Part shown: positions 1 to 64,000 of the stretch, piece by piece | How positions within the stretch are numbered: the first letter of the stretch is position 1 | Layout of the letters: the number at the start of each line of letters is the position of its first letter | Made by a program: the position numbers and the translations under genes | The notes under the pieces: model-generated | What the model was told of the DNA's origin: nothing | Database searches by the model: none | Seen by the model: only the letters and a program-made list of their open reading frames with translations | Virus record (IMG/VR): IMGVR_UViG_3300045988_138996 | Span: 165,775 to 229,774 of that record | Direction: 5' to 3' (one strand) | Source of the DNA: a virus | Length of the DNA stretch: 64,000 nt

Positions 1-2858
1 TATTCGATATGAGAATGCTTCGTAAATATAGCGAAGGTGTTATTTGTACGACGGCATGTGTTGCTAATATCGTAGCTAAAACTTTTAATAAGGGCGATCG
101 ACAATTGGCCGAAACTTTATTAAAAGAATATAAAGATATTTTTAAAGATCGATTTTATTTAGAAGTACAACCTAATAATTTTAACGATCAAGTTAATGTT
201 AATAATTTTTATATGGAAATGCATGACAAATATGATATTCCTTTAATAGCTACTAGCGATGTACATTATGTGCTAAAAACAGATAATAAAGATCATGACG
301 TATTAGTATCTATCGGTACTGGTACTGATATATATAATCCTAATCGAATGAAATATGATCATAACTATTGGCTTAAAAGTGAAGAAGAAATGCAAGCTGG
401 TTTTAAAGATATACTTAATAAAACCGAAACCGATCGTGAAACAGCTTTAAAAAAATATGCTTTATATCTTGAAGCTATGAACAATACACAAGTTATTGCT
501 AACATGATTGAAGACGTGACGTTAGGTAGTTCGACTCCGTTAATGCCAAAGCTTCCTAATTCTAATAATACTAAAAAAGAATTGCGTGAACTTGCTTATA
601 AAGGGTTATATGAATTAGCTAAACGTTATAAATATATTGCTGATGATATTGTTAATTATGAAAAACGATTGGCTTATGAATTAAATATTATTAACTATAA
701 AGATTTCGCTGATTATATGTTAATCGTTCGTGAGTATATTAACTGGGCCGATAATAATGGTGTAATGACTGGGCCTGGTCGTGGATCGGCCTGTGGAAGC
801 CTTGTTTTATGGTGTATTGGAATAACAAAAAATATCGACCCTATCAAGTATGATTTATTATTTGGTCGTTTTTTAACTATTGATAGAACGGGACTTCCTG
901 ACGTAGACGCAGATTTTAGCTATTTTGGTCGTGATAAAGTTATTGAACATATTAAAGATTTATACGGCTTTGAGAATGTAGCACATATTGGTACATATAC
1001 ACAACAAGGTGTTAAATCTGGTTTGAAAGATGTTGGACGTGCTTTAAAAATTCCGTTTGAAAAAATGAATTTATTAAGTAAACAAATTGATGATTTTGAA
1101 GATGTCGTACCACCACAACCTAAGTTTAAAGATTACGATTCCTTAAAAGATGGCAACGAAAGTGAAAAATCTTTATATAAAAAATGGCAAAAATTAGAAT
1201 CTGAAAATAAAGAATTATTCAGATTAGCTCGTAATTTTGAAGGTCTTAAACGTAACTTTGGTGTTCATGCTTCTGGTGTACTAGCTATGCCTTGTCGTGT
1301 CGACGATTATTTCCCGACACGTACTGATGAAAATGGTGTTATGATTACATTATTTACCGGCGTTGAATGTGAAGAATTAGGTACGGCGAAACTCGATATT
1401 CTTGGATTAAAAACATTATCGATTATCGAAAAAACACTCGACCATCTTCATAAAGATGTTGATTGGCTATATGATAATTTTGATATTGAAGATAAAAAAT
1501 TATATCAAATGTTAGCTTGTGCTAAATCAGATTGTATATTTCAATTGGAATCTGATATGTTTAAAGATTATCTTCAAGAAATGAAGCCAACATGTTTCGA
1601 TGATATAGCAGCTACAACAGCGTTGCTCCGACCGGGGCCTTTGTCTGCAGGCATGCATCATCAATATGCAAAACGTAAACAAGGTTTAGAAAAAAATGAA
1701 TTACCGTTGCGAGGTATTGAAAATATTTTAGATAAAACATATGGTGTAATTCCTTATCAAGAAAACGTAATGCAAATATCTAAACAGGTTTCTGGATTCG
1801 ATGATAACCAAGCTGATTCAATTGTGCGCAAGACGGTAGCTAAAAAGAAAGTAAGTATGTTCCCAATGATGATTCGTTGTCATATTTATGGCAAGAAAAA
1901 TTGTGAAGGCCCTGAAGGTTGGGAAAATAATAATGAATTACCGTGGTATGATCCTAAAGGTAAATATGGACCTGAAATTAAAGGTGCTATTGCTAATGGA
2001 TATACAGCTAAAGAAATGAATGACTATTTTGATGCCATTATGGGGTTTGTGGCATACGCTTTCAACAAGAGTCATGCCGTAGCTTATTCATTTACTAGCA
2101 TGTTAACAACATGGTTAAAATTATATTATCCGGTAGAATTCTATTCAGCATTCTTATCGATGCAAGCTACCGAAGATTTATTACGTTACATTCCGATGAT
2201 TAGAAAGGAAGGTATCGATGTCAAAGTTCCGGACATCAATATATCTAATCGGGATTTTACTCCTGATGGAAATAATATCCTATTTGGTCTTGGGTCCATC
2301 AAAGGTGTTGGTGAAGCTTCTATCCCAGCTATTGTAGATAATAGACCATATACTTCATTAGAAGATGTATTAGACAAAATAGGTAAAAAAGCTTTTAATA
2401 AACGTGTTGGTGAAGCATTGATTATGTCGGGTGCTTTTAATAATTATAAGACTAACCGTAATGAGCTGTTAAATGAATTTCATGAAATACGTAAAGATAA
2501 AAAAATCGAGATATTAGATGTCGACAATTTTAACGAAGACGTAATTATGGATTATGAAATGCAATCATTAAGTTGCCCGGTAACATGCACTCCAGAATGG
2601 TTTGATTATGAAGACGGTTACGATGTATTTAAAGTACCGATTAAGATTATGAAGATCGATGAACGCAAAGACCGTAAAGGCAATCTTATGGCATTCTGTG
2701 AAGGCGATGTCGGTGGCGGTGTTACGATCGAACTTATTATTTTTAGTTCGATATATACAGCCAACCTCGGAATTATTCGAGCAGGACATACTGCTTTATT
2801 TGATGGCGAGAAACAATCGAACGCTAAATTAAAAGTTAAAAAAGTAAGCTTGTCTTAA
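1..2858 (+). CDS. dnaE: DNA polymerase III alpha-subunit-like replicative polymerase (DnaE family, phage YorL-like); N-terminus cut by the window edge
   Basis: Frame is open from base 3. DnaE core motifs present: GRGSACGSLV, GLPDVDADF, FGVHASGVLA, AKLDILGLKTLS, LLRPGPL, IPYQENVMQ, FNKSHAVAYS. Confidence 0.9.
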   Translation, partial: FDMRMLRKYSEGVICTTACVANIVAKTFNKGDRQLAETLLKEYKDIFKDRFYLEVQPNNFNDQVNVNNFYMEMHDKYDIPLIATSDVHYVLKTDNKDHDVLVSIGTGTDIYNPNRMKYDHNYWLKSEEEMQAGFKDILNKTETDRETALKKYALYLEAMNNTQVIANMIEDVTLGSSTPLMPKLPNSNNTKKELRELAYKGLYELAKRYKYIADDIVNYEKRLAYELNIINYKDFADYMLIVREYINWADNNGVMTGPGRGSACGSLVLWCIGITKNIDPIKYDLLFGRFLTIDRTGLPDVDADFSYFGRDKVIEHIKDLYGFENVAHIGTYTQQGVKSGLKDVGRALKIPFEKMNLLSKQIDDFEDVVPPQPKFKDYDSLKDGNESEKSLYKKWQKLESENKELFRLARNFEGLKRNFGVHASGVLAMPCRVDDYFPTRTDENGVMITLFTGVECEELGTAKLDILGLKTLSIIEKTLDHLHKDVDWLYDNFDIEDKKLYQMLACAKSDCIFQLESDMFKDYLQEMKPTCFDDIAATTALLRPGPLSAGMHHQYAKRKQGLEKNELPLRGIENILDKTYGVIPYQENVMQISKQVSGFDDNQADSIVRKTVAKKKVSMFPMMIRCHIYGKKNCEGPEGWENNNELPWYDPKGKYGPEIKGAIANGYTAKEMNDYFDAIMGFVAYAFNKSHAVAYSFTSMLTTWLKLYYPVEFYSAFLSMQATEDLLRYIPMIRKEGIDVKVPDINISNRDFTPDGNNILFGLGSIKGVGEASIPAIVDNRPYTSLEDVLDKIGKKAFNKRVGEALIMSGAFNNYKTNRNELLNEFHEIRKDKKIEILDVDNFNEDVIMDYEMQSLSCPVTCTPEWFDYEDGYDVFKVPIKIMKIDERKDRKGNLMAFCEGDVGGGVTIELIIFSSIYTANLGIIRAGHTALFDGEKQSNAKLKVKKVSLS

Positions 2859-2877
2859 TGACAAGCTCTTTTTTTTG
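2847..2877 (+). terminator. Rho-independent terminator after the polymerase gene
   Basis: agcttgtc/gacaagct 8-bp stem, 5-nt loop, then a T8 run. Confidence 0.8.
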
Positions 2878-2940
2878 TTTGTAATATAATTTTGTAAATT
2901 AGATATTTTTTTGTAAAATTAACGAAAAGGACATTTAATT

Positions 2941-3684
2941 ATGGCTGATATAAAAGGTAAAGTTCTTGTCGAGAATGGTACTGGCGGTAAGGATTTATTT
3001 AATCCGAGTACGACAGCCGATCAAGTCGTATTTAGCGACGGTGAAACTCTCGAACAGAAATTTAAAAAATGGATCCCAAAGCATGCGATTCTTTCCGATC
3101 GTTCCGGTAATTCTGACCGAAGCGATTTGAGTGAAGATACTCGTAAGTTTATGGGTCATCCTGTCGAAGATTTTTTATTGCGTGATGAATTGTTGACGAC
3201 ATTAACGAAAGCTGCCGATACAAATTGTTGGAAGCAAAGTGTTAATAGTGTTGCCGATTTATTCACGACATATCCTGATGCAGTATTAGGTGATATTGCT
3301 GCAGTTAACGGTGGCGATACAGCCGGTTCTATTTATCGTTTTAATGGTACTGACTGGGAGATTTTAGTTAGAAATGGAAAAAGTATTTTACCTAATGCTG
3401 TTGTTGATAAAATTAATCAAAGCATTGTTCTTCAGAAAATAGAATTTGGCTCTAATAAATGGGTTAAGAATGGTACCGATGATTATCAACTTATATTAGA
3501 ACTGCCAAATGCTGAAGTTGTTAAAGTCGTAATCTACGACGGACAAATTAAAAAAGCTTCGACAATTACTTCTGAAGTTACAGATTCTCAAGTATTGTTA
3601 CGAAGCGTATATCCTGAACGTGGATATGTTTTATATTATAATACTCAAACAAGTAATGTTATTGAACATGGTGATACTGTATGA
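2941..3684 (+). CDS. Fibre-like structural protein
   Basis: aacgaaaagga leader/SD. N-terminal LFNPSTTADQVVFSDGETLEQKF resembles N-termini of Gram-positive phage fibre/receptor-binding proteins. First gene after a terminator. Confidence 0.5.
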   Translation: MADIKGKVLVENGTGGKDLFNPSTTADQVVFSDGETLEQKFKKWIPKHAILSDRSGNSDRSDLSEDTRKFMGHPVEDFLLRDELLTTLTKAADTNCWKQSVNSVADLFTTYPDAVLGDIAAVNGGDTAGSIYRFNGTDWEILVRNGKSILPNAVVDKINQSIVLQKIEFGSNKWVKNGTDDYQLILELPNAEVVKVVIYDGQIKKASTITSEVTDSQVLLRSVYPERGYVLYYNTQTSNVIEHGDTV

Positions 3685-4478
3685 TTCAAAAATTAATTCA
3701 GCAAATTGGCTTACAAAAAATAAATGCCAAGATTAATGAATTCGATGCTGAAATTAATAGACTTAAAGAAGTATTTGCTAATAAACCGACTCGAGAAAAC
3801 ATTGGTAGTTATATTGAAAATGCTATACGAGATATTCGTAATGCTATTAAGAATGCTAAAGATAATTTAGCGGCTGCCATCGAATTAATAAAAAATAAAA
3901 TTAAATTATATTATACGAAAGATGAAAGCGATGCTTTATTCGACCGGATACAAGACTTAAATAATTTTTTATTAAAAGATCAAAATATTACATTACGTAA
4001 AAATTTAAATATCGGTAAATCTATTGAATTAAATAATACCTCTGGTCCAGTTATTACATTTCCAGACGGTTCTTTAGAAATTCGTCCCGGTGTTTTAAAA
4101 GTAACGAATAATGGTAATAACGTATTTGAAATACGTGATAATGTTGTATATAATAATGGACAAGAAGTCGTTACAGGTATTTCTAGAATTAGTCCAGGTA
4201 ACTGGATTGAACTACCTAATAGTCGTAATTTAGGCGTCGGACAATCTGTATATTATGGCGATGCTGTTAATGACGATGCTAATCAATTATTAATTCTTAT
4301 GAAATATACAGATAGAATTGATAATGATCATATGTATATTGATCATGTATTAATAGAATTGTCGTTAGGTGTTCAACGATATGCTCCAGCATATTGTACT
4401 ATTAATTTAGCAAATAATTATATTAAATTAGAATCGGCCAAATGGAACGGTACAATTCATAAAGTATTTTATCGATAA
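3681..4478 (+). CDS. Fibre-like structural protein (coiled-coil paralog set)
   Basis: ATGA overlap with the upstream stop. Heptad-rich N-terminus, YYTKDESDALF fibre motif, ends KVFYR. Confidence 0.6.
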   Translation: MIQKLIQQIGLQKINAKINEFDAEINRLKEVFANKPTRENIGSYIENAIRDIRNAIKNAKDNLAAAIELIKNKIKLYYTKDESDALFDRIQDLNNFLLKDQNITLRKNLNIGKSIELNNTSGPVITFPDGSLEIRPGVLKVTNNGNNVFEIRDNVVYNNGQEVVTGISRISPGNWIELPNSRNLGVGQSVYYGDAVNDDANQLLILMKYTDRIDNDHMYIDHVLIELSLGVQRYAPAYCTINLANNYIKLESAKWNGTIHKVFYR

Positions 4479-4490
4479 GGAGATATATTC

Positions 4491-5357
4491 ATGGAACGAA
4501 TGAAAGAACGATCTACGTCGGTAAAAGCTACACAAGAAATTAATAAAATTATCGACGAATATAACGTATTAGAACAAGAAAATAATACGAATAATATTAC
4601 GCCTAATGAATTTATTGATAAGTTTAATACTATTAATAGAGAATATAATGCGGCTCGTAAAGAAATTAATACATCGTTAGCCGATGAAAAAGCAAGTTGG
4701 CTAAACAGAATAAAGAATTATTTTACGAAATCAGAAGACGATGGTCGATATTTAAATAGCTCTAATAAAGACAATTTTATATCGAAAGCTACCGATTGGA
4801 TTTTAAACCATACGTTAACAATGGATAATGCTGTTATTAATGCTCGTAAGAGCGATAATATTTTAATGACGATTAATGGCGTTAAACTTATTATGGATGG
4901 TGATTGGCTTAAAATGATCAATCCAGATGGTTCAGAATTATTTGCTAAAAATATTAATGACGGAACAGAACGCGTATTAAATCGTGATCTATTTAAATTA
5001 ATAGAGCGTAAATATATTCCGGCAACTTGGAATATTATTGAAAATAGTCATGTTGAAAATGTAGGTGGTACTGTAGCGTTACCATCTGGTTGGAATGATT
5101 TAATTGTTATCGTCGATAATACGACATCTGATTTTACGTATTATGATAAACAAAATGATCATAAAGTGGCTCCATCATACGTATATATGTGTAGTGCAGA
5201 AGTTCCGATTAAATTCTTTACGCCATATGCTACAGCCGGTTTAGAAGTTACTAAGACTTACGTTATGCTAACAGCAAAAACAGGCTGGGTAGGCGAAGAT
5301 TATGATGGTAACAAGAGTCGTGATTTCGGAAAGATTTTGAAGGTGTTATGGCGATGA
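4491..5357 (+). CDS. Fibre-like structural protein (coiled-coil paralog set)
   Basis: aaggaga SD. Heptad N-terminus, NYFTKSEDDGRY motif, ends KVLWR. Confidence 0.6.
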   Translation: MERMKERSTSVKATQEINKIIDEYNVLEQENNTNNITPNEFIDKFNTINREYNAARKEINTSLADEKASWLNRIKNYFTKSEDDGRYLNSSNKDNFISKATDWILNHTLTMDNAVINARKSDNILMTINGVKLIMDGDWLKMINPDGSELFAKNINDGTERVLNRDLFKLIERKYIPATWNIIENSHVENVGGTVALPSGWNDLIVIVDNTTSDFTYYDKQNDHKVAPSYVYMCSAEVPIKFFTPYATAGLEVTKTYVMLTAKTGWVGEDYDGNKSRDFGKILKVLWR

Positions 5358-6241
5358 TCGAACATTTAAAAAACAAAGTAACGACTTTTTTACAAGTTAA
5401 AAAAATAAACGAGATCATCGACTCTTTAACTCGATTTGATAATATTATTTCAGGTAGTGCTATTCAAGATTTAATTAATCAGTATAATTCTCGTCTCGAA
5501 AACATGAAACATTATCTTAACGATAAAGTTACTGAAAGTATCGATGATCTTAAAAATTTAGTTAATTCAACATTAGCTAATTATTATACTAAAGATGAAT
5601 GTAATAATCGATTTGTTAAGTTAAGCGAAGTTGATGATTTTATTCGCTATAATAATCCAGAAACTAATGGTAAATTAGTTATTAATTCTAATAACAGTCC
5701 TTGTATTAATTTTACACAAGGATCGATTAATACTTTATTTAATATCGATGAGTATTCTATCGAAGCATTTCCATTTGCTATTAAACGTGGTAATAAAACA
5801 TTATTAGAATTTAATGCATATGGTTTAGTGACCAATAAAACTATTATTACGACAAATAACTATCGTAATTATGTTAAACTTCCACAATGGCGTAGTAATC
5901 AAGAAATGAATAAAGATAACTATGATAAATGGAATGAAGCTTATGCTTATAAATATAATGGCGATAATTATCAACCAATATTTATTTTAGTGCGTAATGC
6001 ATTCTTACGTGGCTACAAACCATGGAACGATCCTAACGATGGTCCAGAAACAAATATGTCTGTATCATTCTTAAATTATTATGCTTGGGATAAAAACCAT
6101 ACAATTATTCAACGTTTAGAACTTAATCCATATGATTATAAATTCTATACGAATGAAATTTGGCGTCAACGTCGTAAACATCATAGTAGCTATAATCATC
6201 ATTGGGATGCATTAGGAGGTTATAATATACAATGGCGTTAG
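5348..6241 (+). CDS. Fibre-like structural protein (coiled-coil paralog set)
   Basis: ATGGCG start is embedded in the upstream Trp-Arg-stop codons. ANYYTKDECNNRF motif, ends NIQWR. Confidence 0.6.
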   Translation: MAMIEHLKNKVTTFLQVKKINEIIDSLTRFDNIISGSAIQDLINQYNSRLENMKHYLNDKVTESIDDLKNLVNSTLANYYTKDECNNRFVKLSEVDDFIRYNNPETNGKLVINSNNSPCINFTQGSINTLFNIDEYSIEAFPFAIKRGNKTLLEFNAYGLVTNKTIITTNNYRNYVKLPQWRSNQEMNKDNYDKWNEAYAYKYNGDNYQPIFILVRNAFLRGYKPWNDPNDGPETNMSVSFLNYYAWDKNHTIIQRLELNPYDYKFYTNEIWRQRRKHHSSYNHHWDALGGYNIQWR

Positions 6242-6747
6242 ATCTTAATACATTAAAAAATAACCTCAACGACTTAATTAATAGAATTAATAATTTAGAA
6301 TCTTCGGCTATTCATATCGATGGATATTTAACATCACTTGACATTAATCAAACGGCATATTCTATTAACGAGACTATTAAAGATTTAGATGTCGATACGA
6401 TTATTATCGATGGCAATATATATATCGGTGATAATAGTATTAATAATACATCTATTAAAATTGATAAACATGATTTAGTATTTAATGATAGATTAGTATA
6501 TGACAATAAAATATTAAAGTACGACAGTGATATGTTATTGCCTAAGTTTAAAGAATATACTGGCGACTTGGTTAAAGGCGAATATTATATCGTTATTCAA
6601 GGTATTGTTAATAAGCCATATCTTATTAATTATTGCGGCAAAGATTTTATTTGCGATGATTTTAAAATCGAAAACAATAAAATTATATGTGACAAATCGT
6701 ATACAATAAGAAAGCGAGGTAACGCTAATGATTCAAACATTAAATAA
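6232..6747 (+). CDS. Fibre-like structural protein (coiled-coil N-terminus)
   Basis: ATGGCG start is embedded in the upstream Trp-Arg-stop codons. N-terminal LNDLINRINNLE heptads. Confidence 0.55.
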   Translation: MALDLNTLKNNLNDLINRINNLESSAIHIDGYLTSLDINQTAYSINETIKDLDVDTIIIDGNIYIGDNSINNTSIKIDKHDLVFNDRLVYDNKILKYDSDMLLPKFKEYTGDLVKGEYYIVIQGIVNKPYLINYCGKDFICDDFKIENNKIICDKSYTIRKRGNANDSNIK

Positions 6748-7255
6748 AGATAACGTTACCTTAACTGATATTCAAAATAAAATATCTGAAATCCAAGATT
6801 ATCTTACTGAATCTAAAAATACTATTATTAATGAAGTCGTCGATTTTTCATTAATGAATTATAAGTTTCAAGATAATTATTATAAGAAGAATGTATCGTC
6901 TGATTATAACATTGATACAGTATCTGTTAAGAATATTAATGGCAATATGGTTATTGACGATAATAAACTTATGATAGGCGGCAATATTCTTTCTGGCAAT
7001 TCTTATAATAATAAAGAATTAATGATAGCTGGCGGCAATTCTTATCGTTGGAATACATTAATATATAATGATTCGGCTATTAATTTAAATGGCGCTATCG
7101 AATTATTATTAGTATTAAAACAAGGAACGGATATAATTACGTATTTTGTATTAAATGAAGATGGTCGATATTCTGTAAATGGAATCGACTTCGAAATTCT
7201 TGACGATATGCTGTTTATCAATCATTCTAATTTAGTTGCTATCTATTATCGTTAG
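6728..7255 (+). CDS. Fibre-like structural protein (coiled-coil paralog set)
   Basis: Overlaps the upstream gene end. Heptad N-terminus, ends AIYYR. Confidence 0.55.
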   Translation: MIQTLNKDNVTLTDIQNKISEIQDYLTESKNTIINEVVDFSLMNYKFQDNYYKKNVSSDYNIDTVSVKNINGNMVIDDNKLMIGGNILSGNSYNNKELMIAGGNSYRWNTLIYNDSAINLNGAIELLLVLKQGTDIITYFVLNEDGRYSVNGIDFEILDDMLFINHSNLVAIYYR

Positions 7256-7268
7256 AGGTATATAATCT

Positions 7269-7829
7269 GTGGAAAATTTATCATTAGATGCGTTAAACGA
7301 AACGATTATGAATTTGTCTCATGATGTTAATAACATTATGGCGAAATCAGAAGAAAAAGTTTCGGAATATCTAAGAACTAACGGCGTTACGAGTGGTAAT
7401 ATAACATCAGAGTACATCCTTAAAAATAATAAGATCGATACATTAAATGTTAAAAATTTATTTGTAAAAGATTTGCAAATAGGCGGTAAATCTTTTATTC
7501 AAAACAATGTTATTACTTATGGTAATAATACGTTGGAATTAAGTAACATTTTATTATCAAATAATAAGCAGGTGCTGTTTTCTGACGACACCTGCTTTAC
7601 TTCTTGTTACGATGGAATTTACTCTGTATATTTATTGGAAGGTAAGACTGAAATTATCGTATCGGCTATGTATGATAATAAAAATATAGGCGATATTATC
7701 ATACCGGTATCGTTATTAAAAGAAGGCGAAAATGCTTTTAAAGGCATTACTATTATTAAAAATAATGACGAATGCTCTATTACTCCGAACGAAAATAAGC
7801 TTACTTTTACTAATGTTATTATGAGGTAA
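7269..7829 (+). CDS. Fibre-like structural protein (coiled-coil paralog set)
   Basis: GTG start after a gagg SD. Heptad N-terminus, ends NVIMR. Confidence 0.5.
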   Translation: MENLSLDALNETIMNLSHDVNNIMAKSEEKVSEYLRTNGVTSGNITSEYILKNNKIDTLNVKNLFVKDLQIGGKSFIQNNVITYGNNTLELSNILLSNNKQVLFSDDTCFTSCYDGIYSVYLLEGKTEIIVSAMYDNKNIGDIIIPVSLLKEGENAFKGITIIKNNDECSITPNENKLTFTNVIMR

Positions 7830-7834
7830 CGCTA

Positions 7835-8254
7835 ATGAAGCAATTTATCGAACAAGCTTCATTAAACGAAACAAGTATTAAGTATCTTGTTTACAAATTA
7901 AACGAAGTAATTCGTGTCGTTAATAATAAACCCGATATTCATGATTTAGAATATTGGACCGATACGATTAAACAATTTGAACAAGACGGTACGATTAATA
8001 CTTATACCGATCTTCTTGAAGCTTTAAAAAAGAAACCAGATTTTAATCAGGTTAGAGATACGGTACGAGATGAGTTAATTAAATATGTCGATCAAGTTAA
8101 TCAACGTATTTATCAACCGACTCTCGATCAACTGTTACGAGTAATCGGCGATGGTTTGCAAGAATATATCAAACAAAACGTCGACGGTTATTTAAATAAA
8201 GCAACGAACGATTTGCGTAATCGTTTGTCTACCGAAATTATTCATTGGAATTAA
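7835..8254 (+). CDS. Helical structural/assembly protein, function unknown
   Basis: Starts 5 nt after the upstream stop. 139-aa, predicted helical composition. Confidence 0.5.
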   Translation: MKQFIEQASLNETSIKYLVYKLNEVIRVVNNKPDIHDLEYWTDTIKQFEQDGTINTYTDLLEALKKKPDFNQVRDTVRDELIKYVDQVNQRIYQPTLDQLLRVIGDGLQEYIKQNVDGYLNKATNDLRNRLSTEIIHWN

Positions 8255-8266
8255 GGAGATTTTTGA

Positions 8267-11200
8267 ATGTCTAAAAAAATTGTTACTCGTGCATACTTCG
8301 GTCTTTATAATCCAGCTCGCAAAGGTTTGACTATTGATACAGATAATAATAATACTGGTAGTCAACCAGCTGTCTATAATAAAGCTGTCGAAAACGTAAC
8401 AAAACAAGCAGCAGAAAACAAAGCAACATCTGCTGCCAACAAAGCGTTAGCCGAAGCTAACCAAGCTGCTGTAGCTAAAGTAGCTGCCGATCTTGCTGCT
8501 AAACAAGCACAAGACGTTATTACATTCTTGAGCAAAGTCGAAGCTGCTGCTCAATATCAACCTAAAGGTGAATATATCACCGATGCTAAAGTAGCTGAAA
8601 AAATTACTGAAGCTCAAGGTAAAGCCGACGAAGCTGCTGCTGCTAAATTTGCGACTAAAGCAGAACTCGAAACAGCTACAGGTGGCGTATCTGCTCAAGA
8701 TCTTAAAACATTAAAAGACGCGATCGATCTTTTAAAAGATAACCCAGATAGCATTGCTGAAATTGCTAAGAAAGCTGATAAAGATAAAGTATACGATAAA
8801 GATGCTATCGATAAGTTAATTAAAAAACTTAACGATAAAGATACTGATCTTGAAAAAGCTATTGCTAAAGCAGCTACTGCCGATGACGTAGTCAAAGCAG
8901 CTGAACTTACTGAAAAAGTTAAAGCTATTGTCGATTTAACTCCGTTTGCTAAAGCTACTGAAGTTGAAGCTACATATGCTAAAAAATCTGATTTGGCCGA
9001 TAAAGCCGATAAAGCTGTTATCGAAACTGAACTTGCTAAAAAAGCTAATGCTAGCGATTTGACTCCGCTTGCTACAAAAGAAGAAGTGGCGGCGAAAGCC
9101 GATGTTACAGCTCTTGCTACAAAAGCTGATCAAACAGCACTTGATAATCTTAAAGCTGAAGCTGATGCAAATAAAGCTGCTGTTACTGCTGAAGTTGCTG
9201 CTCGTAAATCTGCCGATACACTAAACGATGCTAAAGTACAAGGTATTGCTGACGATGTATCTAAAATTAAAATTGATGCGGCTCAAGCTAAAGTAGAAAA
9301 TGAAAAAGCATTAAGCCGCAAGGCGGATCAAGAAGCAGTTAATACAGCATTAGCAGAAAAAGCGACAAAAGCAGAAGCTGCTGAAGCTAAACAAGCTGCT
9401 GTTGATGCTGCAAAAGAAGCTGCTAAAGCTAATACTGCATTAGAAGGCAAAGCTGATGCAACAGCTCTTGAACCATTGGCAACTAAAGAAGCTTTGAAAG
9501 CTGCTAAAGATGAATTAATTCAAGCTGTCGAAGCTGCTAAGACTGTTGCTGAAGAAGCTAAAGCCGAAGCTAAAACCGGTGAAGCTGTGACTGAAGCTAA
9601 AGAAAAAGCTACTGCTGCCGATGCTAAAGCTAAAGAAGTTGAAGCTGCTCTTGTTAATTATGTAACTAAAGCAGTTGCCGATGAAACATATCAACCTAAA
9701 GGTGAATATGCAACTAAAGCTGAAGTACAAGCTATCGGTTCTTTAGATCCTACTACGTTGCAATCTCTTAAAGATTTAGCTCAACAATTAGCTGGTCAAG
9801 CTGATTTGACTACTGTACTTGATAAGTTAAATAAAGTATTCACTAAAGACGAAGTTAACGAAAAACTTGCGGCAAAAGCCGATGTAACTGCTCTTGAAGA
9901 ATACGCAGAGAAAAACGACGTTATATCTAAACTTAAAGACAAAGCTGATAAAGTACAAGTAGCCGAAGATATCGAAGCTGCTAAAGCTGTTGCCGATGCT
10001 GCTGTTCGTGAAGTAAATACAACTGCTCAACAAGCTAAAGCTAAAGCTACTGAAAATGCTACAGGTCTTGAAGAAGCAAAAACTAAAGTCGAAAAAGCAA
10101 TTGAAGATCTTGGTAAATTAACGACTAAAGTTAATGACCTTGCTCTTAACGGTGGTGCTGGCGGCAGTCTTGACGCACAAGCTGTAGCCGATAAAGTTAA
10201 AGAAGTTGTCGATGCTATCGTAGCTCAAGAAAAATATGTAGGCGAAACTAAGCTTAACGAAAAACTTGCTGACAAAGCTGACGTAAGTGCATTGACCGCA
10301 GTTCAAGTTAAAGCTGATAAAAACGCTTCTGATTTATTAGCTAAAGCCGATGTAAGTGCTCTTGCTGATAAAGCTGATAAAACTGTATTTGAAGCTAAAG
10401 CAACTGAACTCGATACAAAATTAAATACTCTCGAAACAGCTACTGTTCCTAATTTAATCGATACTAAACTTACAGCTAAACTTGCTGGTTATCAAGAAAA
10501 AGGCGAATATGTAACTAAAGAAGCTGCTGATCGTGATTATCAACCAAAAGGTGAATACGCTACAGCTGCTGCTTTAGAAGAAGTTAAAACTAAAGCTAAT
10601 GCTAATGAAGCTTTGATTAACGGCCTCGATAAAGATACTTTGGTGCATACTACCGATCTTGATACATATGCTAAAGCTGCTAAAGTAACAGAAGATATTT
10701 CTGCTGCCGTTGCCGGTCTTGGCGATGTATATGTAGCTAAAGCTGATGCTGATGTGTTTGCCAAGAAAGCTGATGTAACGACTGAAATCGGTGCAAAAGC
10801 TACCGAAATTAAAAAATATGCTGACGACACATTTGCTACTAAACAACAATTAGATAATGCAACTATTGCTGCTGGTGGTTCTGGTTTGACTCAAACTCAA
10901 GTCGAAGGTATTGTCGACAATAAATTAGGCGCTCTTAAAGATGCCGTTCAAACTATCGCTAATATCCAATCTGGTGTTAACGACAATAAATCTTCTGTCG
11001 AATCTATTCTTGCTGAATTGGCTAAGAAAGCTACTAAAGACGAATTAGCTGGTAAAGTTGCAACTACTGATTTCGAAGACGCAAAACAAACTCTTAATAC
11101 AGCAATCACAGCTCAAGAAAATGCATTAGCTGCTGCTAAGACTGCATTAGAAAAAGCTATTAACGATAAGTCTGAAGAAGCTGCTGCTGCTTATCAAACT

Positions 11201-12508
11201 AAAGTCGATTTTGCTGCTTGGACTCGTGATGTATACGGTACTGAAATTGCTCGTATTAAAGACGATATGATGACAGCTCAAGAAACTGATGCTGCTATCG
11301 ATGCTAAATTAGCGACTAATCTTGAAACTCTTAAAGGCATTTTCCAAGTTAAAGGTAATTACTTAACTCGTGAAGATTTAACTAATACTCTTAAAGATGG
11401 TTACATCACTAAGAATGAATCCGATCGTTTATATCAAGGTGTAGGCAACTATGCGACTATTGAATATGTCGACGATCAAATCGGTAAAAATAAAGTTAAA
11501 ATCGACGAAGTTAATACGGCTATTGCTAATAAACTTGATGTAAGTGCTGCGACTAGCCTATATCAAACTAAAGGCGATTACGTATTACATAGCGAACTCG
11601 ATACATTAGCAACTACTCCGACTTTTGCAAATGCTATTAATACAGCTATTGTAGGTAAAGGTTATCTCGATAAAGAAACTGCCGATGGTTACTATGCTCC
11701 TAAAGGTCAATATGTAACGACTGAAAATATCGAAGATGCAATCGCTACGAGTGCTGCCGTTACGGCTAAACAAGATGCTCTTACTTTCGGTAATGGTTTA
11801 TCTTATGATGCCGATACAAAAACTTTGACAGCTACCGGTACTGGTGCTTCTGTTGACTTAACTCCTTATGCTAAGAAAGCTGAATCCGATGCTAAGTATG
11901 GTCCAAAAGATACTTTAACTGAAGATCAAAAAGGTGTAGTAGAATCTATCCTTCGTGATAAGAACTATGCTACAAATGCAGATCTTGGTAGCTATAGTGC
12001 AAGCATGGATACTAACATTGGTCAATTAAGAGCTAGTATCAATACTTTAAAAGATACTACTGTTCCAGCTATCGATACTCGTGTAACTGCATTAGAAGGC
12101 AAAGCTGCTCCTACAGATTTCACTGAAGATCAAAAGACTAAATTAAATGAAATCCTTACTGGCAAACATTATACAACTTCTGATGATATCGACAATGCTA
12201 AAGCTGAACTTAAAAATGAATTAGCTACTCAAGATTCTGTAACTCAACTTGCTAACCAAACTCTTACAACTGCTGAAGGTAAAGTTAATGAAGCTAAAGA
12301 AGCGTTGGAAGGCAAAATCACAGAATTGAAAAATACTGTAGATGAAATCCATGTTCCAGATTTAAGTGCTTACGAAACTCAAGCTCAAGCAGAAGCTAAA
12401 TATTTAAAACTTGAAGATATCGAAACTAAGTTAAAAGAAAAAGGCTTTATTACTCAAGCTGATTTACAACCTATTCTCGATGCAATTAAAGCATTAAAAG
12501 GTGAATAG
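8267..12508 (+). CDS. Giant (1413 aa) Ala/Lys/Glu/Thr-rich fibrous protein, probable long tail fibre or whisker
   Basis: aaggaga SD. Low-complexity coiled-coil composition. Recurrent YQPKGEY / YQTKGDY / YAPKGQY / FQVKGNY motif and KADxxALxxKAD repeats. Confidence 0.7.
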   Translation: MSKKIVTRAYFGLYNPARKGLTIDTDNNNTGSQPAVYNKAVENVTKQAAENKATSAANKALAEANQAAVAKVAADLAAKQAQDVITFLSKVEAAAQYQPKGEYITDAKVAEKITEAQGKADEAAAAKFATKAELETATGGVSAQDLKTLKDAIDLLKDNPDSIAEIAKKADKDKVYDKDAIDKLIKKLNDKDTDLEKAIAKAATADDVVKAAELTEKVKAIVDLTPFAKATEVEATYAKKSDLADKADKAVIETELAKKANASDLTPLATKEEVAAKADVTALATKADQTALDNLKAEADANKAAVTAEVAARKSADTLNDAKVQGIADDVSKIKIDAAQAKVENEKALSRKADQEAVNTALAEKATKAEAAEAKQAAVDAAKEAAKANTALEGKADATALEPLATKEALKAAKDELIQAVEAAKTVAEEAKAEAKTGEAVTEAKEKATAADAKAKEVEAALVNYVTKAVADETYQPKGEYATKAEVQAIGSLDPTTLQSLKDLAQQLAGQADLTTVLDKLNKVFTKDEVNEKLAAKADVTALEEYAEKNDVISKLKDKADKVQVAEDIEAAKAVADAAVREVNTTAQQAKAKATENATGLEEAKTKVEKAIEDLGKLTTKVNDLALNGGAGGSLDAQAVADKVKEVVDAIVAQEKYVGETKLNEKLADKADVSALTAVQVKADKNASDLLAKADVSALADKADKTVFEAKATELDTKLNTLETATVPNLIDTKLTAKLAGYQEKGEYVTKEAADRDYQPKGEYATAAALEEVKTKANANEALINGLDKDTLVHTTDLDTYAKAAKVTEDISAAVAGLGDVYVAKADADVFAKKADVTTEIGAKATEIKKYADDTFATKQQLDNATIAAGGSGLTQTQVEGIVDNKLGALKDAVQTIANIQSGVNDNKSSVESILAELAKKATKDELAGKVATTDFEDAKQTLNTAITAQENALAAAKTALEKAINDKSEEAAAAYQTKVDFAAWTRDVYGTEIARIKDDMMTAQETDAAIDAKLATNLETLKGIFQVKGNYLTREDLTNTLKDGYITKNESDRLYQGVGNYATIEYVDDQIGKNKVKIDEVNTAIANKLDVSAATSLYQTKGDYVLHSELDTLATTPTFANAINTAIVGKGYLDKETADGYYAPKGQYVTTENIEDAIATSAAVTAKQDALTFGNGLSYDADTKTLTATGTGASVDLTPYAKKAESDAKYGPKDTLTEDQKGVVESILRDKNYATNADLGSYSASMDTNIGQLRASINTLKDTTVPAIDTRVTALEGKAAPTDFTEDQKTKLNEILTGKHYTTSDDIDNAKAELKNELATQDSVTQLANQTLTTAEGKVNEAKEALEGKITELKNTVDEIHVPDLSAYETQAQAEAKYLKLEDIETKLKEKGFITQADLQPILDAIKALKGE

Positions 12509-12531
12509 TTTTTATTATATAGGGGAGAACA

Positions 12532-13059
12532 ATGAGATTAATAAATGCATTAGCATTGTTATATAATATTGCTCCTCAAGCAGTCGAAACTTTCTTAACG
12601 ATGTATACGATCATATTTTTTATGCTAATAATCGATACATTGTTAAGATTGTTCGCTCTTACTTTTTCGAAAAAACCTTTATGGCATTATCGAACTATTA
12701 TCGATGTATTTTGGGGAGGCTGGGGACAGCAAAAATCAAGCCGCGTATTTTATCGCGGCTTTCTCTTCAAATTATTCGAATATAGTGTTTTAAGTATTTT
12801 CGCATTTTTATTAGATGCAATTGTAATTCCGTCGACTATCCATATGCTATATTTTCAGGATGTATTCGATATTATTGCATGGATATGTTATGGTTATATA
12901 GTATTGACCGAGTTATTTAGTTTTAAAGAAAACATGAAATTAATTCGTTATAATAACGAAATTATTAATAGTCTTCCGAAAGACGTAATCGATCGCATTA
13001 CCGATGTCGACTTAAATGTTGTAAAGTTTAAATTACATGAGAAAAAAGGTAAGAAATAA
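12532..13059 (+). CDS. Multi-pass membrane protein, holin-like (Phage_holin_4/TcdE-like pattern)
   Basis: ggggaga SD. 3-4 hydrophobic segments. IIDTLLRLFA...SSRVFYRGFLFKLFEYSVLSIFAFLLD resembles the holin_4 pattern. Confidence 0.45.
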   Translation: MRLINALALLYNIAPQAVETFLTMYTIIFFMLIIDTLLRLFALTFSKKPLWHYRTIIDVFWGGWGQQKSSRVFYRGFLFKLFEYSVLSIFAFLLDAIVIPSTIHMLYFQDVFDIIAWICYGYIVLTELFSFKENMKLIRYNNEIINSLPKDVIDRITDVDLNVVKFKLHEKKGKK

Positions 13060-13060
13060 A

Positions 13061-13318
13061 ATGAGTAAAATATTTAAAATGATGCTATTTGAAAACGAAG
13101 GACTTAGTTACACACGCGTCATTTCTTTTACGTTATTATTGTTATTGGTCGGTGTTACGTTATACTTAGTAATTACAGGACATAATTGGCAACACTACGA
13201 TACGTTAGCTAATTTAACTGGTGGCGGTTCTGCTGCGACACAAATTGCTAATAAATTTATAAATAGTAAATATAATAGTGAAATCGGAACATATAAGGAA
13301 AAGAATGATGCCGAGTAA
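13061..13318 (+). CDS. Small single-pass membrane protein
   Basis: ATG lies 1 nt after the upstream stop (the ORF track's 13037 is an alternative start). One hydrophobic helix, ISFTLLLLLVGVTLYLVI. Confidence 0.5.
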   Translation: MSKIFKMMLFENEGLSYTRVISFTLLLLLVGVTLYLVITGHNWQHYDTLANLTGGGSAATQIANKFINSKYNSEIGTYKEKNDAE

Positions 13319-13928
13319 ATATTATATTAAATGGTTAGTACTATGCGGAGCTAATATGCTCTGCATGGTACTATGCTATTTAACAAATTGGTTCGTCGTA
13401 TTATTTGCTGATAAATATGGTAATTTGCCTAAAATATTTAAGCTATGGCAAACCTATGACAATTGTCTTGATATTGCTTGGATGATATATGAAGGCAATG
13501 TACCAAAGTTTGCGCGTTATGATTTTAATAAACATTATTTATATCATTACGAGAATAAAGGCGATGGATATATAATACCTGGATATGTCGATCTTATCGA
13601 CGAGGATTTTACGTTAAAAGAAAAATTCCAACGATATATATGTCGATGTGCTTGGTTATATCGTAATTGCGGATACGGATTTGCTTATTATATTTTCGGT
13701 AAATATGTACGTTATAACAACGTAAAGATAATCGTCGATCAAAAAGATTTTTTCTTTGCGATCGATGTTAAAAATAATATATTCTGTCTTAAAGACGATC
13801 GACAATGGTGTCGATACTTTAAGAAAAGTATATATTTAGGATATAAATTTGCAGGTATAAAAAATCGTAAATATCCGTTGCGATCTATGCTTGCTAATCG
13901 AATTAATCTATTTAGACTTGTTAAGTAA
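13305..13928 (+). CDS. Membrane-anchored protein, function unknown
   Basis: aaggaaaag SD before ATG 13305. N-terminal hydrophobic segment. Confidence 0.5.
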   Translation: MMPSKYYIKWLVLCGANMLCMVLCYLTNWFVVLFADKYGNLPKIFKLWQTYDNCLDIAWMIYEGNVPKFARYDFNKHYLYHYENKGDGYIIPGYVDLIDEDFTLKEKFQRYICRCAWLYRNCGYGFAYYIFGKYVRYNNVKIIVDQKDFFFAIDVKNNIFCLKDDRQWCRYFKKSIYLGYKFAGIKNRKYPLRSMLANRINLFRLVK

Positions 13929-13951
13929 TTAACAAGGGAAGGATTAATCAA

Positions 13952-15139
13952 GTGAATAAATTAAAAGTTGAATCTTTAAAGGTTAACGTATTAAAAGCGT
14001 TACAATTAAAAAAGGCAAAAGCCGATAATAAATATAAAGATGATCAGGTATATATTCAAGAACCTGACGAAATGATTCAGAATTTTGAAGATATTCAAAA
14101 TTTAAAAGAATCGAAACAAGATAAATTAAAAGCTGGTAATTCGATTACGATTAGCAGCGATAACGAAATTAATGCCGATATCGATTTAACTCCATATTAT
14201 ACGAAGACACAAACGGCTAAATTATTTATGGGTCGTGACGAAACGTATACTAAAGAGGAGATCGATGAAAGAACAGGTATTAACGGGCTTCTTGCTGGCA
14301 ATAATATTTCTATATTTGCTGAGGGCGGTCGCACAAAAATCGCTACGACAATTGCGTACAAGCTCAGAGATAAAGCAATGTCTATCGGTAATTCTATTTT
14401 GGGCCGTGGCACTTCCGTTGGCGTTAATGCTTCGGCAACTGGTAGCAACAGTGTTGCATTAGGCGCAGATTCGGTTGCTACGCAAGCCAATCAAGTATCT
14501 GTCGGCAACGATACGACTAAACGTATTATTAGTAATGTCGCAGACGGTATTGAAGCTAATGATGTGGTAACAGTAGGACAGTTAAATAAAAAATTAAGTT
14601 CAGCGCTCGATCAACTTAATCGATTAGCTAGTCAATTATATCCTGTTGGCTCTATTTATATGAACGTTAATAATGTCGATCCGGCAGCTATTTTTGGTGG
14701 CAGTTGGGAACGTATGCCTTCTGGCCGTATGCTAGTTAATAGTGGTAACGGTTTTAATCTTAACGAAGTTGGCGGCGAAAAAGAACATCGCTTAACGGAA
14801 GATGAACTAGCTTCTCATAGTCATAATGTTAATAATATTAATGGTAATACTACAAGTACAGCAAAATTAGTTGGCAAATTTTCTTCATCTATTAGACCAA
14901 ATGGAGACATAACAGATGTTTCATATAGAGATGGTTTTGGAATAGTTTCAAAAGAAAGTGAATATGGAATTCATGCTAAGGATGGTGGAATTTCTTCACC
15001 AGGACGAAATTATGTTATTGATGCTTCTCATAATCATACTATCAATTTAAATATAAATATGTTACCATCCGGTAAAAACCAACCTCATAATAATATGCCC
15101 CCGTATATCGTTGTTAATATGTGGAAACGTATAAGTTAA
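13952..15139 (+). CDS. Tail fibre with YadA-like (Hep_Hag/neck) repeats and a C-terminal phage tail-collar-type domain
   Basis: GTG start after aagggaagga. SIGNSILGRGTSVGVNASATGSNSVALGADSVATQANQVSVGNDTTKRIISNVADGIEANDVVTVGQLN matches adhesin head/neck repeats. LYPVGSIYMNV...FGGSWERMPSGRMLV...GGEKEHRLTEDELASHSHN matches the collar-domain pattern. Confidence 0.7.
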   Translation: MNKLKVESLKVNVLKALQLKKAKADNKYKDDQVYIQEPDEMIQNFEDIQNLKESKQDKLKAGNSITISSDNEINADIDLTPYYTKTQTAKLFMGRDETYTKEEIDERTGINGLLAGNNISIFAEGGRTKIATTIAYKLRDKAMSIGNSILGRGTSVGVNASATGSNSVALGADSVATQANQVSVGNDTTKRIISNVADGIEANDVVTVGQLNKKLSSALDQLNRLASQLYPVGSIYMNVNNVDPAAIFGGSWERMPSGRMLVNSGNGFNLNEVGGEKEHRLTEDELASHSHNVNNINGNTTSTAKLVGKFSSSIRPNGDITDVSYRDGFGIVSKESEYGIHAKDGGISSPGRNYVIDASHNHTINLNINMLPSGKNQPHNNMPPYIVVNMWKRIS

Positions 15140-15149
15140 GGAGATATAC

Positions 15150-16274
15150 ATGCCTGATCAAATACAAAATATTTCGAATGAAATTTTAGAATATAAAGAT
15201 AAAATTTTCTTTAAGATGTTTAGCGATATCTTAAAAGAAAAGAAAGCGCCTTTTCCTGAAAATATTGCGCATTATCTAAATTTGTTGATTTCGACTGTAG
15301 GAATAAGACCTGAAAGAATTATATTAGAATCTGTTAAAAAAGAAAATAATCAATATATCGTATCATTAAGAGGTCCATTCGATAGCTATATCGAAATTAA
15401 CGGTATTCCGACTCATTTTGATAATGAAGGTAATATAACTGATTTTAGCGTACCGATTTTGATTAAAGCAGACGATATTCTTAATTTCTATATTTCGGTC
15501 GTTAATTTTCCTTATAAAAAAGAAAAACCTGCTAGCTACACTAACAATAAAACAGTTCAAGATATGATTAATACTATCGAAATTTCCGATTTATTAGAAA
15601 CATATAATAAAATCGAAGAACCTGCTATCGGCGTATTAAAATATCTTAACAATATTGAAGCTACTTACGATGTAATACCTCATTGGATAAGTAAATTAGA
15701 CGCTCAAAATACTACAGGTAAGGGATTTATTAATTTTACAAATGGTTCAAATGTACCAATAAAAATAGTATTTAACAATCAGGAACATATTCTTTTAGAA
15801 AATAATTCTATCGATGTTCCATTTGATTTAGATGAATTTTTAGAAGTTTATAAAAATCCTGAATATAATCAAGTTCATATAAATAACTCAGAAGGAACAA
15901 ACGTATCGAATGTTCAAATCATGGATCTTTTAACTCAAGAAGAGTTAAATAATGTTCGATTAACTGTAAATACTGCTATCAATAGAACTAACGATCAAGA
16001 GTTCCCGGCAAGAATTAAACCAATTCTTGCTAATACTAAGTTTTTCGGCGAAGCCGGATACTATGTTAATTTCATGGGCTCCGTTATAAAAGTACCGTCT
16101 CAAACTGAAGCCAACGGTGGTATTCCAGTATCCAAGGCTGAAGTTTTAGCTATGGATGAAAATAATAAAAAACTATTTATTTGTGATAAAGATGGGAATA
16201 TGATTGGTAAATCAATTACTCCGACAACCTTTGTTACTAATAATGTAAAAACAATAAAAGCATTGATTAAATAA
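15150..16274 (+). CDS. Receptor-binding/fibre paralog 1 of 3 (conserved N-terminus, unique C-terminus)
   Basis: aaggaga SD. N-terminal ~90 aa shared with the 16288 and 17903 products (MPDxIQxIxNEI, APFPExI, Y(L/I)EING). Confidence 0.55.
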   Translation: MPDQIQNISNEILEYKDKIFFKMFSDILKEKKAPFPENIAHYLNLLISTVGIRPERIILESVKKENNQYIVSLRGPFDSYIEINGIPTHFDNEGNITDFSVPILIKADDILNFYISVVNFPYKKEKPASYTNNKTVQDMINTIEISDLLETYNKIEEPAIGVLKYLNNIEATYDVIPHWISKLDAQNTTGKGFINFTNGSNVPIKIVFNNQEHILLENNSIDVPFDLDEFLEVYKNPEYNQVHINNSEGTNVSNVQIMDLLTQEELNNVRLTVNTAINRTNDQEFPARIKPILANTKFFGEAGYYVNFMGSVIKVPSQTEANGGIPVSKAEVLAMDENNKKLFICDKDGNMIGKSITPTTFVTNNVKTIKALIK

Positions 16275-16287
16275 ATAAGGAGTATAC

Positions 16288-17868
16288 ATGCCTGATAATA
16301 AAATACAAGATATAGCTAACGAGATTACGGCTTACAAGCCGTATACATTATTTTCTTTGATGGAAAAATCTTTAAAAGAAAATAACGCTCCATTTCCAGA
16401 AGAAATTGAATATTATTTAAAGAAAATGATTAAATCAATTGGTATTGGCATCAACAGTCTTTTTATTAGCAATGTCGTTAAAAATGATAATAAATATACG
16501 TTTACTATTAGTACTCAACCATTTAGTTATTTAGAAATAAACGACGTTTCTCAAAATATTAAAGAAAATACTAGTATTACTGTTGAAGCCAACATCGACG
16601 AAGAAAATCCATTTCCGTATGTTAAATTTTTATGGGCTCCTAAGAATAAAAAATTACCTGAAGGATATCAAAAACCTGAAGATAGTGAATACTTAAAAAA
16701 TTGTACTAATAATTTTTCTTTAAATAAAGACGATGTTCATATTAACGACGTTGAAGTTGGTTATTTGTTATCTAGAAGTATATTCTCTACTTTTTTCCCG
16801 ACAAATAAACCATATGTATCTATTCCTAATGAAGATATAAGTAAAATAAAAATTAATAATCTTGCTCCGAATAAAAAATATAACATAAAAGGATTTAAAT
16901 TTACAGCCGATGAAAATGGCGAAGCAGTAATTAATGAAGCAACAAGCGTTGCCGAGAAGTTTAATGAACTTGTGACAAACGTTCCTGTTTCTTTTGACTA
17001 TGACGGTAAATTTAAAGATTATATCGATATTGCAACATATGCCGATATACCTATTACAATGGACCATTCAAAAGATAGTCTTCCATCGGTCTTTTATCGA
17101 GATTTCTTTCTTTATAATGGACTATTTGGCGATAGTGACAATTATTTACATCATATTGTAAATAATTATCATGAGCCATTAGAAATAGAATATCTAGGGG
17201 AAACAAAAATTATTCCTGTCGGACAAAATTCTGAAGAATTTAGTTCTAAAATTACTGCCGATCTTTTGTCAAAAATAAAACCAGATACAACTGAAATAAA
17301 GTTAAAAATTAAAAATAATTTTAATTATCCTTGGACAAAAGAAATTGAGCATCCTAATCAATATAATATTTTAGGCCAAAATTGTATTCGTAACCTTACT
17401 AGTCAATCTTATTTTTATTATGATTATTCTTTTGAAGAACTTAAAGCATTCAATTTTAATGGTAAATCTTGTAGTTTAGCAAAAAACGAATATGGATATC
17501 GCACAGATCTTGAAAGACAATTCTATACTGTCGATAATGTGTATAAAACTATTTCTGATACAGAAGCATCTGGAGCTGTCGATCTTCTTCCACCAGGGAA
17601 CTTACCAAGTCACACAGATAATTTAACTTTTGTTTTATGTGGAGATAAAACTTCTAGAACATCTAGAACATTTAATTTCTCCCAAGGGATAAAAACTATT
17701 AACTCGATTAAAGCTTATAAAAAAGATGGGAATTGTCATATTCTTTTAAATTATAATACGAATACACAAAATAATATAGAAGAAGATTTAGGTTTAGAGC
17801 GATTTTTGTTTACAGAATCTGAAGCGCTTCAAGCATCTGGTATTTTAATTGCGACAGAAGAATTTTGA
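16288..17868 (+). CDS. Receptor-binding/fibre paralog 2 of 3
   Basis: aaggag SD. Shared N-terminal module, unrelated 430-aa C-terminal part. Confidence 0.55.
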   Translation: MPDNKIQDIANEITAYKPYTLFSLMEKSLKENNAPFPEEIEYYLKKMIKSIGIGINSLFISNVVKNDNKYTFTISTQPFSYLEINDVSQNIKENTSITVEANIDEENPFPYVKFLWAPKNKKLPEGYQKPEDSEYLKNCTNNFSLNKDDVHINDVEVGYLLSRSIFSTFFPTNKPYVSIPNEDISKIKINNLAPNKKYNIKGFKFTADENGEAVINEATSVAEKFNELVTNVPVSFDYDGKFKDYIDIATYADIPITMDHSKDSLPSVFYRDFFLYNGLFGDSDNYLHHIVNNYHEPLEIEYLGETKIIPVGQNSEEFSSKITADLLSKIKPDTTEIKLKIKNNFNYPWTKEIEHPNQYNILGQNCIRNLTSQSYFYYDYSFEELKAFNFNGKSCSLAKNEYGYRTDLERQFYTVDNVYKTISDTEASGAVDLLPPGNLPSHTDNLTFVLCGDKTSRTSRTFNFSQGIKTINSIKAYKKDGNCHILLNYNTNTQNNIEEDLGLERFLFTESEALQASGILIATEEF

Positions 17869-17902
17869 CCATTTATAATATAAAATAAAAGGATAATTTA
17901 AT

Positions 17903-18994
17903 ATGTCTGAAAACAATCAAATTCAAGAAATTTCTAAATTAATAGCTTCATTATTTTCTCAAGGTTTTAAGCCAGAATTCGAGAAATTTTTAGCCGACAA
18001 AAACATTCCGTTTGCAAACCAAACAGATTTATATATACAACGATTATTTAATAGCGTATTAAATATCCCGAACGTTGAAATTATTTCTTACGACTTTAAT
18101 GGCTCTGATATTACAGTAAAATTATCTGGGCCTTTTAAATCTTATGCTAATATCAATGGTAAAGATGTTAATTTTGATAATAATGGAATTGCGACTACTG
18201 TTGTTAAAAATGCAAAAGTTTCCTCTCAAAATGAAATCTTTTTAAATTTATTAATTCAGTCTGCACCATTTAGAACAGAAAAAGATTCTTCTTTTGTTAT
18301 TGATTCTTTTTCTGCAGAAGAAGATATTGAGAGCAAAACTTTTGATCTTGCTTATGAAGAAGAAGATAGATTATATAAATTTTTAATTTCTAAAAAAATA
18401 TATAACGATAGTTTATCAAATATTCTTAGAGCCGAATTTTTAAATAATAAAATTATTGTTAAAAATACAGCGCCATTCGATATTTATGTTAACAATCAAA
18501 AGATTAAGAAAAATTCTAAAATAGAAATTCCACTTACTATTAAAAATTTATTAGATAGTAATAATACTTATTCTGGAACTATTTATGATTGGAACAATAA
18601 ACAGCTAATGGGCGATTACGGATCAATTATCTCGACACAAGCTTTTAGCGCAGATATAGAGCAAAAATTTAATGAATTATTTGACCGAACAAAAGATTAT
18701 AATCAAGATGGATTATATTTTGACAAAGATTCTGCTCTTAGAGATTATAATAGTTCTAAAATTAATTTTAAAAAGACTATTGAATTCAAAAATAATAATC
18801 CTATAAAATATCATATAATCGATCATTATGGAATAAAATCTGGTCAAGTAACTCCAGCAGATCTTAAAGATATTGTTGCTTATCAATGTCCATCTTCATT
18901 AGAAACATATTTTTATGATTCTACCGGTAAACAGAAATATATTGGAAATTTTGGCATCAATGATGGCTTTATTATTTTTGATGTAGGTGAATAA
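17903..18994 (+). CDS. Receptor-binding/fibre paralog 3 of 3
   Basis: aaagga SD. More diverged copy of the shared N-terminal module (NQIQEISKLI, IPFANQ, SYANINGK). Confidence 0.5.
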   Translation: MSENNQIQEISKLIASLFSQGFKPEFEKFLADKNIPFANQTDLYIQRLFNSVLNIPNVEIISYDFNGSDITVKLSGPFKSYANINGKDVNFDNNGIATTVVKNAKVSSQNEIFLNLLIQSAPFRTEKDSSFVIDSFSAEEDIESKTFDLAYEEEDRLYKFLISKKIYNDSLSNILRAEFLNNKIIVKNTAPFDIYVNNQKIKKNSKIEIPLTIKNLLDSNNTYSGTIYDWNNKQLMGDYGSIISTQAFSADIEQKFNELFDRTKDYNQDGLYFDKDSALRDYNSSKINFKKTIEFKNNNPIKYHIIDHYGIKSGQVTPADLKDIVAYQCPSSLETYFYDSTGKQKYIGNFGINDGFIIFDVGE

Positions 18995-18999
18995 TTTAT

Positions 19000-19593
19000 A
19001 TGACATACGAAGAACAATTAAAACAAGTTCGTGATAACGTTATTAAAAACGTATATCCGACTATTCAACAACAAGGTTCTTCGAACACCATGATTACTTT
19101 GCATTGGACAGCTGGTCATTACGACCAGTTGTTCGATGATTATCATATGTGTATCGATGGATCTGGTAATGTACATATAATGCAAGATTTAGATAATCGT
19201 GCTAGTCACTGTTATCGTGAAAACACAAATAACTTTGGTATTTCGGCGTGCTCTAATTATGGTTCCGAATTAAATGGCGACGGCTTTACAGGTTATTCCA
19301 CATACATACCAGGTTCTGAGCCTGTTAATGCATTACAACTCGAAGCAATGGCGACTGTTATATATTTATGTTGCGTATCTTGGTGTTTACCGTTAAGCCA
19401 AGTATTCACTCACGGTGAACGCTGTTTGGCACGTCAAGACTTATACGATTATCCGGCAGAACGTTGGGATCTTGATATACTCGTTCCAGAATGTCATACT
19501 CGTACTGAAGACGGTTTACATACTGCAGGCGGTAATTGGATTCGTAACCGTGCTCGTGAAATCGCTAAGATGAACGGAATTAATTATTTATAA
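19000..19593 (+). CDS. Probable N-acetylmuramoyl-L-alanine amidase (Amidase_2/PGRP-like)
   Basis: MITLHWTAGHYDQ, NNFGISAC and a VFTHGE-type His consistent with the Amidase_2 zinc ligand pattern. Lies next to fibre genes. Confidence 0.5.
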   Translation: MTYEEQLKQVRDNVIKNVYPTIQQQGSSNTMITLHWTAGHYDQLFDDYHMCIDGSGNVHIMQDLDNRASHCYRENTNNFGISACSNYGSELNGDGFTGYSTYIPGSEPVNALQLEAMATVIYLCCVSWCLPLSQVFTHGERCLARQDLYDYPAERWDLDILVPECHTRTEDGLHTAGGNWIRNRAREIAKMNGINYL

Positions 19594-19605
19594 TAAGGAG
19601 ACACT

Positions 19606-22600
19606 ATGTCTATTATTTCTGAAATTGCACAAGGTTTAAGTTCGATTCTAAGAAAGAATCAAAAGCCTGTAATGCAGTATGCTGAAAATATCGCTTTAGT
19701 TGCCGAAGTTCCTTTCGACAAAGAAAAGGTAAATCAATGCCAAGGCTTTACATATAATCCTCAAACAGAAAAATTTATCGTAGCTTGTATTAATGCTGAT
19801 AGCTCTACACAAATCTTATATGAGTTAAATAAAGATTTTACTGTCGCGCGAAGTGTAGAAAATACTGGCGCCGATAAACTTGGTCACTGTAATACTTTAT
19901 TTTTCGACGATAAGCTACGAGCTACTAATGGTGCTGCTAACGGTAATCGTATTTACGCGATCGATGATAATTTAAATGCAGGTGAATATAAAGACTATAC
20001 CGATCGTTTCTATAACGTAGGTTATAATCCTGTTACGGGCCAATATGCTAGCGTATTGCCTGGCGAAGATAATAGCACTCGTAAAATTAAAATCTACGCT
20101 AATAGCGATTTGACCGACGGTAAAGAATATATCGTTACCGTGAATGAGAAAAATAACGATTCTAACGGTGCTTTGTTCGTCGGTAATAAAGTTATATTCA
20201 GTTTAATGAGACGCATCGTCGAAGTCGAAATTAGCGATAATACGGCTACTATCATTCGTGAACTTGAGTTCGAACCAAAGGCCGAAATCGAAGACTTCGC
20301 ATTAGTCGATGGTGCTATTTATATGGCAGCTAATAGCCACGACTATATTCGTATCTACAAATATGATTTTGCTAGAAGCTATTTTAATAATATCAATAAC
20401 GACTTTTTAAATAATGGTATCGTAGTCGGTAATCAAGTCGGCTATCACGGTCAATCTGTCGACAAAGCTACTAATTATGTTATGGCTAAAATTAATGCTA
20501 ATAACAATTTAGAAGTCGGTGACAAACGTAATTTAACGACAATCTTGGGTAAAGAATTAAAACATTATAACGGTACTAATTCTTATACGGTACTTACGAC
20601 ATATCATTACGATAAAGCGATTTACAATAAAACTAAGACTGATGAGCTCTTTGTTAAAAAAGCCGATGTTCAAAGTTTAGTCGGTGGTAAAAAATCTCTT
20701 AATGTCGTTGCAGAAGGTGTCGATAATACTGGCGCTATCGACGTAACTGAAAAGTTAAACGAAATCTTTGTTAAAGCTAATGCCGAAAAATACGAAGAAG
20801 TAATTTTCCCTGACGGTATTTATAAGATCGAAAATGTCGTAAAGATTTTCTGCCCAGAAAAGATGAGTCGTTCTTTAATCGTTAGATCCGAGAATACTTA
20901 TGGCGCCACTATTCTATGCGATCATACCGATGCATCTCAAGGTGATATCGGATTTGTATTGACTCGTAATGCCTTAGAAGATCAAGATGAGACAGTAGCA
21001 AAAGCTTATAATACCACGATTGACGGTTTTATTTTTAAAGTTAAAGATCAAGATGCCGAAGGCAGTAGCTTTAAATTTATTGGTACTGCTAGTGACTTTA
21101 ATGATTTATTATTTATTAATCTAAAATTATTAAATCTTCGGATGACTAATACTAAAGATTGTGCTGGTAATAATATCGATTTAGCTGCTAGATGTAATAA
21201 TTCAACGATCGATAACATCAAAACTAATTATGGTATGTATGCTATATATTTAGAGCATGATGGCAGTGTAAATAATAGCATAAGTAATATTGTTTCTAAT
21301 AACTGTACTTTCTGTATATCTTCGTATACATACGCTGATTATGAAACTGTTACTTTCCATTTTGACGATACTGTCGATTTAAATAATGGTAATATGGCTA
21401 ATTTCTACGCTAATAAAATATCAAACTTTAAATTGACTGGTAGATGGGCTCTTAATCAAAATCCATTGTATATTAACGTTGGACCAAGAGCGGAGATTAG
21501 TAATGTTACGTTAGATATTACTCTTGATGAAAATGCCGACCATGTACTTGTAGAAGAAAAACCTTCGGCATTTATTTATTTAACATCACCAGAAAGTGCC
21601 AAACTTGAAGTTAAAGTAAATGATCTTAAATTCGATAAATTCCAAGAAAACTTCGACTACTGGATACAAAAAGGTACTAAATTCTCTTGGATCAATTCTC
21701 CAGAATTATCTATCTCTCCGAATGGCGTTACTGAGTATCCTGCATTAACTTTATTTAACAATTTAGGTTCTGTCGATGAATATAGTTCTAGAGGTTTCCT
21801 TAATAGAAAATATGAAATCAAAGCGGAAGATTCAGCTAAAACAAGAATCTATTTAGGTTATGATAGAACTATTCATGAAGCAAAAATTGATAGTAAAGAT
21901 GAATTAGCTGACGGTGAAGGTTCTGCTATCTTCTTCGGTGCTAATGGCGTTCCTTATAAAGACGCTAAAGATCATGATTATAGTAATTATGCTGCCGGTG
22001 TTGCTGGCGATGTGTATTTAGAATCTAAGCCAAATAACTCCGGTCATTTTGGTTATGTATCGACTTATCGTTATACGACACGAACTGAATATTTACCGAC
22101 AGCTGATAAGCCTACTTCTGTTACTAACCATGGTGATAGAACAATGACTTTTGGCTTCGATAAATTCCCAGTATGGACTAACGGCACATTAAAAGACACT
22201 CCGATTACTGTCGGTAGTGGAATGAATGTATTGGGTAAAGGTCTCTTTAAGGTTATCGAAACTGATGTCGAAGCTAAAACTATGAAGTGTGAGATACCTG
22301 AGACTTATAAATCCGATGTTATTACTTCATTAGCTGACTTAACTATGGAAATCTATTTCACACCGGCTAAACCTGTTAATACTATGGGTATGATGACATA
22401 TGAAACAATTCCGATTATTCATTCTGGTCCTACAGAAAAAAGACCGACTGAGCACTTAGTTGTCGGCCAACAGTATTTCGATACAACACTCGATATGCCG
22501 GTATTCTGGAACGGTACTAAATGGATCGTTAATGCTGCCGATGTTAGCGACAGATTAAAAGATTATGTTCGCATCGACAAACTTATGGCAACCGATATGA

Positions 22601-22722
22601 CACAAGCACCAGCGTTTGCTGGACAAATGATAATAGATAATAATACACTTTATATCGCAGAGTCTACTGAAGGCCCTGGATCTTGGCGTATAGTTTATTT
22701 ACAACCTAACGATCATTTATAA
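19606..22722 (+). CDS. Tailspike/depolymerase with a pectate-lyase-like beta-helix
   Basis: aaggaga SD. LNVVAEGVDNTGAIDVTEKLNEIF...VIFPDGIYKI matches the tailspike beta-helix N-cap pattern. Long Asn-rich repeats follow. Confidence 0.65.
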   Translation: MSIISEIAQGLSSILRKNQKPVMQYAENIALVAEVPFDKEKVNQCQGFTYNPQTEKFIVACINADSSTQILYELNKDFTVARSVENTGADKLGHCNTLFFDDKLRATNGAANGNRIYAIDDNLNAGEYKDYTDRFYNVGYNPVTGQYASVLPGEDNSTRKIKIYANSDLTDGKEYIVTVNEKNNDSNGALFVGNKVIFSLMRRIVEVEISDNTATIIRELEFEPKAEIEDFALVDGAIYMAANSHDYIRIYKYDFARSYFNNINNDFLNNGIVVGNQVGYHGQSVDKATNYVMAKINANNNLEVGDKRNLTTILGKELKHYNGTNSYTVLTTYHYDKAIYNKTKTDELFVKKADVQSLVGGKKSLNVVAEGVDNTGAIDVTEKLNEIFVKANAEKYEEVIFPDGIYKIENVVKIFCPEKMSRSLIVRSENTYGATILCDHTDASQGDIGFVLTRNALEDQDETVAKAYNTTIDGFIFKVKDQDAEGSSFKFIGTASDFNDLLFINLKLLNLRMTNTKDCAGNNIDLAARCNNSTIDNIKTNYGMYAIYLEHDGSVNNSISNIVSNNCTFCISSYTYADYETVTFHFDDTVDLNNGNMANFYANKISNFKLTGRWALNQNPLYINVGPRAEISNVTLDITLDENADHVLVEEKPSAFIYLTSPESAKLEVKVNDLKFDKFQENFDYWIQKGTKFSWINSPELSISPNGVTEYPALTLFNNLGSVDEYSSRGFLNRKYEIKAEDSAKTRIYLGYDRTIHEAKIDSKDELADGEGSAIFFGANGVPYKDAKDHDYSNYAAGVAGDVYLESKPNNSGHFGYVSTYRYTTRTEYLPTADKPTSVTNHGDRTMTFGFDKFPVWTNGTLKDTPITVGSGMNVLGKGLFKVIETDVEAKTMKCEIPETYKSDVITSLADLTMEIYFTPAKPVNTMGMMTYETIPIIHSGPTEKRPTEHLVVGQQYFDTTLDMPVFWNGTKWIVNAADVSDRLKDYVRIDKLMATDMTQAPAFAGQMIIDNNTLYIAESTEGPGSWRIVYLQPNDHL

Positions 22723-22731
22723 TAAAGATAT

Positions 22732-22760
22732 ATCCCCGTACTTAGTGCGGGGATTTTTTC
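22732..22760 (+). terminator. Rho-independent terminator
   Basis: atccccgt/gcggggat stem with one G-U pair, then a T6 run. Confidence 0.8.
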
Positions 22761-22807
22761 TGTAATATAGTAGTATATATTTTAAATCTACGAAAGGACA
22801 TATTCAT

Positions 22808-23998
22808 ATGCCAGAAACTAATATATACGATTATGAGTTCACCGTTAATGAAAGTGAACCTAAGAGGGCCGAGATGCTCAATCGGTTGAAAGACCGTGTG
22901 CAGCACGTTGATAAAAAAGAAGTTATCTCGTCTGACGAATACATCGACGGCGAATCTAACTTTAACGAAGATAAAGCATTAAGTGCTTTTTTGTTAAATA
23001 AATTGTTTCCGTCTAAAGCTAAACTATTAAAAGATCATTATACAAAAGATCAAGTCGACGGTTTGTTGGGCAATCTTATCGCTAAATATTATTTAAAAGA
23101 TCAGATCGATTCGCTACTCGCCAACTTAAAGAATGAATTAAAATCCTCTTTAGATGCGAACGGTAGCGAAGCTGTTAAAAAGCTTAACGATCTCAAAACA
23201 GAATTATCTAAACATCGTACGCTTGAGGAGTTAAATCATCCTGATGCTAGTGTTACGACAAGAAAGTTACGTGATCATTCTGTCACAAAAGAAAAGCTTT
23301 CAGACGGTTTAACTACAGAATTAAATAATAAGTTAAATAAAAATGGCGACACTATCACTGGTCCTCTTAAATTTGCTTATAGTAATCCGATTCTTATGGA
23401 AACAGGCCCTGGTACTGGCAAATATCATCGTATCGGTTCTGGCTCTACGTTGGAAGAAATCGCGCAAGGCAAAGCTCATCTAGACTTAGGTGATTACGAC
23501 GGTAACACTTACGAAACTAATCTATGCTGTGTTAGCCGTCCAGGTTGGTATAATTCTACGACAAAAGAAGTTAAACAATTTGCCCTTCAGGAAGAAATCG
23601 AAGCATTAAATAATAAAGTAAACAATATTCCTAAAGGTGGTGGCGGTAGCTCTACCTTCGCTAAGATTTCAGCTAATAAAATTTGGAGCGGTCGTGTTAC
23701 TGTTAGGAATAATAGAGGATCCAGATCTAAGCCAAAATTTAAAGTTTGCGATCTTCCGTCAGATTGGCAACAAATTATCATTTATTCCTCTATTGAGCAA
23801 CGAGCATCTGATAATGATAGCGGTTGGTATAACTATATGACAGGTTGTTTCGCGATTCTAGTAAAAGGCATAGCAACTGACGTTATTGCTGGTTATCAAG
23901 GTGAACAAGAAGTAAAATCTTTCTTTGTCGAAGGTAATACTTTATATATGCGTGGTCTTACTCCGAACGGTGACGACGTAAGCGTATTTAACCTTTAA
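22808..23998 (+). CDS. Tail fibre protein
   Basis: acgaaagga leader/SD. Fibre motifs HYTKDQVDGLL, HPDASVTTRKLRDHSVTKEKLSDG, KNGDTITGPLKF. Confidence 0.7.
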   Translation: MPETNIYDYEFTVNESEPKRAEMLNRLKDRVQHVDKKEVISSDEYIDGESNFNEDKALSAFLLNKLFPSKAKLLKDHYTKDQVDGLLGNLIAKYYLKDQIDSLLANLKNELKSSLDANGSEAVKKLNDLKTELSKHRTLEELNHPDASVTTRKLRDHSVTKEKLSDGLTTELNNKLNKNGDTITGPLKFAYSNPILMETGPGTGKYHRIGSGSTLEEIAQGKAHLDLGDYDGNTYETNLCCVSRPGWYNSTTKEVKQFALQEEIEALNNKVNNIPKGGGGSSTFAKISANKIWSGRVTVRNNRGSRSKPKFKVCDLPSDWQQIIIYSSIEQRASDNDSGWYNYMTGCFAILVKGIATDVIAGYQGEQEVKSFFVEGNTLYMRGLTPNGDDVSVFNL

Positions 23999-24002
23999 TT
24001 TT

Positions 24003-24052
24003 AATCCTTCATATAATATAATAATATTATATTATATGAAGGATTTTTTTAT
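24003..24052 (+). terminator. Perfect 43-nt palindrome plus T7 (strong terminator)
   Basis: Positions 24003-24045 are perfectly self-complementary about 24024; T-run at 24044-24050. Confidence 0.8.
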
Positions 24053-24067
24053 TATGGAGGAAATAGT

Positions 24068-24445
24068 ATGAAATATCCACGAGCCGCTATGGTTCATAAA
24101 TTTTTATTTATGATGCTAGTTGAACTAGCTCCTTATACTCGAGGCTCTCTCGATTTTTTACATGTATCGAACGAAGCTTTTCGTCTATTAATGAATATCG
24201 TAAGAGACGAACATAATATATCGTTGTATAACGAAATGCGATCGTACTCTTTAGATTATCAAGGTCTTATCGATAGAGAACATAATAATTATAATATCTT
24301 AGGCGAGCGAATTAAAGTTCTTATTATGATGATTGTTAATTCGTTCTATATGTTTAATAAATGTGATGAACGATATTTTAATCTTTATAAAGATAAAATA
24401 AGAGGAGTACGAAATGTTAAATTCTTTAGATATACGCAATATTGA
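24068..24445 (+). CDS. Hypothetical protein, tandem paralog family A (1 of 7)
   Basis: ggagg SD. Helical, Tyr/Asn-rich. Similar size and motifs to the next six ORFs. Confidence 0.6.
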   Translation: MKYPRAAMVHKFLFMMLVELAPYTRGSLDFLHVSNEAFRLLMNIVRDEHNISLYNEMRSYSLDYQGLIDREHNNYNILGERIKVLIMMIVNSFYMFNKCDERYFNLYKDKIRGVRNVKFFRYTQY

Positions 24446-24788
24446 GAATTTTAAGCTCGATATCATTCATTATATTGCCACTATTGTGGATAAAACCTGG
24501 TGGACCTCTAAACATTTTAATCAAAGATATTATGAAGTGGCCGATATCTATAATATATCGGTTCTTGCGCTTGCTGATTTTAAGGGTGGCGATTATTTAA
24601 AACTTGGATTCATTAGTTATACTTCTATTTATTATTATATTATAGATTGTAGTAATAAAAAGATGCTCACCGAGTGCGAGAAGAAATATATCGAACTTAG
24701 TATTTTATATTATAATAAATATCGACAAGATAAAGATTTAACAGGTATAATAATTAAACAAATGAGGTTAGATAATGGACTATTATGA
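24414..24788 (+). CDS. Hypothetical protein, family A (2 of 7)
   Basis: aggag SD. IIHYIATIVDKTWWTSKHFNQRYYEVADIYNI and a LYYNKY-type helix. Confidence 0.6.
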   Translation: MLNSLDIRNIENFKLDIIHYIATIVDKTWWTSKHFNQRYYEVADIYNISVLALADFKGGDYLKLGFISYTSIYYYIIDCSNKKMLTECEKKYIELSILYYNKYRQDKDLTGIIIKQMRLDNGLL

Positions 24789-25146
24789 AACTAGAGTATC
24801 TCTAATATTTTATTTATACGAAATGGTCGATAAGGATTCTTGGCGGCTTAATAATAGTTTAAATAAATTTAGAGTTGTATCTGATTTATATAGAATATTA
24901 TTGGATGTGTTATCCGAGTTCGTTAATGTGCGTTATGGTAATCTTAGCGATGCAAATGAAGAAGACGTAAGAGAAGTTATTACCGACAGCGCCTACTGCT
25001 CCTTGTCAAAATTCAAAGACGAAAAAGCACTTCGTTATATAAAAATTACGTATCTATTATATAATAATATTCGCGATCTGCCATGGAACTTATCCGATAA
25101 AATTTGTAAAACTATACGAGAAGGAAAATATGAATGCCAAAAATAG
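24775..25146 (+). CDS. Hypothetical protein, family A (3 of 7)
   Basis: LIFYLYEMVDKDSWRLNNSLNKFRVVSDLYRI and LLYNNIRD, parallel to members 2 and 6. Confidence 0.6.
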   Translation: MDYYETRVSLIFYLYEMVDKDSWRLNNSLNKFRVVSDLYRILLDVLSEFVNVRYGNLSDANEEDVREVITDSAYCSLSKFKDEKALRYIKITYLLYNNIRDLPWNLSDKICKTIREGKYECQK

Positions 25147-25471
25147 AACGATAGCCGTACTTAAATATATTAATTCTATAGAATCAGCTAAATCTCGGTA
25201 TATAAATAATGCTTCTGAAAATATAGTCTGTACTATTTATTATATTTATAAAGATATAATAAGAGAATTATCGCCGGGTCATCACGTATTAAAAAACGTT
25301 AGTTCTATTAGAGCTCATGTTTTAATACAACAAGATACAAGCTACGCTTTACCGGAAAAATATCGTAAGTTAATTACGTTAATTTCTTTTTATTATCGTC
25401 CAGGGTCATTTTTTCCTCTTGTCGAAATGATAATAGAACGAAGTAAAAATTTGTTTGGAGGAAAGTTATAG
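25130..25471 (+). CDS. Hypothetical protein, family A (4 of 7)
   Basis: gaaggaaaa SD. Same length class and motif order. Confidence 0.55.
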   Translation: MNAKNRTIAVLKYINSIESAKSRYINNASENIVCTIYYIYKDIIRELSPGHHVLKNVSSIRAHVLIQQDTSYALPEKYRKLITLISFYYRPGSFFPLVEMIIERSKNLFGGKL

Positions 25472-25822
25472 ATGGATAGACAAAAGGAACTTGTCGAATA
25501 TATATATAAACTTATTAATTCTAATTTTCGATATAGAAAATATAAGATACACGATAAGACTTTCGTCGTTCATTTTGTTTATAATTTATTCTATGCTATA
25601 TTTAAAGCATCTTATCCGAGAGATAGAATACAACCAATTGCGTCGAAATTTCATTTTAATCTCGTTATGTCTCATAAAGCAAAAAATGCATATTATCCGT
25701 CTAAAAAAGAAAAGAAGATAATAAACGTTGCATTATTTAATTATAACGCAACTGAATATAATAATTCTAAGTTAAAAGATCTTGTCGATCTGGCTCAGCA
25801 TTATATGGAGAAATTTAAATAA
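25472..25822 (+). CDS. Hypothetical protein, family A (5 of 7)
   Basis: ggagg SD. YIYKLINSNFRYRKYKIHDKTFVVHFVYNLFY parallels member 7. Confidence 0.6.
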   Translation: MDRQKELVEYIYKLINSNFRYRKYKIHDKTFVVHFVYNLFYAIFKASYPRDRIQPIASKFHFNLVMSHKAKNAYYPSKKEKKIINVALFNYNATEYNNSKLKDLVDLAQHYMEKFK

Positions 25823-26244
25823 TGAGTATTACTAAATATTTTAACGAAGAAGAATATGTTACACATTGTGCTAAGCTAAAAGAAGATATGATACTTTATA
25901 TAAATCAGTTTCTTCACTCAAATCATTGGAGGATGAATTATCCATCAGATCATTACGTTATGATATCTGATATATATAATATAGCACATCCTTTATTATA
26001 CGATTTTAAAGATAATTGGCACGATCATTTATCTGATACTAACTTTGTCGAAGTTAGTGAATATGCTAAATATTTTAAAAGTCGGATACCGTTAGCCGAC
26101 GATGTTAAAGTTTTCATTCAGATCGTTATATTATATTATTTTAAACATTTCGAAAATTCTAATTTTATGATTATATATAATAAGATACTCGATGACATGT
26201 GTGAATTTTATGATACGTCAGTAGTATTGAGTAAAAGGATTTAA
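25822..26244 (+). CDS. Hypothetical protein, family A (6 of 7)
   Basis: TAATG overlap. ILYINQFLHSNHWRMNYPSDHYVMISDIYNI parallels members 2 and 3. Confidence 0.6.
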   Translation: MSITKYFNEEEYVTHCAKLKEDMILYINQFLHSNHWRMNYPSDHYVMISDIYNIAHPLLYDFKDNWHDHLSDTNFVEVSEYAKYFKSRIPLADDVKVFIQIVILYYFKHFENSNFMIIYNKILDDMCEFYDTSVVLSKRI

Positions 26245-26247
26245 ATA

Positions 26248-26607
26248 ATGACTGTAATGAACGGCGCTCGAGAAATCAAGATAGTACTCTTTATACGCAA
26301 ATTAATTAAGGAGCACAAAAAATACATTAATTATCGCATCAGCGACGAAGGATTTATTGTTTTCATGGTGTTTAATTATTATTATGAGGTCATGAAACGG
26401 ATTCATCCTAAAGCACAAGTATGGCAGCTAAAAAATACATTCGATGTATGTACCGTTATGCGACATAAGAAAATAAAATATAAACTAAGTAAAGAAGATA
26501 AACGATGTATTCTTATAGCATTTCATCTGTTTAATCGCATAGAATATAATAAAACATTAGTCGATAATGTTATTGCTAATTTATTTAAGCTAAGAGAATA
26601 TCATTAA
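26248..26607 (+). CDS. Hypothetical protein, family A (7 of 7)
   Basis: LFIRKLIKEHKKYINYRISDEGFIVFMVFNYYY parallels member 5. Confidence 0.6.
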   Translation: MTVMNGAREIKIVLFIRKLIKEHKKYINYRISDEGFIVFMVFNYYYEVMKRIHPKAQVWQLKNTFDVCTVMRHKKIKYKLSKEDKRCILIAFHLFNRIEYNKTLVDNVIANLFKLREYH

Positions 26608-26636
26608 CCCGTAGCAACCTGTAGCTGCGGGTTTTC
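26608..26636 (+). terminator. Rho-independent terminator closing the family A array
   Basis: cccgtagc/gctgcggg stem with one G-U pair, followed by tttt. Confidence 0.7.
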
Positions 26637-27033
26637 TTATATCTTATTATATCGTACATATATTCGCTATATAAGGGAAATTTTTGTGGTGTATATTTTT
26701 ATAATGACGCGTTTTGTGTGATGTGTTTTTTATTTTTGTCTTTCTCTTTTTTTTGTTTTGTGTGAGGAAGGTTAGATTGTTAGGCAGTGGTTGTATTATC
26801 AATTATGCTTTGTAAATGAGAATGCTTATATAGGGCCAAATTTTGGTTTTGGATCAAAGGGGTAAGTGTTTTATATATAGGTGGCCTCGGAGCTAAAGTT
26901 CGCCCCCCCTGCTTTGATTCAGGGTGTTATTTGATGGAGAGCTTGGCCTCGAGACCGTACAGACATACATAATGATGTCTGCCATTTAATTATTAGTCTT
27001 GGGAAGACGTTAAAAGCAACCAGGAGGATTATT

Positions 27034-27312
27034 ATGAAAAAGACAGTAGCAACAGTAATGGTAGCAACAGTAGTAGGAATGACAATGTGGTTTGCAACAC
27101 CAGTTGCACCAGATCACTACGAAATGCATGTTGTTAAAGGAGGTGAAACTATTACAAGCATCATAGAAGATGCTAATCGTAACACGGATGTCAACTATGA
27201 CATTCGCGAAGCTGTTGCAACATCTGTTGCTAAATCAGCTAAGATGGAAGGAGGAGTGACAAGCAGATCAATCCATCCAGGAGAAAAGATTGCTGTTCCT
27301 ATCTACAAGTAA
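27034..27312 (+). CDS. Small membrane-anchored LysM-like protein (YneA-like architecture)
   Basis: aggagg SD. N-terminal TM helix, then VVKGGETITSII...IHPGEKIAVPIYK resembling a LysM fold with an insertion. Confidence 0.45.
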   Translation: MKKTVATVMVATVVGMTMWFATPVAPDHYEMHVVKGGETITSIIEDANRNTDVNYDIREAVATSVAKSAKMEGGVTSRSIHPGEKIAVPIYK

Positions 27313-27398
27313 TTAGATAGGCTCAGTAACATAGTCCAGCTGTATGACTATAAACTATAGTAATGTATATCATTGTATGTCATAAGGAGGAAAAGATC

Positions 27399-27833
27399 AT
27401 GACAACAACAACTTATTTAAATTTAGAAACATTGGCAATCGAAACAAAGAATAGTGCAAGAGATTATATGGATCTCTTAGACTCTGCTCAAAAGTATTAT
27501 GCCAAGAAAGGCATAAGAACTATGAAAGGAAGAATAGGAGATGTATGTTTCTTGCAAGAAAGGGAATGTAGGAATGTTCTTATGCTTGCAACAATGGATG
27601 GTCATACAAAATGTGACCTTAAAACAGTAACAGACAAGATTATGTCACTGCCTTACTATGCTGTAGCACGAGGCTATATGCCGGGTGTATTCCGCACATG
27701 GTCTCAGTGCAAAGATTCTACAGACGGTTTTACCGGCAGAAAGTACAAAAAATTTGCCGGTAGAGAAGCTGCCATCCAGTTTATGATAGATAACAATGCT
27801 CCATTAGTGAGCTATGATTATCTAACAAAATAA
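27399..27833 (+). CDS. Protein with a C-terminal RNase H1 N-terminal-type hybrid-binding (HBD/viroplasmin-like) domain
   Basis: aaggagg SD before ATG 27399. YYAVARGYMPGVFRTWSQCKDSTDGFTGRKYKKFAGREAAIQFM fits the fYaV.rGr.pGiy..W.ec...v.g..ga.yKkF pattern. Confidence 0.6.
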   Translation: MTTTTYLNLETLAIETKNSARDYMDLLDSAQKYYAKKGIRTMKGRIGDVCFLQERECRNVLMLATMDGHTKCDLKTVTDKIMSLPYYAVARGYMPGVFRTWSQCKDSTDGFTGRKYKKFAGREAAIQFMIDNNAPLVSYDYLTK

Positions 27834-27857
27834 TTGTTTTTAGAGGAGGAATTCAAA

Positions 27858-28898
27858 ATGAAAAGTATGTTAGAATTAAAGAAAGCATTTGCAGCAACAA
27901 AAAAAGTTAATAATAGTGGTGATTGGTTGCAACATAAAGCAACTCTTCAAGAATTAAAAACAGCTAATATTAGATGTCTAATTATTAGCGAAGAATCTTG
28001 CATTCTCGATGTAGTTGGCGCAAATGTAACTGGTGCCATTACAATGGAAGATGTTAAAGAATCCGCTGTTGTAGTTAAGGGCAAAGGCGTTAATTTCGAT
28101 GGAGACTATCGATTGACAGAAAAGTCGATGGCCAACGTCGAAAACATTATTGATGATCTTTTGCTTATTGTAGGGAACTTCAAAGAGAAAGAAGATGCAT
28201 GTAATTCTTTTACATTTGAAGGAGATGTATATGTACCAATCTCTTTATCGGCAAGTGCGTTAAGACAAGGAAAACGCTTTGCTGTTAAAGAAGAATTGTT
28301 AGATAAATGGTTAACCAAATTGAAAAAAGTTAACCATGGTATTGGTAGCTTTGAAGGAGAAAAGACTCTTAAGGTCGGAAAGGCGACTAAACTTTCTACA
28401 TATGGCAACTTATGGTCTGCCAACGGTAAAGAATTCGTTGTCGACCTTAACGAATATTGCTTCATGATATTTGATAACATGGCAATATTCGGTACAGAAG
28501 ATAACATGGATGGTCAATCATATCATTCGCATTATGATTTTTGCGAGTTATATGGCTGTCCAAAAGATAAACCATTATATCTACAGGCTCGTGTTTCCGG
28601 ATGTACTAAAACTGGTAGTTTGCCAGTTAAAAATATGTCCGGATTTTGGGCATTGGCAGCAGAGTGCAAACAATACTCTGTAATGTCTCTGTCTGAAGTA
28701 GACAGAGACTATTCTGGTGAAGAACCAGCTGTATGGATTGTCGGTAATCCATGCGGCAAATTATTATATGTAACCGATTTTAACGGCTTTAAAGCCGTCC
28801 CAGGTTACATAGATCCGAAGGAGAACACATTTAAAGTTCTTCAGATTATTGAATCGACGCAAGCAAAAGTGTCGAGTCAATTGATTCAACACATTTAA
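27858..28898 (+). CDS. Putative first-barrel subunit of a split YonO/RdRP-like RNA polymerase
   Basis: agaggagg SD. NMDGQSYHS followed by LQARVSGCTKTG resembles the SDGxGxIS and QIRxGGxKG signatures of cellular-type RdRPs. Confidence 0.5.
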   Translation: MKSMLELKKAFAATKKVNNSGDWLQHKATLQELKTANIRCLIISEESCILDVVGANVTGAITMEDVKESAVVVKGKGVNFDGDYRLTEKSMANVENIIDDLLLIVGNFKEKEDACNSFTFEGDVYVPISLSASALRQGKRFAVKEELLDKWLTKLKKVNHGIGSFEGEKTLKVGKATKLSTYGNLWSANGKEFVVDLNEYCFMIFDNMAIFGTEDNMDGQSYHSHYDFCELYGCPKDKPLYLQARVSGCTKTGSLPVKNMSGFWALAAECKQYSVMSLSEVDRDYSGEEPAVWIVGNPCGKLLYVTDFNGFKAVPGYIDPKENTFKVLQIIESTQAKVSSQLIQHI

Positions 28899-28923
28899 TT
28901 TAAATAATAAGAGGAGAATAATC

Positions 28924-30093
28924 ATGAAAAAACAATATCTAGTAGAAAAATTAACAAAAGAAACTGTTAAACAATTTGAGTCCTACACTGAGGGCTCATT
29001 TGGAGGCACTGGTATAGATGCCGCCATTCTTGCTGATGGTAGAGTTGCATATGATAAATATGTATTCTCTGCTAAAGCAAATAGCTTAGCAAAGAACATG
29101 AGCAAAGTAATTAAGTCTTTAAAGATGTCTGGAGATTCTGACTCCAGATATCTTAGAGGTGCAGGTGATACTGTATGGATGTTTTCTCAAGGCATTCTTG
29201 CAGATGATGAAGTATTGGTAACAAATAAACGTTTGTTGCAACATGGCGAAGCATATGTTGTACGTTTCCCTCATAGCGCAAGAAGTGAATTTGCACACGT
29301 TCGTATGCTCGGCAAAGCTGAGTATATCGAACGTATTGAAGAAAGCGACTTAAAGCCCGCATTTAAGATGTTGGCAATTGAAGTTGCTAAAAGCTTACCA
29401 GAAACAACTTTCTTATGTTCTGGTAGTTCTGTATTTAAAGGTTTAACTGGTGGATCTGATTTCGATACAGATGGCTTTATGTTCCTAGTTGGCGAGGATG
29501 CTCAAATCTTCGCTGACTGGAAACAAAGATCTGTCGATATTCCAGACGATATCGGTGAAGCTTCTTCTGTTACTTTTAATAATTTCTCTGAGCTAATGGA
29601 AGGCGTATTTAACGCTAACATTAGTACAGGTAACACAGACGTTGGTGAGTTTTGTGTCGCGACAAGCACAGCAATCACAGTATTGCAAAACTTGGACAAT
29701 GCAGAACTTATTAAAAAATTGCAAGAAAACATTGCTAAAGAATTTGGTAATGAATTCGATGGCAACGTAGAATATTCTCGTTATTATGTTGGTGATGAAG
29801 ATATTGCAATGGAGGACGTGCGTAATGCTAAAATTGAAAGCATTACAATGTCTTTCGTTGCGTCTGATCGCAGTGCAGAATCTATTAAAGCATATTTAGA
29901 AGATGTGCTAGAAGCTGCACCTGCAGTAATTGGCATGATTATAGATAGTGCTAAAACAGGCTTAAAGGTGTGGGATCCATTAAGCTTCTTGTTCGACGGC
30001 ATCAAACAAGCACGTCGATCTGCTCCTCCTAAAATTAAGTGGAACGAAGAAGAATCTAAATTCTTCGTAGAGGAGGATAGCAGAGTTAAATAA
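28924..30093 (+). CDS. Putative catalytic (second-barrel, DxDxD) subunit of a split YonO/RdRP-like RNA polymerase
   Basis: agaggaga SD. GEAYVVRFPHSARSEF, TGGSDFDTDGFMFLVGED and IIDSAKTGLKV occur in the same order as the RNPxxHPGD, sGsDLDGDxyxvxWD and AVDFPKTG motifs. Confidence 0.7.
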   Translation: MKKQYLVEKLTKETVKQFESYTEGSFGGTGIDAAILADGRVAYDKYVFSAKANSLAKNMSKVIKSLKMSGDSDSRYLRGAGDTVWMFSQGILADDEVLVTNKRLLQHGEAYVVRFPHSARSEFAHVRMLGKAEYIERIEESDLKPAFKMLAIEVAKSLPETTFLCSGSSVFKGLTGGSDFDTDGFMFLVGEDAQIFADWKQRSVDIPDDIGEASSVTFNNFSELMEGVFNANISTGNTDVGEFCVATSTAITVLQNLDNAELIKKLQENIAKEFGNEFDGNVEYSRYYVGDEDIAMEDVRNAKIESITMSFVASDRSAESIKAYLEDVLEAAPAVIGMIIDSAKTGLKVWDPLSFLFDGIKQARRSAPPKIKWNEEESKFFVEEDSRVK

Positions 30094-30139
30094 TTAATTC
30101 ATTGTGCGACCGACACGTTAATCCGGCAAGGAGTTCAAA

Positions 30140-31099
30140 ATGAAAAAACAACAAGAGGTTATTTATTTAAAAGATACAATGTACGAATTACAGTTAGAGG
30201 CTGCAGTTCGTGCAGTAGAGGAAATTAATGTTGTACTAGAAGCTAATGGTATCGCAGGTAATATTGAAAAGTTGCCAGCTAAAGGCTTCTTTGATACATA
30301 CAACAAAATCTGCGCAGATTTGAGCAAGTCCGAATCTATCGATATCAAAGGCTTAGATATCGAAGGTAACTTTAGCAAAGCTAAAGAATACATTGCGAAC
30401 ACTATTCGCATGTATTTAGGCGATGCGGAAGACAAATATGAAGCCGCTAAAAACAGTGGCTTCAATTTTGCCAGCTCTGTATTAGAGTACGAGCTTGTAA
30501 TGAACAGTATCACAAGTGGTGCTATCTGGCGCAGAAAAAATGGGGAACAAGATTTAGCAAGTTCTCCATTAATGAAAGACATCGATGTGTTCTGCATCGA
30601 TCCTTCCAACAACAACATTCTTGACGGCGATCAAGTGGTGTTTGAAAACGGTCGTTCTTTAGATGGCCGTTTCTTCACATCTACTTCTGTTACTGGTGTG
30701 CAACCAGTGTTTAGAAGAGAAGATGGTGGTCTGTTCATCGTTGTTCATATTCTCGAAACATTAGAGGCGCCTACAGAAGAACCTATCTTCGCTGTTCGTA
30801 GTAGCGATAGTGAAAATGTATCCAAAAATATTTTCTTGGCGCAAGAAAAGGGTTATAAATTCTTCTTGCTTCCTAATAGTAAAGGGAAGCAAGGAGACGG
30901 TTTGTATGTAGAATCTATGAAAGAAGGCTCTGCAGGTAAACTTATTAAGATCATCTCCTGTGAAATTGTAGGAGATAAAACTTTTATTTCTCACTTCTGT
31001 GGCGAAGTAAAAGTTGACGATGTGTTATTCAACGTAATTAAGAAAGATGGTTACGGTGAAGATATTAAGTCTGCCACATTGTTGTTACGTAAAGCATAG
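30140..31099 (+). CDS. Hypothetical protein (319 aa), possible polymerase accessory factor
   Basis: aaggag SD. Same operon and composition as the polymerase ORFs. No motif recognised. Confidence 0.6.
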   Translation: MKKQQEVIYLKDTMYELQLEAAVRAVEEINVVLEANGIAGNIEKLPAKGFFDTYNKICADLSKSESIDIKGLDIEGNFSKAKEYIANTIRMYLGDAEDKYEAAKNSGFNFASSVLEYELVMNSITSGAIWRRKNGEQDLASSPLMKDIDVFCIDPSNNNILDGDQVVFENGRSLDGRFFTSTSVTGVQPVFRREDGGLFIVVHILETLEAPTEEPIFAVRSSDSENVSKNIFLAQEKGYKFFLLPNSKGKQGDGLYVESMKEGSAGKLIKIISCEIVGDKTFISHFCGEVKVDDVLFNVIKKDGYGEDIKSATLLLRKA

Positions 31100-31230
31100 T
31101 AGCAGATCCCCCTTCGGGGCCCGCTAGGGATTAAGGCAAAGAATAATAAACATCTCTCTTCAATCCTTAACGGTTGTCCCGTCTTTTTTATTTTTTTATA
31201 GGGCGTGAACTCTGCTATCTAAGGATAGTA

Positions 31231-31248
31231 GGGCTCCGCTCCGAAATC
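31231..31248 (+). promoter_or_regulatory. Class A hairpin-GAAATC motif, copy a (candidate promoter/5' leader)
   Basis: gggc-TCC-gctc (one G-T pair) then c-GAAATC. Followed by a GAGGG..CCCTC hairpin. 80 nt before ATG 31328. Confidence 0.7.
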
Positions 31249-31327
31249 TTTTACGAGGGTATTTGGCCCTCAGTATTTTATATTCATGGCGACCGTTCCA
31301 TGTAAAAATACCGGCAGAGGAGATATC

Positions 31328-31648
31328 ATGAAATTAGTATCTAATGTTAATTACAAAAAAAATGACGTATTCAACTTATTCGTTCTTTTAAATAAAATGG
31401 ACGGATTTTTCGTCGGCGAGCCAATTGAAGGCATTCAAGCCGACGTAACTCAAATTTCCTTTGAAGATAACGATAATTTGTTTATCGTTATCGAAACATA
31501 TTTCAACGGTAAAAAGTTGAGAACATTTTATTTCGATTTCAGTGGCAAAGAAATTTCCACCGAAGTACGTACAGAGGACGTGACTATAGCGTCCAAAGTA
31601 TTATCTCAATTAGAAGAAGACTTCGCAGATTACTGCGAAGAATTATAG
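31328..31648 (+). CDS. Hypothetical protein
   Basis: agaggaga SD before ATG 31328 (the track's 31286 start runs through the leader motif). Confidence 0.6.
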   Translation: MKLVSNVNYKKNDVFNLFVLLNKMDGFFVGEPIEGIQADVTQISFEDNDNLFIVIETYFNGKKLRTFYFDFSGKEISTEVRTEDVTIASKVLSQLEEDFADYCEEL

Positions 31649-31660
31649 GAGGAATTTACC

Positions 31661-32032
31661 ATGAAATATAAATACGATGGTAAAAAATACTGTGTTTCTA
31701 ATTTTCTGGATAATGATAATTTATTGTCTCGTCAAGTTTGGCACTCTTTGAGTGCTAAGCCTGGCGAAGGCAAAAATTTAACAGTTCAAAAAGTAAAGGA
31801 GCATACAGTTGTGTGCTCTTATTTCACTTATGACAGAGGTGCTCAAGACTTTGTTGAAGTCATGGAAGAATACCCAATGGAAGATGTTGCTCTCACTGGA
31901 GATGCGGCAGTATCGTTAGAGTTTAATAAGATATTAAGCTCTTTAAATACTGAAACAGCAGAATTATTAGAAGACTTAGTGTCTTATAAAGAACATTCTG
32001 CTGCTATAGCAGGATATAATGGCTGTATTTAA
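31661..32032 (+). CDS. Hypothetical protein
   Basis: aggagg SD. Confidence 0.65.
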   Translation: MKYKYDGKKYCVSNFLDNDNLLSRQVWHSLSAKPGEGKNLTVQKVKEHTVVCSYFTYDRGAQDFVEVMEEYPMEDVALTGDAAVSLEFNKILSSLNTETAELLEDLVSYKEHSAAIAGYNGCI

Positions 32033-32038
32033 TATATT

Positions 32039-32090
32039 AAGCTTTAGTTATGGATTATATTATATCTGTAGCTAAAGCTTTATTTTTTTA
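32039..32090 (+). terminator. Rho-independent terminator
   Basis: aagctttag/ctaaagctt 9-10 bp stem, then tattttttt. Confidence 0.7.
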
Positions 32091-32102
32091 TAAATATTGT
32101 TC

Positions 32103-32266
32103 GGTGACAGGTGTCCGCCCTATTATATATTTATTAGTATAGTGTTGGATAATACTATAATACTAATAAGAGAGGGCGGCACCGTATTCGACTTCCGACG
32201 CTTGCAACGTTTCGCTATCGCTTAGGCGTTGCTGCGTCTCTGGTCGTCGAATACTCACCTGTCACC
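32103..32266. other. Y-shaped (three-way junction) structured element, about 164 nt
   Basis: Perfect 11-bp closing stem ggtgacaggtg/cacctgtcacc. Arm 1 ccgccct..agggcgg (32115-32179). Arm 2 gtattcgac..gtcgaatac (32184-32254), containing a nested gacgc..gcgtc helix. Confidence 0.6.
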
Positions 32267-32373
32267 TTTGTCTTAATTTCGGCAGTGTCCCTTCGGGTCT
32301 TTACTGCGGAATATATTCTTTCTTGTGTTATTTAGCCGATCCGGCGGTAGTAGTTTACTAGTGTGTTCTGTAT

Positions 32374-32392
32374 GACGCTCCGCGTCGAAATT
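32374..32392 (+). promoter_or_regulatory. Class A hairpin-GAAATT motif, copy b
   Basis: gacgc-TCC-gcgtc then GAAATT. Followed by a TGAGGG..CCCTCA hairpin. 58 nt before ATG 32450. Confidence 0.7.
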
Positions 32393-32449
32393 ATTTATGA
32401 GGGTATTTTCCCTCATTTTTCTTTTATTATTCATAGGAGGAGAAAAACT

Positions 32450-32854
32450 ATGAAAACCGTTAAAGTTATTAAAGTTGATATGCCTTGTCAAAAAAGAAGA
32501 AATCCTATTCTTGATGTTATTAAGGTTGAAGTTAAAAAGGTTGAAGAGCCTGTTAAGGACAAGTTCTTGAGCCATCCGTTATTTAAAGATTATTTTGTTC
32601 GTGAAGCTGGAGTATTTGCTCCAGAAACCGAATGCTGGAGATTTTCTGTTCCTGGTCATGATGATATGGAAGTTTCTGTAATCAGAAGTTCTATGACTTA
32701 TGGAGGCAGTAAGGGACTGTTTGAACTAGCCATGTTGCGTAACGACAAGTGTTGTTATGACACACCTATTACTAATGATGTACGTGGCTGGTTAGAAGTT
32801 GAAGATGTGTTGGACATTCTAGAAGATGTTCAACGCATTTACGAGGAGGCGTAG
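32450..32854 (+). CDS. Hypothetical protein
   Basis: aggagg SD before ATG 32450 (the track's 32363 start runs through the leader motif). Confidence 0.65.
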   Translation: MKTVKVIKVDMPCQKRRNPILDVIKVEVKKVEEPVKDKFLSHPLFKDYFVREAGVFAPETECWRFSVPGHDDMEVSVIRSSMTYGGSKGLFELAMLRNDKCCYDTPITNDVRGWLEVEDVLDILEDVQRIYEEA

Positions 32855-32855
32855 C

Positions 32856-33143
32856 ATGAAATTCATACTTTTCGGTGAGGCTATGCCGAAAACCGAATTT
32901 AATGCTGTGGACTGCTACCACGCGTTAGAATACGCTTTGGGCACCTTCTTCAAGGATTGTGTCGTTGCAGAAAATGTGACATCACTTGAAGAAGGCGTCG
33001 TAGCGGTCTGTATTCGTTCATGGGCAAATATCGGTTCTGAAGAAGAGCCGGTGTCATATGAACGGCATCCGGTGTATTTGCTAGAAGAGGCAAGATATAA
33101 CAAATTATCGCCTCATACTCTAGCAATCATAACTGGAGAATAG
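32856..33143 (+). CDS. Hypothetical protein
   Basis: gaggagg SD. ATG lies 1 nt after the upstream TAG. Confidence 0.6.
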   Translation: MKFILFGEAMPKTEFNAVDCYHALEYALGTFFKDCVVAENVTSLEEGVVAVCIRSWANIGSEEEPVSYERHPVYLLEEARYNKLSPHTLAIITGE

Positions 33144-33221
33144 CCCCCCGCCGGGGCTAAACCTTCTACGGGGTACTATGTCGACATTTACGGCATGGTA
33201 CTCCTGTTGAAGTTTTTGTTT

Positions 33222-33240
33222 GCGACTCCGTCGCGAAATT
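33222..33240 (+). promoter_or_regulatory. Class A hairpin-GAAATT motif, copy c
   Basis: gcgac-TCC-gtcgc then GAAATT. Followed by a GAGGC..GCCTC hairpin. 56 nt before ATG 33296. Confidence 0.7.
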
Positions 33241-33295
33241 TTTCACGAGGCAATTTCGCCTCACATTCGTTATTCTACATGGAAGGAGAAAAGTT

Positions 33296-33457
33296 ATGCC
33301 AGTAGAAACAGTTTATAATTATCATTTAATAGATGTTGATAGAGAAATGTTCTCCGTTACAACATCTGATACTACTTCCGAAGTACTCAGAGAGTACCAA
33401 GGTTATGTATTAGTCGAAAGAGAAGTAATAGGCTATAGAGCAATCTTAGCCGACTAA
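33296..33457 (+). CDS. Small protein (53 aa), below the ORF-track cutoff
   Basis: ggaaggaga SD. ATG 33296 to TAA 33455-33457, read by hand: MPVETVYNYHLIDVDREMFSVTTSDTTSEVLREYQGYVLVEREVIGYRAILAD. Confidence 0.55.
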   Translation: MPVETVYNYHLIDVDREMFSVTTSDTTSEVLREYQGYVLVEREVIGYRAILAD

Positions 33458-33462
33458 TAATG

Positions 33463-33500
33463 AGGTGCTGGTAAGAAATTGCCGGCACCTTGCTTTAATT
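33463..33500 (+). terminator. Hairpin, weak terminator
   Basis: aggtgctgg/ccggcacct stem with one G-U pair; the T-tract is poor. Confidence 0.4.
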
Positions 33501-33542
33501 TAGTATTTAATATTTCATTATAAACATGAGGAGGATATTATC

Positions 33543-33689
33543 ATGTTAAAGAAACAATTCGTACAATGGCTTAATTCTTTTTACGCGGAATACCCTGTAA
33601 CATTCCGCGTGTTCTGGTTCCTAGTGGGCTGGACTGTAGGCAGTGCAGTAAAGATGGCAGTGTTGCAACATCGCCTTAACAAACGCTAG
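33543..33689 (+). CDS. Small hydrophobic protein (48 aa), below the ORF-track cutoff
   Basis: gaggagga SD. MLKKQFVQWLNSFYAEYPVTFRVFWFLVGWTVGSAVKMAVLQHRLNKR, one TM-like segment. Confidence 0.55.
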   Translation: MLKKQFVQWLNSFYAEYPVTFRVFWFLVGWTVGSAVKMAVLQHRLNKR

Positions 33690-33729
33690 GCGATAGAAGG
33701 TTTCGCTGGAGGGTTAACTTCTGAAGTTT

Positions 33730-33747
33730 CCCCTCCGGGGCGAAATC
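33730..33747 (+). promoter_or_regulatory. Class A hairpin-GAAATC motif, copy d
   Basis: cccc-TCC-gggg then c-GAAATC. Followed by a tgaccct..agggtca hairpin and a T-rich run. Its left arm can alternatively pair with upstream ggaggg. Confidence 0.6.
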
Positions 33748-33920
33748 TCCTGTGACCCTCTATTAATAGCTAGGGTCATATTTATTTTTATTATAAAGCT
33801 TTATATAAGCTACCGTAGGTGCTATGTACTCATAATACCTCCCTTTAATAAGATACACAACAACCTAATGTGCATCTACGGTAGTTGATATAAGGTTTTA
33901 TATACCTTACGAGATTGAGA

Positions 33921-33938
33921 GGGCTCCGCCCCGAAATC
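33921..33938 (+). promoter_or_regulatory. Class A hairpin-GAAATC motif, copy e
   Basis: gggc-TCC-gccc then c-GAAATC. Followed by about 200 nt of stacked hairpins before ATG 34143. Confidence 0.7.
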
Positions 33939-34142
33939 TTTCATGGGGCCTTCTGTGTGGAGGTCCCTTTCATACTTTTCTCCTCTTCTCCAGTAGTTAG
34001 GTCTGCTGGAGATATGAGGGCTAGATGAGCATTGACTTATCTAGCCTTGATATCTCTTGCAAGTGTGTGTTGATGCAAGAGGAGATTTTATTTTCACTAT
34101 GGCACGTGAAGCCATAGTACTTTTAAGAAGGAGGACATTACA

Positions 34143-34859
34143 ATGTCTAAGAAAACAGCTTTCGCAACAATTACTGCATTTTTATTCGGTTCCAATGCTA
34201 ACGGCTGGAGCCAAATGCTATCAGCAGTAGTAGCTGGTAAAAATGGTGTGCGTGACACCAAACCAACTCACGTAACAGTAGCAGGTCAAAGCTACGTAGG
34301 TCAAGGTATTGACGCATTAGCACAGTTGTTGGAACTGTTCGCCAACAAATCTGTGAATTATGCACGTTTTACAGCAGAGGTTATTACATCCGATGCTGTA
34401 GCAATTCGTGCATACAGCATTATGAAAGGCTTGAAAGATGGTTTAACACCTGCAAAGGTTGCTGACCATGTAATGAAACAAGCCGACTCTGCGGAAGACC
34501 GCGAGTGCTTTAAACGTTTCGCAATGGCGTTGAAAGATTGCCAACAACAAAACGTGATGCTTCGTATCTCCCGCTTGTCTCAAGAGCACAGCTATGCTCT
34601 TGAAATCCCCGAAGGCGTAGAAGTAAACGCCGGGGATATTATCAAGTTCGACCGTGGCGTGTCTGAAGATGGCGTGAAGTTGGCATATGGAGTGCAATCC
34701 AGCTACGCTTATGAATTAGCTAAGGTCAATGATGAGCTTAAAGCTCTCAGACCTAAAAACACTCCAAACAGCAAGCATCGTATGGCTTGCATTAATGGTA
34801 CTCTTAATCTCATTCGTGAGATTAAGGCTGAAGAAGTGTCTGCAGAAGACCTTATCTAA
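34143..34859 (+). CDS. Hypothetical protein (238 aa), probably highly expressed
   Basis: aaggagg SD at optimal spacing. Own leader and own terminator. Confidence 0.7.
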   Translation: MSKKTAFATITAFLFGSNANGWSQMLSAVVAGKNGVRDTKPTHVTVAGQSYVGQGIDALAQLLELFANKSVNYARFTAEVITSDAVAIRAYSIMKGLKDGLTPAKVADHVMKQADSAEDRECFKRFAMALKDCQQQNVMLRISRLSQEHSYALEIPEGVEVNAGDIIKFDRGVSEDGVKLAYGVQSSYAYELAKVNDELKALRPKNTPNSKHRMACINGTLNLIREIKAEEVSAEDLI

Positions 34860-34863
34860 CATT

Positions 34864-34888
34864 GGGGGCATTAGCCCCCTTTATTTTT
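34864..34888 (+). terminator. Rho-independent terminator
   Basis: gggggc-atta-gccccc followed by tttattttt. Confidence 0.8.
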
Positions 34889-34910
34889 ATTAATAAAGAG
34901 GAGGCCCACA

Positions 34911-35408
34911 ATGGCAACTTTTAATCTTAAACACGCAAATCCTGAAGTTATTAGTTATATGGCTGAAAAAATTCAGGTAGAATATCAAGGTACCGTTGAA
35001 GAAATCGACGGCGGTATTAAAGTAGAATGTTCTGACGAACATTTAAAAGACATTACGGACGCTTTTTCTAGAGTGAAACGTAATACTACAGTTTCAGGCT
35101 GGACTAAAACAGCCACTAAGTTTATTGGTCGTCAGACCAATACTATTAAAGACGCTGGCATCGGTGCCGTAGGCCTAGGTGCTAAAGGTTTGTTCGGAGG
35201 CTTGAAAAAGGTATCCGAATTGGCTATGGGTGCGACTAGTGTTATTATCAATGAAGGTAAAGAAGCTTGGAAAGAAGCTAGCGTTAGCGATGAGCTTCGT
35301 AACTTGAAGAAGAGCTTCGGCAGTACTGGTAGCGATGAAGAAGGCATTGAAATCATTAAAGATAATGCTGAAACTACTGTAAATAAAACTGCCGGTGCAG
35401 AAGGCTAA
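34911..35408 (+). CDS. Hypothetical protein with a Gly-rich central segment
   Basis: agaggagg SD. GIGAVGLGAKGLFGGLKK segment. Confidence 0.65.
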   Translation: MATFNLKHANPEVISYMAEKIQVEYQGTVEEIDGGIKVECSDEHLKDITDAFSRVKRNTTVSGWTKTATKFIGRQTNTIKDAGIGAVGLGAKGLFGGLKKVSELAMGATSVIINEGKEAWKEASVSDELRNLKKSFGSTGSDEEGIEIIKDNAETTVNKTAGAEG

Positions 35409-35606
35409 TAATTTCTGCGGACGATTGCTATTAACCGTCGGTAAATATTAATAGCATATAGCCCTAGTTGTCGAGAGCGAGTGGGACGACAACCTTATTC
35501 CGACCCTTAAAAGATGTTCTTGGTCGGGCTAATAAGATATGAACATCTAAGGTTTATAAGCGGGTGATGTCTGACGCTTATAATCTAAAATGCAGACATC
35601 ATAATA

Positions 35607-35660
35607 GGGTTTAGTCTAGAGGGGCAGGATTTGCTCTCCTAGGCTAAACCTTTATTTTTT
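35607..35660 (+). terminator. Long imperfect hairpin plus T-run closing the G+C-rich island
   Basis: ggtttag..ctaaacc outer stem with inner G-U pairs that work only on the + strand, then tttatttttt. Confidence 0.7.
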
Positions 35661-35887
35661 CTTATGTTGAATATACATTTAGGTGATACTGTCGTTACAG
35701 CGTTAGCTAAATGTATATTTTTTTATAATTCGCGAAAAGCATATCGCCTCAGTACGTATGGCGTAATTCGGGTGTTAGCTTTAGCGAAAGTCCATTTTTT
35801 TGGACACTTTTGGCAGTGGGCTAATTTTTTTAGTGACTGCTTTTTTTATCGGAACGATTACGTTTCCGATCGCCAAGAATTATTAAG

Positions 35888-36444
35888 GAGCGAGCGTCAG
35901 CGAGCGACTGTATATTATTTTATATATAGTAAGCCCGAGCGAAGCGAGGGCGTATATATCAAGTTCTCTGTGTACTCTCTTCTAAAGAGAGTAGTTTTGT
36001 ATTTATTTAGTATAGTCTAAGGCGAGCGAAGCGAGCCGTATATTCTTTGTTTACTTTCTTTTTAAGAAAGTAATTATGTTTATTATTTATTATTAGTAGT
36101 TCTCTGCTGTCTCTCTTGTAAAGAGAGTAGTTATATTATTAGTATTTTATATGTATAGATTCTCTGTTATCTCTCTTATCAAGAGAGTAATTAGTTATTT
36201 TATATATATGTATCATAATAGTATTAACGCAGCGAGCGAAGCGAGCGGAGTATGTATTATGTAGTATGTAGTTATTCCCGAAGAACGAGGAACGCTAGTG
36301 ACGAGTGAATTGTAGTGTCCTAGCGTAAGCGACGATCATAAGAGTATATATTGTATATTATATATAGGGCGAGCGAGGGGAGCGTCAGCGACCGGAGCGA
36401 GCATAGTATTATTATATAATATATTATAGGGAGCATAGCGACCG
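35888..36444 (+). repeat. Cluster of GCGA-rich boxes each followed by (G)GTATAT
   Basis: GAGCGAAGCGAG is exact at 35936-35947, 36023-36034 and 36233-36244. Related agcgagcgtcagcgagcgac (35888-35907), gcgagcgaggggagcgtcagcgaccggagcgagc (36367-36400) and gagcatagcgaccgg (36430-36444). All are followed by GTATAT, AGTATG or AGTATT. Confidence 0.7.
35961..36190 (+). repeat. Three copies of a ~45-nt hairpin repeat plus one unrelated 10-bp hairpin
   Basis: TTCTCTG-N-CTCTCTT-loop-AAGAGAGTA at about 35961-35995, 36098-36130 and 36158-36190. ttactttctt/aagaaagtaa hairpin at 36050-36072. Confidence 0.7.
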
Positions 36445-37709
36445 GAGTATATATATAGTCTTATAGGAGCTAGATAGGCCAATAAGGATTGGTGAATATT
36501 TAGTATATCGTGATATAGTATATCGTATTATACTATAGTAGTATATAGTAAATATGTGAGATCCTTATTTACAGTAAAAAGAAAAATTCGGCCTTGAAAA
36601 TTTACAGGTCGTAGACCGGAAAATTTTAAGTATTTTCCGCCCGGGGATATCTATATCATATATATAGTATAAGAAGGAACGTAGTGACTGGTAGATATAT
36701 ATTATGTTAATAATATAGTATATTTTCTGCCGTCGGTATTTTGTTAAAAGAGAGACTACTATATATAATAATTTCCGCCTAGGATATTATGGTTTATATA
36801 TAATATGTTTTTAGTTAATGTTTTTCCTGTATGCATACGCATACAGATATTAAAAACTTTTAGGGTGGGATATCTTATAATAATATTGAACGTCAGTGAA
36901 ATGTTATTATAGATTTAAATCTATATTAGATATAATTTTAATGAGAGCTATTAATGTGAAGAATAGGGAGCGCCGCGAATCTATTCAGCTATTAAAATTC
37001 TTAGTCGACACGATAGTATAGTATGGTAGAGATCGTGTCGATAGGTTACGAGTGCTAACGAGTTATATGTAGAATTCGTTGAGATGAAGGATGTTATCGA
37101 TGAGCCCGCGAAGAGAAACATCGTTCTTTAGAATTCGTAACAATATATCTAATGCGTTTGTGTATTATCAATATATATCAAGAAAATATATACTGATGTG
37201 TTTGAGTGAAGCTTGCGAAAAGAAAAACGCAATCAATTTTTATATATCGTAACGAAGCCCGTAAGGGTTCGTATTAGTATTATATATAGCTTATGAATAT
37301 AAGCGTATGTATATAACTATTAATACGAATTATACCAAAGTATTAGAAGTTAGTAAGCGTCTAATAAGTAGGTGGTTTTTGTTTGGGATCCGCCGTTATC
37401 TTAGTATTTCATTTACTAGCTAAGGTATTTAAAAGTCCCTTGCGTTTATTTTAGTCGAGTTATTTTATATATAATATTATATATAATAATAACGAAGAGC
37501 CATTACTGTTAAGAATGGATAGTAGACGAAATTGGGAACGGGCCCCAATAATAGTTATTATATTCTCTTAGAGAATATATAACGTCAATGGTTCGTCGTG
37601 TACGATCCTTTTCGAGTTTCGCAGAAAATTACGTAAGTAAGAGTTTGTAGCATTTGTAAAATGGGACAACATTTTGTTAGTATTCTCGCTATGTTACACA
37701 TAGCGACAC

Positions 37710-37739
37710 AAAAAAAGACCCCGAATTAATTTCGAGGTC
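37710..37739 (-). terminator. Minus-strand rho-independent terminator
   Basis: On the - strand: gacctcgaa-atta-ttcggggtc with a T-G wobble (a C-A mismatch on +), then T7. Confidence 0.6.
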
Positions 37740-37762
37740 GTTATATATTGTTTACTAAAAGC

Positions 37763-37791
37763 GATGAACTACGTTCATCGGTATATTACTC
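37763..37791. promoter_or_regulatory. Class B element 1: 7-bp hairpin plus GGTATATTACTC
   Basis: gatgaac-tac-gttcatc followed by GGTATATTACTC (37780-37791). Confidence 0.65.
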
Positions 37792-37839
37792 ATGTTTAAG
37801 TATAAGTTATTAATAATTTAAAAAAATAATTCAGAAAAT

Positions 37840-37859
37840 AAAAAAGACCCCGAAGGGCC
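37840..37859 (-). terminator. Minus-strand terminator with a UUCG loop
   Basis: On the - strand: ggccc-ttcg-gggtc with a G-T wobble (an A-C mismatch on +), then T6. Confidence 0.6.
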
Positions 37860-37935
37860 ATTTTTATATAAGTATTTTTTTAATATTCAAAGCGGTGCGA
37901 AGCGAAGCGTAGCAAACCGTGGAGCGTAGCGGAAC

Positions 37936-37964
37936 GGTGAACTGCGTTCACCGGTATATTACTC
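37936..37964. promoter_or_regulatory. Class B element 2: 7-bp hairpin plus GGTATATTACTC
   Basis: ggtgaac-tgc-gttcacc followed by GGTATATTACTC (37953-37964). Confidence 0.65.
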
Positions 37965-38097
37965 TGTTTAGATACGTCGTTAATCAAAAATAAAAAAATA
38001 TTTTTTATTTAATTCTATTATATATATAACAAGCAATAAAAAAAACAGCCTCAGATTTTTATGACCTGGACTGTTTTGTGTGTGTAAAAACGGAAGC

Positions 38098-38128
38098 GGT
38101 GTAACGTAGTTACACCGGTATATTACTC
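38098..38128. promoter_or_regulatory. Class B element 3: 8-bp hairpin plus GGTATATTACTC
   Basis: ggtgtaac-gta-gttacacc followed by GGTATATTACTC (38117-38128). Confidence 0.65.
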
Positions 38129-38234
38129 AAGTTAGGTATATCATTAATCAATTTTGTAAAAATAATTAAATATTCATTATTAATGCATAAAGTAAGACAG
38201 GGGTATTTTTAAGTTAAAAAAATAGAAAAAATTA

Positions 38235-38259
38235 AAGTCAGATAATATCTGGCTTTTTT
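38235..38259 (+). terminator. Plus-strand rho-independent terminator in the ORF-free region
   Basis: gtcagat-aat-atctggc with a T-G wobble that works only on +, then T7. Confidence 0.55.
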
Positions 38260-38695
38260 TAATTTTAATGTCTGGTTTAGTATATATAGGAAACAATAAA
38301 ACATAATATACAGAATATGTATATTTATGAATACGAGCTTTTTTCAAAAGCGTTCGCCTACCATAGCTTACTCCGAAAAGTTTAAATGAAACGTCGTAAG
38401 CGTACTAGTGACGCGGGTTTTTAATAATTTTATATTTTAAAATTATGTAGGGTTAGGAACGAGGTATATAAAAATTGCTCCCTTAATAGTTCTTATTTAT
38501 CTCTTATATATACTATATATATAATATAAAAGGATTATTTTTTTATATAGTCCGCCGTCTCCTCACGAGCGCCAACCTGAGTTATATTTAGCTATATATA
38601 TAGGTATTGCTATAGCTTTATTTAGCTCTGTATATACGGCTAGACCTATTTAAAACATCTTACCTGTATAGGTAGCTCCCTTGGGGGGTGGGGGG

Positions 38696-38984
38696 AGTCC
38701 GCAACACTCTCAAGTTTGTTATTTTTAAGTAAAAACTAGTAAAAATTGTTTATGGCTATTAAAACGATTAAGAGTTGGTAACACTCTGTATTTGCTGTTA
38801 ATTAACTAAAAATGGCTGTTTTTATATATACAGCTATTAAAATCATTTTAAGTCCGCAACACTCATAATGTCTCCCTTTTTACACAAAAACAGCTTATTT
38901 TGCAATAACTAAGTTTCGTATTTTTGCAGTATTTTATAATATTTTAGTTTATGACTATTAATATCTATTAAGTCCACAACATTC
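38696..38984 (+). repeat. Four iteron-like 14-mers (AGTCCGCAACACTC family)
   Basis: 38696-38709 agtccgcaacactc; 38773-38786 agttggtaacactc; 38851-38864 agtccgcaacactc; 38971-38984 agtccacaacattc. The last three are preceded by a CTATTAA-N-ATT-AAG context. Confidence 0.65.
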
Positions 38985-39029
38985 ATAAAAACGTCTTAAA
39001 TAGTTAAAAACAATATATTTTCATATTAA

Positions 39030-39057
39030 ATGTATTTGGTCATATGTATTTGGTCAT
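39030..39057 (+). repeat. Perfect tandem duplication of a 14-mer
   Basis: atgtatttggtcat x2 (39030-39043 and 39044-39057), bordering an extremely AT-rich tract (39058 to about 39340). Confidence 0.8.
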
Positions 39058-39490
39058 ATAATATATTTAATTAATATAGTGTATTGCTATATATATCATT
39101 AATCTGTTATAGCAACTTTATTAGTATTTAATAGCTATATATAGTCATATATATAGTTTATTGTTATATTATATATATGGTTTAATATATATTGTCATAT
39201 ATATGTATATAGTTAACGTATTATATTATAGTTTATCATTAGTATAGTATTAACAGTTATATTAGTATTTAGTATTATGTTATTAGTAGTATTAGTGTTA
39301 TTATATATATAGTAAGAGTAATAATAAAGAGAAACTATTAAATGAAAAGATGCGGGCGATTTTGTATATTGTTTTTTATATCAATCTAATGAATTGCCGC
39401 ATTTGATTTTTATATGTATGATATATTTATCAGCATATGATTAATAACTGTATATGGTTTTATATATATAAGGCTAATGTCATTAAGTAC

Positions 39491-39508
39491 GTGCTCCGCA
39501 CCGAAATC
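39491..39508 (+). promoter_or_regulatory. Class A hairpin-GAAATC motif, copy f
   Basis: gtgc-TCC-gcac then c-GAAATC. 46 nt before ATG 39554, at the head of the small-gene array. Confidence 0.7.
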
Positions 39509-39553
39509 TCCCGTAGTCCTTTTTTATTATATAGGAATTAATGAGCGTAGAGA

Positions 39554-39754
39554 ATGAATCAATATTTAGTCGATGCTATTGTCGATCATGATGATTGGAT
39601 ACGGTATATTAGACCAAGGAAGATGTGTTATTCTGACGATATAAGCGAGAAATATAACCTAGATAATATAATCGTAGCATATAGCAGGAATTATTATAAA
39701 TATAGTGCCGAATTATATTTACAGTATTTAATGTATTTAATGGTAATAGAATGA
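39554..39754 (+). CDS. Small protein, Tyr-rich C-terminal helix family B
   Basis: First ORF after class A motif f. Ends YSAELYLQYLMYLMVIE. Confidence 0.6.
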   Translation: MNQYLVDAIVDHDDWIRYIRPRKMCYSDDISEKYNLDNIIVAYSRNYYKYSAELYLQYLMYLMVIE

Positions 39755-39755
39755 T

Positions 39756-39968
39756 ATGAATAAATTAAAGCTTTTTGAAAAAATAATGTATAGCTTTTTT
39801 AATATAATTAATAAAGACAATAAATATGAAAAATATTATAGCATTAATAATAATAATGGTTATGATATTCTTAAAAAACATTTTATTTATGTCTATGAAA
39901 ATGAAAAATATAATGCCAACGTATACTATTATTACTATATATGGTTAATTATATTGGTAAAAATATGA
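39756..39968 (+). CDS. Small protein, family B
   Basis: Ends YNANVYYYYYIWLIILVKI. Confidence 0.65.
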   Translation: MNKLKLFEKIMYSFFNIINKDNKYEKYYSINNNNGYDILKKHFIYVYENEKYNANVYYYYYIWLIILVKI

Positions 39969-40165
39969 ATAAGAATGAATTAATCGATAATATTATCGAC
40001 GCAGCCTGGATAATAAAAACAAAATATCCAAAATATATGCCGTCTAGAAATTTTCATATAGTCGACGTTGTTACAAGAATTACTGTATATAGTAATGGTA
40101 GTCAAGAAATTAACGGCATGATATATTATAGTTATTGGTTAGTGTTAGGGTGTTTATATGAATAG
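39965..40165 (+). CDS. Small protein, family B
   Basis: ATGA overlap with the upstream stop. Ends INGMIYYSYWLVLGCLYE. Confidence 0.65.
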   Translation: MNKNELIDNIIDAAWIIKTKYPKYMPSRNFHIVDVVTRITVYSNGSQEINGMIYYSYWLVLGCLYE

Positions 40166-40367
40166 TGATGTACCATTTATTATTACTGTTAAAGCATCTA
40201 ATATATATGATGATAATGATAGATATAGTCTTATTAATAATCTTAAAGATAAAGAGCTAATAAATTATATAACAAAGCCAATAGTATTTATAAATAGTCT
40301 TGGCGGCGCATATACTGCTAGGTTATATTATAATTACTATATATATCTATGTGTATTTAGGATATAA
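40158..40367 (+). CDS. Small protein, family B
   Basis: Ends YTARLYYNYYIYLCVFRI. Confidence 0.65.
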   Translation: MNSDVPFIITVKASNIYDDNDRYSLINNLKDKELINYITKPIVFINSLGGAYTARLYYNYYIYLCVFRI

Positions 40368-40369
40368 AT

Positions 40370-40537
40370 ATGAATCAAGAATTGTATCACGCAATAGAAA
40401 GATATATACATAATATAGAATGGTATAGTGTTTTCGATATATATTTAATACATTTAAATCTTAATATCGATATATATCGTTATGGAACGAATGTACTTTT
40501 ATATAAATATTATTTGTATATAATGATCGAGATCTAA
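40370..40537 (+). CDS. Small protein (55 aa), family B, below the ORF-track cutoff
   Basis: Read by hand: MNQELYHAIERYIHNIEWYSVFDIYLIHLNLNIDIYRYGTNVLLYKYYLYIMIEI; stop at 40535-40537. Confidence 0.55.
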   Translation: MNQELYHAIERYIHNIEWYSVFDIYLIHLNLNIDIYRYGTNVLLYKYYLYIMIEI

Positions 40538-40549
40538 TAAGGATAATAT

Positions 40550-40744
40550 ATGGGTATAAAATTGATCTTAGAAGATATTCAAGATAATATGTCGTGCGGT
40601 TATTGTTATCCTAGAAAAATTATAAGTCATTATTATATTCATAATAATCTTATGATTACCGTAGGCGATAATATATTTTATTATGCCGGCGATTATAAAT
40701 ATTATTATTTTTATATATGGTTAATGACATATGGGGTCTTATAA
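40550..40744 (+). CDS. Small protein, family B
   Basis: aagga SD. Ends GDYKYYYFYIWLMTYGVL. Confidence 0.65.
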   Translation: MGIKLILEDIQDNMSCGYCYPRKIISHYYIHNNLMITVGDNIFYYAGDYKYYYFYIWLMTYGVL

Positions 40745-40956
40745 TGAAACATAAAATAACATTTTCTAAATTTAAAGGATTTAATCGCATCGTCGAACTA
40801 GAAAACTTACAAGATGCTATCAATGACTTTATTAGACAAAATAAAGGTCTTAAAGTATGTAATGTTTGTTATAAAGACGATGCATTAATCGGACATATTA
40901 AAGATTTAGACGATTTTGACTACGGTATGATCATTATTAAAGAAGTAGTATCATGA
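40744..40956 (+). CDS. Small hypothetical protein
   Basis: TAATG overlap. MKHKITFSKF...; lacks the Tyr-rich tail. Confidence 0.55.
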   Translation: MKHKITFSKFKGFNRIVELENLQDAINDFIRQNKGLKVCNVCYKDDALIGHIKDLDDFDYGMIIIKEVVS

Positions 40957-41138
40957 TTAAAATAACAAATGAAAAATTATCTGACGCTATTTTTAAATAT
41001 GATTATTATGATCCTGATGATCTTATTCAATATTTAACGTGTGAAAATTTCGAAGAAAAATATCATACATATATGTATACTAAAGGCGAATGTTATTACT
41101 ATTATTATCTATCATTAGGATTAATTTGTAATCTATAA
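40953..41138 (+). CDS. Small protein, family B
   Basis: ATGA overlap. Ends KGECYYYYYLSLGLICNL. Confidence 0.65.
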   Translation: MIKITNEKLSDAIFKYDYYDPDDLIQYLTCENFEEKYHTYMYTKGECYYYYYLSLGLICNL

Positions 41139-41197
41139 AAGCGAACATATATCCGCTTTTAAGAATTTATGCATTTTAATAATAATAATGGAATTTT

Positions 41198-41226
41198 TTG
41201 TAAAAAAAAGTATTTTATGGTATAAT
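41198..41226 (+). promoter_or_regulatory. Sigma-A/sigma-70-type promoter with an extended -10
   Basis: TTGTAA (41198-41203), 17-nt spacer ending in TGG, TATAAT (41221-41226). 14 nt upstream of ATG 41240. Confidence 0.6.
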
Positions 41227-41239
41227 AAAAGGTTATAAT

Positions 41240-41557
41240 ATGTTATATATACAATTGAATAAAGACGGAGCTGTCTTAGATATACTTAGGCAATTAAAAA
41301 GAAATTATGGAAAAATTTGTTTAAGCGGTGCTATTATCGATCACGTCGGTAATATCCCAGATCATTATAATAATTTTAATGTCGTTAAAATAATGCTTAC
41401 TTGTAGTTTATTAAAAGTATTAGGTAAAAAATATAGTGAATATCAAATGGTATTATATGAATATACTTTTAATATTAAAGATAATCGTATCAGTTATGAT
41501 AACGATACAGCCGGGAGTATTATTAAAGCATTAGTCGATATGATGATCGACGACTAA
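41240..41557 (+). CDS. Hypothetical protein
   Basis: aaaagg SD. First ORF after the sigma-A-like promoter. Confidence 0.6.
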   Translation: MLYIQLNKDGAVLDILRQLKRNYGKICLSGAIIDHVGNIPDHYNNFNVVKIMLTCSLLKVLGKKYSEYQMVLYEYTFNIKDNRISYDNDTAGSIIKALVDMMIDD

Positions 41558-41570
41558 TAAGGAGAATAAT

Positions 41571-41801
41571 ATGACTGAAAAAGAAGCAATTATTATCGAA
41601 GAAATTTACTTAATAGAAAATTCATTAAAAGAAAAAACATTAAATTATTTTCTAGACAAATATTATAATGGTAAAGCCTTAGAAAAATTACAACCATTCC
41701 AACGAGAAAAAATTTTAAAATGGATGCAATCGCGTGTTGAGGACGAAGAAATGAATGATGATCGTATTAGCAGCTGGGCTTTAGAACATGGATACTTCTA
41801 A
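41571..41801 (+). CDS. Hypothetical protein
   Basis: aaggaga SD. Confidence 0.65.
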   Translation: MTEKEAIIIEEIYLIENSLKEKTLNYFLDKYYNGKALEKLQPFQREKILKWMQSRVEDEEMNDDRISSWALEHGYF

Positions 41802-42036
41802 TCGCAACAAAAAGCTATTAGCAACTATATTAAATAAAACTTTAGATTTATATAGTATTCGTAAAAACCACAAATATTTTACTCAATCAAATTTTATTAT
41901 TGAAGATGTTCTTAGTAAGCATATAATATTTTTTGACGGCACAAATAAGTACAGTGGTCTTATATATTATCATTATTATATTTGTTTAAGTATAATGCCA
42001 GATTTAACAGAAGTTCCTGACTTGTTAGAAGAATAA
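41788..42036 (+). CDS. Small protein, family B with an acidic extension
   Basis: YSGLIYYHYYICLSIMPDLTEVPDLLEE. Confidence 0.6.
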   Translation: MDTSNRNKKLLATILNKTLDLYSIRKNHKYFTQSNFIIEDVLSKHIIFFDGTNKYSGLIYYHYYICLSIMPDLTEVPDLLEE

Positions 42037-42037
42037 T

Positions 42038-42256
42038 ATGGTAACTAATAAATTATTAGATAAAGTATTTCTCCCGTTACAAATAAGGATTAGCATCGAC
42101 ATATTTAATGAAGATCTTGAGCGTTTTTTGATGGAAGAAAATGCTAAAAAATTATTTCGTGTATATACTTTGACTAATAAGAATCAAAAATATGATGATT
42201 ATTATGGATATTATCTATATTTAATACTTTGTTCTGAAATAGAAAGAATATATTAA
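42038..42256 (+). CDS. Small protein, family B
   Basis: Ends DDYYGYYLYLILCSEIERIY. Confidence 0.6.
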   Translation: MVTNKLLDKVFLPLQIRISIDIFNEDLERFLMEENAKKLFRVYTLTNKNQKYDDYYGYYLYLILCSEIERIY

Positions 42257-42465
42257 TGAATAATAATTATTTAGATAGACTTATCGAATATATGACAATT
42301 CAAGCTCAAAGACGTTTTAATGTTAGAAATGTTAACTATGGATCATTATATAATTTAACGAATCCAAAAGTTGTGTTTGCATATAAAGTCTATCAAAATA
42401 AAGAAGGAGTGTCATATAGTGCCAACATATATTATTGGTATTATCTATGTTTAACAGTATTATGA
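42256..42465 (+). CDS. Small protein, family B
   Basis: TAATG overlap. Ends YSANIYYWYYLCLTVL. Confidence 0.65.
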   Translation: MNNNYLDRLIEYMTIQAQRRFNVRNVNYGSLYNLTNPKVVFAYKVYQNKEGVSYSANIYYWYYLCLTVL

Positions 42466-42746
42466 GTAAGAATTATGCTATCATATATTATATATACGAA
42501 GAAGAATTTAGATATGGTGTTATTCTTATCGATGATAATTATAACAATGCACTATATCGAGCATATTATGAACTATTAAATTCTTTTAAATCATACTATA
42601 TATCAGTAATAGAATCCAACGATCTAAATTATTTAGAAAATATGGAAATTGCATATGACGATCCTAGTTATTATGCTGGTGAGACTCAAAAAGCTATTGA
42701 AGAATGTAATATTACACAAATAATTAAGGATCTGAAATATGAGTAA
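42462..42746 (+). CDS. Hypothetical protein with an internal Tyr-rich helix (family B-related, long form)
   Basis: ATGA overlap. NALYRAYYELLNSF is followed by an acidic C-terminal domain. Confidence 0.55.
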   Translation: MSKNYAIIYYIYEEEFRYGVILIDDNYNNALYRAYYELLNSFKSYYISVIESNDLNYLENMEIAYDDPSYYAGETQKAIEECNITQIIKDLKYE

Positions 42747-42939
42747 CAGTTTATTACAATATAAGCTTATAGTATTTAATAAAATTAAAATAAGAGGTAA
42801 TTCTACATATATATATTTAGATCCTACTATTAATATTTCAAGAATATATAGTTTTTATATGAAAAATAGTCAGTATTATAAATTACATTATATATATTTA
42901 TATTGGATTAATTTAAATTTGGTTGATAAATATGACTGA
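42739..42939 (+). CDS. Small protein, family B
   Basis: Ends YYKLHYIYLYWINLNLVDKYD. Confidence 0.6.
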   Translation: MSNSLLQYKLIVFNKIKIRGNSTYIYLDPTINISRIYSFYMKNSQYYKLHYIYLYWINLNLVDKYD

Positions 42940-43117
42940 TAAAATAACAAAAGAATTAAATAAATTTGTTGATTCCGTATGCCAGAATAGATATAAAATT
43001 GAATATTTATATTTTAAATTGTCATCTATTCCATCATTTATGTTGCATAACCGAGGCAAGTATAAATATATATATTGGTATTACGTATATAAGTTAATGT
43101 TAATAACTAAGATATAA
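42932..43117 (+). CDS. Small protein, family B
   Basis: Start overlaps the upstream stop. Ends KYKYIYWYYVYKLMLITKI. Confidence 0.6.
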   Translation: MTDKITKELNKFVDSVCQNRYKIEYLYFKLSSIPSFMLHNRGKYKYIYWYYVYKLMLITKI

Positions 43118-43119
43118 TT

Positions 43120-43332
43120 ATGATAAATAAAAAAGTAGAAAAAATTTTACATATTTTTACAGAAGATATGTGTCATCGCGACGAAATAGAACCACACAGC
43201 GAACCATATTTAATGTTATATAATACAGACGTTATATTTGATTCACCTGATTGTCCACATTCACATTATTATTACTATAGTTATTATATTTATGTGTTAA
43301 TGGTTAAAGAAAGAGTGTTATATGAAATATAA
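43120..43332 (+). CDS. Small protein, family B
   Basis: Ends HSHYYYYSYYIYVLMVKERVLYEI. Confidence 0.65.
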   Translation: MINKKVEKILHIFTEDMCHRDEIEPHSEPYLMLYNTDVIFDSPDCPHSHYYYYSYYIYVLMVKERVLYEI

Positions 43333-43365
43333 AATACTATCATTAAAAATTTGTGGAAAAATAAA

Positions 43366-43701
43366 ATGATCGATCAACGAATAGTAAAAGAATATTTTAA
43401 TAGTAACGACTATGTCGTCGTAGAATATCATTTCGAAGGAGATAGGATACGTTGTAATATTGAAAAACGTTCTGGCGACACATATCTCAACAAACTATAT
43501 TGGGCTTATTATAATTTATTATCGTTAAGCCATATCAATCGTTATCGTTATTCTATTAATAGTATAGCTAATCTTAGATATTTACAAGTACGATTAAAAT
43601 ATGATGATGATACAACCGACGCTAAAGAAGAACTTAAAGAAGAAATTGTAGGCGAAGATATTATTAACGTACTACGTGAAGTACGTCGTGGTGAATTATG
43701 A
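43366..43701 (+). CDS. Hypothetical protein, family B-related long form
   Basis: ATG 43366 (the track start 43351 is TTG). NKLYWAYYNLLSLSH followed by an acidic tail. Confidence 0.55.
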   Translation: MIDQRIVKEYFNSNDYVVVEYHFEGDRIRCNIEKRSGDTYLNKLYWAYYNLLSLSHINRYRYSINSIANLRYLQVRLKYDDDTTDAKEELKEEIVGEDIINVLREVRRGEL

Positions 43702-43919
43702 TTAGTAAACAAAAAAGAGCTGTGTCGATAACAGATCGAGGCTCTCGTATATATGATCGCTTTGCAAAATATGATATTATATATAATCTTAAAATAATTA
43801 CTAGATTATCAGCAAAGTGCGCATATAAAGACGATGAATATAAGTTTAGTGCTTGTATATATTATAGTTATTATGTAATTTTGCACTTGCTTGATGAAAG
43901 ATATAAGAGGAGAGGATAA
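43698..43919 (+). CDS. Small protein, family B
   Basis: ATGA overlap. Ends FSACIYYSYYVILHLLDERYKRRG. Confidence 0.65.
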   Translation: MISKQKRAVSITDRGSRIYDRFAKYDIIYNLKIITRLSAKCAYKDDEYKFSACIYYSYYVILHLLDERYKRRG

Positions 43920-44179
43920 TGGCTTTTAATATTATTAAATATAATAAAACCAGAGATGACGTATATGTATATATACAAAAGATGCCGGGCATCTATAATA
44001 AAAAATTAAGTTTGTATTTTGCATATATGTATAGTATCTTCGACTTTAGATTTCGATATAGTATTTTTAGAAGTATCGATGTTCAGGATTATACTAATTT
44101 TAGAGCATTAGACAAAGATGCTAATCCTAAAGATACTGATATTTTAAATATATTAAAAAGTAAAAATTATGAAATATAA
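43919..44179 (+). CDS. Hypothetical protein, family B-related long form
   Basis: TAATG overlap. KKLSLYFAYMYSIFDF internal helix. Confidence 0.55.
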   Translation: MAFNIIKYNKTRDDVYVYIQKMPGIYNKKLSLYFAYMYSIFDFRFRYSIFRSIDVQDYTNFRALDKDANPKDTDILNILKSKNYEI

Positions 44180-44441
44180 AATCTTATTAAGAGAAACGCC
44201 AGTCGAAGAATATGCTCATGAATTATTCTACGATACTTTTAATAGTAATTTTAATAGCTCTTTATATGTAACATATTGGCTATTTATTTTATATCCAAAA
44301 AGTAGTGTATACTTAATTAGCATTCCTAAAATAAAATGGTTAACAGAACAAACGTTACCACATTATATATTCATGGAAGAGCTAGAAAAACATAATGTAT
44401 TAAGTATTATAGAAAGGAATAAAGATGAATCTGTTAAGTGA
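44169..44441 (+). CDS. Hypothetical protein, family B-related long form
   Basis: SSLYVTYWLFILYP internal helix. Confidence 0.55.
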   Translation: MKYKILLRETPVEEYAHELFYDTFNSNFNSSLYVTYWLFILYPKSSVYLISIPKIKWLTEQTLPHYIFMEELEKHNVLSIIERNKDESVK

Positions 44442-44796
44442 AACAGAACAAAAGCTTAAAGAACTTAATCTGACATTAGATGATATTCAGTTTGTTATGT
44501 GTACCGAATCTGAATACGGCAGCGATTATATATTTATGAACAAAGATACATTTGTTAAAAATGCTCGATCTGTTATCTATGACAATGGATACGGCTCTCA
44601 AGAAATCAAAAATAATCTTACAGTTTATACAAGAGATTATATTATTTACCGATTTGAATATGACGGCGCAGAATGCTGGAAATATGTTCCGACAATTACT
44701 GGTTTAGATCCATTTTTACAAGACGAAAAACGTTGGAAAGAATTTAAATTTGAATCGAAGGATTATTATAATAATGAAGAACAAATTCCGTTTTAA
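44425..44796 (+). CDS. Hypothetical protein
   Basis: aaagga SD. Confidence 0.6.
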   Translation: MNLLSETEQKLKELNLTLDDIQFVMCTESEYGSDYIFMNKDTFVKNARSVIYDNGYGSQEIKNNLTVYTRDYIIYRFEYDGAECWKYVPTITGLDPFLQDEKRWKEFKFESKDYYNNEEQIPF

Positions 44797-44941
44797 AATT
44801 AATAAATGGGTCAAACTTTCGATTCCGCCAGTATTAATTCCATATTATAAATGGGCAGTATTTGAAAAGCAGAACAAAATTGGTAAAAAGAATTTTAGAT
44901 TATACCACATTTATTTCTTTTCCTTAGAAAAATATTTATAA
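44774..44941 (+). CDS. Small basic protein, uncertain
   Basis: Fills an otherwise ~190-nt gap. No clear SD; the track's alternative start is 44750. Confidence 0.35.
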   Translation: MKNKFRFKINKWVKLSIPPVLIPYYKWAVFEKQNKIGKKNFRLYHIYFFSLEKYL

Positions 44942-44988
44942 TTATAATTAAGAGAAGAAATAATTGTGGATTTTTTTGTAGGAAAAAT

Positions 44989-45291
44989 ATGAGTGGTACG
45001 TATTTTATTACATCGTATGTAGTAAATAATCGAGGTAAGCTATCTCAATTTAAGACATATGAAATAAACAAAATGTTTTCTCATGCATTTTATTTAGCCT
45101 ATTATGGTTATATTAATTACATTTGTGAAAGATATAATATTTGTATGTATCCAGAAAAAGTAATAGGTCAACGTTATGATCTAACGTTTGAACAGATAGC
45201 TTCGATGTACGATGTTGTTCATTGTATTAAAAATAAAGAATATAGTAAAAAAATGAATTCTAAAAAACATAAGTGGTTGAAAATATTTTAG
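44989..45291 (+). CDS. Hypothetical protein, family B-related long form
   Basis: aggaaaaa SD. FSHAFYLAYYGYINYI internal helix. Confidence 0.55.
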   Translation: MSGTYFITSYVVNNRGKLSQFKTYEINKMFSHAFYLAYYGYINYICERYNICMYPEKVIGQRYDLTFEQIASMYDVVHCIKNKEYSKKMNSKKHKWLKIF

Positions 45292-45301
45292 GAGGTATAT
45301 T

Positions 45302-45604
45302 ATGGGTCATACATTAAAACACAACATCGAAGAAACTGGCCGCATCATTAACAGTATCGATATTAATCAATTTAATATTGATCGTCGTAACTATTATATC
45401 GAACAAGTAGAATTTACTGATCAAGGTATATTTCCGATGATTCATTTTGTTATTAGAAATGGTAAAACTAACGCAGTTGATCATCGGTGTGGTACTTTAC
45501 GAAAGATACCAAATGCCAATAAATATGAATATCATGACGGTACTGTTAAAATGTATGATGGATTAATCTGGGAATTTTTAGAAAAAGCAGGAATTATCAT
45601 ATGA
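45302..45604 (+). CDS. Hypothetical protein
   Basis: aggagg SD. Confidence 0.65.
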   Translation: MGHTLKHNIEETGRIINSIDINQFNIDRRNYYIEQVEFTDQGIFPMIHFVIRNGKTNAVDHRCGTLRKIPNANKYEYHDGTVKMYDGLIWEFLEKAGIII

Positions 45605-45819
45605 ATTATGAAGAATACTATAATATTTGTAATTTTGCTCAAAAATTTTATGAAAACGATCCTGAGTTTTTACCGACAAATAATATTCTTGACATATGGA
45701 GAGCTCAGATAAAAAGACATAATGTTATCAGCGATGATTTTAATGCTTTATTCTATTATGAGTATATAATGTATTTAACAGGAATTCGTTCAGAATGTTT
45801 CAAACACAAAAAGAATTAA
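45601..45819 (+). CDS. Small protein, family B
   Basis: ATGA overlap. Ends FNALFYYEYIMYLTGIRSECFKHKKN. Confidence 0.6.
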   Translation: MNYEEYYNICNFAQKFYENDPEFLPTNNILDIWRAQIKRHNVISDDFNALFYYEYIMYLTGIRSECFKHKKN

Positions 45820-46244
45820 TTGCTAATTTATACTATAAAGGTTATAACCCCAATGTAGTGCTTTGTAATTTAAAACAAGATCGTATTATCCGATGTTGTT
45901 CTCGAAACGATCAAATTGCAAGTCCTAAAAATGGTATATATGTAATTAATTTTACGCTAGAAGATCGTCGTATACTTACTAAAAGAAAATATAGCATATT
46001 TAATTCTAAACAAATGGTTGTCAAATTCATTATTGATTGTAAAAATAAGAAAATTAATGAAATAGAATTCCGATATCGAACAGTAAATAATTCTGGTTAT
46101 ATGAAGAATTTTTCAAGTATCGATAATATAAATTATTTATTAGATCAGAATATATTAGTATATCGTAATTATATTATTGGTTTTTTGTTTACGAACTATA
46201 TCAAACAATCAATCGAAGACTTTAGTAAAAGATTTGAGGTGTAA
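45795..46244 (+). CDS. Hypothetical protein
   Basis: Long ORF overlapping the upstream end. Confidence 0.55.
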   Translation: MFQTQKELIANLYYKGYNPNVVLCNLKQDRIIRCCSRNDQIASPKNGIYVINFTLEDRRILTKRKYSIFNSKQMVVKFIIDCKNKKINEIEFRYRTVNNSGYMKNFSSIDNINYLLDQNILVYRNYIIGFLFTNYIKQSIEDFSKRFEV

Positions 46245-46310
46245 TTATGTTTAAAAAATTTGTCGATGAATTGCGTTGGTATATCGAACAATTATTAAAG
46301 GAAATTTAAT

Positions 46311-46529
46311 ATGAAGTATAAATTAATATTCAATAAGTTGAAGTTAGAATATATATGCGACTGTAATGATTTAACAAAAACTATCGATAGTATAATTATG
46401 AATCATCATGGAACTGTTAAGAATTGTCATATGCTTAATTATCAAATATATGGCAATGGCCATGGTAGTAATATCGAAGTATATTTTAATGGGACGTTAC
46501 TCGAAATTATCGAGGTATCGAAAGTATGA
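46311..46529 (+). CDS. Hypothetical protein
   Basis: aaaggaaa SD. Confidence 0.6.
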   Translation: MKYKLIFNKLKLEYICDCNDLTKTIDSIIMNHHGTVKNCHMLNYQIYGNGHGSNIEVYFNGTLLEIIEVSKV

Positions 46530-46921
46530 TCAATTGGTTTAATTGGTTGTATTCGATTCAACATTATAGTCCAATGGTTCGTCAAAAATCAGTCGTTAAA
46601 GATTATTCGACAATCTATTCTTTATTAAAAATAGAAGATACACCATTATTGATTACATTCTTTAGAGACTCTAATAGCGTTGATTTACAAATTATATTTT
46701 TTACATATGATCTTAATAGAAGAATTCGTGATTATTCTATTACATTATCAGCTTTTCCAAAAAGCAATAAATTATATTTAGTATATGCTATCGATAATCA
46801 TTTATTACATAATATATTTAATAAAATTATGTGTGAGCATTTAATCTATTATATGTACTTAGAGACAGATAAAGCGCGACAGTTAATTAACGAAGTACTA
46901 GAGGACTATAGAGATGAGTAA
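46526..46921 (+). CDS. Hypothetical protein
   Basis: ATGA overlap. Confidence 0.6.
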   Translation: MINWFNWLYSIQHYSPMVRQKSVVKDYSTIYSLLKIEDTPLLITFFRDSNSVDLQIIFFTYDLNRRIRDYSITLSAFPKSNKLYLVYAIDNHLLHNIFNKIMCEHLIYYMYLETDKARQLINEVLEDYRDE

Positions 46922-47150
46922 TTACGATAAAAGACCTTCGGCATTTTTTATGTATGCTAAAGATCATGATTTTCGTGAAATATTATCGAAATATATTTTA
47001 TATGATAATGATATCGAAAATAAAAATCCGACTGATCTTGTTATGGATTTGTATAACATGAGAGAGGAGCTAGATGTTTTAGAAGATGAACGAATAATTC
47101 GTGAATATCTAAAATTAGCAAAACTATTAAGGAAACTAGGACAATTATGA
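46914..47150 (+). CDS. Hypothetical protein
   Basis: Start overlaps the upstream end. Confidence 0.6.
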   Translation: MSNYDKRPSAFFMYAKDHDFREILSKYILYDNDIENKNPTDLVMDLYNMREELDVLEDERIIREYLKLAKLLRKLGQL

Positions 47151-47533
47151 ATTGGAGTACATTTGTCGAAGATTATAATGAATTAACTGCTTTGTCATTT
47201 GATCATTTATATCATTTTGGTAAAGAAGATGAAGATTTAGAAATATTTTTATTTCAGCATCCATATAGAATAAATTGGATTAAATATTATTATACATACG
47301 ATATAGATCATAATTACATTAATTTTCAGATCGATATAAAAACATCTGGGAAATATATTCGTTCTATTAATGTATATTTGTCAGAAGATGATAAATTAGA
47401 GTATTTATTAAGAGAAGATGATTTTTTTAATCGTAAAACATTATCTAATATAAATATTCATAAGACTATATTTTTATGGATATATTTTTTAATGCTTATA
47501 AATGGTTTTAATCATAAATTTGTGAGGTTATAA
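47147..47533 (+). CDS. Hypothetical protein
   Basis: ATGA overlap. Confidence 0.6.
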   Translation: MNWSTFVEDYNELTALSFDHLYHFGKEDEDLEIFLFQHPYRINWIKYYYTYDIDHNYINFQIDIKTSGKYIRSINVYLSEDDKLEYLLREDDFFNRKTLSNINIHKTIFLWIYFLMLINGFNHKFVRL

Positions 47534-47904
47534 TGAATTTATTTGATAAATCAAATAGTATTGCTTCTATTTTAGAACGCCATAAAGCTATTAATATTTT
47601 AGATGATATTACTGATATGGAAGTATATAATCATGATTTTAAAATTTATTTTTTAGTTGCTAAAACTATGTTATTGTTAAATAATACATTACCTGAAGTA
47701 TTATGTTTTAGCATTGAAGATGGTGACGATGTTATATATTTTGATCTATTCGTCGAAAAAGATGACGACGAAGATTATGATCCGGTATTTATTACGACTG
47801 AAACCGAAGATAATATTATGAATTATAATGATTCTTTAGAAATATTGTTCCCAGCTTTAATAGAATTAGCTTATTATAAACTAAAGGAACGAATGTTTAA
47901 CTAA
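47533..47904 (+). CDS. Hypothetical acidic protein
   Basis: TAATG overlap, gaggt SD. Confidence 0.6.
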   Translation: MNLFDKSNSIASILERHKAINILDDITDMEVYNHDFKIYFLVAKTMLLLNNTLPEVLCFSIEDGDDVIYFDLFVEKDDDEDYDPVFITTETEDNIMNYNDSLEILFPALIELAYYKLKERMFN

Positions 47905-47953
47905 TAAGTTAAATTAGGGTTGTCATTAATTTACCACCATTTACTTCACGGTC

Positions 47954-47971
47954 GGGCTCCGCCCCGAAATC
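47954..47971 (+). promoter_or_regulatory. Class A hairpin-GAAATC motif, copy g
   Basis: gggc-TCC-gccc then c-GAAATC. Followed by a ccaca..tgtgg hairpin and an AACGAAAGGA leader. 50 nt before ATG 48021. Confidence 0.7.
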
Positions 47972-48020
47972 TTCTCCACACTTTTCTAATGTGGTTTAGT
48001 CAAACGAAAGGAATATAATC

Positions 48021-48377
48021 ATGCAACAAGTAACATTCGAATCTAAAGAACAAGCTAAAGAATTTTTTAGTACATTAGGTGAAAATCTTAAAGCTAGCCA
48101 AAATAAGATTTTTGAATTTAGCGGTCAACAATGGAATTTTAATAGCACTCCAGAAGTGACACCTAAATTAATTAATGCTGTATTAGTATCTGAAAATAAT
48201 GTATTATATGTAACAGCTAATCTAAGTAACGATACAGTATATGCTGATATTGATTTAGAAGATAATATTTCTGGTTTTGGTTATAGCGAATTAGAAAAAT
48301 CTGTATTATTATCTAATTTAGTATATCGTATATTAGAAGATTATACTAAATTTATGTTCTGTAAAAATGAACGATAA
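48021..48377 (+). CDS. Hypothetical protein
   Basis: AACGAAAGGA leader/SD. Confidence 0.65.
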   Translation: MQQVTFESKEQAKEFFSTLGENLKASQNKIFEFSGQQWNFNSTPEVTPKLINAVLVSENNVLYVTANLSNDTVYADIDLEDNISGFGYSELEKSVLLSNLVYRILEDYTKFMFCKNER

Positions 48378-48750
48378 AACTAGCTTTGGTTTACTTAGTA
48401 CGATGTTTTTTAATATAAACTTTTTTCAGGCAAATATACCAAAACTATTAATTGGTGGACGATCTTTTGTATTCGATTTTGGTTATGATAATGAATCAAA
48501 TCTTATTATTAAAACTTGCGACGACTATATAAATAAACAAGTCATATATTTTAATATTAACGTGATGCGCGTCGATTCAATGACTCAGTATTCAGAAAAA
48601 GAATCGGATATATGTCTTTCAAATTTTATGTATCGTACAGTAATTCCGAGAAAAGTCCGTTCTGATTTTGATACATGCAAAATGTTTAATCAATTTAATT
48701 TATATGTACATTATATTATGTTTTCATTTAATTATATGTATTGGAGGTGA
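48367..48750 (+). CDS. Hypothetical protein
   Basis: Overlaps the upstream end. Confidence 0.55.
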   Translation: MNDKTSFGLLSTMFFNINFFQANIPKLLIGGRSFVFDFGYDNESNLIIKTCDDYINKQVIYFNINVMRVDSMTQYSEKESDICLSNFMYRTVIPRKVRSDFDTCKMFNQFNLYVHYIMFSFNYMYWR

Positions 48751-48754
48751 ATGT

Positions 48755-49039
48755 ATGATTAAACTAGGATTTGGATCTGATAAAGAGACACAAAACGTAT
48801 ATAATAGTTTAAAAAAATTTGCTGAAAAGGATATGTTTTCAGAATATTCTATTACAGACTTTGAAGAGAATAAGGCTCGTAATTCTTTTAGATTTACGAT
48901 TGTGTATGATGAAGATTATGTATATTCATATATGGTTTGGTACGAAGCTGGTATTTTAAATATCGAACCAGAAAAAGAAGATTACGTAGCAGAGGATATA
49001 GCATTTGTTCTATATCCGATTGCCGAAATGTTATTATAG
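48755..49039 (+). CDS. Hypothetical protein
   Basis: ggaggtga SD before ATG 48755 (the track's 48668 start overlaps the upstream gene). Confidence 0.6.
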   Translation: MIKLGFGSDKETQNVYNSLKKFAEKDMFSEYSITDFEENKARNSFRFTIVYDEDYVYSYMVWYEAGILNIEPEKEDYVAEDIAFVLYPIAEMLL

Positions 49040-49053
49040 AAAGGATAGTACAT

Positions 49054-49146
49054 ATGTTAGCTATATTATTTGTAATTTTTATGATGATTTATTTAGCTCT
49101 AGCCATTGGTGGTACATTAGCTGGCTGGGACAAGAAAGATAAATAA
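49054..49146 (+). CDS. 30-aa hydrophobic peptide
   Basis: aaagga SD. MLAILFVIFMMIYLALAIGGTLAGWDKKDK. Confidence 0.45.
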   Translation: MLAILFVIFMMIYLALAIGGTLAGWDKKDK

Positions 49147-49147
49147 T

Positions 49148-49381
49148 ATGGATCAGTTTTACTTAGATAGCATAGCTTTAATCGGATTCATGATAATATG
49201 GTTTATATTTGCAATAATTGTATATCTTTTACATACTGTATATAGAATATATAAAACAAAAAAAATATCAGATTCATTCGAATATGTATTTAAAATGCAT
49301 GCACGAATGTTTTGTAAATTTTATATCACAACAATGTTATTTTTTATATTTTGTGCTTTTCTTAAAAGTATAGTCGAATAG
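49148..49381 (+). CDS. Small two-pass membrane protein
   Basis: Two hydrophobic segments. Confidence 0.55.
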   Translation: MDQFYLDSIALIGFMIIWFIFAIIVYLLHTVYRIYKTKKISDSFEYVFKMHARMFCKFYITTMLFFIFCAFLKSIVE

Positions 49382-49382
49382 T

Positions 49383-49715
49383 ATGACATTACAAGATCTA
49401 TTAAAAAATATAAGGAATTATACGCTGCTAGAAAAAGAAGCTTATTGCTTATTTAAATGTCAAGATTTCTATATACATATGTTTCGTTTTGTTACTGATA
49501 ACAACTTAAGATTTTTAATAACTAAAAAAGACGATTTAGCTATAAATACACTAGAAATAATAGCAAAAAATAACGGTAATTTTTTTCATTGGCAAGGCGA
49601 AACAAGTTGGCTATACTATTATTATGAGCAATTACCTAACGTATGTACGTATCTAGCATATTTGTATTTATTTAGTTGTATAATAAAAATAAATGAAAGT
49701 AAAAATAGAAGATAA
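49383..49715 (+). CDS. Hypothetical protein with a Tyr-rich C-terminal region
   Basis: WLYYYYEQL...YLAYLYLFSCII. Confidence 0.55.
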   Translation: MTLQDLLKNIRNYTLLEKEAYCLFKCQDFYIHMFRFVTDNNLRFLITKKDDLAINTLEIIAKNNGNFFHWQGETSWLYYYYEQLPNVCTYLAYLYLFSCIIKINESKNRR

Positions 49716-50337
49716 AACATTTCTTAAACGATTCGAGGTTTTTCGAGAAGCTAATAATAATCGATTTACTATGAAGCGAAAAAAGTATCGAATCCGTCAA
49801 TATTACACTGACGAAGGATCTAGATACGAAGTATTTAGTCGAGGTAAACAGTATTTCGGATCTTTTAGAATTACTGAAAGTAGTCAGTATATGCATTCTA
49901 ACGATATTAGCGAAGAAAATATGCTGCTAATTATTAAAGGAATAAGCGATACAATATGCTCGTATCGCGTTCCTTTAAAATACGATGGTTATTCTTGTGC
50001 ATCGTATGTCGAAAAAGCGATGGACCGATTGCGTTTTAGCGATACTAATATTCATATCGGATATCATGATGTGCAATTTGAAGTTACTAGACTTAATAAT
50101 GTTGTCGGATATATTAAAACCGAAGCTAGAACAAATGCTATCGATGTATATAATATGCAGATGACATTACAGTATCAGTATTATGATGATGGTATGTATA
50201 TTTTCTATCATCAGTTATTAGAAAAAGGCAAAGATCATGCCATAAAAATATATTATAAATTTTTAATAGCAATATGTAATTTAATTGAATATCAATATAT
50301 TATTTGTTTAACAAGCGTAGAAAGAATACCGTTTTAA
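49693..50337 (+). CDS. Hypothetical protein
   Basis: 214-aa ORF. C-terminal IYYKFLIAICNLIEYQYIICL. Confidence 0.6.
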   Translation: MKVKIEDKTFLKRFEVFREANNNRFTMKRKKYRIRQYYTDEGSRYEVFSRGKQYFGSFRITESSQYMHSNDISEENMLLIIKGISDTICSYRVPLKYDGYSCASYVEKAMDRLRFSDTNIHIGYHDVQFEVTRLNNVVGYIKTEARTNAIDVYNMQMTLQYQYYDDGMYIFYHQLLEKGKDHAIKIYYKFLIAICNLIEYQYIICLTSVERIPF

Positions 50338-50346
50338 GAGGTGACT

Positions 50347-50646
50347 ATGGAAGAATATATTAGAATTACAGATTGGATGTTATGCCAACATTTTGAGATG
50401 TTGATTAATACGCATCGAATAACTGGTAAATTTAATATTTTAGATTTAGATAATGTAACGTGTGAAATTACATATGATAATGCATATCGTAGACTAAACC
50501 TATTAATTGACGAAGATAATTATTTTGTCAATGCTATTTACGATACCAATGTAAAAACATTGTACTGGTGTATCGGAAATAATATTTCGTTTAACGACTT
50601 TGAAAAAGTATTACAAGAGGCTAAATATGTTCGACCTGTCGTTTGA
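50347..50646 (+). CDS. Hypothetical protein
   Basis: aagagg SD. ATG 50347 (track GTG 50341 is an alternative). Confidence 0.6.
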   Translation: MEEYIRITDWMLCQHFEMLINTHRITGKFNILDLDNVTCEITYDNAYRRLNLLIDEDNYFVNAIYDTNVKTLYWCIGNNISFNDFEKVLQEAKYVRPVV

Positions 50647-50848
50647 GACTCTTGAGTTTTTAAAAATTATTCTTGATATTATTTTAGGATGCATATTAGG
50701 ATTTTTAATACATACCGTATTAACTAAATTTGTCGATAAAGTATTTGATGTATATAATAAAGACGGCGAAATTCATTTATTGTTTATGATATTGCCGTCT
50801 TGTTTTATTGTATTATTACTGTGGGGTATCGTTACATGGATGAGATGA
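50627..50848 (+). CDS. Small two-pass membrane protein
   Basis: agagg SD before ATG 50627. Confidence 0.5.
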   Translation: MFDLSFETLEFLKIILDIILGCILGFLIHTVLTKFVDKVFDVYNKDGEIHLLFMILPSCFIVLLLWGIVTWMR

Positions 50849-51102
50849 AACTTCAATTAGAAGTACTATATAAAATCTTAATGCTAGATTTTCATAAATT
50901 CTATCGTCGAGAAAAAGGATCGTATAACCTAACTATTAAAAAAGTAGGCGATGCCGTTATGGTTACTGTCGATTGGAACGAAAATAAAAACTTCGTAAAA
51001 TTTCAAATATATTGGGATTCTGAAGAGAAACATACAAGCTTTAGCTTTAATTTTGATACCGATAAAATTGACGCATTGTATATCGTAAAGGATTTATTAT
51101 AA
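50836..51102 (+). CDS. Hypothetical protein
   Basis: Start at 50836, or at 50845 with an ATGA overlap. Confidence 0.5.
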   Translation: MDEMKLQLEVLYKILMLDFHKFYRREKGSYNLTIKKVGDAVMVTVDWNENKNFVKFQIYWDSEEKHTSFSFNFDTDKIDALYIVKDLL

Positions 51103-51118
51103 GAAGGGAGATTTTTAT

Positions 51119-51403
51119 ATGGGAATGGTAAATGAAATCACAAATAAGTTAATTGGCATTAAAGGCCGTATCGCTTTTGAACATAAAGACTGTATTATCT
51201 ATATCGACAATTCTCGTAAAAAAGAAGTCGATAGCGGCGATATTCAGATCTTCAAGGATCGTAAACAAGTATATGACTTTTCTATTGCATATCCTTCTAA
51301 GGAATGCAAATCTAAGGGTATTTACAATAATACAAAAGATAAATTTATTAATAATATCGATTTAGAAAAATTACATGAGATTATTATGACGACAGACCTA
51401 TGA
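51119..51403 (+). CDS. Hypothetical protein
   Basis: aagggaga SD. Confidence 0.65.
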   Translation: MGMVNEITNKLIGIKGRIAFEHKDCIIYIDNSRKKEVDSGDIQIFKDRKQVYDFSIAYPSKECKSKGIYNNTKDKFINNIDLEKLHEIIMTTDL

Positions 51404-52047
51404 TTTTCTTAAAAGATAAATATCGAATTGTCTTAGATAAAAGAAACGTTACAACAATTCTTATTACAATATTAACAATAGCATTCTTTTTATTTTGTGA
51501 TATGAATTATGCTACTGATAATGGAAAACTGGCATTATATCAAACGCCAATATTAATTATCGTCGTAAGTATAATCACGATCGACATATTACCTAATAAG
51601 GTTAATCCGTTTCATATCGATTGTCTAATGACAGCTAAAGTTGACGAAAAACAAACTGAAGTAGTATTTAATATCTTTAAAAATATAATAAATCTTGTTC
51701 TTTGTGAAATTTTACATTATCCTAATATTCTTGAATTACGAATTAAAGATATTAATATCGGTCAATTAAAAAACGTAACATTAATGATCAGAGCTATTGG
51801 TTCTGTTGAATTCGGTAAAAGATCTGTCGACTTATTAATTTCAGTATATAATAATGATGTGGCTATTCCATTAGTATCATTTTCAATAATAATAACATCT
51901 GATATTCAGGATATATTAGATAGTATAACAGTAACGAAAAATTTAAATCAATGGAAAGATATTATCGTATTAGCTAAGACAGTAGAATATTATTTGATAA
52001 ATCATCAATATAAAGGGGCTATTAAAAATGAAGAAAGAGGATTTTAA
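51400..52047 (+). CDS. Membrane-anchored hypothetical protein
   Basis: ATGA overlap. Two N-terminal hydrophobic segments. Confidence 0.6.
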   Translation: MIFLKDKYRIVLDKRNVTTILITILTIAFFLFCDMNYATDNGKLALYQTPILIIVVSIITIDILPNKVNPFHIDCLMTAKVDEKQTEVVFNIFKNIINLVLCEILHYPNILELRIKDINIGQLKNVTLMIRAIGSVEFGKRSVDLLISVYNNDVAIPLVSFSIIITSDIQDILDSITVTKNLNQWKDIIVLAKTVEYYLINHQYKGAIKNEERGF

Positions 52048-52432
52048 ACAGCTATGCTGGTTATTTCGATTATTTTTAATAGCTATTAATACTGAATGTT
52101 ATCAGTCAAATGATTTTAAAATTGGCGAATTTAAATATGCTGTTAGATTAATAGCTGTTGAACATATCCTTCATGTCGAATTGTTAAAGAAAAATAATCC
52201 GGTCGTTGCTTCAATATCTGGTGTCGAATATTTACCACAGGAATCATTAAGTTATAACTTTAGAACAAACGATATATTAAACGATTATTTTGAATTATTC
52301 TTTAACGGCAGTAAGATTATTGAAGAAAATCTTAATATACTGTATAATATATCATATAATATATGTAATCCTGTAGAAATCATGAAAGGACTAGTTAATA
52401 ACAATGGTCGGAAGAATAAAATTTACTGGTAA
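52028..52432 (+). CDS. Hypothetical protein
   Basis: aaagggg SD region. Confidence 0.55.
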   Translation: MKKEDFKQLCWLFRLFLIAINTECYQSNDFKIGEFKYAVRLIAVEHILHVELLKKNNPVVASISGVEYLPQESLSYNFRTNDILNDYFELFFNGSKIIEENLNILYNISYNICNPVEIMKGLVNNNGRKNKIYW

Positions 52433-52727
52433 GCTAAGTACTATTAATAGAATTAATAATGAATTATTTTATACTGATATGTTCGCGGGCAATTGTATCG
52501 TCAAAGAAAAAATTCGTTGTGACAATATTTTAATGTTAACAATCGAAACTAATTACGATATTAATTCAGCATATTTAGTTTCCTTAAGCGACAAATACCA
52601 TGTTAATATCGAATATAGTATTAGCGATCATAAAAATCATATTAAACATAATGGTATTGTCGTATTTGAAAATAATAAAGCCGAAATAATCGAAGAGAAA
52701 AAATTTAACTATGAATCAAAAGCTTAG
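52404..52727 (+). CDS. Hypothetical protein
   Basis: Overlaps the upstream end. Confidence 0.5.
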   Translation: MVGRIKFTGKLSTINRINNELFYTDMFAGNCIVKEKIRCDNILMLTIETNYDINSAYLVSLSDKYHVNIEYSISDHKNHIKHNGIVVFENNKAEIIEEKKFNYESKA

Positions 52728-53175
52728 TCGACGTGTCTTTGCAGCAGTAAAAGATAATGTCTTAATAACATCTGAATGCCGATATTATGAATTTAATAGA
52801 CTCGATATTTCGGCAGCTAAAACAAATGTTAGGCTTACGTCTAAAGATACCGAAGAATCTAAAATGTTTAATAGTATAAAAACATTAATAGCACTTGTTA
52901 ATAAATACGATGAATTTAAACAAGCCGGTATGATTATATGGTTATTAGGATACTATAGTTTTATCTTAAATAAAGATTTAGACATAAAAAAACATTTTAA
53001 ATTATTTAAAGAAATTCAGACTATATATGCTCAACAACTTAATTTTGGTCCTAATGAAGTTCAGACTCAACGACTTAGAGAATCGTTAGAACAGGTAGCT
53101 AGTCGACTTAATGAACAAATTAATTTCTGGACCGATATTTATAGAAATCTTAACGAGAGGAATGGTGATCGATGA
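52711..53175 (+). CDS. Hypothetical protein
   Basis: Overlaps the upstream end. Confidence 0.55.
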   Translation: MNQKLSRRVFAAVKDNVLITSECRYYEFNRLDISAAKTNVRLTSKDTEESKMFNSIKTLIALVNKYDEFKQAGMIIWLLGYYSFILNKDLDIKKHFKLFKEIQTIYAQQLNFGPNEVQTQRLRESLEQVASRLNEQINFWTDIYRNLNERNGDR

Positions 53176-53849
53176 ACGGAAGTTTACGTAACTTATTTAA
53201 ACGTCATCGCCATAGTTTTAATCCAGAAAGCTTACTGCGTGACTTAAAAAAGAATAAAGAAAAAAAGAATTTATTTGACAAAGTTAAAGAAATGGAGGAG
53301 GCTAGAAAAGCAGAAGTGTTGGAACCAGAGCGTAACAACTATCCACAGTGTAAAGTTGATTTAGTCGCACAAATACAGCAAGAAATCGAAGAAGAAAATA
53401 CTCCGAATGAACCGGCGGACGATATTCAAGAAGTTTCTGTACACGCTGATTGTCCTACAATCGAAATTGATGATTGGACGACAGAAGATTTAGTACGTAC
53501 TATTCAGAAAAGTAAAGAAGCTATTAAACATATAATGCAAAATTACGAGTTCTGGAATAGCATGGTGAAGGAATGCGATCAAGCACTTGGCGATCTTCGA
53601 CATTTCGCTGAATTTTACGACGACGCTACACAAGAAGAAATTAATAAAGTTTATGAATTAATGACTGAATATAGTCGTAAGCGTCGTGTGTATAAAGATC
53701 GCGTCGAAATTTTTAAAGATTTGTTCGCCGGCAAGGCTAAGATGGAAAACACTTACGCTCCAATTAATCAAATGTTTAATAAATTTAACAAGATGAATAT
53801 CGAGCGTCAATATTCTCCACGCGTCCTTAAGGACTTGTTCGAGCGTTAG
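53172..53849 (+). CDS. Hypothetical acidic protein (225 aa)
   Basis: ATGA overlap, gagagga SD. Confidence 0.65.
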   Translation: MNGSLRNLFKRHRHSFNPESLLRDLKKNKEKKNLFDKVKEMEEARKAEVLEPERNNYPQCKVDLVAQIQQEIEEENTPNEPADDIQEVSVHADCPTIEIDDWTTEDLVRTIQKSKEAIKHIMQNYEFWNSMVKECDQALGDLRHFAEFYDDATQEEINKVYELMTEYSRKRRVYKDRVEIFKDLFAGKAKMENTYAPINQMFNKFNKMNIERQYSPRVLKDLFER

Positions 53850-53870
53850 TCACATTCTACATTATCTTTC

Positions 53871-53890
53871 GGGGACTTCGTCCCCGTTCT
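53871..53890 (+). terminator. Short GC hairpin, probable operon terminator
   Basis: ggggac-ttc-gtcccc; poor T-tract. Confidence 0.45.
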
Positions 53891-53895
53891 CATTC

Positions 53896-53913
53896 GGGCT
53901 CCGCCCCGAAATC
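53896..53913 (+). promoter_or_regulatory. Class A hairpin-GAAATC motif, copy h
   Basis: gggc-TCC-gccc then c-GAAATC. Followed by an agaagctat..atagcttct hairpin plus T9. 53 nt before ATG 53966. Confidence 0.7.
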
Positions 53914-53965
53914 ACTTCTGTGTCCTTTATAAGAAGCTATTATTAGATAGCTTCTTTTTTTTATT

Positions 53966-54292
53966 ATGAAAAATAATTATACAAATATTATAAGAAGAAT
54001 CTGTAGGGATGGTTTGCCTGAAAATTTTTATCATAATGCTCATGATAAAACTAGAATAAGATTATTTATGCGTGAATGGAGAATACATAAAGTATTTGCA
54101 AATACATTCGTAATATCTAACTTTAGTGTATATAATAACATGAACGATTATATAGAATTCGATTTTAAAAAATTTCAAATTTATAGACATTCAAAACTTT
54201 TTGATACGAGAAAAAATATCACTGATGATAATTCTTATCAGGCAGAATTATTACTTTTATGGTTAGTATATTTTTATTACGGGAGGTATTAA
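53966..54292 (+). CDS. Hypothetical protein with a Tyr-rich C-terminus
   Basis: Ends AELLLLWLVYFYYGRY. Confidence 0.55.
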   Translation: MKNNYTNIIRRICRDGLPENFYHNAHDKTRIRLFMREWRIHKVFANTFVISNFSVYNNMNDYIEFDFKKFQIYRHSKLFDTRKNITDDNSYQAELLLLWLVYFYYGRY

Positions 54293-54294
54293 AA

Positions 54295-54663
54295 ATGAAA
54301 TATTATCTTGAAATCGAGAGTGATATACATCACCCGACAGCAAAAGAAATTGCCGAGATTATCGGTATATATAATATAAGTAATCAGCCTCACGCTATGT
54401 TTGTACGAGCATACTTAGGACGTAGTACATTACAGTACTTAGGACGTAACGGTATGGTTCAAGTATTTAATAATTATTCAGCCATGCTGGCTCTAGCTAA
54501 CGATATGTATGAATATTGTAAGCGTGAAGGTATTAACGAAGTATATTATAGTTTAGATGACGGACGTGGATATAATTTAAAATTATTCAAAGGCCGTATT
54601 CGTACAGCTATTAATCGATTAGAAAATATGTGCAAAGGAATGATAGAAAATGAAACAAAATAA
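54295..54663 (+). CDS. Hypothetical protein
   Basis: gggagg SD before ATG 54295. Confidence 0.65.
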   Translation: MKYYLEIESDIHHPTAKEIAEIIGIYNISNQPHAMFVRAYLGRSTLQYLGRNGMVQVFNNYSAMLALANDMYEYCKREGINEVYYSLDDGRGYNLKLFKGRIRTAINRLENMCKGMIENETK

Positions 54664-54928
54664 TCAAGCAGAAATTTGTCGTAAAATTGGGATTATTATT
54701 GGTAGTTTATTAAATATCTGTGTAACATTAGTATTAGCATTGGTTAAAGCTGTATCTTCTGAAGCTAAAAACGTATCGAAGGGTTTCGACGAAGCAGAAG
54801 ACGTTAAATCTGTCGAAGAAATTAAGCCTGTCGAAGAAATTAAAGAAAACGACGAAGTCGATATCGATGCTGAAATCGAACGTCTTATGGCTTTAAAACA
54901 AGCTAAAAAAACTAATAAAGAAGACTAA
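54650..54928 (+). CDS. Membrane-anchored acidic repeat protein
   Basis: One TM helix, then the VKSVEEIKPVEEIKENDEV repeat. Confidence 0.55.
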   Translation: MKQNNQAEICRKIGIIIGSLLNICVTLVLALVKAVSSEAKNVSKGFDEAEDVKSVEEIKPVEEIKENDEVDIDAEIERLMALKQAKKTNKED

Positions 54929-54930
54929 TT

Positions 54931-55644
54931 ATGGGCTCGATATTACTTGCCGAAGAAGAAACAATTGTCCTTTCGACAATATATGATTATGTTGCACAAA
55001 ACCCAACATTAAAATATAACAATATTTATTATCCTGATTCTAAGTATTCCAATATTCAAGTTAATAGAATTTATACATTAGATAATTCTATTATTGTTAA
55101 TATAGAATATACAATTATAAATAATAAAAAAATAAGAGCATTCAGATTAGATCAGGATACTAATACTATTAATTTTGATGATAATATCGATCCTAAATTT
55201 ATTAAAGATATTATGTTTTTACCAGGTGTCGTAAATTTTAAATTTATCGAAACATATAAAAGTAAAATTATATCAGAATTCGCTTTTCTAGTGCGAGATT
55301 GTTATCTTTTTAGAATAAATAGTGGCTATGATTTTTACTATAAATTTTTGTATATATATGCTGATAAATTTAGCGATATAAATAACGGTCCGATGTTTGG
55401 CAGTGATGTTATGTATTCGTCAGAAGAATTAGCTATTCGATTTTTAAAAAACGGATCGATATGTATTGTAGAAAATAGTAATAATTGTAAATATAATGAA
55501 AATGTAGGATTAGTACCATTATATATAATGGAGTATTTAATGCAAGGGTATTATTTAGATGTATTACAAATTCAAAGCGATGTCAAAGAATTTAGACGAC
55601 AATCAGAAGAAAACGCTAATAATTGGATCGCTGTTAATAGATAA
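54931..55644 (+). CDS. Hypothetical protein
   Basis: 237-aa ORF. Confidence 0.6.
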   Translation: MGSILLAEEETIVLSTIYDYVAQNPTLKYNNIYYPDSKYSNIQVNRIYTLDNSIIVNIEYTIINNKKIRAFRLDQDTNTINFDDNIDPKFIKDIMFLPGVVNFKFIETYKSKIISEFAFLVRDCYLFRINSGYDFYYKFLYIYADKFSDINNGPMFGSDVMYSSEELAIRFLKNGSICIVENSNNCKYNENVGLVPLYIMEYLMQGYYLDVLQIQSDVKEFRRQSEENANNWIAVNR

Positions 55645-55945
55645 TAATGAATATTTCATTAATAGTATTCCTGTCGATAAAAAGACTATAGGTCAATCAA
55701 CTGGATTAAAAGATAAACATGGTCAAGAAATATTTATTAACGATATTATTCATTTTAAAGCAAATTATGGTGATTTTATATTAGAATTAGCTACAGCTAC
55801 TGTCGGATTCGATGAATTAAATGGACGCCTTGCTGTTAAGATGAATGACAACATATTGGCATTATGCGACATGAATTATAGTAATGTCGAATACGAAGTA
55901 TTGGGAAATATATGGGAAGGAAAGATACATGAACAGAAACTTTAA
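55559..55945 (+). CDS. yopX: YopX-family protein
   Basis: YKFKAM N-terminus, TIGQSTGLKDKHGQEIFINDII and YEVLGNIWEG fit the YopX pattern (GQyTGlkDknGkeIyeGDi ... eViGNi). Confidence 0.65.
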   Translation: MYYKFKAMSKNLDDNQKKTLIIGSLLIDNNEYFINSIPVDKKTIGQSTGLKDKHGQEIFINDIIHFKANYGDFILELATATVGFDELNGRLAVKMNDNILALCDMNYSNVEYEVLGNIWEGKIHEQKL

Positions 55946-56312
55946 AGCCCGTTGTTTAAAAGATAGATCTTGGAAAACTGGTTTTTATTTGATTAAAAAG
56001 AAAGAACCATGTATTAAAGATATTAAAAATGTATGGCCGGTACATGAACAAACGATTTGTCAAAGTACTGGTTATATCGATTGTAATAAAAAAGAAATTT
56101 TTTTAGACGATTTAATTAATTTTGAAGCAACAATTAATGGCATTGAATTTAAATTAGAAAATTTGCAAGTATTATTCGATATTCCCAAAGGTAAATTAGT
56201 CTTATTCTCTGGAGACAAAACAATTGATTTTGTAAGTCCAGATTATGAAAATCCACATTACGAAGTTGTCGGAAATATCTGGGATAACATTGCGTTACCA
56301 AAAAAGAAGTAA
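55929..56312 (+). CDS. yopX: YopX-family protein (second paralog)
   Basis: ggaaggaaag SD. NFKARCL, TICQSTGYIDCNKKEIFLDDLI, YEVVGNIWDN. Confidence 0.65.
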   Translation: MNRNFKARCLKDRSWKTGFYLIKKKEPCIKDIKNVWPVHEQTICQSTGYIDCNKKEIFLDDLINFEATINGIEFKLENLQVLFDIPKGKLVLFSGDKTIDFVSPDYENPHYEVVGNIWDNIALPKKK

Positions 56313-56359
56313 TATAATAGGTATATAAGCTTATAATTTTTTAATAAGAAGGTATACCT

Positions 56360-56710
56360 ATGAATTACAAAAAACTTTTAGAAGACTGTGATTTTATTAA
56401 AGTAAAGCAAACAGTCGAAATTCGTCCTCACGACGGAAACGAAGGCTTTTTTGAATATGTAAACCATATTTTTAAAAGCGTAAATAACGGTCATCGTTAT
56501 GGCCCAGCAGTTAAAACTAACGTGTTAACTATGTATAATCGCGGCAACTATATTGCTTGCGAAATGGGCGATCAACGTATCGACATCCGTCGAAACAAAA
56601 TCGTTATTTATGTTCCTGGTTTAAAAGCTAGTAACGAAGAAACATATAGAAAATATGCTGTATGTAATATCGGTGTATTAAACTATATATATAATTGTAA
56701 AAAGTACTAG
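56360..56710 (+). CDS. Hypothetical protein
   Basis: aagaagg SD. Confidence 0.6.
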   Translation: MNYKKLLEDCDFIKVKQTVEIRPHDGNEGFFEYVNHIFKSVNNGHRYGPAVKTNVLTMYNRGNYIACEMGDQRIDIRRNKIVIYVPGLKASNEETYRKYAVCNIGVLNYIYNCKKY

Positions 56711-56831
56711 CTTTTAAATAAAGAATCCTAATATAATATATTAGGCCTAAGACGTAGGATGCAAGGTGTGAGATAACCTAGACATAGCGTTGATCTTAGG
56801 AGAGCCGTCAGCGAAATGTTGCCGGACATTA

Positions 56832-56870
56832 AGAGCGGTCATCAGTAGCTAAGATGGTCGCTCTTTTTTA
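56832..56870 (+). terminator. Rho-independent terminator
   Basis: agagcggtcat/atggtcgctct stem with two G-U pairs that work only on +, then T6. Confidence 0.7.
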
Positions 56871-56890
56871 TTTTAACGAAAGGAAATTTC

Positions 56891-57169
56891 ATGCGTAATA
56901 AAATTATAGTATTTACATTTTTACAATTACTAGCTTTATTTACAATTTCACATGCTTGCGCATGGGATAATCCTAATAAACCAGAAATTAATACAGGTGT
57001 ATATGCATTAAAAACAGCTATGATTGGTGCATATATGAATGGGTTTAATGATGGTAAGAATGGTTTAAGTAAAGATGAAGAATATACTAACGGTGATTAT
57101 AAAGACTTTTTAAATTTTTATGATGAAGGCTATTACAAAGGCCGAGTATTCGAATATCAACACAGATAA
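56891..57169 (+). CDS. Small secreted protein (paralog of 57741-57968)
   Basis: AACGAAAGGA leader. Signal-peptide-like N-terminus. GFNDGKNG and YDEGYYKG motifs. Confidence 0.6.
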   Translation: MRNKIIVFTFLQLLALFTISHACAWDNPNKPEINTGVYALKTAMIGAYMNGFNDGKNGLSKDEEYTNGDYKDFLNFYDEGYYKGRVFEYQHR

Positions 57170-57171
57170 TT

Positions 57172-57744
57172 ATGTCTAATACTATTAAATGGTTAATGAT
57201 TGTTAGCCAGGCTATTTCTAATCTTATATTTGGGTTTACGACACCAGTCGTCCATGTTTATTTTATGAGTTTGGTCGGTCCGAATATATATAGCTTAGCT
57301 AATTTTATCGAAGCAGGATTGGCTGCTATCGTAAATAGTTTGTTAAGCAATCAAAAGTATCGTCATTACTTTAAACAATTTGCTTTATATTTTTTAGCTT
57401 TAGATAGCATATTATATATAATTATAATATTTTTAGGTATAGAGTATATTAATGTTCGATTTATCGGACTAGCAATTATTAATAGCTTGTTAAATAATAT
57501 TTGGTTTATTATGTTAAGCGATGTATTAAATAAGAATATTAGTGGCGATGAATTAACAAATTTTAAAGTTCTTCAACGAAGCTGGATGCTTTGGGGTAGT
57601 TTAATAGGATCTGGAATCGGTGTTTGGATTAATAATTCTATATCGATAGAATTTGCTTTGGTTTTGCAAGCTTTATCGACAGTAATGATTGCTATTTGTG
57701 ATGGCTATTCATTTAAAAAGTTAGAAAGGTCGGTTGATAAATGA
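57172..57744 (+). CDS. Multi-pass membrane protein
   Basis: 5-6 hydrophobic segments. Confidence 0.6.
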   Translation: MSNTIKWLMIVSQAISNLIFGFTTPVVHVYFMSLVGPNIYSLANFIEAGLAAIVNSLLSNQKYRHYFKQFALYFLALDSILYIIIIFLGIEYINVRFIGLAIINSLLNNIWFIMLSDVLNKNISGDELTNFKVLQRSWMLWGSLIGSGIGVWINNSISIEFALVLQALSTVMIAICDGYSFKKLERSVDK

Positions 57745-57968
57745 GGCTATTAATTTTAATTACTTGTTTTGTTTCGTTATTTAGTATGTGCGAAGCACGA
57801 AGTATTACTAGCTATAATTGTACATATGAAGAACAACAAGAAGCATTGGCCGAATATCATAGTTTTGTAAGTGGCTTTGACGATGGCTTATATAATTATA
57901 CTAATATTTATTATTCTGACGATAACTATAAAATGGGTTATCGGTTAGGAAGTGCTCATCGGAGGTGA
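57741..57968 (+). CDS. Small secreted protein (paralog of 56891-57169)
   Basis: ATGA overlap. Signal-like N-terminus. GFDDGLYNY and YKMGYRLG motifs. Confidence 0.6.
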   Translation: MRLLILITCFVSLFSMCEARSITSYNCTYEEQQEALAEYHSFVSGFDDGLYNYTNIYYSDDNYKMGYRLGSAHRR

Positions 57969-57972
57969 TTAA

Positions 57973-58176
57973 ATGAGTTATGAAGTTTTAGTTACTATCG
58001 GTGTTATTGCTGTTGCATTTTTTGCGACAATATGTTTTGTCGTGCATCAAGTATTCGAAACACGACGTATGCGTATCCAATATGAAGGTGGATATACAGA
58101 AGCTGAAATTAAAGAAATTTTACATGCAGAAATTGATCCGTTGTTAGAAACTGCAAATAAGAAAGGTTCTAAATGA
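57973..58176 (+). CDS. Small single-pass membrane protein
   Basis: ggaggtga SD. One TM helix. Confidence 0.6.
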   Translation: MSYEVLVTIGVIAVAFFATICFVVHQVFETRRMRIQYEGGYTEAEIKEILHAEIDPLLETANKKGSK

Positions 58177-58535
58177 AATATTGTATCGAAGACGATTATA
58201 ATGATTTATTAAATTTATTATTTCAAATGCAAAAACAACAAGCTTCTGGTACAGTATATGTTTTAGTTGTTAATGAATTACATATTGTCGATACTGAATT
58301 AATTGCTTGTAATAATAATATTCAGGTTAAATTTAAGGTATCTGAAGAACCGAAAAAGAAAGCTGAAAAATTCAAAGAATATCAATGTTTTTTGTTTAAA
58401 TCAGATTTTGATGAAGGTGTATTTAAAATCTTTGTTGAAGATAAACTTAATACAAGTGTCGAATTAGAAATTATCGAATTGCTAACAGAAAAATTATATA
58501 GTTATAATACGATTAGAGATATGAAAGGAAATTAA
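58173..58535 (+). CDS. Hypothetical protein
   Basis: ATGA overlap. Confidence 0.6.
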   Translation: MKYCIEDDYNDLLNLLFQMQKQQASGTVYVLVVNELHIVDTELIACNNNIQVKFKVSEEPKKKAEKFKEYQCFLFKSDFDEGVFKIFVEDKLNTSVELEIIELLTEKLYSYNTIRDMKGN

Positions 58536-58536
58536 C

Positions 58537-58929
58537 ATGGAAGTTAAACTTAACGATAACTTTAAATGGTTTTTAGAAAGTTTATTAAACGAAGGTTTCG
58601 ATCAATTCTTTATTGATGATATGTACGGTGCTGTATTTACTAAAAATGGTAAAGTTAGACCTATTGATTGTGCTAATTTTATTACGAGCAACTTATATAG
58701 TGCTTGCCCTGATTTAAAAGAAAATACTGAATATAATATTAAAGATTTTATTGAAGGTAAACTTATTAATAATAATTTTGAATTCGGCGATAAAATTATT
58801 GTAAAATTTAATGGTCAAGAATATGAAGGTATCTTCGTTAGAAAAAGAGGCGAAGCCAATATTGTTGTTATTAAAGAATTTAATAATCAATTGGCTGTTA
58901 CCAATAAAGCTATTAAAAAAGCTGAATAA
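58537..58929 (+). CDS. Hypothetical protein
   Basis: aaaggaaa SD. Confidence 0.6.
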   Translation: MEVKLNDNFKWFLESLLNEGFDQFFIDDMYGAVFTKNGKVRPIDCANFITSNLYSACPDLKENTEYNIKDFIEGKLINNNFEFGDKIIVKFNGQEYEGIFVRKRGEANIVVIKEFNNQLAVTNKAIKKAE

Positions 58930-58951
58930 TTAATTAATAAAGGTGAAAAAA

Positions 58952-59164
58952 ATGAAGGAATTTATTTTAGATAAACTTAAAGAAGCTATCGATCCTAAAG
59001 ATCCTAAGAAAGCTTTAAAATATTTAGGCGAAACGATTACTCGTGAGCAAATGTATACGTATATCGTTAATAAAATTATTGATCAAAAAGATAACGAATG
59101 TGTATATATGCCAATGCCAACTATTTACAATCTATTTATGAGTTTTATTAAGATGCTAAAATAA
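58952..59164 (+). CDS. Small ORF ending 3 nt before the IStron left-end hairpin; possible exon 1 of an interrupted gene
   Basis: aaggtga SD. The TAA stop at 59162-59164 lies at the element boundary. Confidence 0.5.
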   Translation: MKEFILDKLKEAIDPKDPKKALKYLGETITREQMYTYIVNKIIDQKDNECVYMPMPTIYNLFMSFIKMLK

Positions 59165-59166
59165 TA

Positions 59167-59186
59167 TTCATGATTTTTATCATGAA
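59167..59186 (+). repeat. Left-end subterminal hairpin
   Basis: ttcatga-ttttta-tcatgaa. Confidence 0.6.
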
Positions 59187-59189
59187 ATA

Positions 59190-59625
59190 TATTTTAACAA
59201 AATAGTAAGCCTATTGGGAAACTAGTAGGTAGTGACGTTCTTACGCGTCCAACAAAGACACTGAATTGCTGGAAACCCCTAAAGCTCAGAGTACTTATAT
59301 ATATGTTTAATATATAATGAGTTACGAAAGTAGAAATAAATCTTTGAGATAAAATATGGTTAAATCCTAAGTTTTGTTAAGCAATGGGCAATCAGCAGCG
59401 AAGCCGGTGGCGACTTGTCGCCGGAACGTTCAACGACTAGACCTCGTGAGGGTCGTACACTACAAGTCTATAATGGTAGTGGAAGTGGTGTCGCCTAAGT
59501 CGTATCTATTACGATATGGATAAGATATAGTCTGTGCTCATGTGAAAGCATGAGATGCGCGTAATGGCGCTGGCTAGGAAGTGACGATCCTAGCTGAACG
59601 AGACCTCGAATTGATTTTAGAAATA
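59190..59625 (+). ncRNA. Group I intron catalytic core
   Basis: P element AATTGCTGGAAA (59264-59275), Q AATCAGCAGC (59390-59399), R GTTCAACGACTAGA (59428-59441), S AAGATATAGTCT (59522-59533). GACTA/TAGTC can form P7. GC-rich P6/P8/P9-like hairpins. Confidence 0.85.
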
Positions 59626-59729
59626 TGATTCTAAAATGTCCTGGAAAAGTTTTACTGAAAATTTGTTTTTCTGGCAAAAATATGTTATAATTATCTCGTA
59701 ATATAATATTAGAAAGCGAGGTGATTATA

Positions 59730-60983
59730 ATGTATCTAACAATAAAACAACAAGTAAAACATTTAACTAAAGAAGAATATAATATTTTAAGAGAATTGTC
59801 TAGAATAGCTAAGAATTTAACTAATCAAGCAATATATAATGTTCGACAACATTATTTTCAAGAAAAACAATATTTAAGATATGAAGCAAATTATCATGAA
59901 ATGAAATATCTTGAAAATTATAAATTATTAAATGCTAATATAGCTCAACAAACACTTAAAGATGTTGATATAATGTTTAAATCATTTTTTGCTTTAATAA
60001 AATTAGCAAAACAAGGTAAATATGACTTTAAACATATTAAATTACCTAGCTATTTACCTAAAAATAGTTATTCAAATATAGCTATTAGTCAAATTAGAAT
60101 TAAAAATAGTATTTTAACAATTCCATATTCTAATACTTTTAAAAGAAAAAAAGAAGTTAATAAAATTCAAATTAAGATTCCTAAAGTATTAGAAGATAAA
60201 AAAATAAAACAAATTCAAATTATTCCTAAATTTAATGCTAGGTTCTTCGAAATTCAATATACATATGAAATCGAAGAAGAAAATTTAAAATTAAATACTA
60301 ACAATGCACTAGCTATTGATTTAGGTGTAAATAATTTATGTACTTGTGTTACAAATACAGGCAAATCTTTTATTATTGATGGAAGAAAGTTAAAATCTAT
60401 TAATCAATTCTTTAATAAACAAAATGCAAACTTACAATCTATCAAAGACAAACAAAATATTAAACGACAAACAAAACAACAATATTTAATTTCTCGCAAG
60501 AGAAAAAATAGAATTGATGATTATATTAATAAAACCTGTCGATATGTTATTAATTATTGTTTATCTTACGATGTTGGTACTTTAGTTATTGGATATAATC
60601 AATCATTTCAAAATAAAACTAACTTAGGCAAAAGAAATAATCAAATTTTTACACAGTTACCATTTGGTAAGATTCGTGAAAAATTAGAATATTTATGTAA
60701 ACGATATAATATTAATTATATCTTACAAGAAGAATCTTATACTTCTAAAGCTAGTTTCTTTGATAATGATGAGTTGCCTATATATAATGCTGATAATCCA
60801 CAAACCTATGAATTTAGTGGCAAGCGTATTAAAAGAGGTTTATATCAAACTAAAGATAAATATCGTTTTAATGCAGATTGTAACGGAGCATTAAATATTC
60901 TTCGCAAAAGTAAAGCTGTAGACTTAACTGTCTTATGCAATAGAGGCGAACTGGACACGCCTAAAAGAATAAGGATCTCTTAG
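59730..60983 (+). CDS. tnpB: TnpB (IS605 OrfB-type RNA-guided nuclease family), variant lacking the zinc finger
   Basis: gaggtga SD. RuvC motifs ALAIDLGVNN (D), LQEESYTSKAS (E), FNADCNGALNILRK (D). No CxxC pairs between E and D. Confidence 0.85.
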   Translation: MYLTIKQQVKHLTKEEYNILRELSRIAKNLTNQAIYNVRQHYFQEKQYLRYEANYHEMKYLENYKLLNANIAQQTLKDVDIMFKSFFALIKLAKQGKYDFKHIKLPSYLPKNSYSNIAISQIRIKNSILTIPYSNTFKRKKEVNKIQIKIPKVLEDKKIKQIQIIPKFNARFFEIQYTYEIEEENLKLNTNNALAIDLGVNNLCTCVTNTGKSFIIDGRKLKSINQFFNKQNANLQSIKDKQNIKRQTKQQYLISRKRKNRIDDYINKTCRYVINYCLSYDVGTLVIGYNQSFQNKTNLGKRNNQIFTQLPFGKIREKLEYLCKRYNINYILQEESYTSKASFFDNDELPIYNADNPQTYEFSGKRIKRGLYQTKDKYRFNADCNGALNILRKSKAVDLTVLCNRGELDTPKRIRIS

Positions 60984-61012
60984 AAGATCAAACTTCTTAA
61001 TAAAATAACTTT

Positions 61013-61438
61013 ATGTTATTTTTAGAATCATATGACTTTAATCATATGAGGTTCAGTCAAGATATGTGTGATGAACCATATAAACTATTAAGCGATATTA
61101 TTCAAGAAAAACCAAATCTTGAAATTAAAAAGCTTAAAGAACTTGAAACTAAGGAAGTTGAAACTGTCGGCCCGGTTGCAAAATATTTGCTCAACAAATT
61201 TAATCTTGAAGATTATGATGACTTCAGAAAAAAATATATTGATACAGATTTTGAATATCGTTGGTATCCATTGTTCGTAAAATATATTTTAGAAAAGAAT
61301 AATGGTACAGCTAAAAAGTTCGAATTATTAAGCCCGTTCTACGCTCCTAAAAATAGTACGAGCGATTACGACCTTTTTGCTCCTGAAGATTTCGAAGTTA
61401 TCGACGATTATCAATTCGCCGACGAAAGGGACAAATAA
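61013..61438 (+). CDS. ORF continuing out of the IStron right end; possible exon 2 of the interrupted gene
   Basis: The first ~12 codons are encoded by the right-end hairpin. Same frame (mod 3) as 58952-59164. Confidence 0.5.
   Translation: MLFLESYDFNHMRFSQDMCDEPYKLLSDIIQEKPNLEIKKLKELETKEVETVGPVAKYLLNKFNLEDYDDFRKKYIDTDFEYRWYPLFVKYILEKNNGTAKKFELLSPFYAPKNSTSDYDLFAPEDFEVIDDYQFADERDK
61028..61049 (+). repeat. Right-end subterminal hairpin
   Basis: tcatatga-ctttaa-tcatatga. Confidence 0.6.
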
Positions 61439-61446
61439 AATTTATA

Positions 61447-61620
61447 ATGCGTTTAGTTTATAATAATAGAGTCTATCACATGGTCTATCTAACAGATGCC
61501 GTATTAAAAGACGGTATTTATGTTAGTGAAGGCTTATGTGAAGACGGTAAATCTTATATTATTAATTGGGAGGATAAAGATTTTGACATAGAATATCCTA
61601 GTTCAATTTCTTTAGCATAA
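61447..61620 (+). CDS. Small protein (57 aa), below the ORF-track cutoff, uncertain
   Basis: Read by hand: MRLVYNNRVYHMVYLTDAVLKDGIYVSEGLCEDGKSYIINWEDKDFDIEYPSSISLA. Weak SD. Confidence 0.35.
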   Translation: MRLVYNNRVYHMVYLTDAVLKDGIYVSEGLCEDGKSYIINWEDKDFDIEYPSSISLA

Positions 61621-61699
61621 ACTGAGTAATATATGATTGCCAGTACTGTTAAAATATACATAAGTGTGCTGGTTTTTTAGTATAACGAAAGGAAACAGC

Positions 61700-61969
61700 A
61701 TGAGCGCATCCTTTGTAATATCGATTATCCAGTTACTCATGCTTATGGGGACTTTCATACTTTGTATAGCCTCTATTTTGATAGTGGCTGGAATATTCGA
61801 TCTTCTTTGTTCTAAAGAAGAAATACGTAAAAAAGAAATTGGGACACAGTTAACATGGAGTATTGTCGCATTTATTGCAACATTATTTTTCATCTACATA
61901 TTATTCGATATACAAAATTTAATCGAAATTAATATGGTGCCTCAACCTCCATATGGACCGTATCGGTAA
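61700..61969 (+). CDS. Small two-pass membrane protein
   Basis: AACGAAAGGA leader before ATG 61700. Confidence 0.6.
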   Translation: MSASFVISIIQLLMLMGTFILCIASILIVAGIFDLLCSKEEIRKKEIGTQLTWSIVAFIATLFFIYILFDIQNLIEINMVPQPPYGPYR

Positions 61970-62108
61970 AACTATCGATTGTATTTTTGAATTAGTGTTT
62001 TTTAGCCTTGGAGATGGTTGAAATCGCTGATTTTCATGTCGCCCTACGATTTGTTGTTAATTTTAACAGCAATAGGAAGACGAAACAGAAAGTTAGAGGA
62101 TCAAACAT

Positions 62109-62426
62109 ATGAAGATTTTAAAAACTGTATTTTTTGCTTTTACGTTAATGCTAGGTATGCTTTGCATGCCTAACGCTAATGCTACTGAATTAACTGCGTA
62201 TACGCATACAGGTAGCGTTATGGCTAACGGTGAATGGCCATATGAGGGCGCAGTTGCTAGTAACGATTATGCTCTCGGTACAATTTTAAATATTAATGGC
62301 TACAATTACGTAGTTGCTGACCGAATGGCGCCAGGCATTCATGGAGTTATTGATATCTTCATGAATGACTATGATCGTGCAATTCAATTCGGTCGTCAAT
62401 ACGGCGAAGTATACGTCGTAAGTTAA
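62109..62426 (+). CDS. Secreted 3D-domain (MltA/RlpA-like barrel) cell-wall-binding protein
   Basis: agagga SD. Signal peptide. TAYTHTGSVMANGEWPYEGAVASNDYALGTILNINGYNYVVADRMAPGIHGVIDIFM fits the 3D-domain pattern. Confidence 0.6.
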   Translation: MKILKTVFFAFTLMLGMLCMPNANATELTAYTHTGSVMANGEWPYEGAVASNDYALGTILNINGYNYVVADRMAPGIHGVIDIFMNDYDRAIQFGRQYGEVYVVS

Positions 62427-62570
62427 TATAATCGATCCATTTTACGTATTATTACTCTCCCGTTAGTACTGGATACTAATCCAGCACATGTATATTTTTA
62501 ATTTTAAATATTTTTAATTGCTGGTTCTCGTCACAGCAACTGTCAATAAATAAGGATAGGCGTATTTCTT

Positions 62571-63086
62571 ATGAATAATTTACTAAAAGATTTGTCGGCA
62601 TTTGGATATGCCAAAGCTCTCGGCCTTCGGACGAGATTTTTAAGTCGTGAATTTTGGACATCGTTTGCATTTACTGTTATTTTTTTAGCTAATATGATTG
62701 CTTTTGATCAATGCAACAATATGATAATGTTTCATTTAACAGTATTGTCTTTACCATATTTAATTGTGTTATTTGTATTAAATGCAATTTATCATAATAC
62801 GGTTATGTATCTACTTAGCAAAGTAAAACGTGTCGACGAAGAAAATGAACTATATTTAGCTAGTATTGCTGGCTATGCTATTTTAAATAATATCATGAAT
62901 GCTGTTGGCATTCTATTTAGTATGACCGGATTATTTTATTATTCCGGTTTCGACCAAGGGATTTTAATGAATCCTATTTTATTTGTGTTCATTGTATTCC
63001 TTGTTATTTTTAATACCTATATTTGTTTAGCTAATATGGTAAACGGATTTAAAGTATATTTAATTATAAGAAATCAAGAGGAGTAA
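62571..63086 (+). CDS. Multi-pass membrane protein
   Basis: aaggatagg SD. 4-5 hydrophobic segments. Confidence 0.6.
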   Translation: MNNLLKDLSAFGYAKALGLRTRFLSREFWTSFAFTVIFLANMIAFDQCNNMIMFHLTVLSLPYLIVLFVLNAIYHNTVMYLLSKVKRVDEENELYLASIAGYAILNNIMNAVGILFSMTGLFYYSGFDQGILMNPILFVFIVFLVIFNTYICLANMVNGFKVYLIIRNQEE

Positions 63087-63088
63087 TT

Positions 63089-63499
63089 ATGCCTATTCTA
63101 TGGAAAACTACGAGATCTAATAAGACGGCATCGTATAAAGGATATGTACCGATACCGTCGACTATCGACGAACCATCATTTGCTGAAAAATGGAAACGAT
63201 GGCGTACTGGAGATCCTGCTAAATTTTTAACATATAAAGATTTACAAGAATTAGTTTTATATTCTTACAATAAGAATCTTAGCGTAACGACGACAGAATT
63301 AGAATTAGTTTTCCATGATAAACATATTTACGATAAAGAAACGGCTATTAAATATATTAATGAACATATGAATGAGTTCGGCTATATCGATGAATATAGT
63401 GGACGAGTTATTAATCCTAGTCAAGGAGGTAGCAATACAGGAGCTAATAATAATAGCAACGGTAGTTGCAGTTGCTGTTGTTGCTGTAAAAAACCATAA
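63089..63499 (+). CDS. Hypothetical protein with a poly-Cys C-terminal tail
   Basis: gaggag SD. Ends NGSCSCCCCCKKP. Confidence 0.6.
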   Translation: MPILWKTTRSNKTASYKGYVPIPSTIDEPSFAEKWKRWRTGDPAKFLTYKDLQELVLYSYNKNLSVTTTELELVFHDKHIYDKETAIKYINEHMNEFGYIDEYSGRVINPSQGGSNTGANNNSNGSCSCCCCCKKP

Positions 63500-63870
63500 T
63501 GGACATACATAAAATATATACCGATATTTTAACTAGTTATAATATTTTGACTGTATTTAAAGGCGATGTTAATAAAGAAGACTTAAAAATCATTATTAGT
63601 TTATTTTTATTAAGCTATACAAATTTAAGTATTATTAATCGAGATCGTAGTCTTAAAAAAGACGAAAAAGTCGAGAATTTCTTTAACGCTATCGATAAGA
63701 TTATCGATAAACGATTTGTTAAAGATGTCTTAGACAAAGAAACATTAGAATCTATTGTATTAGATTTTAATAAACGTATTAAATATATGAAAGAACATGG
63801 ACTCGATATCGAAGTCTATGAAGAAATGAAGACGCCTGGCGTCGATTCGATTAAATATATTATCGAATAA
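63499..63870 (+). CDS. Hypothetical protein
   Basis: TAATG overlap. Confidence 0.6.
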   Translation: MDIHKIYTDILTSYNILTVFKGDVNKEDLKIIISLFLLSYTNLSIINRDRSLKKDEKVENFFNAIDKIIDKRFVKDVLDKETLESIVLDFNKRIKYMKEHGLDIEVYEEMKTPGVDSIKYIIE

Positions 63871-63872
63871 TT

Positions 63873-63912
63873 TGAGCTCCCCACGATAAATTTATCGTCG
63901 CGGGGGCTTTTT
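63873..63912 (+). terminator. Rho-independent terminator
   Basis: gctcccc..cgat / atcg..cgggggc interrupted stem, then T6. Confidence 0.6.
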
Positions 63913-63928
63913 TAGTTAGGGGGTCTAA

Positions 63929-64000
63929 ATGCGAAATATAGATTTGATTCGCAATTATAATAAAATTCAAGATATTGTTGCTATTTTTAATAGCATTAAA
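63929..64000 (+). CDS. 5' end of an ORF running off the window
   Basis: aggggg SD. ATG 63929, open to the window end. Confidence 0.45.
   Translation, partial: MRNIDLIRNYNKIQDIVAIFNSIK

What the first reader, a model, noticed from the sequence alone, without database searches (positions are those of the whole stretch)
35409..39553. 4.1 kb ORF-free region of hairpins and repeats in a densely coding phage genome
Between CDS 34911-35408 and 39554 the six-frame track has a single ORF of at least 60 aa (35664-36020). That ORF runs through repeats and has no ribosome-binding site. The region instead holds at least 10 same-orientation elements in which a GC/purine-rich tract (GAGCGAAGCGAG exact three times, plus variants) is followed by (G)GTATAT or GAGTAT. 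It also holds three copies of a 45-nt TTCTCTG..CTCTCTT/AAGAGAG hairpin repeat and more than 15 further short perfect hairpins, for example 36827-36846 and the 10-bp stem at 37003-37041. Direct repeats (tagtatatcgt x2, tagaattcgt x2), terminators on both strands, iterons and an AT-rich block complete it. The class B elements (ACCGGTATATTACTC) and the GCGA boxes (GACCGGAGTATATAT) look like diverged members of one family. Possible roles are a regulatory or promoter hub, a decoy or binding-site array for a phage or host protein, a replication origin, or the physical genome ends or terminal repeat boundary.
Basis: seen in the sequence. Interest (0 to 1): 0.7.

Follow-up and report, generated by a model that had tools for sequence, protein, structure and literature searches.

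The report
Conserved non-coding RNA island in jumbo phage
The 4.1 kb gene-free stretch is real and is better conserved than the genes beside it in about 75 related contigs of roughly 230 kb human-associated phages; it holds a catalogued RNA of unknown function (OTKONC) plus arrays of hairpin modules and terminators that look like a cluster of small non-coding transcription units.

Summary
Window 35409-39553 has no conserved ORF under the standard code or any single-stop reassignment.

It is neither decay nor an artefact. Roughly 75 related contigs from human metagenomes, some 229-236 kb long, keep the same island in the same place. In the 25 closest loci aligned, nucleotide identity to the window is 85-97% over 35.6-38.6 kb, against 66-82% for the flanking genes.

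The "GC tract + GTATAT" elements are hairpin-tail-hairpin modules. Class A has a GCG(N)NAGC mini-hairpin with tandem G·A pairs. Class B has a perfect covarying stem followed by GTATATTAC. Strand-specific terminators lie on both strands.

A third module class, CTCCG hairpin + CGAAATC, sits upstream of genes. On the template strand it reads as the N4 promoter mini-hairpin GCGGAGC.

Best reading: a cluster of short non-coding transcription units with hairpin-type promoter or leader modules. Assembly breaks cluster at 38.0-38.2 and 38.6-38.7 kb, so a nearby terminus or origin is not excluded.

The parts
35409..35603 (+). Hairpin cluster just after the last structural-block gene. It is replaced by a diverged but still hairpin-forming version in some relatives.
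   Evidence: Alignment shows paired changes, for example AGATGTTC/GAACATCT becoming GGATATTC/GAATATCC. Hairpin scan.
35607..35660 (+). Strong intrinsic terminator ending the late or structural transcription unit.
   Evidence: RNA fold gives -27.3 kcal/mol on + against -17.0 on -, with a U-run on +. 93% conserved.
35666..35880 (+). Run of five further conserved hairpins, two of them followed by U7 (35670-35725 and 35812-35847). Either a terminator battery or small plus-sense RNAs.
   Evidence: Fold of 35604-35880 on + is -102.8 kcal/mol (z = -9.6), against -75.4 on -. Individual hairpins favour the + strand. 93-94% identity in relatives.
35887..36454 (+). Class A array. Seven GC-box hairpins at 35887-35916, 35933-35959, 36021-36044, 36229-36254, 36323-36351, 36367-36409 and 36429-36454. 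Core is CGAGC-G(N)NA-GCGAG: a mini-hairpin loop, two G-C pairs, a tandem G·A in the 5'-CGAG-3' context, and covarying outer stems. Each is followed by (G/A)TAT-rich sequence.
   Evidence: Coordinates. The loops GAA, GTAA, GACA and GGTA all fit GCGNAGC or GCGNNAGC. Outer stems GGC/GCC, GCCC/GGGC, GGCC/GGCC and TGCC/GGCA are seen across relatives. The structure exists only on the + strand. Conserved in both clades.
35964..36194 (+). Four D1 modules at 35964-35999, 36043-36078, 36100-36135 and 36160-36194. Each is TTCT(C/T)TG, then a 7-10 bp hairpin (CTCTCTT/AAGAGAG and covarying variants), then a T-rich tail. Terminator-like on + only.
   Evidence: Across 68 distinct instances: 519 Watson-Crick pairs, 8 G·U and 1 A·C on +.
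36496..36555 (.). TA-rich palindrome and direct repeat (TAGTATATCGT x2).
   Evidence: (I5).
36585..36800 (+). Hypervariable hairpin (about 36596-36640) between conserved flanks, plus three TTT(C/T)(C/T)GCC boxes (36634, 36724, 36772). Whole modules are gained or lost between relatives.
   Evidence: A homologous ATTTTTCGCCCC box is present in clade 2.
36827..36846 (.). 8 bp hairpin whose sequence changes while pairing is kept.
   Evidence: 6 of 8 pairs show compensatory changes in relatives. Alignment.
37005..37041 (.). 10 bp stem hairpin with paired changes in relatives.
37345..37460 (+). Conserved structured domain upstream of OTKONC. It is 93-97% identical within clade 1 and recognisably homologous in clade 2.
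   Evidence: RNAalifold finds compensatory pairs between the two clades: GGUGG/CCGCC against GCUGG/CCGGC, and UAAG/CUUA against CCAG/CUGG. My reading of the alignment adds a third hairpin, TTAGAAG..CGTCTAA, which changes in a paired way to TGAGGAG..CTCCTAA inside clade 1 and to TTAGAG..CTCTAA in clade 2; RNAalifold did not predict this helix. A G·U pair at columns 88/111 is invariant on +.
37486..37497 (+). ATAATA..GA.G, invariant in both clades amid variable AT-rich DNA. Putative -10 box and start site of the OTKONC transcript (inferred).
   Evidence: Invariant columns.
37519..37684 (+). OTKONC RNA (Rfam RF03053).
   Evidence: 160.2 bits against a gathering score of 141.4, E = 2e-27, full-length match to model positions 1-159. 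Also found in relatives. Helix UUUC/GAAA against CUGC/GCAG: both sides changed in 9 of 20 sequences.
37710..37739 (-). T0, a minus-strand intrinsic terminator directly downstream of OTKONC.
   Evidence: -13.2 kcal/mol on - against -10.2 on +, with U7 only on -. In relatives, 7 A·C cells and 0 G·U cells when read on +. The clade 2 counterpart also favours the minus strand.
37762..38126 (+). Class B modules at 37762-37789, 37935-37962 and 38097-38126. Each is a perfect 8-9 bp hairpin with a 3 nt loop, then the invariant GTATATTAC, then a variable second hairpin. A class A-like GC box lies at 37892-37934.
   Evidence: (D3). Across 39 distinct contexts, 331 of 331 pairs are Watson-Crick, with covarying stems. 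The second hairpin has 15 G·U against 6 A·C on +. The motif is found only here in 64 kb. Two or three copies follow OTKONC in nearly every contig that extends far enough.
37840..38084 (-). T1 (37840-37867, UUCG loop on the minus strand) and T2 (38038-38084). Both are A-run/hairpin/T-run terminators between the class B modules. They favour the minus strand and may work in both directions.
   Evidence: T1 is -11.8 kcal/mol on - against -6.5 on +. T2 is -14.0 against -9.5. Site listed.
38234..38260 (+). T3, a plus-strand intrinsic terminator closing the class B cluster.
   Evidence: -10.4 kcal/mol on + against -5.7 on -, G·U on +, U7 tail.
38290..38697 (.). Conserved block (84-94% identity). It includes CCTCACGAGCGCC (38561-38573, kept in clade 2) and the G-rich tract GGGGGGTGGGGGGAG (38683-38697). 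Conservation collapses just after it.
38696..39330 (.). Diverged 77-78 nt tandem units that start with AGTCCGCAACACTC (four copies here, one to four in clade-1 relatives, mostly not detected in clade 2), followed by an AT-rich microsatellite-like block. Five contig ends fall within 90 nt of its left edge. Candidate DNA-level element such as an origin, packaging site or terminus.
   Evidence: (D2).
39491..39508 (+). Class C element GTGC-TCC-GCAC-CGAAATC, 46 nt upstream of the first small ORF. One of six copies in the window, all on +.

Best explanation
The stretch is a conserved non-coding island of an uncultured lineage of roughly 230 kb phages from human samples. It lies between the structural-gene block and a block of tiny AT-rich genes.

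It works mainly at the transcription and RNA level, as a cluster of short non-coding transcription units. These are:
- a battery of plus-strand terminators and small hairpin RNAs (35.6-35.9 kb);
- a tandem array of class A and D1 cassettes (35.9-36.45 kb);
- a structured plus-sense region of about 350 nt whose 3' part is the Rfam RNA OTKONC (37.35-37.70 kb);
- three class B cassettes fenced by terminators on both strands (37.7-38.26 kb).

The "GC tract + GTATAT" elements are the first hairpin and tail of a three-part module: hairpin 1, a conserved tail of 7-9 nt, then hairpin 2. I read hairpin 1 plus tail as a DNA-hairpin promoter or leader signal of the kind known from phage N4, and hairpin 2 as the 5' structure of the short transcript.

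Shown: absence of coding, conservation, OTKONC membership, covariation, and the strand bias of the terminators.

Inferred: that the modules are promoters, which way class A fires, what the RNAs do (probably trans-acting regulators or protein-binding RNAs made around the start of infection), and whether the repeat and AT-rich segment at 38.7-39.3 kb is a separate DNA-level element.
For: Non-coding..

Selective constraint. Identity to the window is 85-97% across 35.6-38.6 kb, against 66-82% in the flanking genes, in 25 loci. A more distant clade keeps the same order of parts. All 42 real metagenome hits fall in or between the two clades. Where a contig extends far enough it carries 2-6 class A cores, 2-4 D1 modules and 2-3 class B tails around OTKONC; one contig (L186) shows no class A or D1 match in 2.2 kb of upstream sequence.

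RNA-level signals. OTKONC scores 160 bits. 13 of 45 RNAalifold pairs have compensatory changes, including helices in the upstream domain. Terminator-like sites are 20 against 3.5 expected. Their strand preferences are consistent and are reproduced in clade 2. The fold of 35604-35880 is 27 kcal/mol better on +.

Module grammar. Class B hairpin 1 is 331/331 Watson-Crick with covariation, while hairpin 2 is about 10% G·U on +. Class C has the same layout and lies 46-56 nt upstream of ORF starts in four of its six copies, all six on the coding strand. On the template strand class C reads GCGGAGC, which is the N4 virion-polymerase promoter mini-hairpin (PMC13037366; PMC4496689). All class A loops fit the DNA mini-hairpin rule GCGNAGC or GCGNNAGC.
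Against: - No transcript data are available.
- No RNA polymerase gene was found in the 64 kb window or in the extra 10 kb seen.
- By N4 geometry the class A mini-hairpin sits on the strand that would template leftward transcription. Its conserved tail and the D1 terminators point rightward instead.
- T0, T1 and T2 favour the minus strand, while the G·U bias of class B hairpin 2 favours plus-sense RNA. The direction of the class B units is therefore unresolved.
- Hairpin 1 plus tail could equally be an RNA motif bound by a protein.
- Much of the covariation is between only two clades, so it represents few independent events.
- Contig ends cluster inside the island, which a purely RNA-level reading does not explain.
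Confidence: 0.5

Rival explanations
1. This is the leading-end early-promoter hub at or next to a physical genome terminus. The island would be the first DNA to enter the cell. Its hairpin promoters would be read by a virion-delivered polymerase, as at the left end of N4, and the terminus or packaging start would lie near 38.7 kb.
For: The island sits between late-type and early-type gene blocks, all on one strand. The hairpin promoter-like modules are clustered and share one orientation. N4 keeps its three hairpin promoters in the leftmost 10% of its genome. Contig ends pile up at 38.01-38.18 kb (9 contigs) and 38.63-38.72 kb (5 contigs, including one of 229,898 bp), exactly where conservation collapses.
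Against: The window itself and contigs of 229,838, 229,888, 235,681 and 236,501 bp run through the island, with OTKONC 11 to about 131 kb from the nearer contig end. Break points are spread over more than 1 kb and coincide with repeats that can break assemblies. The first early ORF has its own class C element. Each module is followed by a terminator. No virion polymerase has been identified.
Confidence: 0.2
2. This is a DNA-level replication origin or priming region. On this reading the plus-strand mini-hairpins are single-strand initiation signals for a primase, the 77 nt units are initiator-binding iterons, and the AT-rich block is the unwinding element.
For: GCGAAGC-type mini-hairpins occur at the priming origins of phage G4 and relatives and in ssiA. 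Class A structures exist on one strand only. Class B stems are Watson-Crick only, as expected for DNA hairpins. Iteron-like repeats and a block at 21.5% GC are present.
Against: Cumulative GC skew rises steadily with no switch. Iteron copy number varies from one to four and the units are poorly conserved. The best-conserved parts are a bona fide structured RNA and terminators. The DnaE-type polymerase gene lies more than 30 kb away.
Confidence: 0.12
3. This is an RNA array that binds a protein. The class A and D1 cassettes would be nut-like sites, with a boxB-like hairpin carrying a G-N-(N)-A loop followed by a boxA-like UUCU(U/C)UG. They would either load an antitermination complex or soak up a host or phage RNA-binding factor.
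For: The order hairpin then linear pyrimidine box then hairpin matches the rrn boxB-boxA-boxC layout. The N protein recognises a GNRA-fold boxB. TTCT(C/T)TG follows every cassette in both clades. GTTCTTTGAAAAC is a conserved rRNA-spacer sequence in mycoplasmas. That it is the Gram-positive boxA rests on my memory. The cassettes are tandem and multi-copy, like known sponge RNAs.
Against: The host and its boxA are unknown. The 7-mer is short. TTCTTTG occurs 8 and 9 times on the two strands of the window, close to the expected 5.8. Only 6 of 55 class C copies carry it. Two of the four loop types are not GNRA. No N-like protein has been identified.
Confidence: 0.1
4. These are remnants of mobile or repeat elements: IS200/IS605 ends, REP-like palindromes, or solitary CRISPR-repeat mimics (hairpin plus an 8-9 nt handle).
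For: The layout is a hairpin followed by a fixed 9-mer ending in TTAC. A TnpB gene is present in the window. Class B has the shape of a class 1 CRISPR repeat. This last resemblance is from memory.
Against: The copies are confined to one syntenic site in every genome sampled and are absent from the other 60 kb. The stems covary between copies within a single genome, which a repeat mimic or a transposon end would not do. No TnpA, spacers or array spacing are present.
Confidence: 0.03
5. These are decayed genes, alternative-code genes or an assembly artefact.
For: None beyond the lack of ORFs.
Against: The region is more conserved than the neighbouring genes. There is no codon periodicity. No stop reassignment restores ORFs. 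The island is present in about 75 independently assembled contigs.
Confidence: 0.01

Closest known systems
OTKONC RNA motif (Rfam RF03053; I recall it coming from the Weinberg et al. 2017 set of 224 candidate RNAs, but neither Rfam nor that paper's text confirmed this here)
   Same: Window 37519-37684 (+) is a full-length member above the curated threshold, and the relatives carry it too.
   Different: The family is a 159 nt model with no assigned function. No text on it could be found. Here it is one part of a 4 kb island in roughly 230 kb phages, with a second conserved structured domain directly upstream.
Phage N4 virion-RNA-polymerase hairpin promoters
   Same: A short hairpin with a 3 nt G-N-A loop closed by C-G. 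Stem bases are free to vary provided pairing is kept. A conserved stretch lies between the hairpin and the start site. Several copies are clustered in non-coding DNA ahead of early genes. The class C element carries the very heptamer GCGGAGC on the template strand of the downstream genes.
   Different: No N4-like polymerase was seen. Class B stems are 8-9 bp rather than 5-7, and three of the seven loop types seen lack a G-N-A reading on the minus (template) strand. The class A mini-hairpin is on the opposite strand to the one predicted for rightward transcription. The tails (GTATATTAC, CGAAATC) are unrelated to N4. Class C is spread through the genome rather than confined to one end. The genome is about three times the size of N4's (from memory).
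AT-rich early promoters of phiKZ/AR9-type jumbo phages
   Same: A jumbo phage with a conserved TATATTA-type core; AR9 uses AAATATATATTAT-N6-G.
   Different: Those motifs precede dozens of early genes (41 in AR9) and have no upstream hairpin. Here GTATATTAC occurs three times, all in the island. No split multisubunit polymerase genes were seen in the window.
Phage T5 injection-stop region, and terminal non-coding repeat regions of T7, SPO1 and similar phages (from memory)
   Same: A long non-coding stretch, rich in direct and inverted repeats, next to the first-expressed small genes.
   Different: Those regions are defined by their position in terminal repeats and by DNA-entry phenotypes, which cannot be tested here. 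They are not known to hold a conserved structured RNA or terminators on both strands.
rrn and lambda nut antitermination sites
   Same: A hairpin with a G-N-(N)-A loop next to a linear pyrimidine box, in the rrn order.
   Different: These are tandem multi-copy cassettes, each with its own terminator-like hairpin. The boxA match is a 7-mer only, and the host is unknown.

Membership tests
Rfam RF03053 (OTKONC RNA) | Covariance-model score at or above the curated gathering score, over the whole model. | tested here: met
   160.2 bits against 141.4, model positions 1-159 of 159, not truncated. Relatives score 157-165 bits.
Rfam RF03053 (OTKONC RNA) | Helices kept by compensatory changes. | tested here: met
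   Columns 397/422 and 399/420 changed on both sides in 9 of 20 sequences. Column pair 446/464 changed on both sides in 6 of 20.
N4-type DNA-hairpin promoters | Hairpin with a 3 nt G-N-A loop (GCGGAGC or GCGAAGC) on the template strand, with stem sequence free but pairing kept. | tested here: inconclusive
   Class C meets it: the loop reads GGA on the template strand in 31 of 32 versions, with 11 or more covarying stems. Class B meets it for four of the seven loop types seen (26 of 39 distinct contexts), read on the minus strand. Class A carries GCGAAGC on the non-template strand for rightward transcription.
N4-type DNA-hairpin promoters | Conserved bases between the hairpin and the start site, with the start a fixed distance downstream. 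| tested here: inconclusive
   Invariant tails GTATATTAC and CGAAATC directly follow the hairpin. Start sites cannot be mapped from sequence.
N4-type DNA-hairpin promoters | A virion-packaged single-subunit RNA polymerase encoded by the phage. | not testable with these tools
   None was found in the window or in the extra 10 kb. About 155 kb of the genome could not be read.
N4-type DNA-hairpin promoters | Promoters confined to the genome end that enters the cell first. | not testable with these tools
   The physical ends are unknown. Class C is dispersed across the window (31.2-53.9 kb).
phiKZ/AR9 virion-polymerase early promoters | An extended AT-rich consensus repeated in front of many early genes. 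| tested here: not met
   GTATATTAC and GGTATATTACTC each occur three times, all inside the island, and none precedes the genes at 39.5-64 kb.
Intrinsic (Rho-independent) terminators | A GC-rich stem-loop followed at once by a U-run on the transcribed strand. | tested here: met
   35607-35660, 35812-35847 and 38234-38260 on +. 37710-37739, 37840-37867 and 38038-38084 on -.
Replication origin | Iterons plus an AT-rich unwinding element, with a strand-composition switch. | tested here: inconclusive
   Repeats and an AT-rich block are present. There is no GC-skew switch. Repeat number varies from one to four.
Fixed genome terminus or terminal repeat | Independent assemblies ending at one sharp coordinate, or read-start pile-ups. 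| tested here: inconclusive
   Contig ends cluster at 38.01-38.18 and 38.63-38.72 kb. They are nevertheless scattered, and several near-full-length contigs pass through. Reads are not available.
CRISPR array or solitary-repeat mimic | Near-identical repeats with spacers of about 30-40 nt, or identity to a host repeat. | tested here: not met
   Spacing is 164-173 nt, and the stems differ and covary between copies.
IS200/IS605 ends or REP elements | Dispersed copies at non-syntenic sites, associated with a TnpA or RAYT gene. | tested here: not met
   Copies occur only in this syntenic island. Only TnpB is present, 20 kb away.

The most novel reading that the evidence does not exclude
This uncultured lineage of roughly 230 kb human-associated phages runs its transcription on N4-style DNA-hairpin promoters in three classes. 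Class C, with GCGGAGC on the template strand, serves protein-coding genes. Classes A and B are concentrated in a 4 kb gene-free island. There they drive many tiny terminated RNAs on both strands next to a larger structured RNA (OTKONC plus its upstream domain). This would be the first hairpin-promoter system outside the N4-like phages. It would also make the island a dedicated non-coding RNA factory for host takeover or phage regulation.
Probability: 0.22. Interest if true: 0.8.

Novelty: new variant of a known kind. Interest (0 to 1): 0.6.

Why it matters
OTKONC is listed in Rfam as an RNA with no function, and no text about its source organism could be found. This analysis places it in a defined setting: a strongly conserved 4 kb non-coding island in roughly 230 kb phages that recur in human metagenomes.

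Phage genomes rarely spend 2% of their length on non-coding DNA that evolves more slowly than the neighbouring genes. The island therefore probably encodes functions, such as small RNAs or unusual promoters, that protein-centred annotation misses.

The hairpin-tail-hairpin grammar, together with the exact N4 promoter heptamer upstream of genes, gives a concrete hypothesis about how an entirely uncharacterised phage group is transcribed. It can be tested with transcript-end mapping.

Tried and rejected
- **Cultured relatives.** Megablast and sensitive blastn of the island against 50,697 phage records found nothing. Megablast of the flanking structural block and tblastn of one of its proteins also found nothing. 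Only the DnaE-type polymerase has distant relatives, at 35% identity or less.
- **Known RNAs.** No tRNA or tmRNA is present. The only other Rfam hits are sub-threshold chance matches, ncr1015 and sau-63.
- **Alternative genetic codes.** Rejected.
- **Small proteins.** Rejected by broken frames and lack of codon periodicity.
- **Genome-collection scan.** My pattern was too loose and returned only chance hits (L045-L164). The same applies to L006, L024, L032-L036, L038, L039, L042, L044 and L179, which should be ignored.
- **Polymerase search.** The 1413 aa protein is an Ala/Lys-rich coiled-coil repeat protein, not a polymerase. Pfam and PHROGs on 40 window proteins gave almost nothing.
- **Long-range helix.** RNAalifold proposed a helix joining the upstream domain to the OTKONC 3' end. 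I discount it, because a local hairpin with independent covariation uses the same bases.
- **Sigma-70 promoters.** Promoter-like hits are not enriched (48 against 41 expected). A minus-strand -35/-10 reading of class B fails on spacing, which is 20 nt.
- **boxA idea.** It weakened when the 7-mer proved close to chance frequency and rare in class C.
- **Literature.** Searches for OTKONC and RF03053 returned nothing.

Full report
**What the window is**

The 64 kb window is low in GC (about 30%), and every credible ORF lies on the + strand. It runs through four blocks:
- a DnaE-type DNA polymerase at 9-2858;
- a block of structural-type genes, including a baseplate Gp10-like protein, ending at 35408;
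- the gene-free stretch;
- a long run of tiny, very AT-rich genes.

On a longer copy of the same genome the small genes are followed by guanylate kinase, ClpP, SSB, ThyA and DHFR. That copy is ENA contig ERZ27263341:k119_197840, 229,838 bp, where window position x corresponds to record position 88265 - x.

No cultured phage is detectably related at the DNA level, and a structural-block protein also finds nothing. Nearly all proteins tested lack Pfam or PHROG matches.

**Checking the observation**

- Only one ORF reaches 60 aa, and no stop-codon reassignment creates long frames.
- In alignments with relatives, the two flanking genes are intact in 15/15 and 17/18 sequences. Substitutions in them pile up at third codon positions (for example 689/434/1762).
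- All 16 internal ORFs of at least 30 aa are broken in some or most relatives and show no periodicity. The 118 aa ORF is intact in 0 of 17.
- The collection's gene caller also leaves 4.56 kb empty here.
- Perfect hairpins number 24 against 4.1 +/- 2.0 in shuffles. Terminator-like sites number 20 against 3.5.
- The named repeats are all at the stated places.
- The correction: the 45 nt hairpin repeat has four copies, not three.

**It is conserved, not decayed**

A 17-mer from the region pulled 27 viral contigs, and a looser pattern pulled 8 more that are real relatives. A metagenome scan added 42 real hits, at least one labelled as a human metagenome assembly. Several contigs are 228-236 kb long.

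In a 26-sequence alignment, identity to the window is 85-97% over 35.6-36.6, 36.9-37.7 and 38.2-38.6 kb. The coding DNA on either side shows 66-82%.

A second, more distant clade is 65-82% identical in genes. It keeps the same last two genes, a 3.3 kb ORF-free gap, and the same order of parts: GC-box and hairpin cassettes, then OTKONC, then class B modules. In nearly every contig that extends far enough, OTKONC is flanked by 2-6 class A cores, 2-4 D1 modules and 2-3 class B tails.

Conservation collapses at about 38.70 kb.

**A known RNA, and more RNA around it**

Window 37519-37684 (+) matches Rfam RF03053 (OTKONC) at 160.2 bits against a gathering score of 141.4, and so do the relatives. I recall the family coming from the Weinberg et al. 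2017 survey of 224 candidate RNAs. One of that survey's search sets was metagenomic contigs without recognisable genes. I could find no text on the motif itself.

Directly upstream, 37345-37460 is almost invariant in clade 1 and homologous in clade 2. RNAalifold finds compensatory helices there, for example GGUGG/CCGCC against GCUGG/CCGGC. Overall 13 of 45 predicted pairs have both sides changed.

Between the two blocks lies ATAATA..GA.G (37486-37497), invariant in both clades amid otherwise variable AT-rich DNA. That pattern is what a -10 box and start site would look like. This is an inference.

**Terminators say both strands are transcribed**

Hairpins at the left end favour the + strand:
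- 35607-35660: -27.3 kcal/mol on + against -17.0 on -;
- 35670-35725 and 35812-35847, both followed by U-runs.

The whole 35604-35880 segment folds 27 kcal/mol better on +.

Three hairpins favour the minus strand: just after OTKONC (37710-37739), at 37840-37867 and at 38038-38084. On the minus strand they have long U-runs, G·U pairs that would be A·C mismatches on +, and in one case a UUCG loop. The clade 2 counterparts behave the same way.

The cluster closes with a plus-strand terminator at 38234-38260.

In a genome whose genes all face one way, minus-strand terminators that are conserved inside a gene-free stretch imply non-coding transcription.

**Anatomy of the repeated elements**

*Class A (seven copies, 35887-36454).* The core is a hairpin, CGAGC-loop-GCGAG. 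Its loop (GAA, GTAA, GACA or GGTA) always fits the extraordinarily stable DNA mini-hairpin rule GCGNAGC or GCGNNAGC. Two G-C pairs follow, then a tandem G·A mismatch in the favourable 5'-CGAG-3' context, then outer stems that covary (GGC/GCC, GCCC/GGGC, GGCC/GGCC, TGCC/GGCA). This structure exists only on the + strand. After it comes (G/A)TAT-rich sequence and, in the clearest cassettes (in four of them a D1 module follows or stands alone), TTCT(C/T)TG, a covarying 7-10 bp hairpin (D1) and a T-rich tail.

*Class B (three copies).* This is a perfect 8-9 bp hairpin followed by the invariant GTATATTAC and then a variable second hairpin. Across 39 distinct versions, all 331 stem pairs are Watson-Crick although the stems differ (CGGTGAAC, CGATGAAC, CGGTGTAAC, CGGTGAAAC, TAGTGAAC). 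The second hairpin carries about 10% G·U pairs, read on +.

*Class C.* I found a third class with the same layout: NNNC-TCC-GNNN-CGAAATC followed by a variable, G·U-rich second hairpin. There are six copies in the window, all on +. Four lie 46-56 nt upstream of ORF starts, including 39491, just before the first small ORF.

**Link to N4**

Phage N4's virion polymerase recognises a hairpin extruded from supercoiled DNA. The hairpin has a 5-7 bp stem whose non-conserved bases need only pair. The 3 nt loop is GGA or GAA within GCGGAGC or GCGAAGC on the template strand. Conserved bases run down to the start site. Three promoters are clustered at the end of the genome that enters first.

Class C reads GCGGAGC on the strand that templates the downstream genes, so both its geometry and its orientation match. 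Class B has G-N-A or G-NN-A loops on that same strand in four of the seven loop types seen.

Class A does not fit cleanly. Its mini-hairpin is on the opposite strand, while its tail and terminator point rightward.

The contrast between first hairpins almost free of G·U and second hairpins rich in G·U is what a DNA hairpin followed by an RNA 5' hairpin would give. It is not proof.

No polymerase gene could be found in the 74 kb available.

**Most likely mechanism**

I read the island as a cluster of short non-coding transcription units. The repeated hairpin-tail modules would be their promoter or leader signals, and OTKONC plus its upstream domain would be the largest product (confidence 0.5).

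The function of the RNAs is unknown. Their position next to the early-type genes and their multi-copy form suggest trans-acting regulators or protein-binding RNAs. This is an inference.

**What remains open**

Contig ends cluster at 38.01-38.18 kb (nine contigs) and at 38.63-38.72 kb (five contigs, one of 229,898 bp). The second cluster sits at the G-rich tract where conservation stops and the variable 77 nt repeats begin. This could be a terminus or packaging site. It could equally be an assembly break caused by repeats and strain variation, because several near-full-length contigs and the window itself pass through.

An origin is possible for 38.7-39.3 kb, but GC skew shows no switch.

A nut-like or sponge reading of the class A and D1 cassettes rests on a short pyrimidine box and an unknown host.

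Mobile-element and CRISPR-mimic readings fail on distribution and on covariation between copies.

**Verdict**

This is a real, strongly constrained, largely undescribed non-coding island that contains one already catalogued RNA. It is best filed as a new variant of known kinds: phage small-RNA loci and hairpin-type promoters.

Noticed in passing
window 31231, 33730, 33921, 39491, 47954, 53896 (all + strand): Class C element NNNC-TCC-GNNN-CGAAATC followed by a variable hairpin. There are six copies on + and none on -. Four lie 46-56 nt upstream of ORF starts. Relatives show 32 distinct versions with 11 or more covarying stems. On the template strand it reads as the N4 promoter mini-hairpin GCGGAGC. 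It is not in Rfam.
   Followed up: partly
window 33144-34142: A second ORF-poor stretch of about 1 kb, 92% conserved at 33701-33900 and about 85% at 33901-34100. It holds two class C copies and four plus-strand terminator-like hairpins. Only two small ORFs (53 and 48 aa) lie in it.
   Followed up: partly
window 26608-27362: A G/T-rich gap of about 430-750 nt without a convincing ORF, between two late-block genes.
   Followed up: no
window 59721-60983; L167 4364-5578: A TnpB (IS605 OrfB, Cas12f-like) gene inside the early block. It sits at a different position in a 224,957 bp relative, so it is mobile within this phage lineage.
   Followed up: partly
window 8267-12508: A 1413 aa alanine/lysine-rich protein predicted to be a coiled-coil repeat, with no match in Pfam, PHROGs or the PDB sequence set.
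   Followed up: partly
window 39554-39968: The first two small ORFs after the island (39554-39754 and 39756-39968) are not called on the identical ENA contig. The first is intact in only 2 of 10 relatives, so the gene-free stretch may extend to about 39.94 kb.
   Followed up: partly
window 38010-38180 and 38630-38725 (mapped from L020, L025, L040, L041, L181 and others): Ends of independently assembled contigs cluster at these two spots. Three large clade 2 contigs end within 20 nt of each other at the G-rich tract.
   Followed up: partly
window 36001-37000 and 39001-40000: GC skew is unusually high (0.29) even though the first interval is non-coding. This reflects the purine-rich AGCGA boxes, which occur 20 times on + and once on - within the island.
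   Followed up: no

What the first reader, a model, noticed from the sequence alone, without database searches (positions are those of the whole stretch)
37710..38128. Three tandem units of covarying hairpin plus an invariant 12-mer, each paired with a minus-strand terminator: candidate small RNA genes
GGTATATTACTC is exact at 37780, 37953 and 38117. Each copy is immediately preceded by a perfect 7-8 bp hairpin with a 3-nt loop whose stem covaries: gatgaac/gttcatc, ggtgaac/gttcacc, ggtgtaac/gttacacc. About 25 nt of partly conserved sequence (GTTTAxxTA..TTAATCA) follows each. Reading the - strand, each unit becomes TTAATG-N16-TAATAT (sigma-A-like), then the hairpin, then a 25-80 nt body, then a terminator. 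For two of the terminators the wobble pairs work only on the - strand (37710-37739, and 37840-37859 with a UUCG loop). That gives three putative 70-115 nt antisense-oriented transcripts in a window where every protein gene is on the + strand. The alternative reading is that they are + strand hairpin promoters of a second class.
Basis: partly seen in the sequence, partly recalled or inferred. Interest (0 to 1): 0.7.

Follow-up and report, generated by a model that had tools for sequence, protein, structure and literature searches.

The report
Triple DNA-hairpin promoter array with leftward terminators
Three tandem copies of a strictly conserved DNA hairpin next to a symmetric promoter-like 9-mer, each backed by a leftward-only terminator, occur once per genome in a new family of about 230-kb phages; they look like promoter cassettes with a DNA hairpin (partly like phage N4) rather than conventional small-RNA genes.

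Summary
GGTATATTACTC occurs exactly three times (0.0065 expected). Each copy follows a perfect 8-9 bp hairpin with a 3-nt loop.

The same three-unit array occurs once per genome in two clades of uncultivated phages (contigs up to 236 kb). It always lies between the OTKONC RNA gene and the early genes.

- **Hairpin:** 100 unit instances give 15 hairpin variants with compensatory changes and no mismatch or G·T pair.
- **Terminators:** 24 of 25 distinct neighbouring terminator hairpins carry G·U pairs that work only on the minus strand. Terminators left of each unit face leftward in 24, 25 and 18 of 28 loci. The one after unit 3 faces rightward in 20 of 28.

Three points go against conventional sRNA genes:
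- The conserved part is promoter-sized.
- The RNA bodies are full of insertions and deletions.
- The proposed -35 is absent in clade B, and a sigma-70-type start would fall inside the hairpin.

The invariant core G-TATATTA-C offers a -10 hexamer on both strands. The hairpin-then-motif layout matches a second hairpin family that lies only on the gene strand.

Best reading: promoter cassettes containing a DNA hairpin, with a two-way core and terminators that stop the leftward arm. Start sites, the polymerase and the function are all unproven.

The parts
37519..37684 (+). OTKONC RNA (Rfam RF03053), the left neighbour of the array
   Evidence: 160 bits against a gathering score of 141. Found directly left of the array in 12 of 14 relatives searched.
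37708..37739 (-). t0: leftward intrinsic terminator (hairpin 37717-37739, then T7 on the - strand)
   Evidence: All 12 distinct versions in relatives carry a G·U pair that works only on the - strand.
37762..37780 (.). Unit 1 hairpin CGATGAAC-TAC-GTTCATCG
   Evidence: The G-C to A-T change in the stem is compensated.
37781..37789 (.). Unit 1 invariant core GTATATTAC (12-mer at 37780-37791)
37838..37859 (-). t1: leftward terminator GGCCC-UUCG-GGGUC followed by a U-run
37935..37953 (.). Unit 2 hairpin CGGTGAAC-TGC-GTTCACCG
37954..37962 (.). Unit 2 invariant core GTATATTAC
38036..38074 (-). t2: leftward (partly two-way) terminator, a bulged hairpin preceded on the + strand by an A-run
   Evidence: -14.0 kcal/mol on the - strand, -10.8 on the +; all 10 distinct versions in relatives have G·U pairs that work only on the - strand.
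38097..38117 (.). Unit 3 hairpin CGGTGTAAC-GTA-GTTACACCG
38118..38126 (.). Unit 3 invariant core GTATATTAC
38234..38263 (+). t3: rightward terminator after unit 3, with its G·U pair on the + strand. It may belong to a small + strand RNA that starts at a conserved TG(C/T)ATAAT near 38180-38190.
   Evidence: A + strand terminator is found in 20 of 28 loci and a - strand one in 0 of 28..

Best explanation
Each unit is a promoter-sized DNA element, not an RNA gene body. It has two parts: a hairpin that must form within a single strand, and next to it the invariant near-palindromic core G-TATATTA-C.

The core offers a -10-type hexamer on both strands: TATATT on top and TAATAT on the bottom. Position 2 of each hexamer pairs with position 6 of the other. 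This is the arrangement described for bacterial two-way promoters whose start sites lie 18 bp apart.

Transcription leaving the core leftward gives short RNAs of about 70-115 nt. Their sequence is not conserved, and each is stopped by its own leftward-only intrinsic terminator. Those terminators protect the upstream unit, the OTKONC gene and the late genes from antisense transcription.

Rightward initiation from the same core is likely. The layout (hairpin, then conserved motif, with a GNA loop on the bottom strand) copies the gene-strand hairpin elements of this phage and the hairpin promoters of phage N4.

**Shown:** conservation of the array; pairing of the hairpin at DNA level; symmetry of the core; polarity of the terminators; one array per genome.

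**Inferred:** that the core is the start region; that the hairpin extrudes under negative supercoiling and gates or recruits a polymerase; that there is a rightward arm; which polymerase acts.
For: **Conservation**
- The array of three units is conserved in two clades. It occurs once per genome in eight contigs of 203-236 kb.

**Hairpin**
- 100 instances give 15 variants with 0 mismatches and 0 G·T pairs.
- Compensatory changes are seen: cgGtg/caCcg to cgAtg/caTcg, CG..CG to TA..TA, and GAAC/GTTC to GGAC/GTCC.
- Total length varies from 19 to 21 nt and the loop from 2 to 4 nt. This argues against a duplex binding site for a protein dimer.
- Loops are C-GNA-G or C-GNNA-G on one strand, the stable DNA mini-hairpin type (PMC13037366 abstract). 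The bottom strand carries GAA or GCA in every case where the two strands differ in this respect.

**Terminators**
- The neighbouring terminators are RNA-type and specific to the - strand.
- Clean - strand terminators occur nowhere else in the 64 kb.

**Core**
- TATATTA fits the TANNNTA symmetry described for two-way promoters (bioRxiv 10.1101/2020.01.31.928960).

**Shared layout**
- Eight class-1 elements in the window and 74 in relatives have the form stem-TCC-stem-(C)GAAAT. All lie on the gene strand, and at least 20 different stems covary. Five lie 51-69 nt upstream of an ORF start.
- N4 uses three promoters, each with a hairpin carrying a C-GNA-G loop on the template strand (PMC4496689).

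**Bodies**
- The RNA bodies are rich in insertions and deletions.
Against: - No start site has been measured in either direction.
- Neither strand has a conserved -35.
- Unit 3 usually carries GTA on the top strand, so the bottom-strand GNA rule fails there.
- A rightward transcript would meet 1.4 kb of non-coding DNA and the terminator t3 before the first ORF.
- No phage RNA polymerase gene was found in the window.
- The sequence after the hairpin differs from class 1 (GGTATATTAC against CGAAAT).
- The second hairpin that starts at TATTAC is strong in only about 12 of 80 distinct units.
- If the leftward RNAs are only by-products, it is unclear why the phage keeps the core symmetric.
Confidence: 0.45

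Rival explanations
1. Three genuine minus-strand small-RNA genes. Each has a promoter in the core, a 5' hairpin in the RNA, a short body and a terminator. The RNAs act in trans, as regulators or as decoys that bind a host or phage protein through the conserved hairpin.
For: - Leftward terminators sit behind every unit and their polarity is conserved across clades.
- TAATAT is invariant, and a purine (G) always lies 7 nt downstream of it.
- Clade A has TTAAC at a 16-nt spacing.
- The rightward terminator t3 can be explained by a separate TG(C/T)ATAAT promoter, so no + strand product of the units is required.
Against: - With TAATAT as the -10, the start falls inside the 5' arm, so the RNA would lack the conserved and covarying outer stem.
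- The hairpin has no G·U pair in 100 instances, against 24 of 25 terminator hairpins.
- The bodies are not conserved. They tolerate inserts of 0-45 nt and insertions of GCGNAGC repeats.
- There is no -35 in clade B.
- The only Rfam match on this strand is a chance-level hit (ncr1015, 28 bits against a gathering score of 60).
Confidence: 0.2
2. Purely rightward hairpin promoters of a second class, read by a hairpin-specific phage RNA polymerase (packaged in the virion or made early) as in phage N4. The leftward terminators would serve another purpose, such as stopping stray host transcription.
For: - The layout matches the class-1 elements, which lie only on the gene strand.
- The bottom strand carries a C-GNA-G loop in units 1 and 2.
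- There are three per genome at the late/early junction, like N4 P1-P3 (PMC4496689).
- All genes are on the + strand.
- The core contains TATATTAC, the early-promoter consensus of phage phiKZ (PMC7058600).
Against: - It does not explain three unidirectional terminators that are maintained despite complete sequence turnover.
- No ORF lies within 1.4 kb downstream, and t3 is in the way.
- The N4 contact bases (a purine at the loop centre, +1C) are not matched.
- No polymerase gene was found.
Confidence: 0.15
3. A once-per-genome DNA site that is not mainly a promoter. It could be a replication origin (hairpins plus AT-rich unwinding tracts, activated by transcription directed away from it), a nick site for an HUH-type endonuclease (TATTAC resembles the NANTATT/AC origin nonamer of Rep-encoding circular ssDNA (CRESS) viruses), or a packaging or genome-end signal.
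For: - Exactly one array per roughly 230-kb genome, inside a 3.5-kb non-coding region at the late/early boundary.
- Long A/T palindromes lie to the right of unit 2.
- The hairpin is constrained at DNA level.
- ATATTAC is shared with the geminivirus nonamer (from my own knowledge, not tested).
Against: - The motif lies outside the hairpin loop.
- No Rep or HUH gene was found among the 48 ORFs scanned.
- GC skew shows no change at the site.
- Assemblies run straight through the region, so no genome end is visible.
- The terminators still require transcription.
Confidence: 0.1
4. An RNA-level motif (hairpin plus single-stranded GUAUAUUAC) repeated within a long plus-strand precursor that also contains OTKONC. 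It would serve as a processing or protein-binding site.
For: - The units lie directly downstream of OTKONC on the same strand.
- There is no efficient + strand terminator between OTKONC and t3.
Against: - It does not explain the minus-strand terminators.
- The stem has no G·U pairs.
- The loops are of the DNA-stable type, not the RNA-stable type.
Confidence: 0.05

Closest known systems
Phage N4 virion-RNA-polymerase early promoters (P1-P3)
   Same: - Three per genome.
- A short DNA hairpin with a 3-nt loop, closed by C:G and with a G..A loop on one strand.
- The stem sequence is free to change as long as pairing is kept.
- A conserved sequence lies next to the hairpin, and the site sits at the start of the early region (PMC4496689).
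   Different: - The stem is 8-9 bp rather than 5-7.
- The loop centre is T, C or A, not a purine.
- A 9-mer resembling a -10 element follows, instead of A4 then C(+1).
- Unit 3 breaks the template-strand rule.
- Leftward terminators are attached.
- The host phage is a roughly 230-kb genome with a DnaE-type polymerase, not a 70-kb schitovirus.
- No virion RNA polymerase has been identified.
Bacterial two-way (divergent) sigma-70 promoters with overlapping -10 elements
   Same: The core TATATTA has the TANNNTA symmetry: position 2 of one hexamer pairs with position 6 of the other. This predicts start sites 18 bp apart.
   Different: - No -35 or extended -10 is conserved.
- A mandatory DNA hairpin flanks the core.
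- The element is tripled, and each copy has a dedicated one-way terminator.
Tandem early promoters A1-A2-A3 of phage T7 (from my own knowledge)
   Same: Three promoters in tandem, about 125-195 nt apart, at the boundary where early genes begin.
   Different: - The T7 promoters are plain sigma-70 promoters that all fire rightward into coding genes.
- They have no hairpins and no terminators between them.
Early promoters of phiKZ-like jumbo phages (virion RNA polymerase)
   Same: The 8-mer TATATTAC is identical (PMC7058600). These promoters are an AT-rich motif of about 10 nt with no -35 (PMC7598289).
   Different: - phiKZ-type motifs are scattered upstream of many early operons. Here there are three copies at one locus per genome.
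- A hairpin is obligatory here.
- No multisubunit phage polymerase has been seen.
Origin hairpins of HUH Rep proteins (circular ssDNA-virus nonamer NANTATT/AC) and IS200/IS605 ends
   Same: A hairpin used in single-stranded form beside a TATTAC-type motif (from my own knowledge).
   Different: - The motif is outside the loop.
- No Rep or TnpA gene is present. The only IS605-family gene is a TnpB 22 kb away.

Membership tests
N4-type DNA hairpin promoter | Short perfect hairpin with a 3-nt loop, where the stem sequence is free but pairing is required | tested here: met
   8-9 bp stems with 3-nt loops in the window. 15 variants with compensatory changes and no mismatches. The stem is longer than N4's 5-7 bp, and clade B has loops of 2-4 nt.
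N4-type DNA hairpin promoter | Template-strand loop 5'-G-N-A-3' closed by C:G | tested here: inconclusive
   For rightward transcription the bottom strand reads GTA (U1), GCA (U2) and TAC (U3) in the window. Across relatives U1 and U2 obey the rule, and most U3 copies do not.
N4-type DNA hairpin promoter | Specific contact bases (-11 purine, -10G, -8G, +1C) and an A4 spacer | tested here: not met
   The loop centre is T, C or A. The hairpin is followed by GTATATTAC, not by an A/T4 spacer then C/G (PMC4496689).
N4-type DNA hairpin promoter | The phage encodes a hairpin-specific (T7-like, virion-packaged) RNA polymerase | not testable with these tools
   None was found among the window ORFs scanned. 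About 165 kb of the genome lies outside the window.
Two-way sigma-70 promoter | Overlapping -10 hexamers on opposite strands, with positions 2 and 6 paired | tested here: met
   TATATT and TAATAT lie within the invariant TATATTA in all 100 instances.
Two-way sigma-70 promoter | Divergent start sites about 18 bp apart | not testable with these tools
   No transcript data are available.
   Clade A matches 3-4 of 6 in 45 of 53 distinct units. Clade B matches 1-2 of 6 in 35 of 36.
Intrinsic (Rho-independent) terminator, minus strand | GC-rich RNA hairpin followed at once by a U-run | tested here: met
   t0 and t1 are called by the scan. Minus-strand terminators are found in 24, 25 and 18 of 28 loci. 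24 of 25 distinct hairpins have G·U pairs that work only on the - strand.
Trans-acting small RNA gene | Conserved transcribed body or seed region between promoter and terminator | tested here: not met
   The bodies differ by inserts of 0 to about 45 nt and are poorly conserved. Conservation is confined to the hairpin and core.
phiKZ-like early promoter | Conserved AT-rich motif repeated upstream of many early operons | tested here: not met
   The motif is identical (TATATTAC). However, there are only three + strand copies in 64 kb and one locus per roughly 230-kb genome.
HUH Rep origin | The nonamer lies in the loop of the hairpin, and a Rep gene is present | tested here: not met
   The motif lies 3' of the stem. 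No Rep or HUH domain was found in the ORFs scanned.

The most novel reading that the evidence does not exclude
The array is a once-per-genome switch driven by DNA supercoiling, in the first phage family outside the N4-like viruses to use DNA-hairpin promoters.

On this reading, host polymerase fires leftward from the symmetric core. The negative supercoils left behind it push out the 8-9 bp hairpins. The extruded bottom-strand hairpin then allows a hairpin-specific phage polymerase to start rightward, or opens the adjacent AT-rich tract as a replication origin. The leftward terminators keep this priming transcription short.
Probability: 0.15. Interest if true: 0.85.

Novelty: new variant of a known kind. 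Interest (0 to 1): 0.6.

Why it matters
DNA-hairpin promoters are known essentially from phage N4 and its relatives. Here a distinct, uncultivated family of roughly 230-kb phages carries two families of covarying DNA hairpin elements. Its contig names suggest Human Microbiome Project-type samples (an inference; source and host were not established).

The elements studied here are tripled, occur once per genome and sit next to the orphan OTKONC RNA. They are also wired to one-way terminators, an arrangement not described for N4, T7 or phiKZ.

If confirmed, this would have three consequences:
- It would extend structure-based promoter recognition to jumbo phages.
- It would give OTKONC a genomic context (a phage control region).
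- It would provide a compact natural promoter-plus-insulator cassette.

The strand-specific wobble test used here (G·U pairs in the terminators, none in the hairpin) is a general way to tell RNA-level from DNA-level hairpins using sequence alone.

Tried and rejected
- **Known phages.** No DNA similarity was found. Structural proteins gave no hits. The DnaE protein is only 35% identical to that of a Moorella phage.
- **tRNA.** None in the window.
- **Phage RNA polymerase.** Pfam, PHROGs and PDB searches of the large ORFs found nothing. An exact-protein contig look-up found no record.
- **Host.** The genome-contig scan gave only chance hits. The repeated Veillonella matches lie in a conserved coding gene.
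- **Second hairpin.** A hairpin starting at TATTAC looked like strong covariation (CGTGTC/GACACG, GCATC/GATGC, TTACTC/GAGTAA, CCGTGCAC/GTGCACGG). It is present in only about 12 of 80 distinct units, with a mean z-score of -0.14, so it is not a defining feature.
- **CRISPR mimic or mini-array.** The idea was that the variable stretch after the hairpin is a spacer. The window has no arrays. The variable stretches are related to one another by insertions and deletions rather than being hypervariable. No direct search for matching target sequences was run.
- **Protein-dimer operator.** Rejected because total length varies from 19 to 21 nt and the loop from 2 to 4 nt.
- **phiKZ-type early promoters.** Rejected on copy number.
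- **Alignment-based pair counts.** MAFFT placed the 8-bp and 9-bp stems out of register. Pair counts were therefore made by script instead of with the count of structure pairs.
- **Rfam ncr1015.** The hit on the - strand scores 28 bits against a gathering score of 60 and is treated as chance.
Full report
**Observation.** GGTATATTACTC is exact at 37780, 37953 and 37953+164 = 38117 on the + strand and occurs nowhere else. Base composition predicts 0.0065 exact copies. The inner 8-mer TATATTAC occurs on the + strand only in these three places. Each copy is preceded by a perfect hairpin whose closing C-G pair uses the first G of the 12-mer: CGATGAAC-TAC-GTTCATCG (37762-37780), CGGTGAAC-TGC-GTTCACCG (37935-37953) and CGGTGTAAC-GTA-GTTACACCG (38097-38117). 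Folded as DNA, both strands give z-scores of -3.8 to -4.8 against shuffles.

**Context.** The window is AT-rich phage DNA (25-41% GC), and every sizeable ORF is on the + strand. It runs from a DnaE-type polymerase and tail genes, through a non-coding stretch of about 3.5 kb (36.0-39.5 kb), to many small ORFs that are probably early genes. No known phage resembles it at DNA level. Directly left of unit 1 lies a full-length match to the Rfam family OTKONC (37519-37684, +, 160 bits).

**Relatives.** Pattern scans of viral contigs recovered the array in two clades:
- Clade A is 80-88% identical to the window, with one 68% outlier, L026.
- Clade B has the same architecture but different flanking sequences.

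Contigs reach 236 kb. In eight contigs of 203-236 kb the units occur at one locus only. Nearly every locus that is not cut off has exactly three units, 108-195 nt apart. One locus, L023, has two units; there the unit 2 hairpin is fused to the right flank of unit 3. OTKONC lies just left of the array in 12 of 14 loci searched.

**The hairpin is constrained at DNA level.** In 100 unit instances there are 15 hairpin variants, with no mismatch and no G·T pair.
- Changes are compensated. Examples are cgGtg/caCcg to cgAtg/caTcg, CG...CG to TA...TA in clade B unit 1 (which turns the core's leading G into A), GAAC/GTTC to GGAC/GTCC in L328, and insertion of a whole pair, as in GAAC against GAAAC or GTAAC.
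- Total length is 19, 20 or 21 nt and the loop is 2-4 nt. No fixed half-site spacing exists for a protein dimer on duplex DNA, so the pairing must be within one strand.
- The loops are C-TNC-G on top, which is C-GNA-G below, or C-GNNA-G in clade B. This is the very stable DNA mini-hairpin type (PMC13037366, abstract seen), not an RNA-favoured loop.
- The terminators a few dozen bases away behave like RNA. Of 25 distinct hairpins, 24 contain a G·U pair that would be a C·A mismatch on the other strand, and one has a UUCG loop.

This contrast within the same 500 bp is the strongest argument that the unit hairpin is not simply the 5' stem-loop of a transcript.

**The core.** It is nearly palindromic: G-TATATT-AC on top and G-TAATAT-AC below. 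The two hexamers overlap so that position 2 of one pairs with position 6 of the other. This is the symmetric arrangement reported for bacterial two-way promoters with start sites 18 bp apart (bioRxiv 10.1101/2020.01.31.928960). No -35 is conserved on either strand. The plus strand scores 1-2 of 6 throughout. The 8-mer TATATTAC equals the phiKZ early-promoter consensus (PMC7058600). However, phiKZ-type motifs are scattered upstream of many operons (PMC7598289), which is not the case here.

**Terminator polarity.** In 28 loci with three units, a terminator-like site (stem of at least 5 pairs, then a T-run) was found as follows:

| Interval | Minus strand | Plus strand |
|---|---|---|
| Left of unit 1 | 24 of 28 | 1 of 28 |
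| Between units 1 and 2 | 25 of 28 | 1 of 28 |
| Between units 2 and 3 | 18 of 28 | 2 of 28 |
| Right of unit 3 | 0 of 28 | 20 of 28 |

The sequences of t0, t1 and t2 are unrelated in clade A, L026 and clade B. They nevertheless keep the A-run on the + side and the minus-only wobble pairs. In the whole 64-kb window, clean minus-strand terminators occur only here. Minus-strand transcription through these sites is therefore real and under selection. Three good terminators in series would be pointless unless transcription restarted in each interval. The only element shared by the three intervals is the unit itself. I therefore accept that leftward transcripts start in or near each core.

**Why these are not conventional sRNA genes.**
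- The hairpin begins 3 nt after TAATAT. A sigma-70-type start 7 nt downstream, at an invariant G, lies inside the 5' arm, so the RNA would lack the conserved, covarying outer stem.
- The stretch between hairpin and terminator, the would-be RNA body, is poorly conserved. It varies by inserts of 0, about 19, about 28 and about 45 nt, including GCGNAGC-rich repeats.
- What the three paralogous units share is about 45 nt, the size of a promoter.
- A second hairpin starting at TATTAC, which at first looked like covariation, is strong in only about 12 of 80 distinct units. I do not count it as part of the element.

**A second hairpin family gives the layout a direction.** The window holds eight elements of the form [4-5 bp GC stem]-TCC-[stem]-(C)GAAAT. 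All are on the + strand (none on the - strand). Their stems covary (GGGC/GCCC, GTGC/GCAC, CCCC/GGGG, GACGC/GCGTC, GCGAC/GTCGC). Five lie 51-69 nt upstream of an ORF start. Relatives add 74 more, all on the gene strand, with at least 20 different perfectly complementary stems. On the bottom strand these elements read GC-GGA-GC. N4 promoter hairpins carry a GC-rich heptamer and a template-strand loop 5'-GNA-3' closed by C:G (PMC4496689). This phage therefore appears to use N4-style hairpin signals in the direction of its genes. The units under study have the same order (hairpin, then conserved motif, reading rightward). They also show the same bottom-strand GNA loop in units 1 and 2 of all relatives, though usually not in unit 3.

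**Most likely mechanism (confidence 0.45).** Each unit is a promoter cassette that contains a DNA hairpin and has an inherently two-way core.
- *Leftward arm.* It yields short RNAs of arbitrary sequence, predicted as roughly 37776 to 37709, 37949 to 37838 and 38113 to 38037. A dedicated terminator cuts each one off, shielding the upstream unit, OTKONC and the late genes from antisense transcription.
- *Rightward arm.* It is inferred from the shared layout and from the better -10 match (TATATT, with G at -14).
- *Hairpin.* By analogy with N4, it probably extrudes under negative supercoiling and either recruits a hairpin-specific polymerase or gates the host enzyme.

The conservation, DNA-level pairing, core symmetry, terminator polarity and single copy per genome are shown. 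The start sites, the extrusion, the polymerase and the biological role are inferred.

**Rivals.**
- *True minus-strand sRNA genes (0.2).* This explains the terminators most simply. It does not explain the DNA-type hairpin, the start-site geometry or the unconserved bodies.
- *Purely rightward N4-like promoters (0.15).* This fits the layout but leaves the terminators unexplained. It also has no ORF within 1.4 kb, with t3 in the way. In addition, t3 may belong to a separate small + strand RNA driven by a conserved TG(C/T)ATAAT.
- *A non-promoter single-copy site, such as an origin, an HUH nick site or a packaging signal (0.1).* This fits the one-per-genome count and the A/T palindromes. It lacks a Rep gene, a change in GC skew or visible genome ends.
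- *An RNA motif inside a long + strand precursor (0.05).* This fails on the terminators and on the absence of wobble pairs.

**Limits.** No transcript data exist. The host is unknown; the genome scan gave only chance hits, and a YopX-domain ORF hints at a Firmicutes-type host. About 165 kb of the genome, where a polymerase gene might lie, could not be examined.

**Verdict.** The feature is real, strongly conserved and unusual. The element is best filed as a new variant of hairpin-containing phage promoters with built-in terminators that stop the leftward arm.

Noticed in passing
window 37519-37684 (+): Full-length OTKONC RNA (Rfam RF03053, 160 bits). It lies just left of the array in 12 of 14 relatives, so this orphan RNA family belongs to the control region of a jumbo-phage lineage.
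   Followed up: partly
window 31235, 32379, 33227, 33734, 33925, 39495, 47958, 53900 (+): A second family of covarying hairpin elements, [4-5 bp stem]-TCC-[stem]-(C)GAAAT. All lie on the gene strand, and five are 51-69 nt upstream of an ORF start. The bottom strand reads GC-GGA-GC, as in N4 promoter hairpins. Relatives hold 74 more, none on the opposite strand.
   Followed up: partly
window 35930-36400 (+): GC-rich hairpins built around GCGAAGC with tandem G·A mismatches (for example GGCGAGC-GAA-GCGAGCC). Each is followed by GTATAT and then by a CTCTCTT-N3-AAGAGAG hairpin with a T-run on the + strand. They look like small tandem rightward cassettes.
   Followed up: no
window 38696-39011: Four copies of AGTCCGCAACACTC...AAAAAC about 77 nt apart, preceded by a G-run (GGGGGGTGGGGGG). 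Clade B has an analogous repeat, GGAGGAGGGTAGRAAACACTTCTCT.
   Followed up: no
window 38270-38400: This stretch is almost identical in L026, a relative that is only 68% identical elsewhere. It contains small hairpins (GCTTTT-TTC-AAAAGC) and is probably another structured element.
   Followed up: no
window 38180-38263 (+): A conserved TG(C/T)ATAAT in both clades, followed about 50-70 nt later by the rightward terminator t3. This may be a small + strand RNA gene with a host-type promoter.
   Followed up: partly
window 59721-60983 (+): A TnpB-like ORF (OrfB_IS605 plus a Cas12f1-like TNB domain) with no tnpA nearby. Structured non-coding DNA lies at 59165-59720.
   Followed up: no
L023 14387-14600 (reverse strand): A two-unit variant of the array. 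The unit 2 hairpin and left flank are joined to the right flank of unit 3, which shows recombination within the conserved core.
   Followed up: partly
window 37890-37935, and L007/L025/L001 upstream of units: Inserts rich in GCGAAGC and GCGTAGC mini-hairpin motifs lie between a terminator and the next unit hairpin. They occur at different units in different phages.
   Followed up: no
window 55884-56312 (+): An ORF with a YopX domain (Pfam PF09643, E = 3e-8). From my own knowledge this domain is common in phages of Firmicutes. It is the only hint about the host.
   Followed up: no

What the first reader, a model, noticed from the sequence alone, without database searches (positions are those of the whole stretch)
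39554..45819. Tandem expansion of at least 15 small genes whose products end in a Tyr-rich helix (Y-S/N-A-x-[ILV]-Y-Y-x-Y-[YW]-[ILV]-x-L)
Fifteen ORFs of 55-82 aa are mostly coupled by ATGA/TAATG overlaps. They end in near-identical aromatic C-termini, for example NANVYYYYYIWLIILVKI, TARLYYNYYIYLCVFRI, SANIYYWYYLCLTVL, SACIYYSYYVILHLL, SGLIYYHYYICLSIM and GECYYYYYLSLGLICNL, while their N-terminal ~45 aa are highly divergent. Interleaved longer ORFs (42462, 43366, 43919, 44169, 44989) have the same helix internally (LYRAYYELL, LYWAYYNLL, LYFAYMYSI), followed by acidic tails. Similar Tyr-rich ends recur up to 54.3 kb. The array starts right after a class A motif and the ORF-free hub, as host-takeover modules of large Gram-positive phages do. 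I recognise no known family. A shared docking or oligomerisation (or membrane tail-anchor) helix with hypervariable heads would fit a diversified set of effectors, anti-defence proteins or decoys.
Basis: seen in the sequence. Interest (0 to 1): 0.78.

Follow-up and report, generated by a model that had tools for sequence, protein, structure and literature searches.

The report
Tandem Tyr-helix mini-protein family, jumbo phage
An uncultured ~230-kb phage from human metagenomes carries a real, old array of about 15 related genes for ~65-residue soluble proteins built around a tyrosine-packed helix; the family matches no known family or fold, and its function is inferred only, probably a set of host-targeting factors.

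Summary
Fifteen tightly packed + strand ORFs (55-82 aa, 39554-45819) carry a Tyr cluster 11-24 residues from the C-terminus. 13 of 15 have at least 4 Y/W in 6 residues, against 2.65+-1.4 in shuffles and 3 of 54 neighbouring ORFs.

Homology support is uneven. When a member's own orthologs are left out, profiles support 8 members strongly and 4 moderately. Three (40370, 42739, 42932) fit only by size, position and motif.

The interpretation needs correcting:
- The heads are homologous, not free-form.
- AlphaFold gives one compact alpha/beta domain (pLDDT 86.7) in which the Tyr helix is an integral element.
- No segment is membrane-like.
- Each paralog is a separate orthogroup, kept in the same order in 18 related loci with 12-17 copies each (counting only the 16 loci over 11 kb).
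- dN/dS is 0.22-0.60 (pooled head 0.45, tail 0.24).

So this is an ancient, stable multigene family, not a hypervariable cassette.

An exhaustive search of 1.84 billion representatives found 18 clusters, all from this phage clade. Pfam, PHROGs, NCBIfam and PDB gave nothing.

The longer interleaved ORFs share the motif only. 42462 and 43366 are related to each other, and 43919 only marginally.

The array starts about 60 nt after a conserved 16-nt motif. Function is inferred: paralog-specific binders for host takeover or anti-defence.

The parts
39493..39508 (+). It probably marks the start of the transcription unit.
   Evidence: 5 copies in the window, all + strand and intergenic, 0 expected by chance. 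18 core positions are invariant in the alignment. In 17 of 18 related loci a copy lies about 60-75 nt (motif start to ATG) before the first family member.
39554..39754 (+). a1, 66 aa, moderately supported member
   Evidence: Leave-orthogroup-out 11.3 bits, z 4.5. hhalign against the core 83%. omega 0.29. Orthologs in 7 of 19 sources (18 loci plus the window); other relatives hold a different paralog in this slot.
39756..39968 (+). a2, 70 aa, strong member
   Evidence: E 1.5e-7 with its orthogroup left out. hhalign 97%.
39965..40165 (+). a3, 66 aa from the internal ATG (74 aa from 39941), strong member; this is the protein that was modelled
   Evidence: E 4.7e-15. AF2 pLDDT 86.7, pTM 0.70. Close database relatives are called as 66-aa proteins whose BLAST match covers 89% of the 74-aa ORF, which fits the internal ATG; the sequence of P0002 was not read to confirm the start. 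Present in all 19 sources.
40158..40367 (+). a4, 69 aa, strong member
   Evidence: E 1.1e-9. hhalign 97.7%. Present in all 19 sources.
40370..40537 (+). a5, 55 aa, probable member; not significant by sequence statistics
   Evidence: 1.2 bits, z 1.8. Has the Tyr cluster YKYYLY. omega 0.31. A natural in-frame chimera with a7 exists (P0128).
40550..40744 (+). a6, 64 aa, moderately supported member
   Evidence: 6.7 bits, z 3.5. hhalign 57% to a2 and 45% to a8. omega 0.26.
40953..41138 (+). a7, 61 aa, moderately supported member
   Evidence: 10.8 bits, z 4.6. omega 0.50. In 18 of 19 sources.
41788..42036 (+). a8, 82 aa, strong member with a short acidic extension after the helix
   Evidence: E 4.5e-11. 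hhalign 97.4%.
42038..42256 (+). a9, 72 aa, strong member
   Evidence: E 9.6e-6. omega 0.31.
42256..42465 (+). a10, 69 aa, strong member
   Evidence: E 5.7e-8. hhalign 95%.
42739..42939 (+). a11, 66 aa, probable member; not significant by sequence statistics
   Evidence: 0.5 bits. Tyr cluster YIYLYW 16 residues from the end. omega 0.22. Conserved slot in 16 sources.
42932..43117 (+). a12, 61 aa, probable member; not significant by sequence statistics
   Evidence: 0.7 bits. Tyr cluster YIYWYY. omega 0.30.
43120..43332 (+). a13, 70 aa, moderately supported member
   Evidence: 8.6 bits, z 3.8. hhalign 84%. omega 0.25.
43698..43919 (+). a14, 73 aa, strong member, basic (K+R 16 against D+E 8)
   Evidence: E 8.6e-10. 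Charge counts.
45601..45819 (+). a15, 72 aa, strong member, detached from the main run
   Evidence: E 3.8e-4. hhalign 81%.
42462..42746 (+). B1, a longer ORF with an internal LYRAYYELL and an acidic tail. It belongs to a second family, paired with B2.
   Evidence: phmmer E 5.5e-6 to 43366. hhalign 84%. No significant link to family A.
43366..43701 (+). B2, 111 aa, second family
   Evidence: AF2 model poor, pLDDT 62.
43919..44179 (+). B3, 86 aa, marginal relative of B1 and B2
   Evidence: phmmer E about 0.01. hhalign 14%.
44169..44441 (+). Longer ORF with an internal LYVTYWLF; motif-level resemblance only
   Evidence: hhalign below 12% to B1-B3 and to family A. Conserved in 16 sources, omega 0.32.
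44989..45291 (+). Longer ORF with an internal FYLAYYGYI; motif-level resemblance only
   Evidence: hhalign 8% to the family A core. omega 0.27.
47956..47971 (+). Next copy of the 16-nt motif, the probable downstream boundary of the unit that contains the array
   Evidence: In the 5 relatives whose fetched locus reaches far enough, the next copy lies 9.6-10.5 kb downstream.

Best explanation
This is an ancient multigene family restricted to one phage clade.

Shown:
- About 15 tandem, same-strand, probably co-transcribed and translationally coupled genes each encode a ~65-residue soluble alpha/beta mini-domain. The predicted order is N-terminal amphipathic helix, two short helices, beta-hairpin, C-terminal helix.
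- The family is real and covers the full length of the proteins.
- Each paralog is a separate orthogroup kept in fixed order across relatives and under purifying selection.
- No membrane-like segment and no known relatives.

Inferred:
- The Tyr-rich helix (hYYxYYhxL) is the aromatic core element that holds the small fold together, not a detachable docking tag.
- Because each paralog is conserved separately, the copies are not redundant. Each presumably presents its own conserved surface on a common scaffold. Net charge ranges from about -6 to +8.
- The array opens the low-GC accessory arm just after a conserved motif, so the products most likely act as a panel of small binders or inhibitors of different host targets, or possibly phage targets (host takeover or anti-defence).
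- Expression timing and the binder function itself are not tested.
For: Family and full-length homology:
- Leave-orthogroup-out HMM scores reach E 5e-15. The head contributes significantly in six members.
- Pairwise phmmer reaches E 6e-9. Orthogroup-versus-core hhalign gives 81-98% for nine members.
- The iterated HMM converges on exactly these 15 window ORFs and 254 ORFs in the window plus 18 loci, all on the + strand.

Fold:
- AF2 pLDDT 86.7, pTM 0.70, elements H11-28/h/h/E48-51/E56-58/H60-72.
- An independently computed BFVD model of a paralog with 26% identity superposes at TM 0.66, rmsd 2.3 A.

Coding and constrained:
- omega is 0.22-0.60 for all 15 members.
- The tail has lower dN than the head (0.109 against 0.159) but not lower dS (0.454 against 0.352). 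The constraint on the Tyr helix is therefore on the protein, not on the DNA.

Ancient and stable:
- 18 orthogroups.
- 12-17 copies in the 16 related loci longer than 11 kb, in conserved order.
- Paralogs share 16-30% identity; orthologs share 65-98%.

Soluble: KD19 below 1.0 in every member.

Unit structure: the motif lies just upstream of a1 here and in 17 of 18 relatives.

Orphan: Pfam, PHROGs, NCBIfam, PDB sequences and PDB folds all negative. Only 18 clusters among 1.84e9 representatives, all from this clade.
Against: - There is no functional, expression or interaction evidence, and the host is unknown.
- The AF2 model rests on an alignment of only 15 paralogs and on a monomer. I could not inspect coordinates, so 'Tyr helix is the core' rests on the high-confidence compact model and on the helix being hydrophobic or aromatic all round. 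It was not measured as burial.
- Three of the 15 ORFs cannot be shown to be homologous by sequence.
- A helix face with four tyrosines is also what an interaction surface would look like, so oligomerisation is not excluded.
- omega of 0.45-0.85 in some heads shows rather relaxed constraint.
Confidence: 0.55

Rival explanations
1. Assembly model. The conserved Tyr helix is an interface through which the paralogs homo- or hetero-oligomerise. The array would then encode subunits of one multi-subunit assembly (ring, filament or lattice) rather than independent effectors.
For: The most conserved positions of the family are the four tyrosines and the flanking Leu/Ile. Tyr-rich surfaces are typical of protein interfaces (general knowledge). 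Tight translational coupling favours near-stoichiometric co-production. The fixed gene order and retention of nearly all paralogs in 18 relatives would fit obligatory partners. The unrelated longer ORFs carry a similar LYxAYY helix that aligns in register.
Against: AF2 folds the monomer confidently with this helix in place. In a 65-residue domain a fully hydrophobic 13-residue helix is needed for the core. Copy content varies between relatives: a1/a2 are swapped for other paralogs, a5/a6 are lost and natural chimeras occur. That is easier to tolerate for independent factors than for a fixed complex. No multimer prediction could be run.
Confidence: 0.17
2. Membrane model. These are small membrane-associated proteins whose aromatic C-terminal helix sits in or on the membrane as a tail anchor or interfacial helix, acting for example in superinfection exclusion, cell-division block or lysis timing.
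For: The C-terminal position of a Tyr/Trp/Leu/Ile-rich segment. Tyr and Trp favour membrane interfaces (general knowledge). Several genuinely membrane-like small ORFs occur further along the same arm, such as 49148-49381 and 50627-50848 (sequences).
Against: The longest uncharged run is 7-15 residues. The maximum 19-residue Kyte-Doolittle mean is 0.28-0.96, well below the ~1.6 usually taken for a transmembrane helix. In a8, a13, a14 and a15 charged extensions follow the helix. AF2 packs the helix into the domain at pLDDT above 90.
Confidence: 0.06
3. Artefact model. The ORFs and the motif are by-products of 25% G+C DNA (TAT-rich sequence), or of a repeated DNA-level signal such as promoter-like TATTAT/TATAAT boxes, and do not encode real proteins.
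For: The region is 25% G+C. Tyr, Ile, Asn and Lys codons are AT-rich. DNA-level repeats of 65-84% identity cover the motif.
Against: All 15 ORFs have omega 0.22-0.60. Tail dS is not reduced. Shuffles keeping composition do not reproduce the cluster. Neighbouring ORFs of the same G+C have half the Tyr content. Promoter-like sites are not enriched: 114 found against 99.6+-10.3 expected. TAC and TAT are both used, and Y/W/F substitutions occur at the conserved positions. Every ORF is kept open in up to 19 sources.
Confidence: 0.02

Closest known systems
Host-takeover module of Bacillus phage SPO1 (gp37-gp60) and the terminal-repeat-encoded small proteins of Twort-like/Herelleviridae phages (from my own knowledge)
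   Same: A dense, same-strand block of very small genes of unknown ancestry, placed directly after a non-coding regulatory stretch in a large phage of a probably low-GC Gram-positive host.
   Different: Those modules are collections of mostly unrelated genes, not one paralog family. There is no sequence or fold similarity. Early timing, strong early promoters and terminal redundancy are documented for them and untested here.
Multigene families (MGF100/110/300/360/505) of African swine fever virus, and paralog families of giant viruses (from my own knowledge)
   Same: Tandem arrays of old, strongly diverged paralogs on one strand. Copy content changes between isolates at particular hot spots, including in-frame chimeras created by deletion between paralogs. 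Those families are thought to act on host responses.
   Different: They belong to eukaryotic viruses and encode larger proteins, with no homology to this family. Here most slots are remarkably stable across relatives.
Poxvirus 'genomic accordion' amplifications (for example K3L) (from my own knowledge)
   Same: Tandem copy-number expansion of a host-interaction gene.
   Different: Accordions are recent, near-identical, transient copies. Here paralogs share only 16-30% identity and each has its own orthologs at 65-98%.
Anti-CRISPR / anti-defence gene islands of phages (from my own knowledge)
   Same: Clusters of 50-150-residue orphan proteins with no database matches, located in accessory regions that vary between related phages.
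   Different: Such islands usually mix unrelated families and carry an HTH regulator (aca). Here one family dominates, no HTH domain was detected in it, and no anti-defence profile library was available to test membership.
'Hypothetical protein' records of Myoviridae sp. ctJ2i1 and Caudoviricetes sp. (for example DAV32706-DAV32733, A0A8S5V244)
   Same: Ten window members were looked up by exact sequence and all ten are already deposited; close orthologs are deposited too.
   Different: All are unannotated. No family, fold or array has been described for them in the libraries and papers I could search.

Membership tests
Tandem paralogous multigene family (generic) | Members are significantly similar to each other when self and orthologs are excluded | tested here: met
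   Eight members at E 4e-4 to 5e-15 and four at z 3.5-4.6; three are not significant. Pairwise phmmer down to E 6e-9.
Tandem paralogous multigene family (generic) | Adjacent, same strand, and conserved as an array in relatives | tested here: met
   All 254 hits are on the + strand. 12-17 copies in the 16 related loci longer than 11 kb, in conserved order.
Any curated protein family (Pfam-A, PHROGs, NCBIfam) or solved structure | Significant profile or fold match | tested here: not met
   Pfam best E 0.031. PHROGs has one member at E 9e-4 to an unnamed family. NCBIfam best E 0.017, far below its cut-offs. PDB sequences best E 0.069. Foldseek against PDB best E 3.3.
Tail-anchored or single-pass membrane proteins | Uncharged hydrophobic segment of about 18-20 residues or more (Kyte-Doolittle 19-residue mean of about 1.6 or more) | tested here: not met
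   Maximum KD19 0.28-0.96. Longest uncharged run 7-15 residues.
Recent gene amplification ('accordion') | Near-identical copies within one genome | tested here: not met
   Paralogs share 16-30% identity. Each has its own orthogroup.
Hypervariable or diversifying cassette (arms-race heads, DGR-type targets) | Excess non-synonymous change in the variable part among orthologs | tested here: not met
   Head omega is 0.24-0.85, pooled 0.45. Only gene-region averages were computed; site-wise tests were not run, and I did not look for a reverse transcriptase.
SPO1-type host-takeover module | Block of small genes directly downstream of a regulatory non-coding region or promoter cluster | tested here: inconclusive
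   The array starts 45 nt after the end of a conserved motif and after a 4-kb ORF-free region. Whether the motif is a promoter is unknown. Sigma-70-like sites are not enriched.
SPO1-type host-takeover module | Early expression and shut-off of host functions | not testable with these tools
   The phage is uncultured and the host unknown. No match in representative bacterial genomes.
Anti-defence (Acr-type) island | Homology to known inhibitors, or association with an aca-type HTH regulator | not tested
   No anti-defence library was available. No HTH Pfam domain was found in the 15 members.

The most novel reading that the evidence does not exclude
The Tyr-helix mini-domain is a previously unseen fold that the phage uses as a modular binder scaffold. 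The ~15 conserved paralogs (plus alternative cassettes in the first slots of relatives) would each neutralise a different host defence or housekeeping target, or would assemble through the aromatic helix into a combinatorial takeover complex. That would be a phage counterpart of the multigene families of large eukaryotic viruses.
Probability: 0.25. Interest if true: 0.75.

Novelty: new variant of a known kind. Interest (0 to 1): 0.5.

Why it matters
Phage genomes rarely keep large families of diverged paralogs. Fifteen or more copies of one orphan mini-domain, kept in fixed order across a widespread clade of ~230-kb phages from human metagenomes, imply that each copy earns its keep. Clusters of individual members hold up to 238 sequences.

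If the copies target different host factors, the array is a ready-made panel of small, foldable inhibitors with a common scaffold. It would also show that jumbo phages use the multigene-family strategy known from large eukaryotic viruses.

Practically, the family profile gives a marker for this phage clade and defines a new, apparently fold-level orphan family for structural work.

Tried and rejected
- Megablast of the region against 50,697 phage records: no match.
- The search for related loci with the family alignment failed because no stretch was conserved enough. A single member worked instead.
- Scan of GTDB representative genomes for a8: no relative, so no host clue.
- Full-text search for 'OTKONC', and for tandem paralog arrays in jumbo phages: nothing useful.
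- Pfam, PHROGs, NCBIfam and PDB sequence searches: no significant match.
- Foldseek against PDB: nothing. Against BFVD: only paralogs from the same phage clade.
- Attempt to show that the longer ORFs share the family A fold: hhalign 3.6%; the AF2 model of 43366 was poor at pLDDT 62; its Foldseek search was therefore meaningless. I reject the claim that they belong to the family but keep the motif-level resemblance as unexplained.
- DNA-signal explanation of the Tyr motif: rejected, because tail dS is not reduced and promoter-like sites are not enriched.
- Winged-helix reading of the H-h-h-hairpin topology: rejected, because Foldseek finds no such match in PDB.
- Attempt to identify which paralogs the two weaker BFVD hits represent: the cluster look-up showed that the ctJ2i1 orthologs of a11 and a9 carry other accessions than those hits, so it gave no extra support for the weak members.

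Full report
CONTEXT. The window is a one-strand stretch of an uncultured large phage.
- All but one ORF of at least 150 aa are on the + strand; the exception lies nested within a + strand ORF.
- It encodes a DnaE-type polymerase at 9-2858, whose best phage relative is only 35% identical, followed by tail and structural genes.
- G+C falls from about 40% to about 25% at 36-38 kb and stays low to the end of the window.
- Between 35.4 and 39.55 kb there is no credible ORF. That stretch holds an Rfam OTKONC RNA and several short repeat families.
- The 10 window proteins looked up by exact sequence are deposited as 'hypothetical protein' of a Caudoviricetes sp. assembly and occur on contigs of about 230 kb. 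A close relative is Myoviridae sp. ctJ2i1.
- Relatives come from human metagenomes, including HMP-labelled assemblies. A preprint reports that circular jumbo phages are common in the human mouth (10.1101/2020.07.06.186817). Whether this clade is among them was not checked.

THE OBSERVATION.
- The Tyr cluster is real. 13 of 15 have at least 4 Y/W in six residues, always 11-24 residues from the C-terminus. Shuffles give 2.65+-1.4, and 3 of 54 other ORFs of the same arm reach this.
- Tyr content is 14.6%, against 6.9% in neighbouring ORFs.

IS IT A FAMILY? MAFFT aligns the 15 over their full length.
- I removed circularity by leaving out each member together with its orthologs from 18 related loci.
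- Eight members then score E 4e-4 to 5e-15 (39756, 39941, 40158, 41788, 42038, 42256, 43698, 45601).
- Four are moderate (39554, 40953, 43120, 40550; z 3.5-4.6).
- Three are not distinguishable from shuffles (40370, 42739, 42932).
- Profile-profile comparison gives the same ranking.
- With the C-terminal 22 residues kept and only the head shuffled, the score still drops significantly in six members (z 2.9-10).
- The profile has conserved anchors along the whole chain: I9, Y24, N29, L36, [VI][YF]41-42, Y49, then YYxYY[LI]xL.
- The heads are therefore divergent but homologous.
- The three unsupported ORFs share size, slot in the array, motif position and purifying selection. One of them (40370) forms a natural in-frame hybrid with 40953 in another genome, joined at the shared 'YL' (P0128). 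I count them as probable members.

STRUCTURE. AlphaFold2 on 39941 with the 15-paralog alignment gives pLDDT 86.7 and pTM 0.70.
- The elements are helix 11-28, two short helices, a hairpin (48-51, 56-58) and the Tyr helix (60-72).
- Foldseek finds nothing in PDB (best E 3.3).
- In BFVD it finds only proteins of Myoviridae sp. ctJ2i1, including a paralog of 26% identity at TM 0.66 and rmsd 2.3 A. That is an independent prediction of the same fold.
- No member has a membrane-like segment.
- I infer that the Tyr helix is the aromatic core element of a small soluble domain. I could not inspect coordinates, so burial is inferred rather than measured.

EVOLUTION. The family is closed.
- An exhaustive HMM search of 1.84 billion representatives found 18 clusters at E up to 1e-3, all from this phage clade.
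- The word-indexed search found 322 proteins. The best 120 are all orthologs (65-98% identity) of four window members.
- In 18 related loci, every locus longer than 11 kb has 12-17 members, all on the + strand. This is probably an undercount: a family-like ORF at L005 12995-13189 was missed.
- The members fall into 18 orthogroups and keep the same order.
- Flux is limited to hot spots. The first two slots hold a1/a2 in a few genomes and other paralogs in most. A 1.4-3 kb insert of unrelated ORFs lies between a4 and a5 in many relatives. Some members are occasionally lost. Deletion chimeras occur between paralogs (P0127, P0128, P0130).
- dN/dS against orthologs is 0.22-0.60 for all 15, similar to neighbouring genes (0.11-0.59).
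- Pooled head omega is 0.45 and tail omega 0.24. Tail dS (0.454) is not lower than head dS (0.352). Selection therefore acts on the protein, and the heads are not hypervariable.

SURROUNDINGS. A 16-nt motif, GCTCCGC[A/C/T]CCGAAATC, occurs five times in the window, always on the + strand and intergenic.
- One copy ends 45 nt before a1, and the next is at 47956.
- In 17 of 18 related loci a copy lies about 60-75 nt (motif start to ATG) before the first family member. In the five loci that reach far enough, another copy lies 9.6-10.5 kb downstream.
- The array plus its interleaved genes thus looks like one motif-delimited unit of about 8.4 kb (inferred).
- A hairpin followed by an extended -10-like site at 41139-41226 may subdivide it.

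THE LONGER ORFS. 42462 and 43366 are related to each other (E 5.5e-6, hhalign 84%), and 43919 marginally.
- 44169 and 44989 cannot be linked to them or to family A.
- The family A profile against a 125-sequence profile of this second group gives 3.6% probability, although the 20 aligned columns are exactly the two Tyr helices.
- The AF2 model of 43366 is unreliable (pLDDT 62).
- The shared LYxAYY helix remains an unexplained resemblance.

MECHANISM.
- Shown: a real, ancient, stable, protein-level-constrained family of soluble mini-domains with no known relatives.
- Inferred: non-redundant paralogs on one scaffold, with net charges from about -6 to +8, placed at the head of the accessory arm. 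They most likely act as a panel of small binders of different host or phage targets (host takeover or anti-defence).
- Rivals: hetero- or homo-oligomeric assembly through the Tyr helix (not excluded); membrane association (disfavoured); compositional or DNA-signal artefact (essentially refuted).

VERDICT. It is a new, fold-level orphan family arranged as a multigene array, a known kind of viral genome feature that is unusual in phages at this copy number and stability. Interest is moderate, at 0.5.

Noticed in passing
window 37519-37684 (+); L001 7513-7677; L005 7223-7383; L014 7426-7595; L018 7012-7177: An Rfam OTKONC RNA (RF03053; 160 bits against a gathering score of 141) lies in the 4-kb ORF-free region upstream of the array. 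It is conserved at the same place in all four relatives I scanned. No paper mentioning the name was found in the searchable library.
   Followed up: partly
window 31233, 33923, 39493, 47956, 53898 (all +): The 16-nt motif GCTCCGC[A/C/T]CCGAAATC has about 18 invariant positions, with 0 copies expected by chance. It always sits in intergenic gaps ahead of gene blocks. The inner G[G/T]GC-TCC-GC[C/A]C hairpin shows one compensatory change at 39493. It could be a phage-specific promoter or a transcript-processing site.
   Followed up: partly
window 35962-36201, 37776-38167, 38696-39011: Three families of short direct repeats lie in the ORF-free hub: 4 x 44 nt, each with a CTCTCTT..AAGAGAG hairpin; 3 x 55 nt starting CACCGGTATATTACTC; and 4 x 41 nt starting AGTCCGCAACACTC. 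Several IMG/VR contigs of relatives break inside or just before this hub.
   Followed up: no
window 55559-55945 and 55884-56312 (+): A separate pair of adjacent paralogs (128 and 142 aa, phmmer E 1.5e-16) whose ORFs overlap by about 60 nt.
   Followed up: no
window 59721-60983 (+); L001 15071-16961: A TnpB (OrfB_IS605 plus Cas12f-like TNB domain) sits in the window after a 570-nt G+C-rich non-coding stretch. In relative L001 an IS607-type serine recombinase plus TnpB, followed by a RAGATH-18 RNA, is inserted inside the small-gene array, between the 44774 and 44989 orthologs.
   Followed up: partly
P0127, P0128, P0130 (related metagenomic contigs): Natural chimeras were formed by deletion between array genes. 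P0127 is the a2 head joined to the a4 second half. P0128 is the a5 head joined in register to the a7 tail at a shared 'YL'. P0130 is the start of the non-family gene 41240 joined to a10.
   Followed up: partly
L005 10230-13189 (and the equivalent gap in most relatives): Many relatives carry a 1.4-3 kb insert of unrelated 105-167-aa ORFs between a4 and a5, which are adjacent in the window. The insert includes an extra family-like ORF (12995-13189, ending YYYYYIYVCVFRI) that the HMM threshold missed.
   Followed up: no
window 46526-49039 and beyond: The arm downstream of the array holds many 110-130-aa ORFs with weak mutual similarity (for example 48021/48367 at E 1e-3, and 46526/47147). This suggests further, more diverged paralog groups. 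47147 and 49383 also contain Tyr clusters but do not join family A.
   Followed up: no
window 56705-56895: A 190-nt intergenic stretch is markedly more G+C-rich than its surroundings and ends in a hairpin plus T-run. No Rfam family reached its gathering score there.
   Followed up: no
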